64,000 bases of DNA, taken from the NCBI GenBank assembly GCA_964187785.1, contig OZ076409.1, positions 65,412,001 through 65,476,000 on the forward strand. Reading direction: 5' to 3'. The DNA is from Amphiscolops sp. MND2022 (taxonomy: Eukaryota). The notes beneath the pieces are model-generated. The model was not told where the DNA came from, did not search any database, and worked only from the letters and a program-made list of their open reading frames with translations. Below are positions 1 to 64,000 of the stretch, one piece after another. Within the stretch, counting starts at the first letter, position 1; every line of letters begins with the position of its first letter. Both the position numbers and the translations under genes were made by a program.

Positions 1-239
1 TTGAAAAGAGTTACTGGTCAGTACGTAAGTTATTGAAGGAGTGACTCTTCTTCTACTGCACTTTTTATGAAAACATATCAGGGCATGACAGTCAGTTTTA
101 AGACTGTCATAGTATCAAAGATATAAAAAGAATGACGTCAGGTGTCGTATTTCTAATTTTATCCCAAATATATTTACTGAATGACGTTTAATTCATAGAT
201 CACATGAGAATGGTAAAACCCTGGAGAAACCCTGGAGTG

Positions 240-425
240 ACGTACATGCATCACTTGGATTTCCGCATAATGATACATATTCATTCTACAATAAAAATAG
301 AGAGCCGTATGTGCTATAAAGTGAAATTCCACATGCTGCTGCATATGCGTCACTCTTGTTTCTGCATAGTGCCGCATTAGCGTCACTCTGGTTTCCGCGT
401 ACTGCCGCATAGTTTGCTCATGTTC
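240..425. repeat. Degenerate ~33-bp minisatellite
   Basis: Repeated units such as gcgtcactct(t/g)gtttc(t/c)gc(a/g)ta(g/c)tgccgcat; this periodicity explains the MRxYAETRVT repeats in ORF 174..428. Confidence 0.6.
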
Positions 426-1315
426 CACATATTAGTATAAAAAGAGCTCTCACAAACTGCGTGAACAAATTTTATGAGTCATAATAGTAAGTAATGATGA
501 AAAGAATTTACGCTTCTGATACCTCAAATGTACAATACTGTGAAACGGAACCCTGTTTGAAATCAGGTTAACAAAAATAAAGTTAATGACTACAGTAAGA
601 AGATGGGGAACTAGTATATCGTCCTCGTTTACCATCAAAAACTTCATAATCTTCTGGGAATAGGGTTTGGAAGTTCTAGTTTTCTTGAGAATTGCCCTAT
701 GGCACCAGCACAACAGTGGGGTTGTGACAAGATCATAGGCGTCTTGTTGAACTTTAAAAATCATTTCGACCAATAGTCAGGTTTACTTTCGTAAATAGGC
801 ATTTTTAATTTAGCTATGACCTGTTATAGGGACATATAATTTTTTGTGACGGATTCTGTAGAATTTTCTCCATTTTGAAAGTTCGCCTTTCAATGGACTT
901 CATTTCTCAGTTTTGCAATAACTTTAGTTTAAAACTTTGCTTTTTAAAATTTTGTAGCGCCAGAAAGTTCTGCAAAAATACCAAAAGAACAAAAATCTCA
1001 CTGGCGAGGAAACATTTCCGCTGTGCATATAAATTGCTTTTTTGTCCTTTGTTACTTGTTCCTATCTTCGAAATTTCGTTTCAAAAATGATTGTTAGAAT
1101 TGTGAAAATTGTTAGAATCACAAGCCATCAAGGTTCATCTCGAGTGTTTTTGGCCTCTTTCTGAATTTCTGGTCACTTAATTCTACCGCCATGCCATTTT
1201 GCCTGGTATGCGATTTAAAAAGTCAATGTTAATTCTTTTTTCAACACTTTTGGAGTCTAGAATATTGCCTACAAAAGATCGACGTTTTCACTTATTGACA
1301 TTTTGAAAAAAAAAG

Positions 1316-2254
1316 CTATTCCCGAGTGGGAATCCAATGTATACTCGGTTCTTCCAATTAACGACAACTACATGTATGTATTTCTGAAGCCCCTTTCGGA
1401 TGGTACCTGCACTATCCCCGTAATGGACCAATGCGTGACGTGTTCCTCCGACGACGAACTGAATGCTTGTGTGTCGGAAGTGGAGATTAACGGCATCCGG
1501 GGAATCACGACCAAAGATTGCGACAAACACACCGGCTACTTCGGATGCTGGGTGGAGGAATTTTCGCGCAAAAACGGCTCCTACTTCTTCTCCAGAGGAT
1601 GTGGCTACTACTGCACAGACTCCTACATGAACAACACCTACTGTTTCATAAACCAGAAGGTAGAGTATGTATGTGGAGAACAGCATGTCGAGTAAAACAA
1701 CTCAAAAACCCAATCATAGGTCAAAAATGATGTAGAAAAATTTTAGTTTGTAGAAAAAAGTTGTGATGTAGAAAAATTCTTGTTTTCATTTCAAAATGAC
1801 AATAACCAGATTTCATATTTCTATTTCTTCAAAGCTTTTCATATTTCATGAGCTTCCAAATTTTTTGAGATTACTGTGGGTTCTGCAAAATTTTCTTGCC
1901 GAAATGAAGACATTTTACTTGAATGATGTCTTTCAACTATTCATGTGTATCATCGTGTATTTGCATTTAATTAGATAAATTTCTTTTCCTTTCATATTTT
2001 CAACCAATTACAAGAGTTAAAAGTTTTCTTGACTCCAGTGAACAAACTTCATTAGTATTTGAACGAAAATTTTCCAGGGTACACCGGAAGAAGAACGCAT
2101 ATGTCGAAGCTGTTGCAAGTACGAGGAAAATTGCAACATAATGGAAATCAAGAGCTTTTCTACCCATCTAATGGTGCACTTCCCGGCCGTGATCTTTGTC
2201 TTGGGGGTGTCTCTGCTGATCACAAAGACCTTTCTTGCCCCTCTCGACTTCTGA
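1316..2254 (+). CDS. Ly6/uPAR (three-finger) domain protein, probably GPI-anchored; last two exons, join(~1316..1659,2078..2254), 5'-partial
   Basis: The first exon reads QCVTCSSDDELNAC...KDC...FGC...SRGCGYYC...TYCFINQK with donor AAG|GTAGAG at 1659/1660. Acceptor tttccag|GGT at 2078 continues in phase 0: GTPEEERICRSCCKYEENCN followed by a hydrophobic tail FPAVIFVLGVSLLITKTFLAPLDF* (TGA 2252-2254). CxxC start, RGC and CC...CN end are LU-domain hallmarks. The signal-peptide exon was not found and the 5' acceptor is uncertain. Confidence 0.8.
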
Positions 2255-2758
2255 CCTGACCTTGACCGGGTCACAACCCACATAAAAGGAACAGCTGTCT
2301 TATCTTGATGCCTTGAACTGCTTTTGAAAGTCTCAAACTTTCTGATTTAGGTGATATTTTTAAAGGAAAACTGACGGAGAATGTGAACTTATATTCACTT
2401 ATTCTAGTTTCGAAGAACACCAATGATGAAGCAGGAAGAAATATTGCCTATTGCAGACTTCCAGAACTTCCTAAAAATCCGATGCTCAAACGAAGTCGGA
2501 TTCATGTGTGTCAAAAACGAATTGAGTGGAAAATGCAGTCATTTCATAGCCAAATTGTAAATTATTTTAGAGAAAAAACCTATTTAAACACTAAAATCAC
2601 ACTTTCTGACCCCTGAGAACCATATAATGCGTTACAGGAATAGCAAAAACGATGTTCAAAACAAGACAGCCGCTGAGCAGCGAGATAGTTTCCGCCCCAC
2701 ACTCTTATACAACATCCTAAAATTCAGAACTTTATTCGCACTTCGTAGTAACAACAGC

Positions 2759-3100
2759 GGGGGCTTGTAGTAACAGCAGAAAATTATTGGTTTGTTGAAC
2801 CAGGACTTGCTGTGGAAGGATTAGTGGTTGGTTTTTCTATTGATCAAAGACTTTTGAGAAAACTGGATTTCGTCAAAAACTGAATTTTGGGAAAACATAT
2901 CCATTTTTTACGCAAAAAACCCATTTTTCTCAGCTTTGGAGACGTATTTCCTTCTTCTATTGCTTGTGCCATTCAAATCAACCTAGGTACCACTTACTTG
3001 CTGAAAAAAACTATGCTAGAGAAAATGGGCTACTGGCAAAAGGAATCAGAAGTTGGAAAAAAAGGTACGCTGCTTAAAAGCACAACTAGGCTCATTAGGG
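2759..3100 (+). mobile_element. Partial copy of piggyBac-like non-autonomous element (same family as 32667..33253)
   Basis: Aligns by eye with 32900..33253 (ggggcttgtagtaaca... ttctcagctttggagac... ) and ends ATTAGGG|TTAA. Confidence 0.65.
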
Positions 3101-5602
3101 TTAACTCTGGTGATGAAAAACAAGGCGCCCGCTGAGAAGCGAGATATTTTCCGCCCCAAACTCTTCTACAAATAAATAAATTTGAGGCTCAAGAATGACC
3201 AATGCACTATAAAAACGCAAAGAAATTCGAAGAAAAGAAAGCTTTGATTCATCATAGCCAATTTTTAGGGAAACACCTAATTGTGCGATAGCTGGCGACT
3301 TTTGGTTTTTTCGGCACTTTGTGGCTTACCTAGTAAAGAGATATTTTCAGCAATTTTCAAATTTTCAGTTTTTGAGGTTTTCTGTAAAGGAACTAAGTTT
3401 CCCGAGTCTTGAGGGTGACTTCTTTGTTACTTTTGATCATGTAGACCTGATGAGTTTTCTTATTGATTCATTTCAGTTTTTTTGGCTCTGTGCGTTTTTC
3501 CGAAACTTTCATTCGGTAGAATGGTACCCTTGCTTCCATAGCTGATTTCGGCTTGAGAGAAGTAGTTTTGCGAGATGAAACTCGTGTCGCCATCATAAAA
3601 CTTTGCCCGAAAAAATCAAAAAAGATTTTTTATGATTGCTGTTGGAGAAAAAGTAGATTCCGAGTCTCAGGCGTAAATCTTCGGGCAGTTTTTGGCACTG
3701 AGAAAATAGTAAAAAGTTGAAACTATGTCCTTTGCAAGTTGATGAAACTAGAACGGTCCCGGTTGGTTACATTTTTGCACATAGTTTCACAAGAAGTGTC
3801 AAAAATTGGAAACACTTTCAACAACTTTGGGGTCAATTCGAGGGACCTTTCCAACATGAATCTACAGATGTTTCTTCAAAAAAAAACCTACTGGACACCG
3901 GGTTTAGTTGTTGTTGAATGTTTACACCATTCTAACCCACAAAGTAGCCCGAAAAATTTTCCTTTGGAAGGTATACTCCATATTTAATGATTTTACTTTG
4001 ATCTCATTGAGTATTAAACATTTGACAAAGAAGGTCGAACTTTAAATTTTCAAAAAATTTTTTGAAAGTTGTGCAAATAAACTTGCCTGATATCTTTCTG
4101 AAACACTACCGGTAGCTACACGTTTCAACCCTGAGCCTATGGGTTTCTGATTGAAGTAAAGTTTTGGAAACGGTCCAAAAATGGGACTGTTTCAGAAACT
4201 GAGAAAATTCGGGAAACTTGGCAGCTTTGTTCTAAACTCGATGAACTTCATCCCAGTTTTTTTGAATTGCCTTTTGAATACCCTCTCGTTTGAACGCTCA
4301 GGTTGAAAGTTTTATTCTACAAAAACTGATGTGGTTTGAACAAAAGTCGTTTTCAATTTGTCAAAAGTTGTGCTACGGTTGTTTCTGAGGCCAATTCCAA
4401 CATAACCTCGCAAATATATCTCCAAATTTTTGTAAGGATGTCACGGGAAGTCATTGTTGAAATTTTAATCCATTTTATGCTAGGAAGTAGCTCGATAATT
4501 TTCTCCGTAAAATATGCGAATTTTTCTCAAAAACACGTGCTACGGGCCTAGTTTTCTCATCCGGATGTTTTCGAAGCATTTATTGTTCCGAAATTTTTCA
4601 ATATCAGAAAAATTCACTGAAAATCTCAGAAATCAACAACAATGTTAACATTTTTGACTTTTTGCGGTCCATTTCTGCAATTTTCGAGCTGAAGTCTGCA
4701 AATACTTCCCTAATGCCTACTGACTTATGATTTCTATCCGTGTTAAAAGTTTGCACATATTCTGATTCCAAAACATTTCAAAAAGTACACATAAGTTGCA
4801 TAGAAACGTGAAAATGTTGGAATTTTTGGAGTCATTCTGCAGTGTTTTCGAAGCAACACGCTGCAACGTTCTTTTCAAAAAATGTTCTGCATTGCTCATT
4901 CTTCCCTAGTTGATTGTGTTGGTATATCAAATTTTTCGACAAATTCAGGGTCACTTTGAGGAATCTTTCTTTCACAAATTGAACTTATCTCCCGACGCAA
5001 AGTCACTGAAACAACAAATTTTTCCATTGTTCAGGGGTTTCAACGTTCTAGCCCACCAAGTCTAGTGATATGTTGACAAAAATTGAACAAAACTGGTGAA
5101 AATCTGGACGTTTTTGAATTGTTGTTTTTTTTCAATGTCATTTCCAGACATTTTCAGTTTTCTTTTCATAAAAGACTACCAGACAACAAAATTTTACCTT
5201 GATGAACGTTTTCATCTTGTGTTGAACACTCCAATCCACAGAGTCTGTAAAAATTTTGGCAGAAATTGAATTAAATTTTTGAACGTTGGAAAGTTTTGTG
5301 TTTTTCGTATTTTCCGGTTCCAACTTGAGACATAGTCTCTTACCGAAGAGAAGAAGTAATATACTCTTCGGAAAAGCCTACTGGACGACGAACTCTTTCC
5401 TTGTTGACCCTTTTCAATATTCCAACCAATCCACAGGTTTTGTCAACAATAAGACTAAAATTTGCACGAAAACTTCGGAAAAAGAAAATTTTGGGTTTCT
5501 GGTCAATGTCGGTGTCAATTTGAGATCCTTTCCATTTAAAAAACAGCTCCTTTTTTTCGAAAAAAAACAGCAAACTTCCTACTGGACAACGAATTCGTGC
5601 CA

Positions 5603-7185
5603 TTTTTAGTCAGCGTTTTTCTTAAGAAAAGAGGCCGACTATTACAGTCACTCGTTTTTTTTATTTAAGACAGACTCGAAGCGACGAACGTTAAAATTAA
5701 CGTTCAACTACTAAATAAGTACTAAACTACTGGACCGCTAAAGGCAAACGGGGAGCGCATTCATTTACTTTTTAGACGTTTACATACAAGCCCGGACGGA
5801 ACTAAAGTTCAACCCCCCCCCCCTTTCGATTTTTTTTCGGCACTGTGAGACTTTTTTTCGAAATTTTTTTAATGTCCCCAAAAGGTCCCCCCTTTGAGTT
5901 TTTTGTTTTTTTTTGCTACACAATGCGTGTTTATAAATCAAAAAAGGTCCCCCCTTTTACATTTTTCGGCACTGTGCGACATTTTCCGAAAGAAATTTTT
6001 TTTCGAAAATTTCAAGTTTTTTCCAAAAAAAAATGTTTTGCGCTTTTTGAGCCTTAGATATAGCGTCGACTTGAGACGTTCCCGTCTTGTTCCCGTTTCA
6101 AAAAGCTGCAGTTGGATCTGTTGACAATTAGCTGTTTTTAGTCGGCGCATTTTAGAAGAAAATGAGCCCGACTATTACAGTGGCAAGTTTTTTTTTCTTT
6201 TTTTTTTCGTCAGACCACAGAATGTATGCGTAGTGGACACTTTTTACAGAACTACTAAAAGTACTGCACCGGCAAGCGGAATCATATCTGAGTTACTGCA
6301 AAGGGTCCCCCCTTTCGTGTACTCAATTTTTAACGTAAGATACAAAACCGGACGGAACTACAGGGTCCCCCCTTTGAATTTTTTTCGGCACTGTGCGACT
6401 TTTTTTTCGAAATTTTTTTAATGTCCCCAAAGGGTCCCCCCTTGGAGTTTTTTGTTATTTTGCAACAGAATGCGTGTTTATAAATCAAAAAAGGTCCCCC
6501 CTTTTACATTTTTCGGCACTGTGCGACATTTTCCGAAAGAAATTTTTTTTCGAAAATTTCAAGTTTTTTCCAAAAAAAAATGTTTTGCGCTTTTTGAGCC
6601 TTAGATATAGCGTCGACTTGAGACGTTCCCGTCTTGTTCCCGTTTCAAAAAGCTGCAGTTGGATCTGTTGACAATTAGCTGTTTTTAGTCGGCGCATTTT
6701 AGAAGAAAATGAGCCCGACTATTACAGTGGCAAGTTTTTTTTCTTTTTTTTTTCGTCAGACCACAGAATGTATGCGTAGTGGACACTTTTTACAGAACTA
6801 CTAAAAGTACTGCACCGGCAAGCGGAATCATATCTGAGTTACTGCAAAGGGTCCCCCCTTTCGTGTACTCAATTTTTAACGTAAGATACAAAACCGGACG
6901 GAACTACAGGGTCCCCCCTTTGAATTTTTTTCGGCACTGTGCGACTTTTTTTTCGAAATTTTTTTAATGTCCCCAAAGGGTCCCCCCTTGGAGTTTTTTG
7001 TTATTTTGCAACAGAATGTGTGTTTATAAATCAAAAAGGGTCCCCCCTTTTACATTTTTCGGCACTACGCGACATTTTCCGAAAGAAAATTTTTTTTCGA
7101 AAATTTCAAGTTTTTTCCAAAAAAATGTTTTGCGCTTTTTGAGACTTAGATATAGCGCCGACTTGAGACGTTCCCGTCTTGTTTT
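5603..7185 (+). mobile_element. Three head-to-tail copies of the Helentron/DINE-1-like non-autonomous repeat (5603..6091, 6135..6638, 6682..7185)
   Basis: Each copy starts TTTTTAGTC(G/A)GCG with a hairpin and ends GCG(C/T)CGACTTG-AGACGttccCGTCT-TGTT. Copies are separated by an identical 43-bp spacer; period is ~547 bp. Confidence 0.8.
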
Positions 7186-8033
7186 CCGTTCCCCTAAAAC
7201 TGTACGATCATTTAGGCACCACCGTGATAGAGACTAGTAATATCACTGAAGCTTTTTCCCAATTATCTTTCACTTTTGGAGCCGGGATATAGATTGTAAA
7301 TCTGAGAGTGCGCAAATTAACTGCATCCAAACTGCTGCCAAAATGTAAACATGAAAAAGATCAGAGCCATCACAATCGTCTTGCCGAAAAGTCAATGGTA
7401 AGTAAAAGTTTGACATCAATCTTTGGAAAATAGTATTGCAAACTCGAGCGTCATTCAGCAGAAACCTGGAGAAAAACAACATGTCGTTAACAAATGTGAT
7501 CAATTTTTCTTCGTGAAAATCATTATATCAAAATTGTCAATATTGACTTCACTTCTGTCATTTTCAAAGTTTCAATTTTGAATCATGAATTTTTATAATC
7601 AATCACTCAATTCCAGGCAACTTTCGTGCCTTTTAAAATTTCTATCAAAGAGATTAAACGTCATTCAAAAATTATGAAAATCAATTTTATACTTTTTCAC
7701 TAATTTTACCATTTGAGGTTCGCTTGCCATTGAGGTAATAGTATCTTGACATTATTGTTCACAAACACTACAAGCTCGTTTGTAGAAGTTTCTGTAATTC
7801 CTTGTGAAATGTTAAAAATAAGCAATTTTGAAGACAAAGTTGTCAAACTTTAAAAATGGTCCAGTTTTGAGACATGAAACAACAGATCAACAAATATTTT
7901 TACTCCAAAGGTACAAAAACCCTAAAATGCTTGTTTTGTGAGCGGAAGTAGTGTAGTTGAGCATTCTTCAGTGTTGGAAAAATTACAATCTTGAAAATGA
8001 ATGTCTAGTAATCCCAGTCATTATTATCCAAGA

Positions 8034-8405
8034 ACAAGCCGGGAACGGCCCAAGTCGGCGCCATATCTAAGGCTCAAAAATAGCAAAAGGACTTCAAAGT
8101 GTCAAGTATTCTCTTCTACAGTACCCGCATGAGGAAAAAATTGAAAAAAAATCCCATTTTTTCGAAGTTTTTTTCAAATTTTTATTGGTCTCCGATAAGT
8201 CGCATAGTGCCGAAAAATGTAGAAGGAGACCTCAAAAAAGCCTAATTAACCTCTATCTCAAGTGCCAGTAGAAGTAGTGTGGCATTCAGTGTTAGTTCAA
8301 GTCAGCTTATAAAGCTTATAAAATCTTTCACCTCGTTGGTCTTAAAAAAAGAAAAGCCACTACTATAGTCTGCGTTTTTCTACGAAAAAGCGCCGACTAA
8401 AAAAA
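8034..8405 (-). mobile_element. Short copy of the Helentron/DINE-1-like repeat
   Basis: Begins acaagccgggaacggcccaagtcggcgccatatctaaggctcaaaa and ends tagtctgcgtttttctacgaaaaagcgccgactaaaaa; same termini as the other copies. Confidence 0.75.
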
Positions 8406-8813
8406 TGTGACAAATTATTGCAACTAACTGATGTTGATAATTTTTCATGAGCAGGCAATTCGCAATGATTGTTCCAATCAATAGAAGCAATCCTACGGTA
8501 TGGAATTGGCGTTTCAATAATGGTTGCTACTGTTCAATTTGAATGTTTGGAAATATGATAGATCTTGATACATTTAAGGATTTTTTATATATACAAAAAC
8601 GTTTGGCTATTATTTTCATTATAGCTGATCCTTGTGGACTACCAAAATCTAAATTTATCGTTCTGTAAATAATTAGGTGTCGCCCGGTTTCTTAAGATGT
8701 TTTTGCTGGGACAAGGTAACGAGTTTATATTTAAGTTTCGTTTCTGACTTCTGTAAGAGAGTTTCAGCACCGAAATTTGATACAAAGTTTCTCGACCGAA
8801 AAGCATTAGAGTG

Positions 8814-9070
8814 CCCTGGTTGAAAACAAATGCAATCCTTGCAAGGATCTTGCCAAATCCTTGTATTTAATCTATTTTTTGAAAGATCTTGCAAGCAAAT
8901 TAATTCCTTGCCAAATTCTTACAATATCTTTGCAATGAAAGCATTGGTTGCAGGGATTTTGCAAGGAATGCATTTTACGCAAGTGTCTTTCAAAATTCTA
9001 TCAAGGAATCCAAGGAAAATACATTACCTTGCAAGATCGTGAAAAATTCTTGCATTATTCTCAACCAGTG
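8814..9070. mobile_element. MITE with ~22-bp imperfect TIRs and internal cttgcaag palindromes
   Basis: Left ccctggttgaaaacaaatgcaa versus reverse complement of right end cactggttgagaataatgcaa; many tcttgcaag/gcaagatc motifs. TSD not clean. Related motifs at 55577..55680. Confidence 0.6.
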
Positions 9071-9146
9071 AGTACTCAGTTTTTGACAGCCCATTAACCT
9101 CAAGTAAACGATAGAACAGTAGGGTGCATATAAAAGAGTAACAACC

Positions 9147-12100
9147 GTGATTTCACTGGCACCTCAACCTCGACAACTTCTTTCACTAGAACTTCTAGTG
9201 AGTGGACTTCTTCACTGGCACCCGAAATAAACATCACCCTTTTCGAGCAGACCCTCACTTGGTATGATCTGTCGTTTGCGCCCGTCAATCTCCTCCTGTC
9301 AGGAGCAGGCCTGAGCCTTGATGGCGCATTCATGCTATTCATTCAAATCTTCACCTGCTGTCTGAGCACATATTGCATTTTGGGTAAGGCTAATGTTTTT
9401 ATTGCTTTGACGATTTCTAAGCCTCAACCTAGAAAAGGCATTCAGAAGGAATCTCTGGTAAGAAAGTTTCGATTGTTAAAATGATCGATGAAGGTCAGGA
9501 AATGCCCCACGGATCGTTTGTTTCATTTTAAATGATATTTGAAAAACAAATGAAAATCTTATTTTCATAACAAAATTACGAAGTTTTCCAAAAAATATTA
9601 TATGATTGGAGAACCCTCTGAAAAGTTTTGTTGTCTCTTGTTTGCGAGATAACCATTGTAACTTTCACGTTGAATTGTCACCAAAACTATTGTCACCATT
9701 TTTAGGAAACGTTTTACTCTTTGCATTCCTAATGGCCACGGAAGAATTGCGCTGCTGGCACAGGTTTCCCAGTCATGTTTCAAGCTATTTGTGACGTAAT
9801 CGGACCTGGATTTGCAAATTTGGTGAATGAAATTCAGCTCTACTCGGATATCGAGACCGTCAGAAATAACATATACATGATCCAGAAAACTTACGTCGTG
9901 ATATTTGCCCAATTGGTCGATATCATGGTTAGGACAACCAAAAAGGGCAAAAGGGCAATAGGGGCAAAAAGGGCAGGAATACGGGTTAGGGGCAAAAAGT
10001 TTATTAAAAGGCAAAAAAGGCAAAATACATCGAATGTTGTACTTTTTCGTATATATTCACCCCTTTTCTGAAAAATACGAGTCGTGTGAATTTGTGTACA
10101 GGAGTTTCTCAGAAATAACCATTTAGCAAACTCAACAAGATGCTAGCCAAGGACCGTCATTTTGATGTTACAAATATCGAGAATTACATTTGCATTTATT
10201 GTAACATTTCACTTTAATAAACGAATTTGACTTTTTTGTTAAATCCTCGCTTTCAAACGCGTGCCGATAAAGGGCAAACAAGGGGCAAATTTTAAATTAA
10301 AGGGCGGCAAATAAAGGGCAAAATTTTAAAAAATAAAGGGCAAATCGCGGTTGCCCTAATCATGGTATTGGATAGACAGACATCTTGTATTGTGACTCAT
10401 TTGAGACTGCTTTTGAACGAGTATAGCACGGGAGTGTGTGCGCTAGCTACCGCTGGGTTCAGGTAAGAGATCGGATGTTATCAAATCACCGAGAAACCCA
10501 AAGCAAAAAATGAGACCGGCTTACGTCGGCGCCCCGCCTAAAGCGTCAAAACAAAAACATGGGTACTTGTAATATTTTCATCAGAAAAAATAATCAGAGA
10601 AACTCCCTGAAAGTGTTGATAAGTTTTTAAAAAATTTCGCTCAATTCAATTTATCTTCACGTTAATTCATTTTCCCCATGTTTATTCATTTAGATGAAAA
10701 CCTTCCAAATGTACGGTATTGATTTCCATTCGATCTATGCGGCGACTGTGATGCGCTAAATAATCGGCAATTCACCTGTTTATCACTCACGTACGGTTCG
10801 ATTTTTCGCGCGCTTCGGACTGCATGTTATTACTTTGAACACTTGAAGAAGATTAATGAATAGAAAATGGCTTACTATATATTTTTTTAGAAACACCGGC
10901 TTCCAAAGCAGTACCAGGGAAATCCTCATTAAATGTTTTAATGGACCATTAAAAACTAATTTACCTTCCTTCAATGGTATTTTTGGAACTCCATGAAACA
11001 AGTCTGGACAATTTATTTTCGATTTTCTAATTCAATCGAAGAGTCACTTTCGACCGAATTGTTCAACTACTAGGTGAACCAAAAAAAACAGAATGCACAA
11101 AAAATGCACAAATCGTAATGTTTGTAAACAAAACACTGAAAATCTCTCACTTTCTCTGCCAATCATCCTCTCATTGCGTAAATAAATCTTCAAAAACAAT
11201 CATCCGAACTTTCAGAAAAAGTCCAGACATCTTTACCAGTCATTCCGTTCACACTTTTGAGATATGATGAAAGTTTCTTGGCTTCGGAGAAAAATCAAAT
11301 TGAGTAACTGACAAGCTGAGTTGCCATGTTCAGAGTTGTTTTGAAACATTTATTTATAAATATTGGAAACTTCGAGTGCTCAAACATTTTCACGCGTTCT
11401 GTTTTTTTTTTGGTTCACCTCTCTCTCATTTTTTTCCTGCTCAACTCATGTACGTGTTCTTAACATGATGGAACGTAATCCGATCTCTGAAAAAGATACC
11501 TCTTCGTTTGCAAACCTCTCTACTAAACAAAGGAGAACTTTCATCGGAACATAGCAGTAGTGATTGTTCTCGTGGTATGTCTGGACTTCATCTGCAGCAG
11601 TCTTCCCTCGATTTGATCTTCAACCCGTCTTATCACACCTATCTACAAGGCGAGGAAAACCCCAGGTTTGGTTGAAATTCGTTTTCAAAATATAATTTGA
11701 ACTGATAAATACCATGATATACAGAAGCGTTTCAATAGAATAGAACCTATATGGCAATACTGCAAACGGGATTTTCTAAACAGTTGAAAATTTTTAGAAT
11801 CAAAGTCGTACGGTGCAAAAAATGGAGGGCCCAAAAATGTCGTAATTTCCAAAATCGATAAGATTTAGAGTAACTTTTATGTTAAAACAAACCAAAAATA
11901 TTCGACGAGGACAATTTAATACAAAACTGGAAAACTTCAAATTGAAAGTCGATCATTTTTTCTGACACTCAAAGTGAAAGACTTCTCGAAATTAGAAGAG
12001 GCATGTTTAAAACGAAATTGATTGGTCTTAAACTGCTGAAAATCAGTTGATGTGGTTGAGAAACAGAAAACGGTTATCATTTGATAGGTTTAAACGAGCG

Positions 12101-13532
12101 ATCATACCAATTAAATTATAAATTAAAACTACTACTTTTTTGGAAATTCACACCAAAAGACAGTGTCTGTGACGTATTATTTGAGAACACATTTGAAGAT
12201 ATTTCTTTTCAATTCTTTCCGCTATCGTGAGAGTTATTAGAATCAATTTCTTGAGCAGATCCAAACTGAGGTCACAGGCAAGTCCATTCATGAGTCATTA
12301 TTGGACCATCGCATCACCATTAATGGGCCATTGGAATGTCCCATGATTTTTGCCACGGACTATCGAAAGCAACCTCTCTCATAGTATCAGAAAACTTTTA
12401 AACAAAGTTATGAAATTATAATCACAAAACGTCGTTTGTAAAACGTTGGAGAATGAGATGTTGCTATTTTGAGTTCATACAACCTTTGAGTTTCGAAGAT
12501 GCATCATCTGTTTGAACCTTTTTGATAGATAGAAAAATTGAACCCATAGAAAACCAATTTTCAACGCATGTTCAACACCCTAAAGAAAATTCGGTTCTCT
12601 AATCAGTTTAGTTCTATTAACGGAAAACAGAAGTCATGTTCTGATACTATGCGTTTCGCCAAAACATTCACTATGTCTCGCCATCACGTGACAGAACATA
12701 ACGACGGTTGTCAATACGAGGAGTTCTTTCAGACAAAAACAACTGTCACTTGCGAGTCACATTTTCCCGACAAAATTTGATATTTTTGTCAATAAAAATC
12801 CGTTCGACGGATCCGGTTTTACAAATTTCATCAATTAAAGCGTTATGAAATTCGTTCAAATAACATAATCAGTAACCGTCATCAGAAAGCTCTTATTTTT
12901 TGTTTGCACCGCCCACTTCTTTGACGAGGGTTTTTTCGTCAAATGCAATTCACTGATTTCACGATACACTGCCAGAAACACCATCGAGATGGTTCTGTTT
13001 TTCTAAATACCGGCCTCACTCTCTGGCTTCTTCTACTACCAAGTGATCCGAAGTCTACGGGCACAAGAAGAACGCATCGCACGCAATCGTGCTCTGCCCA
13101 TTGCGTTCACTAAGCTGGATTCTTTGGATAGTTTGCTGGACTCCCAATTATGTTTTCGGCTTCTTAGGATTCAGAAAATTGGGTAGCAAAGAAAGTTCCG
13201 TGGACACCTTTCTCTCGTACTTCTTTGTTGTGAAGACTCCGTTGCAACTCTTGTACTCGCAGCTGAATGTGCTAGTCTATTTGGTGACTAAATTCCAAGA
13301 CTACCATGCAGCTTTCTTCAAGAAGCTGATGCGTACAATTCTGTATAAACCCGTTGCTGGTTCGGACACTGCTTCCAAGACAGGACAAGCGGAGATAATT
13401 GACAACCAAAGTAGACTTTTCACTTTTCGTGGAAAAGTAAAAAAGTGTATCAGTGGCTATAATCTTTGGTGTATTACTATCGCTGACAGTTTCGACGTTG
13501 TCATGGCAATATGCAACATTCGGACAAACTAG
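9147..13532 (+). pseudogene. Rhodopsin-like (class A) GPCR pseudogene, 4 exons (~9147..9383, 9706..10462 incl. MITE, 11496..~11650, ~12910..13532)
   Basis: TM1 ...IFTCCLSTYCILG|NVLLFAFL (GN motif across a GT-AG intron); TM2 VMFQAICDVIG; TM3 CIVTHLRLLLNEYSTGVCALATAGFR|YLFVCKP (DRY-like FRY across an intron); TM4 NIAVVIVLVVCL; TM5 MVLFF*IPASLSGFFYYQVIRSL; TM6 SWILWIVCWTPNY (CWxP); TM7 LLYSQLNVLVYLV. Lesions: frameshifts near 9771, 11520 and 13108, stop at 13004-13006, MITE insertion, no ATG found. Confidence 0.8.
9923..10365. mobile_element. MITE inserted in GPCR exon 2; TA-flanked, with aaagggc subterminal repeats
   Basis: TA|tcatggttaggacaacc ... ggttgccctaatcatgg|TA (imperfect TIR); multiple aaagggc/aaggggc direct repeats near both ends. 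Confidence 0.75.
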
Positions 13533-14489
13533 AGTCTATTTAAAGAGTTTGAAACATCTCAGAATGTGAGATTGTACAAATTGGAATCAAAAATTAATAC
13601 CATATATAAACGATTCAGTTTGAGAATCATTTATACCAAGTGAAATATGATTGTAAGTATGTACTGGTCTTCAATTGTAGATGGATTGGCAAACATCCTA
13701 CTTTCTTATTCTGTTGTTGCTGCCCCGAGTTTATAGTCAATCAAAATCGCAGGGTATTTATGATTGTGGCGCTGAAACAATCAGTATAGAACATGAAAAA
13801 TTATGAAAAGACATGTTTGAAAAATGAAAGGACCTTTTTCATTGAAACCTTTTTTCAATTTTCACAAACTTTTTTCACAATTTCGAAAACCAAGTTTGTT
13901 TCATATTACTTTCCAATATTTTTGTTTCCAATTTTTTTCTCTGAGAAAATACCCACAGCAAAAAGTCTCCGAATGTGATTTTTGAAAGAAAGAACAGGCT
14001 TTTAATATGACTTCTTCGTCTGAGCAACTCGAACTGACACTGTTGCCTACTTTTAAAATTTCAACGAAATGTTCTGAGATAGTAGTTTCTTATAGATAGC
14101 GGAGGCATTGAGTTCTGTCAAACGGAATGTCACGGTTTCGAAACCTACTTCAGCCTAAAATTCTTGTTTCTTGGAATAGGCGTTATTCCTGAAACAATTT
14201 AATATCATTGATAGATTGCAACTATATGGAAGAAAAACGATACCAAAGAATTTTTCCTGGTCTTTTGTTGTACTTCAGATATTTTGATTTCAGAAAAAAG
14301 CTCCTGGGTGAACTTCATCGGCAATTTTATGAAATACAGAATCCGCTTGGGTCGTGAACAAAAGACACGGAAATAAAAATTCTGGTAACTATTTTTTGCG
14401 TGTGAGGTTTCGCGGTAACATGGGTTCCGCTTACCACGATTTGTGTGATTGACTGAAACCTACCTTCAAGTGATTCCGGTTATGTGTCT

Positions 14490-17400
14490 TTTTAAACCAA
14501 ATTGAAAGGATACATTACCGGAGTGGTGATTTCCCATCGGCATTGCAGCCGATATATATATCGGGAACTTGGGCTTTCGTGGTACTGCAATGGATATCTC
14601 TGAACAACCTGATGGAAAAGATTTTTTTCTATATTCACACATTTTGTTAGTTTGGTTCTTAATTTTCTATAGTGATGTAGTTCAAATGGAGCTTTTTCTG
14701 AAACCAATCGAACTGAAAACGACATGATTCCCAGTGCCCGAATCACACTTTCGGTTAGGTCATTTCCAACGTCCATTGTCGCTGTTGTTACACTTTTCTT
14801 CGTTGGTATTACTCATTTTACGAGTCCGTTTCCGCTGTACTTTCAGGGTAGGCTGTATTCAATATTTTTGCAAAACTCTCCATTGTTTGTGAATGCCTCC
14901 TTTCTATCAGACGTTCCCTTATCTGGTTTGCCGTATAAAGTGAACTTCATTGTTTAACAGTTTATTATAATTTGTTCAGTTTCTAATGTTTTGCAAAATT
15001 ACACTGTAGGCATACTGTCAACCTAATCGATCGCAACCAATATTTGAACTTTCGCTATTAACTTTCCTGTCATGAAAACGTTCAAGAAAAAATGATTTGT
15101 ATCTCTTGCCCCAGTTTGGGTAAGGTTCTTAGTTGGCCGTGTTGGTTATTCGAAAATCCGTAGTTGACATTCTTACCTGCATTCAGGCATGTCCTACGTT
15201 TTTGAACTGTTTGTTCACTGTCTTCCTGATCAGCGTCTATCCCTTTCAATTCACCAGAATTGTTGCCATCGGAATGAACTTTGTAACTCTGGAGTGAGCG
15301 AATTGTAAGATGTCAAGCAACCGTTTTCACTGGTCAAACGAACGCAGCAGGAATCAGGTTTTCCACCAGAAAAGTGCCCCACCGAATGAAGAGTTTCTCA
15401 AAGACCGGTTTGTACCCCTCCGGTGCTGCTTGCTTCTTTTCTCAAGCTTGCCCGAACTCTTCTCAGTCTTATTGGATTGGTCAATGTCTTCAAGATTGGC
15501 ATTTCCAGGAACAACATGAAGTCAACTCAGTCAGCTCTTTTTATGTTGTCTCCGGTTATCGTCTTGTTATGGGACAGCTATGATAAGCGTTTTCGTGATA
15601 CACTTGGGAAACGTCTCATCTTTCAACAGATGAAATTGACTTCGCGAAGCTAATTCAGATTGAACGTTTCACCTAATTTTTTTTGCTCACCCCGTGGTTG
15701 TTTTAGAATGTTCAATTCGAATAATATTGGTTGATTTTTCGCGCAATTTTGTTCTCGGATGGCTCAGTTTTTGTTTCCACTTCGAACTTTCTGCATTGTG
15801 GATGGTTGTCGAATAACGAAACGCATTTCGTGTTCAATCATGCGTGCTCGGTCATTGCGTCGATAGCGTATTGTTCATCACAATTGTCCTCGGAATGCTC
15901 CCAAAACCGGGTTTCTCTGCGAAAACAGTGAATTTTGGCTTACTGCCGGTGATGTGTTGATCTGCAATCGCGGACTGTGCGAGTCGATTGAGCAATCATG
16001 CTAGTGTTGCGCTATTTTGTTTGTTTCTTCGGTTTCGTTTCCTCAGAGGTTCTAATGCTTGAAGATCCAGTCATAAATCTGTTTTTTCGAAGTAAAAAAT
16101 GGAATTCTTTTAACCCCCTCACGATTGCCACAATGCGCGTTCTCCAATTGGTTACTTTCTTTTGAAACTATACAAAACACTATTTTCGTTTGGGGTTGAT
16201 TTGATGTCTCGTTAGCTTGTTTTTGCCAAAGCGTAATCCAGAGTCCGGTTTTGCTGGTGTCTGTTTTAACCATGTTATCTGATTTTTTGTGCAAAGTTTG
16301 TTAGTCATGAAAGGACGGTTAGAATTGCCTGCCGAAACGAGCCTATTCGGTGACACCGGGGCGAAGTTTAGTGACTAATACAGATTCAAGGTTTTTTACG
16401 GACTTGCCGACATACCAATGACCTTTCAACAAAAATTGATTGAACACTTAGTTATTGCAATGTCTCCGGACTGGTTAGATACGCTGGATACCGGTCGAGT
16501 AACAGAAAGTCTTTTCCTTCACGTGACAATCGAAAATGCTGGAACAAGGAGACAAAAACGAATTCAAAATAGATGAAATAAAATTTGAAGCGATCATGAA
16601 ATTGAAATCACCAGAAAAAAACAACGAAGATCATTGCTCTGTGCAGTACAACCCCAGCGAGAGGTTTACTGAATTTTTTTTTGGTTCAGTCGACCCCAAA
16701 AAACTGAATACAGAATAAATCAAGAAGTTGTGAAGATGTTAACCGAAAAATTTCAATCAAATACAACAGATGCAGACAGGAAAAGAACGTAGTTTCTGTA
16801 AATTTTCGAAATGAATATATGTAGAGTTCCTCGGAGTTTTGATTCAACCGTTCCTCAATTTTTGGCATATGTGGAGTTCTTTTATGCAACTATTTTTCAC
16901 TTTCAGGGAGTCAAATGCTATTTTCATTGACTCGTCATTGTTTCTGTAATGATCACTGGCGACTAAAAACAGTTGTCATCCTCGTTGTTGGTTTTTTCTA
17001 GATGCTCAGATTTTATCAGTATATCAAGTGCTTCTCGAACTTACCGGATTGGGTTCTGGCTTAAGTTGTATATTTGTTTCGCTTTCTTTTAATGATAGGT
17101 TGCTTCTAAAAGTTATGGATTTTTTCGAATATTTTCTTTGTCTTTGATTGGGTAATTCCAACCAATCGTATTCTACCGATTTTTCGCTACCGATTGTTCG
17201 CTACCAAGTTATTCATTTTCCGTACGTTTTCCGAAATTTTAAATGGGTATGAATAATCACATCGTTTTGAAGACACAATAATTGCCTCTTTATATCGTTC
17301 TTTGAATTTTAAGAACTGACGTATTTCTACAATTTTGCTATATTCCCCACCAATAGTCGAAATTTGTCCATTTTTCTTCATGCCTTTCTGATATTCTTGT
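14490..17400 (-). mobile_element. Highly decayed Ty3/Gypsy relic (RNase H and integrase remnants on -, RT remnant on +)
   Basis: Minus strand: TDTSKTGLWITLWQKQ (RNase H first motif, ~16200-16265); ILVAID, LYGKP...SD, SGNGLVK and KAPFELHHYRK (integrase, 14600-15200). Plus strand: YRFK/FYGLADIPMTFQQK (16379-16437) and KFEAIMKLKSP (RT). Boundaries are approximate. Confidence 0.65.
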
Positions 17401-18809
17401 TTTTTTTTCTGTTGGATGAGTATCCATTGAGCTCAATTACAAACATTGGGTTACGTAGCTATTTTTATTTGGAGAAAACTTTTCTCAGTGTTTCAAAGCA
17501 AGGCGTAAAATGAATTGAAAGTTGTAGGTTGTAACCCGCTTGAACCTTCAGAAGATGTTGTAGCTAATTTGTTTCGGAGCGGAATTGACCCAGGTGCTCA
17601 GCTGGCGAATCGTTAAAAGTATTGCTTCAAACAGCCTAAACTGTTGTGTCCAGCTTGCTGACAAATACTATTTTGATATTGGCTAACAGCATTTTGTAGC
17701 AAGTTTCTTTTTTTATATTATAGATTTTTTCGCATTTTTAACCTAATAGCTGTAACTAGATACCTGATATCAAAAGCATGCACGCATATTGTTCCTAAAG
17801 CATTTCTTAGAAAGGTTTGGAAACAAGAGTTTAACATAGTGATATAAGATAGATTCGAAGAGTCTAGCTCAAATGAACGACAACTCAACTTGTTGATAGA
17901 TCGTTTCGATGTAATTCAATATTTGTCGTTTCAGCGTCAGTGACATCTTCCGATTACGTAATCATACTAGCACTTAGTGAAATTGAAAATGGGATCATCA
18001 ACAACTGCACAGTCGGTAAGCGGAGCGGTAGCCCAATTGCTCGAATCCCAGAGCAGAAGCTATCGCTGTAAAACAACAAAACAATAACAAAACAAATAGT
18101 ATTTAAAGGTATCATTCTGGAACACTTTGTCCATAAGCATTTTGTCCAATCATAACTTAGGTTGAATAACTTGGTCGTGCAAGGGCATAGTCAGATTGGA
18201 CAGTCACTCAGTTTAGCTGATTGATCAAATGGAAGACTATCAGCTGTACATGAGATATAATTTTTCTTGAACCAGTATCAAATTCATCTTCCGACTAAGT
18301 AATATTCTCTGCCCGTGCCCGTGACCATTGCTATCTCAGTAAGATATTGGAACAATCTCGGCTAAGATCTTGCTAAAATCTTGCCATGGTACGCATTTTG
18401 CCATGGTAAAATCTTGTTTAGACTTGGCTGTAGATGTTATTCCTGCTCGCCTATTGCGCCTCTAGGCGTCGGTTCTCATTTCACTGGAATAAAAACTACA
18501 ACCACTGGAATAAGGTGTAAAATGCCCAAGTACGACAATTTCTCCAATCTTATTCCAGAGATTTTTAATTTTCACAGGAAATCGATGTCTACCCTGAAAG
18601 CGCGAAATCCTTTGCATCCAAAAACTATCCACTGGTTATGCAAACGTTGTGTAGTGCCGCATTGTGGTCCACATTGTCCACATAACCTTCGTCATTACAG
18701 TGTCGGATGTTAAAAGTTTGCAAAACGACGACGAAACCGCGGAAATAATCGGATGAAAGATTAGTCCTAAAAAGGCATTGAAAATTCACATTTCAAAAAG
18801 CCACATAAG

Positions 18810-19002
18810 TGTTACGGAGATAGCAATAGTCGTCTAGACTAATTAGACAGTACCTGCCAAAAAGGACAATTTTCTGTTCTCATGCCATGAACTGTGCTAC
18901 ATGATACATACGATTTAGTTTTTTTGAGATATACAAGTTTGCTACTAATATTCTTCGATTTTAATTCAACTTATTTATTAGACTTTTCCCTAGTCTATTA
19001 CA
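18810..19002 (+). repeat. 5' LTR (193 bp)
   Basis: tgttacggagatagc...gtctattaca; 7 substitutions against the 3' LTR by manual comparison. Confidence 0.95.
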
Positions 19003-19012
19003 TAGCGCAGTC
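19003..19012 (+). promoter_or_regulatory. Primer-binding site, tRNA-Ser-like (TAGCGCAGTC, one change from TGGCGCAGTC)
   Basis: Lies immediately after the 5' LTR; complementary to the ...GACTGCG-CCA 3' end of invertebrate tRNA-Ser. Confidence 0.65.
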
Positions 19013-19030
19013 AAAAAAAACTACCAGAGA

Positions 19031-22000
19031 ATGAGCACTGATCCAAACATGTCCGAACAATCGGGACAATCCGAACAATCGGGTACACAAAATCAATCAA
19101 CAGCGATGTAAAGAATGGAAACGAACAAGTACAAGATCCCAATTCTATCAGACCGGGAGACAGACTTAACAAAAACCAACCCAAGAATGTGGTGGGAGCA
19201 GAATTCGGAATCTATTGATCTCACATACCACAAACACCTGGAAGACTTGATGAATCACGGAACCGAAGGTATGGATGCCCATACAATTTACCACCTAAAG
19301 GGCGATGTCATTTGGGCCCTGGGCCCAAAAGCAAAGCACGAAATTATGAGAGGCCAGTGGGGCCGAGAGTTGAAAGACGTCAACATTTAAGAACTACTGA
19401 AGTTATTCAAAAAGACGTTCATGCCCGCCCGAAGCGTATTTCATAGCAGAGCACAATTCTTTTGTGTAAAGCAGGAAGACGGTGAGACACTCGATGACTA
19501 CTGGAAAAGATTGGTGGATATTGAGAGAAAATGCGAGTTCAACCAAATAACGCTCGAAGAAATTATCACATACAAATTTGCAGCAACAATTAATGACAAA
19601 AAGGCCTGGGACAAATTCATCAAAGGCCCATTAGAACTACGAACCGTCCTAGAAACTAAAGAACTTGACAACTATAATCGTAAGAATGGTGACAAAAAGC
19701 AAAGAAACAAAAAGTCGAAGAGAACTTCCTCAAACAGCTCCTCCAGCGGAGAACAAGTTGTTTTCACTAAGCCCGTACGAAAGCGAAGACCCCTAGACAC
19801 CGAAAAGAAAAAGCCCCCAACCCGAAATTGCCACTTCTGCGGGAAACCTAACTGGACACCGGAACATAATTGCCCTGCACGAAAATCACAGTGTAATATT
19901 TGTAAAAAGACCGGACATTTTGCCAGGTTTTGCAAAAGCAAGACCGTGAACCGGATACATGACTAAGATGAAACGGACAGCAACACCAAGTCATGGCCTG
20001 AATCGGATCTTACTTAGTCCACCAACGGAAAGACTTCTACAAAGCAACCCTTTTGGTGGAGCGACAGCCAATAGACTTCATCATTGATACTGGATCCCAA
20101 TTACCATTATTCCGCCAATATTCAATCCGACGAAACTGACGAAGACAACAAAGTAATTCGTAGACGTCAATAAAATTCCGATAAAATTCAAAGGCGAGGC
20201 GCTGGTAGAAGTCAAAACGGAAAAAAGTAAAGTTATGTTACCAATTCTTATAACCGAGAACAAAGATAAACAGCCATTACTGGGCCTTGACTGGTTAGAT
20301 AATTTGGAAATCGGATTGCAAGGCAACCGGAATACGAACATAACTGTAAACGAGAGAAGCACGAATTTTTTCGACGAATTTGAGGATCTGTTAAAAACAA
20401 GCACACAATAGAGGGCCTAACAATCGATATCCAGTTGGAAGAAGACGTCAAACACATCCAACAGAAAGAGAGACCCGTGCCAGTCTACTTCCAGAACAGC
20501 GTACGGCATGAGTTAGAAAAATTAAACGAGAAGGGACATCTGGAGAAGGCAGATGGAACGACACAAAATTGTTTTATTTCTCCGGCCGTAATAACCATAA
20601 GGAAAGATAAATCGGTCAAAATAGCCTTAGACTCCAGAAAGCTGAATGAATCCTGCATAAAAAGAAAGGCTGCCATGCCGAACATGGAAGAATTGATCAA
20701 CAAAATTTGCGCAGAAATCACTAAAGGTAATGGGGAAATATGGATGTTGAAAATTGACCTGGATTATGCTTACGGACAAGCCAAATTATCCAAGGAAGCC
20801 GCAAAGCATTGTGTATTCTTCATATTCGGCCGCGACGTCATCGACCACTACCGATTCAAGAAAAAATTTTACGGGCTGTCGGTTATTCCAACCGTCTTTC
20901 ATGAACATATCGATAAATTATTGGAGTTCAAAATACCAGTATGATTAGACAACATTATCTGTGTAACGATCGGCTCTGTTGATGACCACGAACGTGAAGT
21001 ACTTTACAAATTGGAGAAAGCTGGATATCGTGCTAGCGAGAAGAAGACCGAAATGTTCGAAAAGGAATTGACATGGCTCGGCTATTACATAAACCAGAAC
21101 GGTGTAAAGCCAATGAAAGACAAAACTGAAGCAATAACAAAATTGGCCATCCCGAGAAATGTGGAGGAGCTAAAGTGGTTTCTGGGCTCGATTCAACACC
21201 TGTCCAAGTTCGTAAACAACCTATCCAAGAAAACAGACAGGATGCGGAAGTTAGTTGCTGAAGAAGGATTCCAAGTGGGAATGGACGGCCGAAATACATG
21301 ATGATTTCGAGAAATTGAAGAAAGAGATCATCGAAGCACCGTGCCTGGCGCATTTTGACCCGATGAAGGATACCTATGTAACTACCGACGCATGCAACAC
21401 TGGTTTGGGAGCCACATTGTGGCAGAAAGAGTGGGAGGTTTTTAGACCCACCGCATTTGCTAGTAGATTTTTAACCGATTGTGAGAGGAAATATGCGATT
21501 AATGAGTTGGAAATCCTGGGAGCATTGTGGGGGTTAGAACATTTTAGATACTACGTTTATGGAAAAAGAGTAAATTTGTTAACGGACCACCAAGCGTTAC
21601 AGCCGTTGCTGAAACGCAACCGAGCTCACACACAGTATGGTGCAAGAATAACGCGTTGGCTAGACTGCTTGGGCCACTTCGATGTGAATGTCCAATACAC
21701 CGTCGGTAAACAATTCCGCTGACGGATTATCTAAGCCGTCATCCGATAGCGCACTCCGATAAGTCCGAAACAAATAACAAAACGTTCCGTCAAGAAGAGA
21801 CAGAAGCCGAAGAAGAGTTCGTCATAAATCAGATATACGGCTTATTTGATTTAAACCGAACAGTCGGAAATATTACGCAATTCATTGAACGGACGACGGC
21901 ATTGCAGCAAACCGACCAATCACAACGCGACCAGCAAATACGCGACCAGCAAATACGCGAGCAGCATCGAACGGGTCATTCATTTGAAACTTCAGTGAAT

Positions 22001-24208
22001 AGCATCAATCTACTCTCTAAACATCCGTTAAAAGCCAGCATGGATAATGTGAACGGCATCGAAATGGAGTTCATCTTCAAAAAAGGGGCCATTCCCTCGA
22101 AACCGACCGCTTACGAAAGGAGAGAAACCGTATCCTGAAACAGGACAGGCTGCAAATTGTCGGAAAAGGATGATAAAACGAAAGGCTGCAGAATACCGTC
22201 CATCACAACAAGGCCGCAAGCAAGTAAAAAAACTAAACATCGAAATCTGTAACAGATTCTTCAAATACTGCGAGACACTTGGTACTATTCTCCTCCAAGA
22301 GTACAACAGAATAATCATGAGTCCTGGCTGAATAACTCGGACGGAGGAAGCCCAGTAATCACTTACTACATGAGAAATGCCCGACGAGCGTTCTGAAGAA
22401 ATTTAAAAAATACGAAAGTGTTATTTTGATCCGACTCAAGCAAACGGCCAAACGGAACACTGTGGAGTCTGAGCAAAAAGAAAAAACCGCTGAAGCTATC
22501 CAGAGGTCCGAGAAGAATTTCGCGCTGGATCTACTCATGCTAGTAGAAGAGACGGCCCGGGATGTGAAAATCCTCAATGCACTTTCGGCCCTAGAATCCA
22601 ACCAGATTAGGAGCATCTTTTACCCCTACCGCCCCCACAGAAATCATCTGTCTACAAGATTTGGCTTGCTATTTGACAATGATAAACTCATCATTACAGA
22701 AGCAATGAGGACAACAGTGGTGGCGATGCTACATCATGGACATGCAGCGGTCGACGAGATGAGCAAAGCAGCGGAAGCCTTCTGGTGACCATGGATGTAC
22801 CGCGAAATACAGGAGAAATCCGAAAATTGTGCAGCTGTGAACCGCATGTAAAAACTTTAAAACGCAATTACCAGTCACGGAAATGAACCGTTAGGGAATT
22901 TTAACCGAATCGAACCAAGAACCGACTTCGCTGGTCCAATTAAATTCAAAACACGGGGTGACGTTTATATTTTAGTAGCTGTAGACCGTTTTAGTAAATG
23001 GCCCACCGCACAGATTTGTAAGAATACGGACACTCGGACCGTAATAAAATTATTAACGAAACTTTTCTCAGACAATGAAACACCACGGACCATCCGCACC
23101 GACAACGGTAGCTGCTTTAAAAGCAACGAATTTAAAGAACTCTGCGTCGGGGAAAATATAAAACGCATCCGCTTCACACCGAACTTTCACACCGGCACGG
23201 ATTGGTCGAAAGGACCATCCGGACAATTAAGTCGCCAACTAGAGCCAATTTGGAGGATGGCTTAACCTTTGAAGAGAGTGTCCAATTAGCCATTAGGACG
23301 ATTGGAAAACCACCACATAGTAAATTAAACATGACTCCTTTCAAATGCATCTCGGACGAAAGCCGCACACGGCGATTACCAATTTGATTGGCCAGCCATC
23401 ATGCCTGTCCAATTGGAAAAAAACTGTGACCAAGTACGTTTTAGCACAACCGACAGAGCTACAGGTGTTTACCATACATGACTCTGAGGGAGAGATGGCT
23501 GATTACCTCGTCCTGAATGAAAACAATGAAAGACCTCGATCGGTAAGCCAAAATTTTAAACAGTACCAGTTTTACGAAAACGAAGATCAACCCAACGCCA
23601 TGAAGTCCAGGTTCAAGATAAATAAAACCCTAGCAGCTGTGAAAGAAACAGGTCATACTATCACAACGGCTGACGGGAAACTAATACATAAAAAACTAGC
23701 CTCTAACCCGTTGAAATTTCAGCCACCAAAGAAATCGGAAGAGTCCAGTAAGCCTGCCAACAGATGCCGTAGATGCGGCAAGTTCAGTCAGGGTGACTTT
23801 TGCGAGACCCAGAAACGGCTAATATCAGAAAAGCTGAAACAAGACGAGGCCAGCACGAGCAAGTTTTTCCCGAAAATTCCGACCCGTGATGCCGAAGAAG
23901 AGAGAACCGTCATCACAATCACGACGGAGAGTCAGACGGCTGATGCGAGAGAAAATAGTACCGCCACGGACGAACACGCCGAAGCCGACGAGATCACGGA
24001 GATCAACGCTCCACCTCCGACCGCCGTCAGGGGCCGCACACTAACGGCCGAAACCCCGATGCCATCATCGCCCATCGGTGGCAGCACCGGAATAAGCACC
24101 CGCATCAACGGATGGGACCCAACGGCTACTCCGTTAAAACCATCGGATACCGTCCCCGAATCGCCGGAAGAAGGTAGAGTATATGGTACGAAGGAGGGCC
24201 GGGTCTAA
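19031..24208 (+). pseudogene. Disrupted gag-pol polyprotein of the Gypsy element
   Basis: ORF fragments 19115..19390, 19421..19966 (gag, CHFC...HNC and CNIC...GH...C), 20435..20944 and 21011..21301 (RT), 21255..21722 (RNase H), 22426..22788 (IN zinc finger), 23202..24208 (IN C-terminus). Confidence 0.9.
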
Positions 24209-24459
24209 AAAATGGAGACTTTGCTAAAAAAATTTCCAAAGGAAAATCAGGATGTTAGAAGGTCTAGTAGGATAAGAACCGCAAAACGGGTGGAAAAGAT
24301 GGGGGCATAGAATATTGCTGATAACACCTTGTTGGTTTAGAGAAAGACACGACGTCACCCAGGCGCATTATGAATGCTTTCAAGAAGCCCAAGCTGGACC
24401 AGCAAGAGAAGACCGCAGTCAAGAAGTCCAAGGAGTGGTTTCCCTGATTCTTCATCCAC

Positions 24460-24469
24460 AAAAGGGGAA
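24460..24469 (+). promoter_or_regulatory. Polypurine tract
   Basis: aaaaggggaa directly precedes the 3' LTR. Confidence 0.85.
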
Positions 24470-24662
24470 TGTTACGGAGATAGCAATAGTCGTCTAGACT
24501 AATTAGACAGTACCTGCCAAAAAGGACAATGTTCTGTCCTCATGCCATGAACTGTGCTACATGATACATACGATTTAGTTTTTTTGAGATATACAACTTT
24601 GCTACTGATATTCATCGATTTTAATTCAACTTATTTATCAGACTTTTCCCTTGTCTATTACA
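24470..24662 (+). repeat. 3' LTR (193 bp)
   Basis: Direct repeat of 18810..19002. Confidence 0.95.
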
Positions 24663-24988
24663 CTAAGCAACACTTTTCAGAGATTGCTGCTTGAAAAAGT
24701 AACGTGGAAACTCTGAAGTCATGCAAAAGAGCATTTTGTATATTGTCGTCAGCCTGATAATGGTGAATGCTAATTTTCATTCTAATTTTTGCGATTACAA
24801 TCAATTAAAAGAAAGCACGCTGATTTCAGAAATGTTTTTGAAGGATGCTTTGTAAATTACTAATAGGGCCAGCATTAAATCACGCAAGAATTATCGCGAT
24901 TTTAGAAATAATTAGAATGCTCTGTGACATGGCGTGATTTTACAGCGGAACTAGCAATTGGCGGAAAATGATAATTTTGAAGTAACTA

Positions 24989-25714
24989 CCCAATGTTCGA
25001 AGCCATGGTACCCTTGCCAAGTTACTAGCACGCGTTGCCATGATCTTGCCTTGATCTTGGCAAGGATTCCATGGCCATGCAAGATCGTGCAAAGGTTAAT
25101 CATGATTAACCATGATCTTGGCAAGGTATCTATGGTACCATTAGCAAAACTTTCAGATAATTCAGAGCACTTATTTTCAAATTCGATTCATCTTCATTGC
25201 AGTTGTCTCTATTGCATTCATTCTCGAACTTCAGTAATTTCAACGCGTTATTTCAATTGGTGGGGTTTTGGATAGATTAAAAAATGTTAGAAAAGTTGAT
25301 TTTCACACCGATATTGCAAACCCGCAAGTTGCAAAAACTTGATTCGGAGATTTTGTTTGCTTGATAAATTATTATTGTAGTTAAAATGCCGTGCTCTCAA
25401 CTACCAAAACTAGGTCAAAAGGTGCAAACGTTTGGATACTTTTGAATTTAAAAAAATCATTTCGATAAGTAAAGTTATCTCCGAAGTCATCACAACGGCT
25501 GAGTCAGAAATTGGAGACAACAAACATTTTTAGGAGATGAATAAATTATAAAATTTAAAGCAGCTTACATGCCTTACCATGGTCTTGCCATGATTTTGAC
25601 AAGGGTTTCATGAATCATGATTTGCAATGATCTTGACAACGGTACAATGGTTAACCATGATGTAGCAAGATTAACCATGATCATGGCAAGCGTTCCATGG
25701 ATTCGAACACTGGG
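24989..25714. mobile_element. MITE / non-autonomous DNA transposon, ~31-bp TIRs, TA flanks
   Basis: TA|cccaatgttcgaagccatggtacccttgcca ... tggcaagcgttccatggattcgaacactggg|TA; subterminal ccatgatcttg/ggcaag repeats at both ends. Confidence 0.85.
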
Positions 25715-25919
25715 TATTCTAGTTTTTCACAAACTGTCAAATCAGACCACGGATGTTTGGACCCTGAAATCAATTTACTGCTGTCTTTGTAACAAATTTC
25801 TTGTCCGTGATTATAGCGTGTTTTTGATTCAAACTAGTGATTTTTGGGCACGTCGGCGCGTGTTTTATGCTGGCCCTAATTAACTAACCTCCTACACTAT
25901 ATAGGATTTGTTGAAAAAC

Positions 25920-26845
25920 TAGATGCGCATTATGTTTTTTTACGTTGAAAAATGGCTTCAGTTTGCCAAAATTGTCTAACTTCTTGAGAACCAGTTCAGT
26001 GTTTTAATCATCCAGCTCTCTTGGAAAAGTATGACAAAACTGTACGCCACGGGATTCCCGAAGTGTGTAACGTGAACGTCGACAATATTTCGAGTACTCA
26101 GCTGCTGGCTCTGCCCGCTGAAATGCGTGGTGTTGGTGTTTCATCCGCGTCATTATTAGCACTTCCCGCCTTTTTTGGCGTCAGCTTTTGGTGCGAGTGA
26201 CTTTCTCACGACAATTTTTTTGGAAACCTTCCGAAGATGTTTCGTTTACTAAAGCGCTCGAGGAATGGTTGTGTTTGACGAATGAACAGGAAAATCATCT
26301 CAATGGAAACCCGGAAAAATGAACACAACCTTTCTACGTCACGAGTGCTGGTCACTTCTCACGTCATACTACTCTCAATTCTTTCATAAAGCAGACGTTG
26401 TGATCTCTCGACTAACATTCAATGCTCGAACCGCGTGGATTGTACTGAACTGATGGCAAACGCCCAGATGGTGTTACCATGATTCCTTGGGAAATGGGTA
26501 AACAGCTGGTGTGGGATGTCACGATTGTTGATTTTCTTGCACTCAGTTGCCTGAATCAAGGCTCCTCATGCAACCCGGGAACCACCGCCATCGAGGCTGA
26601 AATGCGTAAAATTTAGAAGTATTGCGAATTAATAGACAATGGATACATTTTTCAACCGGTGGCCATGGAAGTACAGGGCTCTTCAGCCCATCACACATCT
26701 CTGTAAAATGTTCTGTCATTCGCACGACGATCAACGAGCTGGCAGCTGTTTGAAGCAACGGATTTCTTCAGATCGGCAATGCGGCCTGCGTTCTAGGAAC
26801 TGTGAGCGACGGAGATGCGTTCGAAGAATTTTTTTACATATAGTT
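25920..26845 (+). mobile_element. 5'-truncated, decayed CRE-like non-LTR retrotransposon (restriction-like endonuclease region)
   Basis: Translates to LPAEMRGVGVSSASLLALPAF, RHTTLNSFIK, DGKRPDGVTMIPWEMGKQLVWDVTIVD, AEMRKI*KY, YIFQPVAMEVQG and LKQRIS..QIGNAACVLGT: the PD..D / KxxKY signature of RLE-clade elements. Stops and deletions present. Confidence 0.85.
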
Positions 26846-27989
26846 CAGTTTTTTAAACCTGTATATCATTGCAGCTTTTTAAAAAATTGTTTCTACCGGT
26901 CGACTGGCATAGTGGCTGGTATGAGTAGTTCGTCGTTTGTTGTTTTTTGTTACTGGTCTACTGTGATAGTTGCTGGTCTGGGGTTCCCTACTTTCGTTGC
27001 AGACCATGGGTGTGTGTCTTCTCCCCCCAACATGATGATACACATGGCACTTGATTGATGACGAAGATTCATGAAATCTGATAGTAGGAAAACAATTTTG
27101 TTGAAAGATGATTTGATCTAGCTATGAGATGATTCTCAGTGAGAAGCAAAGCTTGTTGAGAACACAAACAGCAGAAATAGTAATGGCAGTTATGAGATAA
27201 TAGAGTTTATGAGGAAACTTAACCAGAACGATCAACCATAGGAACTCTGATGAGCTTGAGAACATAAATGATGCTGTTAACGCAAAAGACCAAAAAACAT
27301 AAGGATGGGAGTTCTTTCCTACAAACTATAAGAACTTATTTGAAAAAGTTTAAAATTTGTCACATTAACTCGTGATTGTTAATACATTCGTTTTCGAGAG
27401 GACTTCAATCTTAGCTACATTTATTTCTTATCAAGTTATTGAGTATTATCCTCATACCTGGAAGTGGTTTTTCCAAAACGAGGTATCGTTATATCTATCA
27501 TGTCACTTTTAATAAATTCTGTTCGTTGATTTGATTCATTGTTTTCCTATTTTATTGTCCTTTTAAGCAGTGGTTCAAGACAGTTGAAAATTAGAGCAGG
27601 GACACCCTATAAGAACTTCATGTTGTTCTACTGTCGCAGGCCTACCCGTGTGAGATGTCCGGTGTGCAACACCAGTGAAACAAACAACGCCACCCACTAC
27701 TTGCAGTTTCGACAAACCAAATGAAGAAGAGAAAGTGATGAACTATTGAAATTTTGTGTTTAGTTTAAGACAGTTTTGTCATTTTGTTCGTTTATGATGT
27801 TTTTGTTGACTTATTTTTGTGTCCATCTAAACGATGGTAATTGTTGCTGAAGTTTCTTTCACCCAAAAGGTGCGTTGATTGAATAAAAGAATCAAAAAGA
27901 GTAACATCTATACATATATAGGACGTTTCGAACATAGCAATACGTATAATGTTTGAAAACAGTATGATGATCTGATTAAAAAGCTTCTT

Positions 27990-28395
27990 AATACATTCAT
28001 ACGTTTATGCGGTTTGTATAATACAGCATACGCGGTATTAATGATAAAACGGCATAATGAGTGCATATATACTGATGCTAATGCTTCATACTGTTTTATG
28101 CGGTATTAGCATTAAAACAGCATATACAGCAATTCTACAAGAACACCATGACGTTTAGACCAGGAAACATCATATGCGGAAATCCCATAAGAACAGCATG
28201 ATGCTTTGACCTGGGAACAGCATATGCGAACATCGTGCAGAAGCAGCTTATGCGGAAATCTCACGAAAACAGCATGATGCCATAATTTGAAATTAGCATA
28301 AATTTTTGTACAGCGTTGCTATCAGATTATACTGCATTATGCGGTTTCCATGAAACAACATTTGCGGAATTGTGATGATAATCAGCATAATTTGC
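27990..28395. repeat. Degenerate tandem repeat (aacagcat.../atgcgg motifs)
   Basis: Repeated acagcat(a/g) and tatgcgg motifs at irregular 20-45 bp spacing. Confidence 0.55.
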
Positions 28396-28493
28396 CTAAC
28401 ATTTCTCATTGATTTACATTTCTTACTGATCTATATTTAGATCTTCAAGGCCGTAATGAAATGGATTATTTTTGTTTTCTGACCCTAGAAACA

Positions 28494-29308
28494 TGACGTT
28501 ATGATGGTTTAAATAAAAACGTCGGTCATGCTACTAAAAAGAACACCCAATGAGAACATTTGAAAAGAGACCCCCTATATCAGAAATTCATTCAATCATC
28601 CGAAAAAAGACATCCACACAATACAGTCACTCAATTGATCAAATAACTCCACAATTCCCAAACTTTGCAGTTTCCTTTCTGTAAAGATAACTCTAACAAT
28701 TTCATTTTGCGCAATGTCTCTGAATTCAAAAATTTTCGCACCCAAAGTTGCTTTTCATTATGGGGAACAAAAGAAACAGACGACTAAGAAGAGTTGGGTC
28801 TCAGTCTCCAGACGGAGAAGAGAACTTCTCAGAAACAAGCATTGTGCAAGGTAATGCGACTTTAACTAACGTTTCCGAAAACGCTGATAATGTTTTCGAT
28901 AGGAATCTATGTAGTGAATTAACGGAACCATCACAAGTCAGCAATGAGATAGAAATCATTTCACAAAGATTGACCGAACAAAATAACACGAAAATGTCAC
29001 ACATCGAAAAACATCCAAACAGCAAATTTGAGGAAATATTGAAAGAAATCAGAGCGAACAAAAACTGTGATAGTGAAAAGGACGATGACAACTGCGATCC
29101 CGGTCCTTCTAATTTGAGGAATGAGCATCTCAAGAAAAAACACATTGTTCAAACATCGAAAACAATAGAAATAGAATACAGGATAATCGCTTCCCGTCCT
29201 CAGACATGGATGAACTAATACAACCGTCAACTCTTTTTGGAGTTGCAAATGAGACCTTAGAAGATACAGTTATAACAAACGAAAACAGACAGGAAGCCGA
29301 TTATCACA
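28494..29308 (+). mobile_element. Possible solo LTR / retroelement fragment carrying a broken low-complexity ORF (ATG 28760)
   Basis: CCAAT-like and TATA-like motifs (28548, 28574) precede MGNKRNRRLRR...; the coding-like sequence continues after a frameshift and stops abruptly at ...gattatcaCA. No TSD or partner LTR found. Confidence 0.35.
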
Positions 29309-30770
29309 TCTACAAATATCTGTGGGGGCATTAGTTAAAAGGAACTGGAATAGATTTTTGAAGATTGTGCAGTCATCAACAAACATGGGGATTGATCTGA
29401 TTCAGACGATGGACGATATAATTATGGGAATTTTTTGGTTCATTGAATAGCTGGCCATTTCACTCACCAAGATCCAAACAGCTGTCAAATGTAGCATTCA
29501 ACTCCAAAAGTGGACGAGCTTGATTAAAGTTCATGAAAAAAGTCGTGAATGTTGACTGTGAGCACTGAGAACATGTGACAAAAAGGGAATTTTGACAGAA
29601 GTGCCAGTTTACAATACGCTAACTTCAGTGAATTATTTCGTTGAGCCGTTTTCGAAACACCGGCTATCAAATATCGGCTACCAAATTTTTGAAAATCCAA
29701 ATGGTTACCCAAAACAAGTTAGCAATAAAATGGTAGGTAAACCTGTTCTTTCAGTTGGTATCCGAGGAGTGCTCGTGGAAAAGATGCTACACGTTGCCAG
29801 GAAAAACAGTTTCGTATTTAATTGTTACGTGTTCTTGTGTTTATGAGGAGATCTTTGCAGTCTTTTTAAATTTTTAAAATGTTTTTGCGAGAATAAATGA
29901 TGGAAGGAAAATGTAATAACCCAATGGAAGGATTTTAACAATGAGAAGTGTTTTTCGACGCATAGTAGCATCACAAAGATTTTATAGTCATGCTCCAAAC
30001 ATCGGGATTCAATCAAGTTTCACCATGAAATCGGAAACTGGCAAGCGTGTTTGAAAAAAAAATAGACATTCGACAGTAGCCAACATGAAAACTTTTACTA
30101 ATTTCAAAAAACATGCTTGAATTATAGTCCGCGAGGTTGTACATTACCTTAAGCTTCCCTTGAAAGACTCATTTCCTTGTAAACTCAAAACTGAAAACTA
30201 AGAACAGATAACCATAAATTAGAAAGAGCAGATTTGCATGCGAAAAATATCACGTGGTCAACGTCATAAGAATTTTGTCTATTTTTAGTCACGTCGATAA
30301 ACTTTGAATGATTTTTTTTAAAAATAGAAAATTTATGAACAGTGCACATAATTTTGGCACTCATATGATAACTTTTATGAACTTCACTATTTTGGGTACG
30401 TTATTTCATTATATCCCGTTCATTTAAAAAACACTTTGGAAATGAAGTTAGATTAGATTCGTTTAACTGAACTTATACACACTGAGGACTTAACATAATT
30501 TGCAAACTCCAAAATTACAGCAACTCCCTTAACCCGAGACGATTTTACTGTAGAATAGGCTCCACTAATATCATCCTCTCTTGAATAACACATCCATCCA
30601 ATCCATGCGGACAATGTGCAATGTGGTCTTCGTTTTCACTTTAAAATCACGGTTGGTGAATAAAACATGGAATAAACAAAATATCGAAAATATCAATGGT
30701 AGTAGCAGAAGCAAGGAAAGAGTTTAGACGCAAATACGAAGTTTTGACGTAGGGTTGGGTTTAGATTTAA

Positions 30771-31361
30771 CCCAGAATGGAGGTGGAAATTTCTGGATGC
30801 ATCCAAAAATCTGGTGCTTAAACTTTAAACCGCAATATCTCCAAAACTATTTGAGTCCGACAAACAACTTATACAGCGTTCGAAAGAGGAGCATCAGGGC
30901 TTTCAAATCAATTTTTAGACTGCTGGGCTGGGGGCCCGCTAGCGCGGGCCCCTTGCGCGCAAAGTTTTTTGCGCGTAGTCCTCCGCTGGCGTGCGGCTTC
31001 GCCGCACTGGCTCCGGACTTTGCGCCAAAACTTTGCACGCGTGGTGTCTCTGGCTGCAGTTTAGCTTGTTTTAAAACATGCTAGGGCCCCTTTGCCCTAA
31101 TCTTGTCCCCAGTAGTATAAAGTGGCCAAATACGAAAACAGGAAAATCGGAAATTTTGCGCTGTTTTTTCTTTGATTTTTTTGGTCTTGTTTTTCTGATT
31201 TTGGAGACATCAAGTCAACAATCCGTGAAAATGCGTGCAATTCTATGTTATTTTGTCTGAAAGTCTTATTCAAGAGTTTTCTTTACCATACGGTGGGTTG
31301 GTGCCTTTAGAAGTTAGCAGATCTTAAGTGGTGCAAATACGTACCGCGATGCTAAATAGGG
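30771..31361. mobile_element. Possible TTAA-flanked (piggyBac-like) non-autonomous element with a GC-rich palindromic core
   Basis: TTAA|CCC...GGG|TTAA boundaries, but TIR similarity beyond CCC is weak. Confidence 0.35.
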
Positions 31362-31471
31362 TTAATAATGAACCCCTGATCTTAATACATGCATCTAAAT
31401 TCCGAGCGTGGTAAGGCAGCCAGTTGAAAATTCAAACTAACAATGCCGTGTATGATACCTTGAGGCTCTAC

Positions 31472-31648
31472 GACAATTCGGACCAAAGACAGATTCGCAC
31501 CAAAAGTCAAACTCGTCCAAAAGTCAGATTCGGACCAAATATATGAATTCGGACCAAATAACCCTGTAACTAGCCTGTTAAGACCTGTAAACAATTTGGT
31601 CCGATATATAAATTTAGTCAGAATCTGTCGTTGGTCCGAATTCGGCGC
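31472..31648. mobile_element. Small foldback/MITE built from ttcggaccaaa repeats
   Basis: Left aattcggaccaaagacagattc versus right gaatctgtcgttggtccgaatt (inverted); internal repeats switch orientation at the centre. Confidence 0.7.
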
Positions 31649-32666
31649 GTGGTCATCACCATACCTTGACAATTTTGACAACCGGTGACACCTTTTCAAA
31701 ATAGATAATCAATCTGAACAAAGCCCAATTAACATTTTCATGAAAAAATTTTGAACTTTCAGGTAATTTTCAGAATCTTAATTTCTCCCGCCTTGTCTAA
31801 AAATCGATAAATTGAAAAATAGTGCTCAAAATTGAAAGATTTTTTCTTTGAAAATTTTTATTTAAATGAAAATTGAGCAAGAAGAGTTGAAAATTCTCGG
31901 AGAAGGTCCAATTTTTGTCTTCAAAACACTTCATTGACATGCTCGAGAAAACTACGATAAAAATCTGCATTTTCTCTACTTAAACTTTGTTAGAGTCATT
32001 ATGAGACCGAAATTGTTTTTGAAGATTGATTCGAAGAATCCACAAAATCTTGCTGACAATTTCGAAAATAACTACTGCTCTCCATTTTTGAAGTCTAACG
32101 ACTGAACACTGTTTCCATTTTCCATTTCGAACATTCAAACATTCCTGTTAGGAAGCGATTAGTTTCAGTGAAAACGCTTCATCTTCTAGAACTCAAAGTG
32201 AAGTTTTCAAAACCATTGCACCTATAAAAATCCTACTACACAGGTAAGTGTTATCCGATATCCAAATTCAAAAGAAACATGACGCGAACGCTTCGAGTCG
32301 ATGCCCCGCTGAAGACTGGAAATGCGCAAAGTTTTTGAAATATGCTAAATATCTGTCATAAAAATTTCAAAGTCGCACAATACCGAAAAATTCAACCTGA
32401 GATTATTTGCCCGTTTGTAGCTGCATAAATTGTGTAAAATTGTGTAAATTTCAAAAAGAAAGTTTGCCCTTGGTTGGTACTCTTTCAATTGAAAAAAAAT
32501 AAACCTAACCAATGTGAGTTTTTTCTTTCAAAACAGACTTTTTCTTACAAAAACGATTGACTAAAAACGGACGCGTTTCAGCTGGTCGTGTAGACGCAAT
32601 TAGCATTGCATGGCAGCTCGAGCACCAACTGGGCAGCGCTTTCTGCGTAGTTCAGAAAACTATTAA

Positions 32667-33253
32667 CCCGAATTGACCTGGGCGTTTTTGCAAATTTTCA
32701 AAAATTCGGATTAAAAATTTTAAATCATTATTATCTCCACAACTACGCGTACCAGAGAAACGAACTATAGCGTGTTTGAAAGTTCTGGTATTGGGTCTGG
32801 TGAGCCCCTGTCGCCGCGCGCCCCTTCCTTCAGAATTTTAGTTTCTTTTTCCGATACCGCCGCTTCGCGGCTGTTCCGCACTTCGTGCGGCCCGCTGCGC
32901 GGGGGCTTGTAGTAACAACTGAATTGAATATTATTGGGATTTGTTGCGTAAGAACATGTTGTGCAAGTGTATGGGGTTGGTTTTTGCTATGGGTGAAAAT
33001 TGTTTTGAGAAAACTGGATTTTACCAAAAACGGAGATTTAGAAAAAAGTGAACATTTTTTGTGCAAAAAAAAATATTTTTTCTCAGCTTTGGAGACATAT
33101 TCACTTTAATTAAAGCTTGGGCCATTCAAACCAATCTGGGTATCAATGCACTGTTGAATAAAAACTGTGCTAGAGAATATGGGCTGCTGGCAAACAGAAT
33201 CAGAAATTGAAAAAATGGTAGGCTGCTTTAAAGTACTACCAGGTTAATTAGGG
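32667..33253 (+). mobile_element. piggyBac-like non-autonomous element
   Basis: TTAA|cccgaattgacctgg ... ccaggttaattaggg|TTAA: 15-bp imperfect TIR and TTAA TSD; second partial copy at 2759..3100. Confidence 0.8.
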
Positions 33254-34619
33254 TTAATGTCTGATCCAAGCAACGAGTTACTATAGATGAAACGTTTCAA
33301 AATTTCAAAAACAAACAATTATTTCCAACAAATCAAAAAAACAAATTTTCTCCTTTTTGACAAATATTTCCTTGAGGACTATATTATGCTTGTGAATACC
33401 AAGTGAACGTCAGGTTATGGTTATCGGTTGCAGAGCTGGCAATCAATGTGAAGGATGTTTGGCAAAAAAAGTTTTGAATTTTTTGCAAAATTCATTTAGC
33501 ATTTCGTTAATTAGCTGCTTAAACACGGAGAAAAGGAGAAAATGAGGACAAAAATGAGGAGAAAATGAGAAGAAAATTAGGAAACAAAAGAAGCAAGATA
33601 ATGAAATGACCGCAGAATTACTGTTTTTGTGCAAAAAATGACAACTTGTGAAAAAATATCGTTGTTACATGATTTTCGATGGATATTCCAGCATCTTGGA
33701 AATTTTTAAATCACCTTATTTGAAAACGAAATATCGAAATCACACAAATTGCTTTTTAAAATTCCCAATTGTTTCATAGCAACTGCACTGGATTTGTATT
33801 AGAAAAGATTTTTTGGAATGACTCGGACATTCTAGAAAAAGCCGACAAAAAGTTGAAAAGTTAATCAATTTCTGTTCAGAGTGCAGTTAGAATTTCTGTT
33901 AGAATGCTAAAAATGAAGCGAGTTATATTATTCAGGAATTTTGCCCGCCGATAGTTCTTTGGTTGCGCTGAACACGTCTGCAAACGCTTATTTTCGAGAA
34001 TCAAAAACTCAATGCTTCGAATGTCCTGACAAAAAAATATGAAGATAATTCTGAGCACTGCTCGACAGAAAACAGTGAAAATGTTTCGTGTCTTGAATTT
34101 GAATAACTTGAGTTGAAATTCGCTGAAACTCACAAAGCACATTACAACTGTTCAAAAAAACCTAGGAAATGGGACTTTTAACAGCCAAAAAACCAAGAGT
34201 CTCGCTAAAGCTCTGAGAAACGAATATTTGAGAACTAATCGTTGCAAAAAAACTTCATGAATCATATTCTTTGACTGAAATTATCCAAAACTATCAACTT
34301 GGTGAAATTTTTTTTTCGTAAATTATTTTTCCCGAACAAACTTGCACAGTGCCGGAAAACTCTAAGTTGCTCCTTTCTAGCCTTGTTGGTGTTTCTCGTT
34401 TGTGGTTCTAGATACGCAAAGGTCTGAGATACATTTTAGATACAAGTCACCGAACACTAAAGATTACCAAATTGAAGAACATGAACAAAAAGTGGGCACA
34501 TTCAATATCAGCACCGACAAAAAAGAAATTTGCCTGTCATTATCGTGCCCTTTTTGTTTTTCAAAAAGTGCCAAATGAAAAACCTGAATGGGCTAATTTT
34601 GGCTATGTTTCTCACATTC

Positions 34620-34808
34620 CAGTCATATGATTTTGATACCTTCGCGCACGCAGGGGCCCCTTTCGTGTAGAATGACTGCAAAATTTTATGAAAATCGTAT
34701 GGACAGTTTTTGAGAAATTTGGGATTTTCATTGAAAGGTCGGGAGAAAAAAAAACAAAAAACGACACGATTGCATAGGTAGTCGAAAATTTTTCCGACTC
34801 CTAAAAAG
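34620..34808. mobile_element. Short interspersed element fragment with terminal hairpin (second Helentron/HINE-like family?)
   Basis: Core aaattttatgaaaatcg..ggacagtttttgagaa and terminal hairpin agtcgaaaatttttccgact followed by cctaaaaa. Confidence 0.4.
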
Positions 34809-34845
34809 CAGGGGACGGCCTAAAACGGCGCCCGCTCAAGTTATA

Positions 34846-35249
34846 TACAGAGGCAATTTGATTGAAGCAATACGAGGGAATTGAATTGCTACCATGGCCT
34901 TCAAACTCTCCTGATCTGAATGTGATTGAAAATTGCTGGAACTTGATGAAACAAAACGTGTCGGCACATCGCCCCCTCAATATCAGCGTTAAAAGAGGTG
35001 CTACAAAGTGTCTGAGTATAAGAAATCGGGCAAGAATACTACAAAAACCTGGTTCGGAGCATGTCTGATCCATTTGCAGATGTGATCAAAAATCAGGGTT
35101 ATCCAACGAAATATTGATGTTTCTTGACGCCAGACTGTTTTAAACATGTGTCTTGCATACGACATTTTGTTCCAATATTTTAATGAATTATTGACGAAAA
35201 CAACTTTAAAAAAATAGGTGGCGGCTTTATTTTTTTGACCACAATGGTA
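34846..35249 (+). mobile_element. Tc1/mariner transposase 3' remnant
   Basis: LLPWPSNSPDLNVIENCWNLMK matches the Tc1 WPxxSPDLNPIENxW motif; C-terminal GYPTKY* at 35096-35118; candidate right end ...ttttttgaccacaatggTA. Confidence 0.8.
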
Positions 35250-37668
35250 AACGGTTTTCTCTCTTCGGCAATTCATTTCTGGTGATTAGAAAAATAGACA
35301 TGTGTTGGTGCGGCTAAGGTTCGGAACTCTTTCAATTCAAAGTTGCTGAATTTTTAGCGTGTTCTTCAACCCTAGTTTTGAGGTGTTATTCAAGAGGCTT
35401 CGGAAAAACAAAAATGAGATTATCGACGAGCAGTCCGAGCTTTGTGCCTTCCAGTATTTCACTACGAGATTACAGCTTAAAGCCGACACGTGACCAATTG
35501 ACTGCAAATATACCGGGTAGAAGACTATCATTGCATGGAACGTTCTCATTCAACTGACAACCTACGTGCGCTTTGCTTTCTGTTAGCTCAATCAAACACC
35601 TATTTGGCGCATGTGATCTGTTATTTGCTTTGCATCCAAAAAGTATGTCGCGAGGTATTTTGGAAAACCGTTTCGATCGTTCTATTGGCTGCCAAGGTTT
35701 CTTGATCACATTTTCATGACTCATTCGAAATTTTGAGTTTTGGGATTCTCGATCGGAGCAACATTTTTCAGAGTAATCTATGGCAGCTGTTTTCGCAAAT
35801 CCAAAGGATGCATTGGAAGGCTGAAAGAATCACCAATTTGCAACCGCTTCGGCAAAAATCATTGCAAACCAAAAAGCGCATTCGTAACCATCACCATTGA
35901 TTTGTTTGGTTTCTATCTACAACAGAAATACCTTCGAGGGTGTTCGGTAATATTTTTGCAACTGGAAAAAATTCCACGTTCTTCCACGCTGAAGGTGTGA
36001 ATCAAATTGAACAATAATTGGAGCTTTTTACTGCTTCGATTGCATTGGATTTTTTCACGAGACCATGCCTGCATTTTCAGGTCATTGCGAGTATCTGTCC
36101 TATTCTGTTGACATCAGTGATATTGACATCATCAATAAGTCAGTTACAAGATTCAATTGAAAGATTGAAAAGAGCCAACTGTTTGCAAAATAGCTGCAAA
36201 CATGGCACATAGCATTCGATTTGAATGTCATCGCCAGACTTTGCATTCACCGAGACAGTCAAAACTTTTCTAGACTGGTATTGAATGAAAAGAGAGAAGC
36301 GAAAATAATGATTTCATACCAAACAGCAACTTTGAAACGTTTAAATTGTTCTACTGAGTTAGCTAAATTGGATGATAATAAAAAATATTACTCAAGTTAT
36401 CACCTCCAAGGATTAGGCTTTTAAGCTGCAAGAATTCGAATAAAGCTGCAAAATAGAATTTGTGAAAATACAACCACAATGTAATCTGACAAATTTACAC
36501 CCAAATAAAAATATAATGAAAAATAGAAATACACAGTGCAGAATTATGAATACAGATCAATATGAATACAATAAATGAATTCTTGAAGTTTTAGTTTAAC
36601 TGAAAAAACGCAAAAATAGTTCGAGTTCTATGTAATAACCAAAATGCTTTTTATGCTAACCAGCAAAATATCACCAGCAAACTGCAACTGGGTCGTGAGA
36701 ATGTTTCAAATTTCAAGAATCTGTCTTTCAGCGCTCATTTCCTCCGAGTACAAATCAAAACCAACAGTTATCAAAAACTTCGTCTCTTCTCGGCGTCTCT
36801 GATGATTGATTGTTTCATTTCCATTGGCCAAGCTCTCACAGTGACGATGAGTAACACAACTCGCAAGTTTGAAGGAAATATATGTGATAGGTAATAGTAT
36901 AGGAAAACATTGAAGAGAACAACATTGTGAGCCAATATTGGTACGAAGAAATAATGTCGAATAGTACATGATGGACGTATTAGTTTGATTTTGTGCATTT
37001 GAACATGACGACGGCGGCAGCATACATTATTGTTATACTTGTTGCTAAGGCAGTGAAACATGAAACGGAGTGACTTCAAACAAGAGATGGCGGCCTTTTC
37101 TTCAAGTCACATCAGCGCTCCTGAAAGAGGAATGCACCGTTTCGACATACTTTGCTATCCAGCTAGCAAAAGCCCAATTCGGTAGGCAGCTCTCTTCAAA
37201 CGAACCTTCATTTCCAGAAAATCCACAGATCTTGTCAGTGGCAATGCAATATTTTCATATTTTCAGCTGAGATGGTTTTCCGCGTACCAAAGTCTTAGGA
37301 CAGTTTTGTTTTTCTATCTTTACAAACTGAGTGATTTGGAGAATACACAAAATACATCTTTGTCAAGCTAGTTTACAAAGCTTGGGCAGCACAGCGTTGT
37401 CACGACACGATCACCCCGTGTCGACATTATGAGACAGTGAACACAGCGATGGTCACGAACTGCGATTTCGCCACAAAACATGGCCCTCAGCCACAGCCTT
37501 GAACCTCTGATACATGCGACTTCTGTTTTTCTACTTCAGTGTTCCTTCATCGCACAGCAAAACTTGACTGTTTTGTGAGTTTGGGCAATTCTAACTAATG
37601 ATAAAAACAGGAGTGGGCTTTCCATTGTAACCTATATTTGGGTCACGACCTCGATATTTGACCTCGTG

Positions 37669-37792
37669 TCAACCTTCGTCCATGGGAACAGGCATCTGCA
37701 TCTCCAGGGTATTTGACCTCTCAAGGATCGGCATTGACATGGTTGAGAGGGAAGATGAAAGTTTTGACTCAGTCGAAACTTCGATTCTATGC
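37669..37792 (-). CDS. HDAC4: HDAC IIa terminal exon 19 (NES-like tail)
   Basis: ttttcag|G CAT ... [29 protein letters not shown], resembling the HDAC4 tail AMASLSV...PMEE. Confidence 0.75.
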
Positions 37793-40700
37793 CTGAAAAA
37801 ACACAAAATTTAAAAAAATATGATATTTTATTGAAGCAGCCATCTAAATGTTGACATACATAAAAGTCTTTAAAAAAATTCTCGAGAAACAGCCTTGAAA
37901 GCTTCGTCATTTCCTTCCTTAAATGGCGACAGAAAGGCAGCGAAATTTTGAAACAACGGAATAACACTTGTCAATAATTAATTAATGGCAATTCGAACAA
38001 AATTATTAATTTCCAAAAGCAAATACAGCCGTAGTATGTTTCTGAGTACGACAAAATTGGCAATTTAAGATCAAAATATATCTTTTAAAAGCGCCTGAAA
38101 CATTATTTTCGGCCCAACAACAGGTCAAAATGGTCGTACGTTGAATCTGCGTATGTGCAGGAGAGCAAGGATGACGTCAGCATTTTTCGATAAACACCTG
38201 ATCAAACGTGGAGTAATTCAATTTCACCCATCACAAGAACAACGAAACACTTCAAACAGAAACAAGTCGGTAACGGCCAAAGTCGGCAACTCGCTAAAGA
38301 CTTAACCTCGACAGTACACCGAGAAGTCGAAAAATTTTTTGCAAGCTTCATTTCGCCACGAATAATAGCCACAGCTCAAATCGATTTTCTGCTTTTGAAA
38401 GCCCTTTACCTAAGCTTTCAAATGCACACTAGTTAAGCTGGGAGTTGGCGCCACGTTTTGGGGTGAGAGTGCCACCCCGGCAGCGCGGGCACGACTTGGC
38501 CAAGCCTTTCAAATGCCGGTCGAACTCATAACTGAAAAAACTTCTATAACGAAAAAACTTCTATATACATTTTCAATGGTGGCCTACTGTGTTACTAGAG
38601 TGGGATAGTAACTTAGCAAACAGCTGCTCAGTTATTTTGAAAAGTTTTTGAAATGTATTTTTCTGCGAATTTTCACTTTTTTCCAGTTACTTTTTTGCCG
38701 GTGGCTCGGAAAAAACTATAATGACATAAATAACCCCGTTAGTCCAATAGAATGCCAATAACAAAGACGAATTTCCGTTTTTCTATATTCTTTTTGTTTG
38801 TTGTAATTTGTTTATTGATTGCGAAAAAATTGCTGTCCTCATTTGAGGACGAAATTACTGTCGAGACTTAGCAGGAAAAAGTTTCGAAATATTGTTCTGA
38901 AATTGCCTCGTGGACCGTTCAGTGTGAATGAGTGGTTTGCACTTTTGAAAGTTATTACAAACCTTCAGTAAAAAACGTCATCTTGATCTGAATGTAGAAG
39001 AAAGCTACTTAGAGATTTCTAACGTAGTTTATTCAGCGTCAGATCAAAATATCATCAATGTTGACTTTTTATAGTGTGTTTGATTTCGAAGGAAAACGAG
39101 GCATTACTTCAACAGATGTAGCTTCACAGAAAAAAAACAAATTGGTGGCGTTGAAAGCGGCCATGAGAAAAAAAAACGATTCAAACAGTCACCATTATTT
39201 TCTTAAATATAAATACTTGCCTACTGTGAAACTTTAGGCCTGTTTTCTCATATTTTTCACTCACTTGTTGACTTTGGCATCGAATAGTTGATTGGAGGTG
39301 AAGATCGGGGGGTTATGGGCGGCAAGAGAGGTCCTGGGGGTAGAGGAAAGGTTCAGTGGCGAGTAGGTGGAGGAAGGTGACGAAGATGGAGACGGCGAGG
39401 AGGAGAAGGCCAGGGCAGAAGAGGAGGACGTGGCTGTAAATGCTGCATTGTGATTTGATAATACCTGATGCTGCTGGTGGGCTAAAGACAGGGGGTGTTG
39501 GTTTATTTGGCTGCTGCTCTTGTGAAGCGGCGAGATTGACTGTGACTGCTGTGATTGCAGAGAGTCTGCTTCCGATTGGCTGATATGCAATTGCTTTTGG
39601 GCAAATTTAATCAATTGTTGGGGCCAATATTGCACATGCGCTTGCAATGTTTGTTCTATAGATCTGATTGCTTCCGGGGAGGGCAAGGCGTCCAGGCTCG
39701 TTTTCTTCACTAACGGCGGGTGCATCCGTCTCATAAACGCTGACTGTTGATGAATCGAGTGGGAGGGCGAAGAACAAGGCGATAAGATGCCTGCTAAGCC
39801 AGCACCCCCTAGTCCTCCCAAACTGCCTACTTCAGATGCCCCTAAAGAGATGTTAGCAGCTCCAGTGGTACCAACAGAAGAGCAGCTGTTGGGGCTGGAA
39901 GTATCCATATTAGATGACGCATACAGCATCTGACAGATACAGGCCACAATGCTTTCTGTCAGCACCTTCAGTTCAAAACCTCCTTCCAAGCAGAGAACAA
40001 CTTTACCGTTGGCCAAGCCCAGAAGTTGTTTCGTCATCCACCCAAAGCCTAAACCAATATTTTTGAAACGAAATTGACACATAATTTCAAATAATTTTCA
40101 AAGCATTATAATCAAAAACTTATATCCCTGGCCTGAACGCATTGAAATTGAATTCATTTCCATGTTTTGGAGGTTCAATGGCATGGTGCTACAATGCGGA
40201 CAATTCACTGGATTAAACATACATGTATACTGAAACCTTGACCTAAAGTCAGGGTTTTGACATCGCTAATTTCTTCCGCTAATTGCTAAACCGCTAATTT
40301 GAAAATCGCTATTTCGCTATTTAGGCTAAAGTATAGACTTACTTATAATCAACCATGTTTGCAAGGTCAACAAAATTTGAGTTACGGGCGCTGTCTAATT
40401 GACTATTTAGCATTTGTTGAGCCCAGCAACTCCTTAATTGGCAGTTAAATTCATTTCCCACAAAGACAATAGTTCGCTTGATATGCTCCGTTGTTGAGCT
40501 GAAAATTTTCTCAGAACGATTCATAAAAAGTATCACTTGACGAGAGCAACATCCCTGCAGAACATCCCGATCAGTCAGAAGGAGCACAGGTCGCGGGAAA
40601 ATCATCTTCATATTATTCTTTGGGCTATTTTCGTCTAGGTAATCAACATTTTATGGCGCTAAAAATATTTTAAGCTTCCTGTATTATTCTTACTTGCACT

Positions 40701-43700
40701 TTCAGTGTGAAGTGTAAACATTTCGAACTTCTTTAGATTTCTCATAACGACATTGATTGAGGTTATATAATGTTTAAATTGATCGGATTCGATACCTTGA
40801 CAAAATTGTCAAATGGGATCGTTGTATCGATTCAAGACTTTGGTGATTGATAATTGAAGTCTAATGCATTTCAACTTCTGCATTTTAGTAGAATGCGTCA
40901 AAATTGTAACTCACAACAGGGCTAGTTGAAGCTTCAAATTTTCAATTCAAGAAACCGCCCACAATATAGTACCTTTGTTTACACCATTTGTGCAAATTTT
41001 CCTGTTTGGAAGTCCAGACACCGAATATTCTAGAGTCAGACGGTCGCCTTACTTCACATTTTAGATGACACTCCTCGTGCAACATCATGCTGTTGATTGC
41101 AAATAGACTAACTTAAAACACTTCGAGATGGCTCTTTACCATTTTGAAGTAAAAGATTGGATAAATTTTTGTCATCAAGATTCTTCTCGAGTATCAAGAA
41201 AGAAACTAGAAGTCAAGATATGCATGGAACATCCGAATACTTTACTTTCTGGTGCCAATTCTTCGCTGAAACTCGAAGAAGGATATTTAGCATGAACTCG
41301 TATTTTTCACCTCCAAAATGATGTTATAATTCTTCGAAAATTCATCCTATCAATTTTTTCCAGAATATGGAACACATTTTAATGTTTCATCATATGAATC
41401 AACATCTCAATTTCAGTTTCATTAAAAAAGCCAGAAACTGCGCACCGCTTCAAACTCTAAAATATGCAAGGATCAGCATATTGAGTAGTATAGTTGGAAT
41501 TCAAGAAGTAAAAAGAAGGACGTTGATCAGGTTCCAAGCCATAGGCTTTGTTCTCTAACCACCATGGCAACTGGACGTTGAGTTCAACCTGTAGAACTTT
41601 TGGTATAACTATTTTGGTTAAATCAACCAGATTGAAACAACAGTTAAAATCATGATAATTGTATTTCATATAATGCCGGAGTTATTGAATATGTAATAAG
41701 AGGGACTGGACTCACATTCGGGAGACACGATGTAGCCGCCCAACTTTTTGCTGTGGCCCCTGCTGGCGTCGAAGCCGGCCGACACCAGAACTACATCTGG
41801 CTGGAAGTGCTGTGCGAAGGGGATGACGACGGCTCGGAACGCGGCCATGTAGTCCTCGTCTGCCATGGGGACATCAGGAGAGGAGGTGAAGCCTACGTTG
41901 ACCGTGTGTCCCGTGCCCAAAGAACAGCCGATCGAACACGGAGATCCTGTGCCAGGGAAGAAGGAGCCATCGTCGTAGCGGTGGATTGATATGTAGAGCA
42001 CGTTGGGGTCCGCCTCGAACGCCTGCTCGGTCCCGTTCCCATGATGCACGTCCTAAAACAGATTAATATACCAATGCACTTCGTCACAAGAAAGAAATGC
42101 AAATTTGAGACCTAGCCAGAAAAGTATGGTTTCGGAAGAAATTTTAAAAAAAAAACTGACAGGTTCTGTCTGAAATGAGGCATTTTCACGATTCTGGCAC
42201 AAAATGTCTTTGAGAAACAGTGAATTGTGAACTTCACATCCGCTCAACAAAATTTCGAAATCTCAATTTTGCAACAAAAATACTTCAGTAGATGGCCCTG
42301 AGCACGAAAACGGCAAACATTATGATGTTCCTAATCTTGGAAGAGCAAAAGCCAAATATCAAAAGCACTTAGACGAAGGAATAGTCATTCAGCATAATAT
42401 AGGAAATAATAGGGAACTAACCCAGTCGACGATTAGGATTCTTTGGGCCAGATTTTTCTTCAGCAAGTTTTTGGCAGCTATGGCAATGTTGTTGAAGTAA
42501 GAGAAACCGCTGAAACAACACCAATCTTCATCTTCACAATATAACAGTTATTTTGCAGATATTGCATAACACTGATCATCTATGGTTTAGCATACAATGA
42601 GCGGTGCTAAGTCAACTAGTGCAAATCAGTTTAAAGTTTGAACACCTTTTGGGATAAATTCAAGTTGACCTGATTTGATTGCAGCTGAATTTTCTTCTGA
42701 TTAACCGACACTCAAAAGTTTCCCCGGGTACTTGGTACTTCAGTGTAGTAAAGTGTGATTAATTACACTTACAGCGGCCTGATGGCCTCAGCGTGGTGAC
42801 CGGGGGGTCGGATGAGGGCGAATGCGTTGGAGAGGTGGTTTGACGCGACCTTCTCCGTCAGCTGAAGTAGCACCCCCACGGCCGAAAGACAGGCCTCGGG
42901 CGACTGTTGCGTGTTCCACACCAAGTCCACATCCACGCCCACTCCCCCACACGGCAGAGTCAACAACTCATTCTTCAGTTCCTCAACCACACTCTCGTCA
43001 GCGCCCGAAAATGCTTGCGCGTACTTCTCACTAAACACAAAACAACATGGCTCATATCCGGGTAACCTCTTAGGTTACCCGGATTTTTTGAGGTCTGAGA
43101 AGCAGAAACACGTGGCGACTTTTTTCCGAAGTGTTTTCAACTGAAGTGCCCAACGTTTTGCGAGCATAGAGGGCCCACCTTAGAGTCTTTCGGCACAATG
43201 CGACATACCGAAGAATTTTTTGAAAAATTTCAAAAAAGTTTTTCAAAACTTTTTCCACACACGTTTTTGAGGTTTCTGTAGAGGAAACCCTTTTCCGAGT
43301 CCTAAGAGTGACCTCTTTGATTATTTTTTTGGTGTTGTGGAACTGATGAGAGTTTTCTCAATAACTGTGGAAATAGGTTTTTTCCGGCACTGTGCGACTG
43401 TTATTCGAAAAATTTTTTTAATTCGTCAAAGGGTACTCCTTGTCTTTCATATATGTTTTTGGCTTGAAAAAAAAAGTATTTTGCGAGCTTAAAGCTCCTT
43501 TTTCGGCACTGAGATTTTTGATGAAATTTTCACAAAAGTTTCCCTTTGCCTAGTAAAAAGCTTTCATTTTTTGAACCTTGAGCAGGCGCCAACTTGGGCC
43601 GTTGCCGGCTCGTTTTTAAAACTACCCAAAACAATTTTAAAATGAACATTATCTAACCAATTGTGGTATAACTCGGGTTTCCGAAATTTGACATTGATGT

Positions 43701-46700
43701 ATTCAATTTGTCAAGTTAAAAACATCAACAACTTACTTGTGGACCATCTGTAGCTCTTCCAAAGTGGTTTCACGGCCCAAAAACACCTGCAATCATCACC
43801 AATTATCATAAACTGTAGATTGAATTTATAGTTCAGCTGAAGCACAGAAGTTATCATTACCCACCCGACAATGCTTGGGTATGTCGAGTTCGAGGAGTCG
43901 CATCCACACGTACTGCAGTCGGAGAGGGGTCTCAAGGTGCTGCTCTGACTCTACGCACGTGCAGCTGTGCTTCAACATGGCCGGATTATATCCCAAACCT
44001 ACAAACACATCACATCACTCAACCTTATACTTACTTTTTTCTATTTGTATTGCCTAAAACAAGAAACGGGCGCAAAGAAACCGCGTTTCTCAACAAGGTT
44101 GTTATAACAGTCCCGCGAAAACAAATGGAAAAAACTTCGACCGGCAGAGGACAAAAGATTGATCATCAATGTGAGCACCAGATTGGTTTGTTTTAATCAC
44201 GTCAACCTTCACCATGCACAGTCGCCGCTATACATGCATCGATCATCATTTAACCTGATGGGGACGAAAAAAATGTACATTTACAAAAAAATGCAGCTTT
44301 GCAGTAACTCAGCTTTGTATATAGTCCCTTGTCAAAAACTACGCAACAAATCGTACAGTTTTTGCCAATACCAAAGTTGTTTAATTCAAATTTACTCGAA
44401 ATCATATAAATTTTTCAGCTTTTTCTTCAAGTACAGCCATAGTTTGAATTACTTGCCTGTCATTTTGTGAACTGTGTTGTGGGACCTGTCATTGCTTTCG
44501 CTTTTGTTGATACTGCTGTTTCTATCGTCATTTTCTACACCTCCTTGCAAGTTCTGAAAAAATACAAGACAACTAAAACATGTACAGATTGATTGATCAG
44601 AAGGGCCTTATAGTTCTTGTTCAAGAACCACCAAATTTTGAGCTTTTTAAAATTAAACCAGACCCGTGTTCGGAGTGCTCGTATTTCTGAGGTCCTTTGA
44701 TTTTATTTCTGGCTCCATTCAAAAAAGCATTGAAAAACTAAGATTACTTTGTAAGCATTTGAGAAGAGCATTTTCTATTGATATATTCGTGGTCGTGAAA
44801 CGACTGCATTAAGTTCACATCGTCAAATCTTATCGTTCCCACCTGTGCCTTTTCCTGTGTTTAAAACGATCTGCTCGGCATTAATATTGAAAATGAGGAC
44901 GGAAATAGGCTAATTTATAATTTATTGCATATTATAGCGATAATTGTCAAAAAGAGCAAAACAAGGTGCTTAAATTGGATAAATTCTGCAGACATAGCAG
45001 TATGAAAAGCACCGACAGAAACCCTTCTCTGGAAACTTCCAAAAACAACTACTGAGCTGGCCGGCCAAGTGGGACCAATTCAATAGCCGCCAAACTTGCC
45101 AGCAGCGGAGGTGCACAGGCGGAAGCTTCATTCGTAATCAAAACTGTTTTCAGAAGTTCGGAGCCTCAATTAGTGGGCAAGAAAAAAGCTTTCAAATGCA
45201 ATGAAAAGCTTCTGGAACCTCAAAACGGATCTGCGGAAGCAAGTACCCGGTGTGATGAATCATTAATGCTACGAGTGTAAAGGAGTGAAAAACTAACAGA
45301 TGAATTTTGCAAGGAGTGCATCATGAAAATTTGATGTTTCTTCAAAACAACTCCTGTGGCGGACGGAGCCGCTGTGGTAGCAGCCGTTGATGGATTGAGG
45401 GCGTGGCCTGCTGAGGGGGACGACTCAGGTGAAGAATGTTGCATGACGAGAGCTTGTTTCGATGTCACTGTTTGAGCGTTTGTAGATACATCATTTGTAG
45501 CAGCAGCGCCACCTAACGGCGAAGCCGTGGAGAAACAGCTGTCGTTTGTAGTTGAATCGGGTGAAGAGCTAATGTAACCGGTACACGCAACACCCCCATG
45601 CGGTGCCACGGAACCACTTGGTGGCGTGATGGTATTCGATGAAGAGTCAGAGTGCCTCTCTCTGATCGTACCGCCGTCTTGAAAAACAGCCGATGACGTC
45701 ATTTTTTGGTGTCTAGGGTCCGAGCTACTGTATGACGTCACGGATGATTCGCCGCCAGAATCAGAAGCCACGTTTCTGTCGCTGCTCATTTCAAAATCCG
45801 ACTCAAACAGTTGATCTGTCTTTTTGTCGCAATCGTTCATAACATGATCCGCGCGGTTTTCGAATTTGGAGGTACTTGCTGGTAACACTTTGCTTCGGTT
45901 CGAACTGGATGAGGAGTTCCTGGAAAGCAATTGATTTTTCTTCTTCTGTTGTAGCTTGGCTTCGAGAGCTTGCACGCCAGGACCTGAAGCACACAATGGT
46001 TTAAGAGAACAGCAATAGGTTGAAACTTGAAACACGAACGCGGTGTTCAATAACTTAGCAATATTTCACGGACTTTTATAAGTTACTTTCTGAGCTTCTT
46101 TGATATATTTTTCAATGAAGGATTAGACCGACTCTAGTTAAACATGGAAGAAACAAACGGTAAAAGTGTAAAACTATTTTTTCGTTGAGACATCTGTTGA
46201 CTAGTTGTTTGTAATAAGTGTAGAAAAGGCATGCAAAATATCATACTCAAGTTGGTACGCAATTCCAAAAAACTACTCCCACCCGGTCGAATTGCTGTTA
46301 CTAACCGCCGTTTTTGATACATGTGCACTTCAACATTGGCGATTGTACAGTGCTCACCTTTGATACTTTCTGTAGAGTTGCTATGATGGGCTGAGGAGCG
46401 CATTGAAGAATGTCTTCTACTGCTGTCTGAGTTGGAGGAGAGTTGCATCTCTGCAAACTGAGGGGTGGGTGGTGGGGGTTGGATTACCACTTTGGGCGGG
46501 TGTGCGTACCTCGTGGTTGGCACGAGGAGGTTGCTTTCACTGCAGACAGGAACAGTGCCAGCGGAAACGGCAGCAGCTAGAGCGGCAGCATTTGAGTAAG
46601 CGTTGTAATAGTAGTTGAACAGTTTATCGAATTCCGCCTTGTTGTTCACTGCGACGGCCCCTCCAAACATGTTTGTCTGTGGGTTAGAGAGGACATTGTT

Positions 46701-49700
46701 GTTGGGGTTGTTAGCAGCGGCGGCAGCAGCAGCCGAGAGAAACAAGGAAGAGGAAGTGGGAATAGCAGACATGGAGGTGGAATTAACTAGTCTAAAAGGT
46801 GTTGTTTGTTGTTGATGTGATTGAAGACTGGCCGCAGCAACTGCAGCCAACTCAGAAGCCGCCGCTGCGTTGCTCGATGATGACGCAGCTCCGAACGGCA
46901 GAAGAGCTGGCATCGGGGGAACAGCGGGCACTTGCGGTGCATTACCCTGCAAATAATGAAAACTCAGTTGCAGAAAAGCTAATGTTTCTAAATGTGTCAA
47001 CTGGGTATTTTTCAATTACTTCCACTTTCAACACAAGATCTAGCTAGCTGGTGCACATTACGAACGAGCCAGGGACAGGCAAAGTCGGCGGCCACTCAAG
47101 ACTAGAAAATCGCTGTTTTTTTTAAATATTTTCAGGAAGATTCTCACAGTGCCGAAAAACCGAAGGGACGGATGCGACACTTTGTGGTCGCTCAGAAAAA
47201 CTTTTACTGACTGAAAACTAGCGGCAAAATCTAATTTTACCTCCGAGGGACGTGGTTTCTTGACAATTCATTGCTTGGCTGGAAAGGAGGCTTTCGATAA
47301 CTTTTTCCTCAGAAAAAGTATTTCTCGAAAATAGAGGAAAATCGGTTCTACTTGAATCAATCTGAAGGTAGTTAAATTTCGATTGGGACCATTTTCAAAG
47401 AAATAGAGTGAGAATCTATCGAAAAAATGCGGAAATCAAAATTCGCCAGTTTTGCAATATGTCAAATTTTTGACGATCATTTCTCGACACTGAAAGCAAG
47501 ACTAGAATAGAAAAGCGGCTTCTTTCAAATTATTCGAAGCATTATTATCTTTCCAAAAAAACATTTGTTGGGAGTCAGGAGAAAGTTTCTTTAATTCTAA
47601 AGAGCAAATTCCGGCATTTTAATGTTGAAAACATGACAAAAAACTGTTATATCTAATATTCCTCCGAAAAATACTCGAACGTAAAAATCTAAACAAGGAT
47701 CTTTCGGATGCTTTGTAGATATTGCGCCCAATTTAGAAAAAGTAAGGACCATTCAATTGTTGTAATCTCGGACACCTTTTTAAGCAAAGCACCGACTACA
47801 GAACTTACCAGTATCCTTCTCAAAGGTGGATGTGAATTTCCATCGTTCGAAGATGATATTGAACTCTCGGATAAATGTCGATGAAGAGCGGGGGTGAATT
47901 CAGTGGCACCGGTTGCCGCCGTGGGCCCATCTCTACTTGTGACGTCATTGGATGATATATTATACCTGGCAGCAACGGCGGCAGCCATTACAGCCGCAGC
48001 AGCCGCATTCTCAGCATTATTCTGCAGCTGCGCGCCTTCGGTACCTGAACATAGAACTCATGACTTAAATGAATCTTGAAGTGAACTCGATGGGTATTGA
48101 AATTTAACACAAGCATGGTTCATTGAAACAACTTGTTCATTTAGATACTGTCAACTCCAGTTTGTTCGTTTCCGGATAGTTCGGATCTCGTTTAATTCGT
48201 ATGTATCTGACACCCCCCATTTCGTGACGACCAAAGAAATACCATCCGGTTAATTCGTATTCATTATTCGAGCAATTTTATTCGATCCCTAGCGATCCGA
48301 ATTAAGCAGATTCAACTGTAGTTCACCGAAGTTTAAGATTTAATGCCTTCCATTGGAAACGAGAAGTTGGATGGTTTTTTAACCTTGCGAGGTAATCTTT
48401 TGCTGGGCGCTATTGTTGGCCAGCATTTGAGCAGCTGCAGCGGCGGCCACCTGCTGAAGATGATGTTGTTGCAAAACAGCTGCTGCTGTCGATAACTGCA
48501 ATTGCTGTTGCTGCCTCAGATGCGGCGAAGGCAATGACATGTTACCCAGCACATTTCCCACACTAGGGGGCAGATCATTCATGCTGCTTTCCAGGGGTGA
48601 CGAGGACGAAGAAGAGCTGGGGTGGTGTAGTATTGCACTGTTAGCTGCAGAATTGGAGGTTGGAGAAGGGGTAAGAAATCGGCCGTGGTGACTCTGAGAT
48701 GTTTGTGAACAAGGGTGGTGGGGTAAAGATGCGAATGGTTGTTTCAAGTTGGTCCCTAGAAGTCCTGCTCCTGCACCCCCTCCAGACGGGCTGCCCGCAG
48801 CGGTGCCGGGATGATTGGGGGAGGGGTGGAAGTTCAGGCCCCCATTGGCGCCTCCTGCTGTTGCCGCAGCTGTGGTTCCGTGGAAGGATGAGGATTTGGA
48901 GATGTTTACGACACTGCTGTTGCTACTTGCATCGCTATTGCTCTGCACTTGAACTGGTACATGCGGAGAAAGACTTCCACATGAGCTCTGAAAAAAACGA
49001 GATGTTTCAACCTTGAACGTTGCACACTATTTCCTTTTCTGCATACTTAACTAACCTCGGCAAACAAAACATATGGCTCTTGATGGAAAAATTATTTTGG
49101 CTCGAACTCACCGAAGATTATATGCAATCATCGTGCTATTTGAACTCCTTAAATTGACCGTAACATAGCTTCCAGAAGCTTTTCCCCCCAAAACTCAGAC
49201 ATCGAAAAACCCAAATTTTGAAAAACAAGCCGGGACCGGCCCAAGTCGGCGCCATATCCAAGGCTCAAAAATAGCAAAAGGACTTCCAAGTGTCAATTTA
49301 CAGTACTCGAAAATCGAAAAAGCAAAAAAATGGACCGAGTGGCGCGCCGGGGCCCGCTAGCGCGAGCCCCTGGCGCGCTAAAAGGGGGACACTTCCGAAA
49401 TTGTCAACATCTTTGTCGCAGTTGAAGGGGGGCTCTTTAGAGAAGAAACAAATTTTCGAAAAAAGTCACAATGCCGAAAAACTGAAAGGGGGACCCTTTG
49501 GGATTTTTAAACACCTAATCTGTTGTAAAGTATCAAAGAAATTGAAGGGGGGACCCTTTGGGGAGAAAAAAATAGAAAAAAGTCTCACAATGCTGAAAAA
49601 CTGAAAGGGGGGACCCTTTGGGGTTTCTCAACATCCATTCTGTCGCAAAACAGCAAAAAATTGAAGGGGGGACCCTTTGGGGAAAAAATTTTCCGGAAAA

Positions 49701-52700
49701 AAGTCTCGCAGTGCCGACAAAAATTGAAAGGGGACTCTTTGGTCTCGCCCGGTATGGTATGTTACGCGGAAAAACAGGTAAAACCATTTTGGTCCAGTTC
49801 GGTAGGCCAAATGGTGCAATTTGACACCGTAATATTTTGTAGAACTTTTAAGAACTATTTTGGTCAGTTCGTGTGGATAGAAAAAAAGTCACTATAATAG
49901 TCGCTTTTCACTTCATGAAGCGCCGACTAAAAAAAGAGAGTCACTATAATAGTAGCGTTTCACTACATGAAGCGCCGACTAAAAAGAGTCACTATAATAG
50001 TCGCCTTTCACTTCATGAAGCGCCGACTAAAAAAAGAGTCACTATAATAGTCGCGTTTCACTCCATGAAGCGCCGACTAAAAAGAGTCACTATAATAGTC
50101 GCCTTTCACTTCATGCAGCGTCGACTGAAAAAATAAATATTATATTTTCTTCGGAAGAAGCCGAAATCAGTTATGAAAGTGAGGGGGTTTGACCAAATGG
50201 AAGTTTTGAAAAAAAAGCGCAGATTCGAAGAAAAGCTGAAAAGGGTCTTTTCCACAATCATTGGAAAATTCATCAGATCCACAGGATCAAAAATTAACAA
50301 AGAAGACACTCTCAAGATTGGGAAAACTATTTGCTTTACATAAAACCTCAAAAACAAAAAATTTCATTTTTTTCACTTCGGTGAGTCGCATAAGGCAAAA
50401 AAACCTAAAGTGGTCATCTATGCTCGCAAAACATTTTGTTTCTGCTGAAAATCGATGGAGCGAAGAGGGCTGTGATAGTTGTCGCTAGAGGGACTACGAA
50501 TGTCTGTGTCCGTTCTAAAGTGTCCGAAACTGGGCTGGCCTCCTCCGCTTCCGCCAGGGGGTTTAGGTTTGAAAAAAAAATCAAAAAAGTTGCATAGAGC
50601 CAAAAAACCCAAAGGGGACCCTTTGGTCTTTCCTCTACTTTTGCAAGCATCAAAATTCGGTTTAGTGCGAGACTCGAACCCATGTACCCCTACTTCCACA
50701 ACATCAAGAAATCCGCGTTAACATCTGGGCCAAGTGGCGGTTAGCTGTTACTGAGTTACAGCTAAAACGGTAGCTCAATAATAGAATGCTTATATAAATC
50801 TGTCAGTTCGCTGGTCTTCAAAAAGCCACTGTTATAGTCGGGTCTTCTCTTCGAGAAGTGCCGGCTAGAAATGAATGATTTGAAAACATCCCGGTAACTT
50901 TTAGAGTTCAGAAAATTTCTCGGCATCGGATATTTTTCCAAAAAGAAATAAAAAAATTGGCTGCAGCACTCCAAATTCAGTTGTACGGAAATGCCATTTA
51001 TCGAAGGTAATTTCATTCCAATCAAGAAATTTCTACAAAGCGACTATAGAACGATTGGTTAAGTGGTAGATCAAAAAGCAGCACGGAACACTCACTTCAT
51101 CGGACAGACGTATGCGAAGAGGGCTGTGATAGTTGTCGCTAGAGGGACTACGAATCTCTGTGTCCGTTCTGAAGTGTCCGAAACTGGGCTGGCCTCCTCC
51201 GCTTCCGCCAGTTGGCGTTGATGACACTCCGTGAGTGTGGTTGCAGCCGAAGTTAAGAGCCAGATCTGAAACACGCCACAATATATTATGCAAGGTCGAA
51301 GAAACGTGAATAAATAAACGTGCTATGGGCTTCTTCAAATCATATCATTATCAACAGCAAAGAAAATTGACAAGACAAAGAAAAGGAAATATGACCTGAT
51401 TTGATACTAAATGCAGCCAACGCCACCAGCAAAATACTTGACAAAGCTAATTGGGTGCCTCACGAGTGAATTTTTAAATGGTAATTATAAAAATGTAACA
51501 AATCTGTCTCAAATTGGTAAAAATTCGAAAGAAAATTTGAGTTAAGAAACATCAAAATTTTGTCAGTCCATAAAGCTATTTTTCTGTAGGGCAAAGTAAT
51601 CAGAAAATGGTTGAAAGCAGAAGGTATTTGTTTCAAGTAAAATTTTTACTCAGCTTGAACTACTTGGCAAGATTTGGTTACAAAAGCTTTCACAGAAACG
51701 AAAATCTGGTATAGTACAGTAAAAAGCTACGATTCTATAAATAGGTAAAGCCGTGGGATTTTGGGGAAAAGGCTTTTAAATATCGCATAATGAATTTAAA
51801 AAACCGCTAGTCTCACAGCAAAGCGATAAAAGCTTTTAAGACAGATTGAAATAGAAACAGCACATTGTGCCAATTAGATAACCTCAGTTTAGAATTACGA
51901 AGAAAAACAACGAGAATACGGAGGAAAAAAAGAGGCTTTAGTGCATTGTTTTAAAACACGAAAGCATTCTCAAAGTTGTAGAAAGTTGTTGGCAGTTCAC
52001 GGCACAAGCTTAGTAATGAAAACACATTTGTACTTTTGCAGAGGAGTTGCTTCAAAAAAATCAGCTGGAGACATTAAAAGCAACAGTAAAAAACTGAAAT
52101 TTTCAAACACACGCGAAATATGGATTGCATAGCTGTCATATATTCAGCACAGAAAACAATCATATTCAAAAAGCCATCAACTGATGAAATTACCAAAAAT
52201 GCCATGCTTTACTAATAAACAACCTACCAAGTTTTGAAAACTTTTCATCCAAATCGAACATGATCTTCGGAATCGGCGCACGATTGCACTGAGATGTCAT
52301 TTTTAGAGGTTAAAATTAAAACATGACAATTGAAAAATAATCTGTCTCAATTTAAATTTAGAACGATGAATTCAGAACAAGTCAGCGCCCCGCTTAAGAC
52401 TCAAAAAAGCAAATTCTCATAGATATGGTCGAGAATAACTATTGAGAAAACTTTAGTCCATCTCACAGTGCCGAAAAATACCTGAATGAGGCACCCTTGA
52501 GACTCAAAAAGTACTTTTCCTCAACTGAAAGCAACAAAGTCACAAATCGACGAAAGGACCCTTTAAGCATGAAAAGAACTTTTTCTGACAAAAATATTCT
52601 ACAAATTTGAGGGTCAAAAACTCTGATGAAATGAAAAATTTGTTTCTGAGAAAAGTGGCACTGTGCCGAAAAAACTTGCCGACCGGTTTTCCCCAGCGAC

Positions 52701-55700
52701 TAAAAACAGTATCTCAACATTGCTACTTGTGTTTGCAACTAATTCACGGAAGTTGCTTTTTCGGCTTTGTGTGAGCACATTTTCGCTTAAACAAGCCAAG
52801 GGCTTTTCTCTGAATAAATTCCCTTTTCTTGACTAGTTGGACTACATGCAACAAGCATTGGATCCGGTTTCACATTTACACTTTAGCTTTGTCAAACCTT
52901 AACATTCTGTTCTGAATAAACTTCAAAGGAGTCAAAATGTAACCTGCACTGTTAGCAGTGAGAAAAGACATGGTTTTGGACTTGGCCAAAGAAGGTGGCT
53001 GTAACAGGTCAACTGAGCTTCTTTTGGTAGCCTGTGATCCAGTGCTGCTCGAGCCAGATCCCCCAGAACTGGCCAGAAATGCAGGGGGGCCTCCGAACAG
53101 GGGACTGGAGCCACAGTTGTTCAAGACGGCGGTACCCACTCCCGGGGGTAGACCTCCAGAGGACAGGGTGGCCAACAAGTGCTGCTTGTTGGCAGCCGCA
53201 GCCGCCACCGCTATTTGTGATTGTAGAGCAGCGGCAGCCAATCTGTTCAAATTAAGAAACGCTATAAACACACAGAATAAATACATAAAAGGTCCCACAA
53301 ACGGCCAATCATATGCTTTACATTAGCAACTGTCAGGTTGAGAAGAATCAGGGAGCAACTAAAAATTTTTAAGAACACCAAGTTTGTGTTTTTGTATCCA
53401 TGCTACGAAACGCATTAGTTCACATGTCGGGAATGGCCAAGCTGGGAACGGCCCAAGTCGGCGCCAGGCTCAAGGTTCAGAGTAGTTATAAATATACAAA
53501 GCGACACTATTGTGAAAAAAATTTCAAATTTACAATGCCAAAAATACCCGAAAGATCAAAACTCCAACTTTTGCAAAATGGAATCATTTGGAAAATGTCT
53601 CATAGTGCCGAAAAACCCAAAAAGCAGATGAACAATTTTTTCGAAAAATTTGCATAATGCCAAAAAGAACAAAGGTGGACCCTTTGAATTCCCATCTACT
53701 TTTGAAAGCATAAAAATTTTGGTCCAGCACAGGATTCGAAATCATGTACACCTGATTCCCACCAACTGTCACAACCGCGGTAACAACTAGGTCAAAAGGT
53801 GTGAGAAAGTTAGCAAGGTCACAAGTTTAAAAAAAATATATAAAATGTGTCAGTTCGGAAAGAAATCCACTAATCTAGTCTGTGTTTTCAATCGAAAGTG
53901 CTGACTAGAAACATGGGGTGCGTAGGTTTTCAATCGGAGTTGAAAACGTTTTAAGCTTTCATTGAATGAAGAGCGCTTAAGAACATCTGGTACAAATAGC
54001 AAACCCGGACGAATTATGGACCACGATTTCTACCTTTATGTGCTTAAAACACCAAGAAACTCAGATGATTCTCATCAGAGCGATAACAGCTAATTTTTCA
54101 AAAATGCTAGCAAAAAACAGTAAGTTGAAGTATTAAAAGATTTCACGAGTTTGCAACATCAGAAGAGGTGATAATCTGCAACAAACCTGTTAGCATGGGC
54201 GGCACCTGCGCCATGAAGATTCTGTAGAGGTGGACCTGAGACGGTGGCGCCTCCCGAGGATGGATGTCCCAAGGGGTGTTCCTCGATGGTGGAGTAGGCC
54301 CGGCCCTGCTCGAGCAAACTCTGTTGCTGCTGTTGTTGATTATGATGGTGGTGGGTGTGCAGTTTCAATTTGCTTCTCAGCATCTTCAAGTTTGGTTCTG
54401 AATCTGAAACAGAAGCAACAAAATTTTATTCCTTCACAAAAACTTTTTTTTTTAAACGAATATGCCAAGTTGCCCCTTGTTTAGCGTTATGGTAGATGTT
54501 TTTTCTCTGTAAAATGCAACAGCTTCAATAAATTTGACTCAAATCCACTTTACGGAAGAGGGTTTTTGAAAAAAATGAACTCTTGTACTTCTCACAACAG
54601 CATTCCAAATCTAAAACTCAATGAACAAGACAGGATCGTCTAAAGTCGGCGCCCCAGTGAAGGCTAAAAAAGCGCTAAGTCTTTTGATTATGCTCAATTA
54701 TGCACAGAGGTGGCTGTCAAAAACGTTCTGGAAAATCGCAGGGCTTTTTAAATTAAAAAAAGTGGCACAGTGCCAAAATACCTCAAGCTCAACCCTCGGA
54801 GCTCAAAAAAACGTTTCTCCTAACTGAAAAGATTAGAAAACACGAAGGGGCGACCCTTTGACGAAACGAAAGAAAAATCTAGAAAAATCGCACAGTGCCA
54901 AAAAACCAAACACAAATCGGGATTTTCCTCGGCCTCGTTTACATTTGCGCTGGATTCGAACCCACGAACTCCTGCTTCCTCGTAATGTGCGCTAAACACT
55001 AGGCCAAAAAGAAAACCTTTTAATCCGGTGGCTACTCAATAACATTTTCTGGTTCATCCACTATGCTGGCGTTATCCGTGACCTAGTTTCACCCGAGGGC
55101 ACTGAAATAGAGCCAGCATATTCAAGTAAATTTAATTACATATCTTAATATACGTTACCTGTAGCTTATATTCACTCATGAAAGCTTCACTCTCTGCATT
55201 ATACGTTCATCTTCATTTTTTATTCCATTCAGTTCATTGCCTCCACGGAAGTATACTCACATGTTTTGCGAAGAGGCTCCTTGGCACAATCCAATTGCAC
55301 TGCTTCTGTATCGGTGGCATCTTTGTGAGTTGCTGTGATACCATAACTATTGCTCCTGAAATAAACGCATAAAATAATGAAATCAACCAACAAATAAGTC
55401 AGTGCAACTCATTCCATATCCACTTCAGTGGACAAAGTTTGAGTAAATTAAAACAAGACAGAATTTTTAGAAAATGTCGATTAACAATAATTTTCATCTT
55501 TAATAAAATGAAATACGGGTAGAAAAGAGCTATATGAAATCCGTTTTAGATTTTCTATTGTAAAAGCTTGGAATTTCCTTGCCTGGTGAGATTTTCTTAC
55601 AAGATCTTGCAAGTCGGCTGTCAAAATAATGCATTGTCGCGAAAGATCTTGCAGAAGAAAACTTGCCAGAATCTTACCCAAAACATTTGAAAGCTAAACT

Positions 55701-58700
55701 TGGGTTGGCTAATTATTTGACTCCCCTTTACATAAAAATTTCTTATGTAGTCTCGCAAACATCCACTCTCCTTACTTGGACAACCATAGTTCATGGAAAA
55801 CCTTGCATGGCATTTTCACCCCCCAGAATTGACAATTTCATATGACCATTTTCAATTACCTACCCTTTCAACCATAAAATTTACGGAACTCTACTCTTCC
55901 AAGCATACTTATGGAGCCTTCGACATCATTTAATACGACAGTATCAACTTCATTTTCAAACCGAGGCGATGAAAGCCGTCATGTTAACTGGCGATTAGCA
56001 AATCATTGATTCGCTGCCTTGAAGGAAAAATTGAACATTGGAGTTTAAAAAGAGATTTTCGAAGTGTTTTGCCAATGGCACTAAAACCTGCTTGGTATGA
56101 TTAATAATGTACATAATCACTAGCGCTTTTCCATAAAGATAAGACAGTTTAAACTACCTGCTTACGTCACAATTCTGCTGCTTCGCTGCTATAAAAAACC
56201 GTAGGAGGGATTTAAATTTATTTTTACATGACACAGCAATCAAGTACCCGTTCACAAGTACGTTTTCCGTTTTGAACAAAAAAAGTTGATGAGAACATCT
56301 TGAATAAAAACCCGTGGTCTCCGGAGATCTACATGAAAGGCCACAATTAAGGTTGTTATTTTCAGGAGGCGTTATCCGTGCAGCTGTTATTTTCTAGGAT
56401 ACAAATCCATGATCAAATGATGAAAATGCGGATCGAGAGTCATTTAGGGCTTTCTTATATTTCATCTTTCTTTATTTTGCCTCGAGCAATTCATTTTTGC
56501 GTTCTAACAAATGGAATGATTATCAAACCCAGCCTCCTGTTATCAATAACAAAAAAAACATTTTGAAATAACACATTATTTATAACACAAAAAGTGTAGA
56601 AGGTATTTTGGTGCTCCAACACTTTCTCGTACATTTTCTAAGGGCAGGTGCCATTTTTAGTCGGCGCTTCATGAAGTGAAACGCGACTATTATAGTGACT
56701 TTTTTTCTATCCACACGAACTGACCAAAATAGTTCTTAAAAGTTCTACAAAATATTATGGTGTCAAATTGCACCATTTGGCCTAGCGAACTGGACCAAAA
56801 TGGTTTTACCTGTTTTTCCGCGTAACATACCATACCGGGCGAGACCAAAGAGTCCCCCCTTTCAATTTTTTTCGGCACTGCGAGACATTTTTTTTCGGAT
56901 TTTTTTTTCGAATTTTTTTTCCTCAAAGGGTCCCCCTGCATTTTTTTGATGTTTTGCGACAGAATGGATGTTGGAAAATCCCAAAGGGTTCCTCCTTTCA
57001 GTTTTTTTTCGGCATTGTGAGATTTTTTTCCGAAAATAAAAAAAATATTTTTCTTCAATTTTTTCATGTTTTGCGACAGAATGGATGTTGAAAAACCTCA
57101 AAGGGTCCCCCCTTTCAGTTTTTCGGCATTGTGAGACGTTAGCGCGCCACTCGGTCCATTTTTTTAGTATGTAATTTGTTCAAAAAAAAATTTCGAAAAA
57201 TTTTTGATTTTCGACTACTGTAAAAGAATACTTGACACTTGGAAGTCTTTTTGCTATTTTTGAGCCTTGGATATGGCGCCGACTTGGGCCGGTCCCGCTT
57301 GTTTGAAAATTTCAGTGGCTTCGAAAATTTCACAAATTTTTCGAATTTTTAGAATTTACTATGATAAATTCAACACTAGGCTTTGAGCACACAATACCTG
57401 GCTTTACAATTTTTGAGTTCCGATAAAAACTTAAAAAGGGACATTTAATTATTGTTGCTAAAAGGGACACTGTTATTGTTGCTATTTTTTCAAACATTGC
57501 ATAAGCATATCGATCAATTCGTTCAATTTGACCCCACACTGACATAGGTAGGCTCACCGACATTGTTCAGCTTTACTTCCCTTTCCGTATTCACTTTGAA
57601 GTTGTTCCCCAAACTACCAGAAAAGGAGCATCATAAATTTGAACGGTAAATTTGCGAAAAAACGATGCTTTCAATTATCTAATTTTAACGATATAAGATC
57701 ATGCACACGAAATTAGGGATGTACGGCATGTGAATAAAAGATATCCAAATACACGATCGTGTTTACGGAACTCGTGGATTTTTAACCTGCCGCCGTTAGT
57801 TTAAAGAATTCAATTCCAATACCAATATAAACTAGACAATTATTCATCAAACTGTTCAGCATCAAAATTAACTAGCTGGGAACGGTATAAATTGGCACAC
57901 CACTTAAGGCGGAAAAAGCAAAGTCTCAAATATGCTCCGTGGCTGTTTTTGAATAAAATCTAAAGGTGCAGAAAAATTTTTTTAACGGGACCCCTTCAAG
58001 CTTTAAAAAAGCCTTTTCATAATTGCGATCATGAATAAAAAAATCACTAAAGGAGCCTTTGGTGATTCATTTCTCCCCGAAAAAGAAATTCGCAGTGCCA
58101 AAAAGCAACGATGGGAATCCTTTGAATGGCTTTCTATATATTAACCGATGTTGTGTATTTTTTGTCACAGAGGAGTAAAAGAATAACTTCACTACTAGAG
58201 GAGTTTCGAAGGTACATAAGCCTTTTCAACGTTTCGACACAGCTGACTGAAGAGCTAATACTTGTGTTATTCAAAAATGTTGAAGCTGAAATGCTACAAG
58301 CATATCCGGAGAAACGTTTGATTCTAGGAATCGAACCTTTTCATCTGCTAATATGAACTTCGTTGGCAGTCATGGATGATGGCCATGCAAAGACCGAGAT
58401 ATTATCCATTCAAATATTTTATAGAGAAACAAAAGAAAAATCCTTAATGAATCGTCTTTTTCGTGTTCTTTTCTAAGAGTCAAGAAGTAAACAAATTACT
58501 TATGTCAACATCCCAGAATCCATGGGTTGTATTGAACTCACTTCAAATAACATCGATTTTAGTCGACTTAGGAAGTTTTAAATCTCGAAGTAGTAGTAAT
58601 AAAAAATATTGAAAGAAATGGAAATGTTTTTAGTTAACCCGAAAAAGTAATCAATATCCTGAATATTATTCTGACAAGGCATCAATTGAGTCTCCTGATA

Positions 58701-60774
58701 GATCCAAAACTACTGGATAAATGATTACATTATCATTAGACAAAGAAACTCAGAGGGCAATGAATAACTTGAAACACTTTTGACAATTTCTTTCAGAAGA
58801 CATGGTGCAAAGGCAATAGGTGCTAAACCTAAAACTTCCCGATTTCAACAGAAGCACTCTAACAGTTGGGTAGCGAAAAGGGTACTCACAATGTAAGACA
58901 TCGTTTCGGCTGCTGCTGTTCCATGTTGTGATCCGCCATTACCCCAAAGTAGTTGGAGTTGTTGGACGGCGTGACAGCAGCTGCTAAGGGGTTAATTTGA
59001 TTGTGACGTTGTTGGGCTGCAGCCACCAGGCGCGAGTGGTGAGAGGATGCGGCTCCCAGGGAAGAGCCCAGACTGCCTGAGGAGGAGAGAGCGGCTGATA
59101 TGGGGTGAAGCAGGTAGGAAGACGACATGGGAGCCCCAGTGCCATTGCCCGCACCCGTACCACTATTCTGATGCGACGACAGCTGATGTTGAAGTGACCT
59201 TTGCTGCAACGACCAAAACAAGCATGATAGGACAGACTCCAAAGTTACTCTCGAGATGAGATCCTACTTGAGCAGCTCTAATACTCAGAAATAAGGTCTC
59301 TAATACTACTGAGACTGAATCAAAAACAACTCATGTTTGCATTGAATTCCACGTACGGCGAAATGAAACAGATGAAAACTTCGGTAAAAATATCAAGTCA
59401 TCTTTTACAATGACTCCAATGGTTTTAGATAATGTTTGTAAGATGATCATGAGAATCTTACATCTCTGTGTGGCGGAGAGTGGTGTGCAGAGGAGCTATT
59501 GCTGCTTGGTGAGGTCTGCAGAGACTGCGAGGTGGCCACGTGGTGCGGGTTCAGCTTCGAGTTCATAGCCAGAACGGCATTGGCAGAAAACCGTTTGCTC
59601 AGAATGTGTCGCTGCAACGTGCTCTTAACTTCACTGGAAGCGTTAGCGCCTAGATATGAATGAAAGTATTACTTTTTTGTAATCAAGACATTTAGAGATT
59701 AGCGAATGTAGTATTTTATGAAGGATTTGATTGCTAATTTTAAGCCAGTTTCCACCATTTCTATCTCAAATGACTCAACTAAAAGATGCACAATTCTATT
59801 CTTAGAGTCATTATGATAATCTATATTAATTTTCAGAACATTGCTAAAATTTAGTTCTTCTTACTGTAGCAACTTTTTTCGGATGATGACGCAGTTGCAG
59901 CCTTAGTTGTGGGTCCACTCACAGACCTCAGTAGCTCGTATCTTCCACTGCTGAAGGCGGGAGAGTTTCCAGCTACCACATTACGCCCCGACAAATCCTT
60001 ACCGACTCTTTCCACAGCAGCATATGCAGAATTGGCAGCGGCGATTTCGTGGAACAACTTTCCACACGAGGAGGGCTGGGAGATATTTCCGCCGCCGAAC
60101 CTTGCGGCATTGGCACCTGCGAGCGTAGAACCCTGAGGAAGGCCACCTCCGCTGCCAGTTGCTGCACGAGAGAATATTGCACTGTTCATTGATGAAGATA
60201 TGACCACATCTGCACTGCTGCTCTTGAGGATGTTTCCAGCGCCCGTAAGAGGCGATTTCACTCTTAGATGAGATCCGGAGATGTACGACTGCGGAGAAGT
60301 TGACGCAGAGAGTGAGTTTTGACTGCTGCTGTTTTTACTGGCGATGACAGATGGTGACGTAACACTACTGTTCATGCTGCATGGTGGAATGTTGCCGGAT
60401 GAATAGAAGCTTTCGCTAATAACCTGAATGTCTTCCATGTCAGACTCGCCCTCGCAAATATTCGAATCCATATATTGAGAGGTTGCAGCTGTTGTATCGG
60501 AGGAGGATGAAACTCCGCCCCTGAGTGCGTCGGCTGCTCGGTTGGTTGAAGACCTTCCTCCGCCCGCTGATTCTCCGGTAGCTGCATTTCGTTTGAACTT
60601 CTCCTCCTGTTCGAAGGCATATTCCTCCACCTCCTGTTCCTCCATGTCTTCCCTCTCTTTGTTTTCCTCCAAACTGCAGTCGTCGACGATGCAATTGCTA
60701 GAGAATGTTCCATCAGACCGCGTCACATGAACAGTGGAGTGCGGCTGGGCCTCCCCATCTGTCGAAAACTCCAT
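37669..60774 (-). CDS. HDAC4: Class IIa histone deacetylase (HDAC4/5/7/9 orthologue), 19 coding exons, ~2059 aa
   Basis: Manual join (minus): 60774-59865, 59649-59462, 59203-58890, 55355-55261, 54403-54187, 53242-52944, 51265-51096, 48987-48384, 48044-47809, 46946-46358, 45983-45298, 44553-44457, 43998-43865, 43786-43737, 43030-42773, 42509-42422, 42052-41716, 40048-39265, 37792-37669. Total 6180 nt, all phases compatible. Motifs: [18 protein letters not shown] (MEF2-binding), PLRKTYSEPNLK (14-3-3), [50 protein letters not shown]. Further upstream exon(s) are possible. Confidence 0.93.
39265..40048 (-). CDS. HDAC4: HDAC IIa exon 18
   Basis: [27 protein letters not shown]...; ends AA|GTGAGT (read-through would stop at 39261). 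Confidence 0.9.
41716..42052 (-). CDS. HDAC4: HDAC IIa exon 17
   Basis: DVHHGNGT...[15 protein letters not shown]...VLVSAGFDA...LGGY. Confidence 0.95.
42422..42509 (-). CDS. HDAC4: HDAC IIa exon 16
   Basis: [29 protein letters not shown]. Confidence 0.95.
42773..43030 (-). CDS. HDAC4: HDAC IIa exon 15
   Basis: LPCGGVGVD...[14 protein letters not shown]. Confidence 0.95.
43100..43617 (+). mobile_element. Diverged copy of the Helentron/DINE-1-like repeat (HDAC intron 14)
   Basis: ttcggcac(t/a)(g/a)tgcgac motifs and terminus ggcgccaacttgggccgttgccggctcgtttt. Confidence 0.6.
43737..43786 (-). CDS. HDAC4: HDAC IIa exon 14 (50 bp)
   Basis: [16 protein letters not shown] matches the conserved GRKATLEELQTVH segment; gcag| ... 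AA|GTAAGT. Confidence 0.92.
43865..43998 (-). CDS. HDAC4: HDAC IIa exon 13 (structural Zn ligands CTC...H)
   Basis: [35 protein letters not shown]...HCR. Confidence 0.92.
44457..44553 (-). CDS. HDAC4: HDAC IIa exon 12 (GC donor)
   Basis: ttttcag|AAC ... ACA G|GCAAGT; restores TGLGY with the next exon. Confidence 0.8.
45298..45983 (-). CDS. HDAC4: HDAC IIa exon 11
   Basis: cttcag|GT CCT ... TCT|GTTAGT. Confidence 0.82.
46358..46946 (-). CDS. HDAC4: HDAC IIa exon 10
   Basis: ttgcag|GGT AAT ... AAA G|GTGAGC. Confidence 0.85.
47809..48044 (-). CDS. HDAC4: HDAC IIa exon 9
   Basis: gttcag|GT ACC ... CTG|GTAAGT; contains LHRHLSESS. Confidence 0.85.
48146..48320. mobile_element. Small TA-flanked Tc1/mariner (pogo/Tigger-like) MITE
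   Basis: TActgtcaactc...ttcg versus cgaattaagcagattcaactgTA; weak TIRs. Confidence 0.4.
48384..48987 (-). CDS. HDAC4: HDAC IIa exon 8
   Basis: tttttcag|AGC ... CAA G|GTTAAA; overlaps ORF 48379..48948. Confidence 0.85.
49225..50132 (-). mobile_element. Well-preserved Helentron/DINE-1-like repeat with internal tandem subunits and a 5x iterated terminal hairpin
   Basis: Terminus acaagccgggaccggcccaagtcggcgcc; internal aagggggacccttt subunits; five copies of gtcactataatagtcgc.tttcacttcatgaagcgccgact. Confidence 0.85.
50133..50870 (-). mobile_element. Older subfamily copy of the same repeat, containing an HDAC exon fragment and a tRNA-like module
   Basis: aaaggggacccttt motif, gagactcgaacccat B-box-like segment, and terminal gccactgttatagtcggg...gtgccggctag hairpin. 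Confidence 0.65.
51096..51265 (-). CDS. HDAC4: HDAC IIa exon 7
   Basis: tttcag|AT CTG ... GAA|GTGAGT; needed to bridge phase 1 to phase 0. Confidence 0.82.
52944..53242 (-). CDS. HDAC4: HDAC IIa exon 6
   Basis: gaacag|A TTG GCT ... GCA G|GTTACA; Ala/Gly/Ser-rich. Confidence 0.8.
54187..54403 (-). CDS. HDAC4: HDAC IIa exon 5 (starts [14 protein letters not shown])
   Basis: tttcag|AT TCA GAA CCA AAC; donor AG|GTTTGT. Confidence 0.88.
55261..55355 (-). CDS. HDAC4: HDAC IIa exon 4 (ends PLRKT)
   Basis: tttcag|G ... ACA T|GTGAGT; first half of the 14-3-3 motif. Confidence 0.9.
56654..57304 (+). mobile_element. Young copy of the Helentron/DINE-1-like repeat (HDAC intron 3)
   Basis: tttttagtcggcgcttcatgaagtgaaacgcgact ... 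ggcgccgacttgggccggtcccgcttgttt; closely similar reverse complement of 61983..62624. Confidence 0.88.
58890..59203 (-). CDS. HDAC4: HDAC IIa exon 3
   Basis: ttgcag|CAA ... TT|GTGAGT; phases 0/2 fit neighbours. Confidence 0.85.
59462..59649 (-). CDS. HDAC4: HDAC IIa exon 2 (MEF2-binding motif)
   Basis: [20 protein letters not shown]; ctag| ... GAT|GTAAGA. Confidence 0.9.
59865..60774 (-). CDS. HDAC4: HDAC IIa coding exon 1 (acidic/Ser-rich N-terminus)
   Basis: Acceptor tttag|TGGG-ATG (exon starts 60778); donor A|GTAAGA; open frame. Confidence 0.8.
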
Positions 60775-61982
60775 CCCACTAAACACAAAACATTTATAAC
60801 TAATACAAGTAAATTTAGTTTCACTAACTAAACCAAGCCACATTTTACGCTCTATCACCTCTTAGCAGTATAGGCGAGAAATGGAGCGCGAACCTGAGGA
60901 AAGCTATCAAGCGATTATTAATACTCTATAAAACCACTCCTTTTTGCCACTTATTTTCTTCCAACATGCCGTTTCCCAAACCGTTGAGTCGGAAAGTTGA
61001 ACTAACTAATTCAATACCAACAACACTTTCTTATGAGCACTTTCAACAATAATAGATTTCTTGGGTTTTTTATGAAAGAAATGTCGCAAATCATTTACCC
61101 TCAAAAAACAAGAACGCTCAACGTACTGTTGATTTTATAGATGACGGGAACAAATTTCCTATAAAGAAGCATATGTAAAGTTTCCACAAAGCATTTCGCC
61201 TACTTTTGGCACAATAAGTAGGTTGCTTAATCTACTGCGAAACATGGAAGCTATACATCCTCTGCTGTGTTGAAAGGTCAGTTTGATAATCATTCTCTCA
61301 AGAAATAATTTTAGCTTGACATTCAAAAATGATTGAAAGCCTGAGCTTACTAAACCGCATAAATTGGTCTATTTTAATCAACTGCAATATTTTATGATGC
61401 ATTTTTAGGAGTTGTATTAGGCGCAACCGCGTTATTTTTTTTACATTTGCCATGTTTTAACTGCATACTCGAAAGATGAAAATTCCACAGAATTCAACTA
61501 CGAAAAATATTAAGTTCATAGCATATGTATTTTTAGAGATACTTGAACTTTTTGGAAAAAGTGAACAAAAGAAAAGTGACCCCAAAATGCTCCAAAATAA
61601 TCAACAATTTCTATGCACTATGTTTATAAATTCTCCGCTTGCCGATGTTTTCATGTTTTCTTTTTGATGGGAACGTTATTGATACCGCAATGAGCTCTGT
61701 AGTTTGCAGTGTAATTGAGACTTTTTCATAAAATATTCCCATAACTGCGTTGTCCTTTTTTATGAAACTTCAATAACGTTTTTGAATGTTTTTGTGGGTT
61801 AAGCAGAGTTCAACGACGAAACAAGTAGCTACTTAACATACTTTTTAAATAGATAAATCTGCAGTCATGCAAAAGAAAGTAGCATGGGGCAGCTAAAATG
61901 AACCAAAAGACCTCAAAAATATTTTTCTTTGTGCTTTTCGTGCAAGTTTGGTCGTGTATGGCTACACTCGAACTAACTAGAA

Positions 61983-62624
61983 ACAAGCCGGGACCGGCCC
62001 AAGTCGGCGCCATATCCAAGGCTCAAAAATAGCAAAAAGACTTCCAAGTGTCAAGTATTCTTTTACAGTAGTCGAAAATCAAAAATTTTTCGAAAATTTT
62101 TTTTGAACAAATTACATACTAAAAAAATGGACCGAGTAGCGCGCTAACGTCTCACAATGCCGAAAAACTGAAAGGGGGGACCCTTTGAGGTTTTTCAACA
62201 TCCATTCTGTCGCAAAACATGAAAAAATTGAAGAAAACAAAAATTTTCATTTTCGGGAAAAAATCTCACAATGCCGAAAAAAACTGAAAGGGGGGACCCT
62301 TTGGGATTTTTCAACATCCATTCTGTCGCAAAACATCAAAAAAATGCAGGGGGGACCTTTTGGGGAAAAATTTTTTTCGAAAAAAAAGTCTCGCAGTGCC
62401 GAAAAAAAATGAAAGGGGGGAGTCTTTGATCTCGCCCGGTATGGTATGTTACGCGGAAAAACAGGAAAAACCTTTTTGGTTCAGTTCGCTAGACCAAATA
62501 GTGCATTTTGATGCAATAATATTTTGTAGAACTTTTGTAGAACTATTTTGGTCAGTTCGTGTGGATAGAAAAAAAAGAGTCACTATAATAGTCGCGTTTC
62601 ACTTCATGAAGCGCCGACTAAAAA
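61983..62624 (-). mobile_element. Young copy of the Helentron/DINE-1-like repeat upstream of HDAC coding exon 1
   Basis: acaagccgggaccggcccaagtcggcgcc ... agtcgcgtttcacttcatgaagcgccgactaaaaa. Confidence 0.88.
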
Positions 62625-64000
62625 TGTTATCGCTAAAATAAAATCAACGTGGAGAGTATCCTGGTTCTCAGAAAGTGTTTAGTTCAGAAGAAACCGTATT
62701 TACTTATCCACTCCTGTATTTACTTATCAACTTTTTCATGAGAAGTAAGGCGACAAAAAGGTACTTACAGCTGTTTTGTTCAAAAATAATGCACAATGTT
62801 CTCTTCATTTTCGAAGTAGCTGACGTCTGTATTGAGTATATTTGTTTTTGTTCCGTATAAATCTTTCACGACACAAAGGGGAAACAACAATTTTCAACAT
62901 AATTTTGATTGAGAGATTTGCAATTTCTGTCACCTTCAAGCAAAGCCTTAGAACAATTGTGTCCAATAGAAGGAAAAATAAAAAGTAAACCGCAACTGTT
63001 CAAATATTAAGACTCCCAAAATAGATTTTAAGCGAAAAATCATTTAGCGGAGCTTTCTATAAAAGGAAAGCTTCAATCACACCAAATTGGGAAGCAGGCA
63101 GATGCTGGAATTGTTTCAATAAATTCGTAAAACCAAATTTATTCTCTTTCTTCCATGGAAGCAACCTTTATTAACGGTTTAAGTACATTTTCTCAGCATT
63201 AGAGGACAAAATTGGGGTTATTGTGAGCAGCTGGTTTCAATGACAAAAGGTGGACGAGCGCTTCAAAAATAGATCGCAATGATCGTCAAACTTAAATTTT
63301 TTCATCACACCTGTCGATTGCAAGTTTTTAGCCTGCTGCTTCACAATTGCCGTATTATTTTCATTAAAAATTGATTTGTTTTAATAACTTATAGTTTTCC
63401 TTCACTATCTATTCTGAACAAAGGATTATTTTGGGACGCGTTTTTCAAAATATTTAAGCGGCTATTTTGAGCAATCCTTGTTTTCAACTGGACATTTTGA
63501 CATTTAATAAATCGTTAGAGGACATTCTATCTCCATTTCATTTTGGACTGCTCATTAACGAAAACCTTTAGTCTGCTTCAACTTCAAATTGAGTTTTGAA
63601 CGTTCAAGTTGAACACAGACCATTTAGAGTTCTCGCGTAATATTTTGAAAGAAAGAACAGGAAGTACTTCGAAACCCTAGAGTCAATAAGAATCAGGGAC
63701 TGTTTTACTCATTCATTTTCTCGAAATATAGATAAATCAAAAACTTTCTCCCTGAAACCGAACTTTGTAGCTAACCGACGCTGAACTTTTGAGGAAAAGT
63801 ATCCCAACATGCTGACAAACTGAATTACAAAGCACCACATTGGTTCCTTGGTTCAGCAGCTCAGATCGGTAAACCCGATTTGGTTACATGATACTGATTA
63901 AATGACAGATGAGTCATTTGAACGCCGAAAAACTTCTAAATACGTTTTTCGGCCATAAAAAGGGTTTAACCGGTTACGAAGAAAATATATGATTTAGTTT

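What the first reader, a model, noticed from the sequence alone, without database searches (positions are those of the whole stretch)
39975..39977. Invertebrate class IIa HDAC with Phe at the catalytic Tyr/His position (LEGGF): possible independent pseudo-enzyme
Seen: the codon after L-E-G-G is TTT (Phe), while the His-His dyad (RPPGHH), catalytic Zn ligands (DWDVHH, GFDA) and structural Zn ligands (CTC..H, LPCGG) are intact. Established: active HDACs have Tyr here, vertebrate class IIa enzymes have His (HDAC4 H976) and are nearly inactive, invertebrate class IIa orthologues such as Drosophila HDAC4 keep Tyr, and engineered Tyr-to-Phe (HDAC8 Y306F) is used as an inactive substrate-trapping mutant. 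Inference: this lineage lost deacetylase activity by a different route and the protein may be an acetyl-lysine reader or corepressor scaffold.
Basis: partly seen in the sequence, partly recalled or inferred. Interest (0 to 1): 0.85.

Follow-up and report, generated by a model that had tools for sequence, protein, structure and literature searches.

The report
Invertebrate HDAC4 missing its catalytic tyrosine
The only HDAC4-type gene found in this invertebrate (likely an acoel worm) has phenylalanine where working deacetylases have a catalytic tyrosine; a related species and sea squirts have the same change, so this enzyme likely lost most of its activity several times in animals, not just in vertebrates.

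Summary
Confirmed. 39977-39975 reads TTT (Phe) after L-E-G-G on the minus strand. It lies in an intact 19-exon, ~2,060-aa class IIa HDAC model, the only such locus found in G000. A related species also has LEGGF (P0298, 76% identical), so an assembly error is unlikely. The His dyad and all catalytic and structural zinc ligands are kept.

Phe is not unique to this lineage. Of 64 full class IIa domains surveyed, 41 have Tyr, 19 His (vertebrate clade) and 4 Phe. The four form a tunicate clade (Ciona, Styela) that also lost the zinc ligand Asp934. This host is not a tunicate by mitochondrial code, is probably an acoel, and lacks the tunicate changes. Amphioxus, ambulacrarians and protostomes keep Tyr, so the two Phe origins are likely independent; the gene tree cannot decide (AU p=0.41).

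Best reading (0.62): a near-dead, MEF2-tethered corepressor or acetyl-lysine binder. HDAC8 Y306F loses 290-fold in kcat with KM nearly unchanged. Activity is untested, no reads were available, and two SMRT-surface residues changed. No paper searched mentions natural Phe, but Lahm 2007 was not readable. The scan earlier found only Tyr-bearing fungal class IIa genes. New variant; interest 0.55.

The parts
39975..39977 (-). Phe codon TTT at the human HDAC4 H976 / HDAC8 Y306 column (residue 1782 of the model)
39265..40048 (-). Exon 18: end of the deacetylase domain with LEGGF (39975-39989), a Ser/Gly-rich insert, the class IIa C-terminal helix and a low-complexity tail. If the GTGAGT donor at 39264 is not used, the frame stops at 39261.
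37669..37792 (-). Predicted exon 19: in phase with exon 18, ends in P-M-D-E-G-stop; 26 of 53 class IIa homologues end in a PM[DE] motif
   Evidence: inferred, no RNA
41716..42052 (-). Exon 17: catalytic zinc ligands D840 (42050-42052), H842 (42044-42046), D934 (41768-41770), and F871
   Evidence: PF00850 E=2e-32
42422..42509 (-). Exon 16: G811-F812 kept; C813 replaced by Ser (42500-42502), seen in none of the other 68 domains
42773..43030 (-). Exon 15: structural-zinc C751 (42949-42951), D759, lineage-specific T760L (42922-42924), His dyad H802/H803 (42793-42798)
43737..43786 (-). Exon 14 (deacetylase domain)
43865..43998 (-). Exon 13: start of the deacetylase domain; structural-zinc C667, C669, H675 (43937-43963)
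44457..44553 (-). Exon 12, followed by a GC-AG intron
45298..53242 (-). Predicted exons 6-11 (53242-52944, 51265-51096, 48987-48384, 48044-47809, 46946-46358, 45983-45298): Ser/Ala/Gln-rich low-complexity region; the exon 11 donor is uncertain
   Evidence: phase-consistent model, no RNA
54187..55355 (-). Exons 4-5 (55355-55261, 54403-54187): 14-3-3 site R-K-T-Y-S-E-P across the junction (HDAC4 S246 equivalent) and the adjoining basic NLS-like stretch
58890..59203 (-). Predicted exon 3 (low complexity)
59462..59649 (-). Exon 2: MEF2-binding-type motif (A-N-A-S-S-E-V-K...), like the motif in Styela and Ciona orthologues
   Evidence: no Pfam hit, so assigned by motif likeness
59865..60774 (-). 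First coding exon of the model (ATG at 60774; an AG just upstream allows a further 5' exon)

Best explanation
This is the animal's intact HDAC4/5/7/9 orthologue with Phe fixed in place of the catalytic Tyr, and it likely works as a near-inactive corepressor whose pocket would still bind acetyl-lysine but hydrolyse it about a hundred-fold more slowly. Shown: the intact gene, the Phe in two related species, kept zinc ligands and His dyad, and a MEF2-type motif, one 14-3-3 site and a MEF2 gene in the genome. Inferred from other HDACs: the Tyr hydroxyl stabilises the oxyanion, so removing it cuts turnover but spares binding. Inferred mechanism: MEF2 tethers the protein to target genes; phosphorylation and 14-3-3 shuttle it out of the nucleus; the folded zinc pocket holds an acetylated or mimic peptide, and a class I enzyme (an HDAC3-like gene is present) does the deacetylation. 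Inferred history: Tyr is ancestral and was lost separately in vertebrates (one base change to His), tunicates (Phe plus Asp934Ser) and this probable acoel lineage (Phe).
For: Phe shared by a second species. One class IIa locus only, while the four other HDAC domains whose motif lay inside the fetched loci (two HDAC6-type, one HDAC10-like, one HDAC3-like) all keep Tyr. 19 of 21 SMRT-surface residues and all 9 dyad and zinc residues kept (residue list from PMC4498904). HDAC8 Y306F: kcat -290x, KM -2x (PMC8278956 passages). HDAC4 H976F is at or below wild-type His activity (PMC4637209 passages). His-to-Tyr switches on acetyl-lysine activity in HDAC5 (PMC12953687 passages). Catalysis is partly dispensable even in Tyr-bearing Drosophila HDAC4 (PMC10763444; PMC3857321). 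A more distant relative's matching exon (P0122, 65% identical) has H803L, a further catalytic loss (one sequence). Tyr in 14 named outgroups including amphioxus, sea cucumber, acorn worm, brachiopod, flatworms, a sponge and Sphaeroforma. Host mitochondrial AGA/AGG align to Ser 8, Ala 4, Gly 0 of 14, so not the tunicate code.
Against: No activity or binding measured. Y-to-F leaves measurable residual turnover in HDAC8. T760L and C813S alter residues whose mutation impairs SMRT binding in HDAC4; the other 68 domains all keep T760 and 65 of them keep C813. No NCoR/SMRT gene was found (PF15784: 0 matches; GSI-motif pattern: 35 matches, none of the 6 inspected in a convincing NCoR frame), although these searches are weak on split genes. 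Only 1 of the 3 canonical 14-3-3 sites is recognisable. The domain is on a long branch (1.2-1.5 changes per site), so relaxed selection is possible. The gene tree does not reject one origin of Phe with tunicates (p-AU 0.41).
Confidence: 0.62

Rival explanations
1. It is still a real enzyme but for another acyl group or amide: Phe, with C813S and T760L, reshapes the pocket, and the oxyanion is stabilised by zinc or water.
For: All catalytic zinc ligands and both histidines are kept, unlike tunicates. His-type class IIa enzymes turn over trifluoroacetyl-lysine well. An unknown natural substrate is a standing hypothesis for vertebrate class IIa (PMC9902726). The two extra pocket and rim changes are unique to this lineage, and T760L is present in 3 of 3 related sequences.
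Against: A relative's matching exon has lost H803. Several other lineages lose zinc ligands outright, which points to loss of catalysis, not re-tuning.
Confidence: 0.18
2. Relaxed selection: catalysis and the pocket are simply dispensable, Phe drifted in, and the protein represses through its N-terminal MEF2 motif with the domain kept only as a fold.
For: Long branch. Fly phenotypes are partly independent of catalysis. Scattered, different lesions occur in copepods, a nematode and a sponge. The NCoR partner was not found.
Against: 19 of 21 rim residues and every zinc ligand are kept. The domain part is 93% identical between two species while the adjoining low-complexity insert diverges freely. 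Every loss at this column keeps an aromatic or imidazole ring.
Confidence: 0.14
3. Phe in this gene and in tunicates has one origin.
For: AU test does not reject a joint clade (p=0.41).
Against: Non-tunicate mitochondrial code. None of the tunicate changes is present (D934S, G811A, G844C, the three-residue insertion after C751). Tyr is found in amphioxus, ambulacrarians and protostomes. Only 1 column is shared exclusively with tunicates, the same as with vertebrates or with amphioxus plus ambulacrarians.
Confidence: 0.04
4. Assembly error, rare allele or pseudogene.
For: No reads or RNA could be examined.
Against: Same Phe in a second species. Open 2,059-aa frame over 19 phase-consistent exons. 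No second class IIa locus found.
Confidence: 0.02

Closest known systems
Vertebrate class IIa HDACs (HDAC4, 5, 7, 9; PDB 2vqj, 5zoo, 3c0y)
   Same: Domain 48-52% identical. Same structural zinc site, MEF2-type motif, S246-type 14-3-3 site, C-terminal PM[DE] motif, and loss of the catalytic Tyr.
   Different: Phe instead of His, so no ring nitrogen. T760L and C813S on the SMRT rim. Only 1 of 3 14-3-3 sites recognisable. About twice as long (~2,060 aa) through low-complexity sequence. Single gene found.
Tunicate class IIa HDAC (Ciona intestinalis UniRef100_F6R4S6, Styela clava XP_039267338.2, two unnamed ENA proteins)
   Same: Phe at the H976 column (LEGGFE), His dyad kept.
   Different: Tunicates also carry D934S (a catalytic zinc ligand lost), G811A, G844C and an insertion after C751. 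The window protein has none of these and keeps the full zinc site.
Tyr-type invertebrate class IIa HDACs (Drosophila HDAC4 Y1142; Branchiostoma, Apostichopus, Glandiceps, Lingula, flatworms)
   Same: Orthologue with the same domain layout and zinc sites.
   Different: They keep the Tyr hydroxyl.
Engineered substrate-trap mutants HDAC8 Y306F and HDAC4 H976F
   Same: Same residue at the same column, with an otherwise complete active site.
   Different: Here it is the natural wild-type state, fixed in at least two species.

Membership tests
Class IIa HDAC (HDAC4/5/7/9 orthologue) | Zinc-dependent deacetylase domain (PF00850) closest to HDAC4/7 | tested here: met
   inside the class IIa clade, 100% SH-aLRT against HDAC6
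Class IIa HDAC (HDAC4/5/7/9 orthologue) | Structural zinc site C667, C669, H675, C751 | tested here: met
Class IIa HDAC (HDAC4/5/7/9 orthologue) | N-terminal MEF2-binding motif | tested here: met
   motif likeness to Styela and Ciona orthologues; no Pfam hit on that exon; MEF2 gene in genome; binding not tested
Class IIa HDAC (HDAC4/5/7/9 orthologue) | Three 14-3-3 phospho-sites | tested here: inconclusive
   the S246-type site is present; S467 and S632 types are not recognisable in the model, which lacks RNA support
Class IIa HDAC (HDAC4/5/7/9 orthologue) | C-terminal export region ending in PM[DE] | tested here: met
   predicted exon 19; export function not tested
Catalytically competent classical HDAC | Oxyanion-stabilising Tyr | tested here: not met
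   Phe
Catalytically competent classical HDAC | His-His dyad and Asp/His/Asp zinc ligands | tested here: met
Vertebrate-type (His) class IIa | His at 976 | tested here: not met
Tunicate-type (Phe) class IIa | D934S, G811A, G844C and insertion after C751 | tested here: not met
   0 of 4 features present
Pseudo-deacetylase / acetyl-lysine reader | Measured loss of activity with binding kept | not testable with these tools
   inferred from HDAC8 Y306F and HDAC4 H976F
SMRT/NCoR-HDAC3 scaffold | Intact SMRT-binding rim and a partner in the genome | tested here: inconclusive
   19 of 21 rim residues kept; HDAC3-like gene present; NCoR not found

The most novel reading that the evidence does not exclude
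Class IIa HDACs have been switched off again and again across animals: His in vertebrates, Phe plus loss of a zinc ligand in tunicates, Phe in acoels, and zinc-ligand losses in copepods, a nematode and sponges. Selection favoured a non-catalytic acetyl-lysine-reading pocket each time. This gene is the cleanest natural case, a wild-type substrate trap that differs from an active enzyme by one hydroxyl, and it can be used to pull out the pocket's true ligand.
Probability: 0.35. Interest if true: 0.8.

Novelty: new variant of a known kind. Interest (0 to 1): 0.55.

Why it matters
Reviews present the Tyr-to-His loss as a vertebrate trait and call its reason unclear, with two hypotheses: a reader role, or a bulkier unknown substrate that fits the pocket opened by His (PMC9902726; PMC7288346). 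Separate losses by Phe can tell these apart. Phe removes the hydroxyl without necessarily opening the pocket, so convergence on Phe would favour selection against catalysis itself. It also warns that 'invertebrate class IIa equals active enzyme' fails for Ciona, a main chordate model, and probably for some acoels used in regeneration work, where HDAC inhibitors are interpreted gene by gene.

Tried and rejected
Sequencing runs: none was listed, so no read or RNA check was possible; this is no evidence either way. Protein search with exon 17 was swamped by two-domain HDAC6 and capped at 2,000 aa, below this protein's length. Search with last-exon residues 1-145 scored nothing. The metagenome scan gave one unrelated class IIa with Tyr (L013). 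The single-sequence fold of the Ciona protein was uninformative (pLDDT 38); no fold search was run, and the window's spliced domain could not be folded. The search for a tunicate cellulose-synthase marker (PF01341) rang nowhere, controls included, so it was discarded. Exact look-up of the COX1 protein found nothing. NCoR/SMRT was not found by Pfam or by GSI-motif pattern (35 matches, 6 inspected); this was treated as inconclusive. Careful IQ-TREE runs did not finish; quick trees were used. No complex prediction was sent, since the spliced domain and the partner were unavailable. Papers not held: Lahm 2007, Schuetz 2008 (49), Bottomley 2008 (50), PMC4747815. Rejected: error or pseudogene, a second Tyr-bearing paralogue, and tunicate identity of the host.

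Full report
OBSERVATION. Window 39975-39977 is TTT on the minus strand, the fifth codon of L-E-G-G-F-E-L. It aligns with the catalytic Tyr of HDAC6 and of the H976Y HDAC4 construct and with His976 in a 69-row class IIa alignment. Six exons (43998-43865, 43786-43737, 43030-42773, 42509-42422, 42052-41716, 40048 onward) join at AG/GT sites into one open frame. Twelve upstream exons chain in phase to an ATG at 60774, one intron being GC-AG. A strong GTGAGT donor at 39264 and an in-phase exon at 37792-37669 give a C-terminus ending P-M-D-E-G; 26 of 53 homologues with a long enough tail end in PM[DE]. The model is 2,059 aa with one stop. It has no RNA support, and the exon 11 donor is a guess among three.

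IS IT REAL? No sequencing run was listed, so reads were not seen. A 45-residue search returned 2 proteins among 10 candidates. P0297 is identical and comes from another ENA contig, possibly the same source. P0298 is from a different species, 76% identical over the frame, and also reads LEGGFEL. G000 searches with three exons gave one class IIa locus (the tool warns counts are lower bounds). The four other HDAC domains whose motif fell inside the fetched loci keep Tyr; for the HDAC1-like and HDAC8-like loci the motif was outside the stretch (these family labels are from recalled motifs).

ANATOMY. Kept: H802, H803, D840, H842, D934; structural C667, C669, H675, C751; F812, F871, L943. Of the 21 HDAC4 surface residues needed for SMRT binding (PMC4498904, passages), 19 are kept; complete His-type rows keep 19-21 and complete Tyr-type rows 15-21. 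The two changes are unusual. T760L occurs in 0 of the other 68 domains. C813S also occurs in 0 of 68 (65 Cys, 2 gaps, 1 Thr in a gapped row). T760L is shared by P0121 and P0122. The N-terminus has a MEF2-type motif and one canonical 14-3-3 site; the other two sites seen in vertebrates, tunicates and amphioxus were not recognisable. The genome has a MEF2 gene and an HDAC3-like gene. NCoR/SMRT was not found.

SURVEY. Exon 15 against 1.84 billion cluster representatives gave 376 hits, 150 listed. Of these 150, 64 were class IIa proteins spanning the domain: Tyr 41, His 19, Phe 4. The other 86 were fragments, partial domains or HDAC6-type proteins and were dropped. A looser count over 155 sequences gave Tyr 44, His 23, Phe 4 among class IIa rows reaching the column. 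The His rows form one clade (100%) holding named fishes, a shark and a lamprey. The four Phe rows form one clade (100%) with Ciona intestinalis and Styela clava named and two unnamed. All four also carry D934S, G811A, G844C and an insertion after C751. Named Tyr rows include Branchiostoma, Apostichopus, Glandiceps, Lingula, Macrostomum, Dicrocoelium, Mesocestoides, a rotifer, a mite, an isopod, a copepod, a nematode, Sycon and Sphaeroforma. So Tyr is ancestral; two earlier scan notes on Tyr-bearing fungal class IIa genes agree (unchecked beyond Sphaeroforma). Some Tyr rows have other lesions: D840A in Lepeophtheirus and relatives, D840G in Parastrongyloides, D934N in P0171, and H803Q/D840S/H842T in a Sycon protein. 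These were not checked against paralogues or reads. P0122, 65% identical to exon 15, has H803L.

HOST. The single COX1 match lies on a 14,704-base contig. Its 14 AGA/AGG codons face Ser 8, Ala 4, Tyr 1, Trp 1 and Gly 0 in human COX1, and 6 of 10 ATA face Met. This fits table 5 and not the tunicate, vertebrate, or flatworm/echinoderm codes (tables recalled). Gene order (nad2 named by elimination) shares 4 of 12 signed adjacencies with the acoel Symsagittifera roscoffensis (table in PMC2973942, passages); chance is 0.003. It also shares a five-gene block nad3/nad4L/cob/nad1/nad2 with two genes swapped. The paper says that order resembles no other taxon. The order is not identical and GC is 34% against 25%, so this is a different species. 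A later paper warns that acoel gene orders vary widely (PMC5431833, passages). I put 'acoel' at about 0.8 and 'not a tunicate' at above 0.95.

INDEPENDENCE. The gene tree leaves the window protein on a long unresolved branch (quick trees). With the 976 column removed, a joint clade with tunicates is not rejected (17 rows, p-AU 0.41). Independence therefore rests on the host's lineage, the Tyr-bearing groups between, and the absence of all four tunicate features. Tyr codons reach His and Phe by one base each, whereas His and Phe are two apart, so vertebrates and tunicates most simply lost Tyr separately too (inference).

MECHANISM. The Tyr hydroxyl stabilises the oxyanion; HDAC5 gains acetyl-lysine activity on His-to-Tyr and otherwise works only on trifluoroacetyl-lysine (PMC12953687, passages). 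HDAC8 Y306F drops kcat 290-fold and KM 2-fold (PMC8278956, passages quoting earlier kinetics). HDAC4 H976F was like wild type on other substrates and below it on MAP1S (PMC4637209, passages). Vertebrate class IIa domains scaffold SMRT/NCoR-HDAC3 through the pocket rim (PMC6294515, passages). In Drosophila, which has Tyr, some HDAC4 effects do not need catalysis and one does (PMC10763444; PMC3857321; passages). Best reading (0.62): a MEF2-tethered, phospho-shuttled corepressor with a binding-competent, slow pocket. Rivals: changed substrate (0.18), relaxed selection (0.14), shared origin with tunicates (0.04), artefact (0.02). The rim changes and the missing NCoR count against the classic SMRT scaffold in particular.

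LITERATURE. Eight searches aimed at prior mention (listings and abstracts) and passage searches in two reviews (PMC7288346; PMC9902726) and an ascidian HDAC preprint (10.1101/433854) showed no mention of natural Phe in acoels or tunicates. The reviews describe the loss as Tyr-to-His in vertebrates, reason unclear. Lahm 2007, Schuetz 2008 and Bottomley 2008 were not held. From recall, Lahm states that Tyr is kept in all HDACs except vertebrate class IIa, but its alignments or supplements may show Ciona. bioRxiv supplements were closed. Ciona sequences have long been public, so the tunicate state may be known.

VERDICT. It is a new variant of a known kind: a second chemical route to a state already known in vertebrates, and shared with tunicates. 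Its value lies in the pattern of repeated loss, which makes the open question of why class IIa HDACs gave up catalysis testable.

Noticed in passing
P0161, P0214, P0181, P0261 (tunicate clade): Tunicate class IIa HDACs have Phe976 and also lose the catalytic zinc ligand Asp934 (Ser), with G811A and G844C: a more complete pseudo-enzyme than the window's, in the sister group of vertebrates.
   Followed up: partly
P0168/P0301 (Lepeophtheirus), P0146, P0125, P0217; P0262 (Parastrongyloides); P0171; P0249 (Sycon): Tyr-bearing class IIa proteins with other active-site losses: D840A in a copepod and related rows, D840G, D934N, and H803Q/D840S/H842T.
   Followed up: partly
P0122 (unnamed ENA, 65% identical to window 42775-43029): Matching exon of a more distant relative with the general-acid His803 replaced by Leu and a changed LPCGG motif.
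   Followed up: partly
P0024 (Scyliorhinus torazame HDAC6): The first catalytic domain reads LEGGF; 1 of 120 proteins.
   Followed up: no
window 44456-43999 (-): GC-AG intron just before the deacetylase domain.
   Followed up: yes
window about 50557-50460 (-): A roughly 100-base near-identical copy of the interior of exon 7 (51265-51096) sits in the next intron among repeats.
   Followed up: partly
window 18810-24662 (+): Degenerate Ty3/gypsy-type LTR element: 193-base direct repeats 96% alike; gag, RNase H and integrase Pfam hits in broken frames.
   Followed up: partly
G000:C6:23819261 and 23825194 (L006, L007): Two HDAC1-like exon sets 6 kb apart with near-identical flanks: a tandem duplicate or an assembly duplication.
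   Followed up: no
G000:C1929 (L011, L012): Mitochondrial genome of 14,704 bases with genes on both strands, no atp8 frame seen, nad4L apart from nad4, and a short tandem duplication at the 5' end of nad4.
   Followed up: partly
window introns, e.g. 49300-50100, 56700-57300, 62000-62600: A recurrent dispersed repeat family (GGGTCCCCCCTT-type units with internal tandem arrays) fills several introns of the gene.
   Followed up: no
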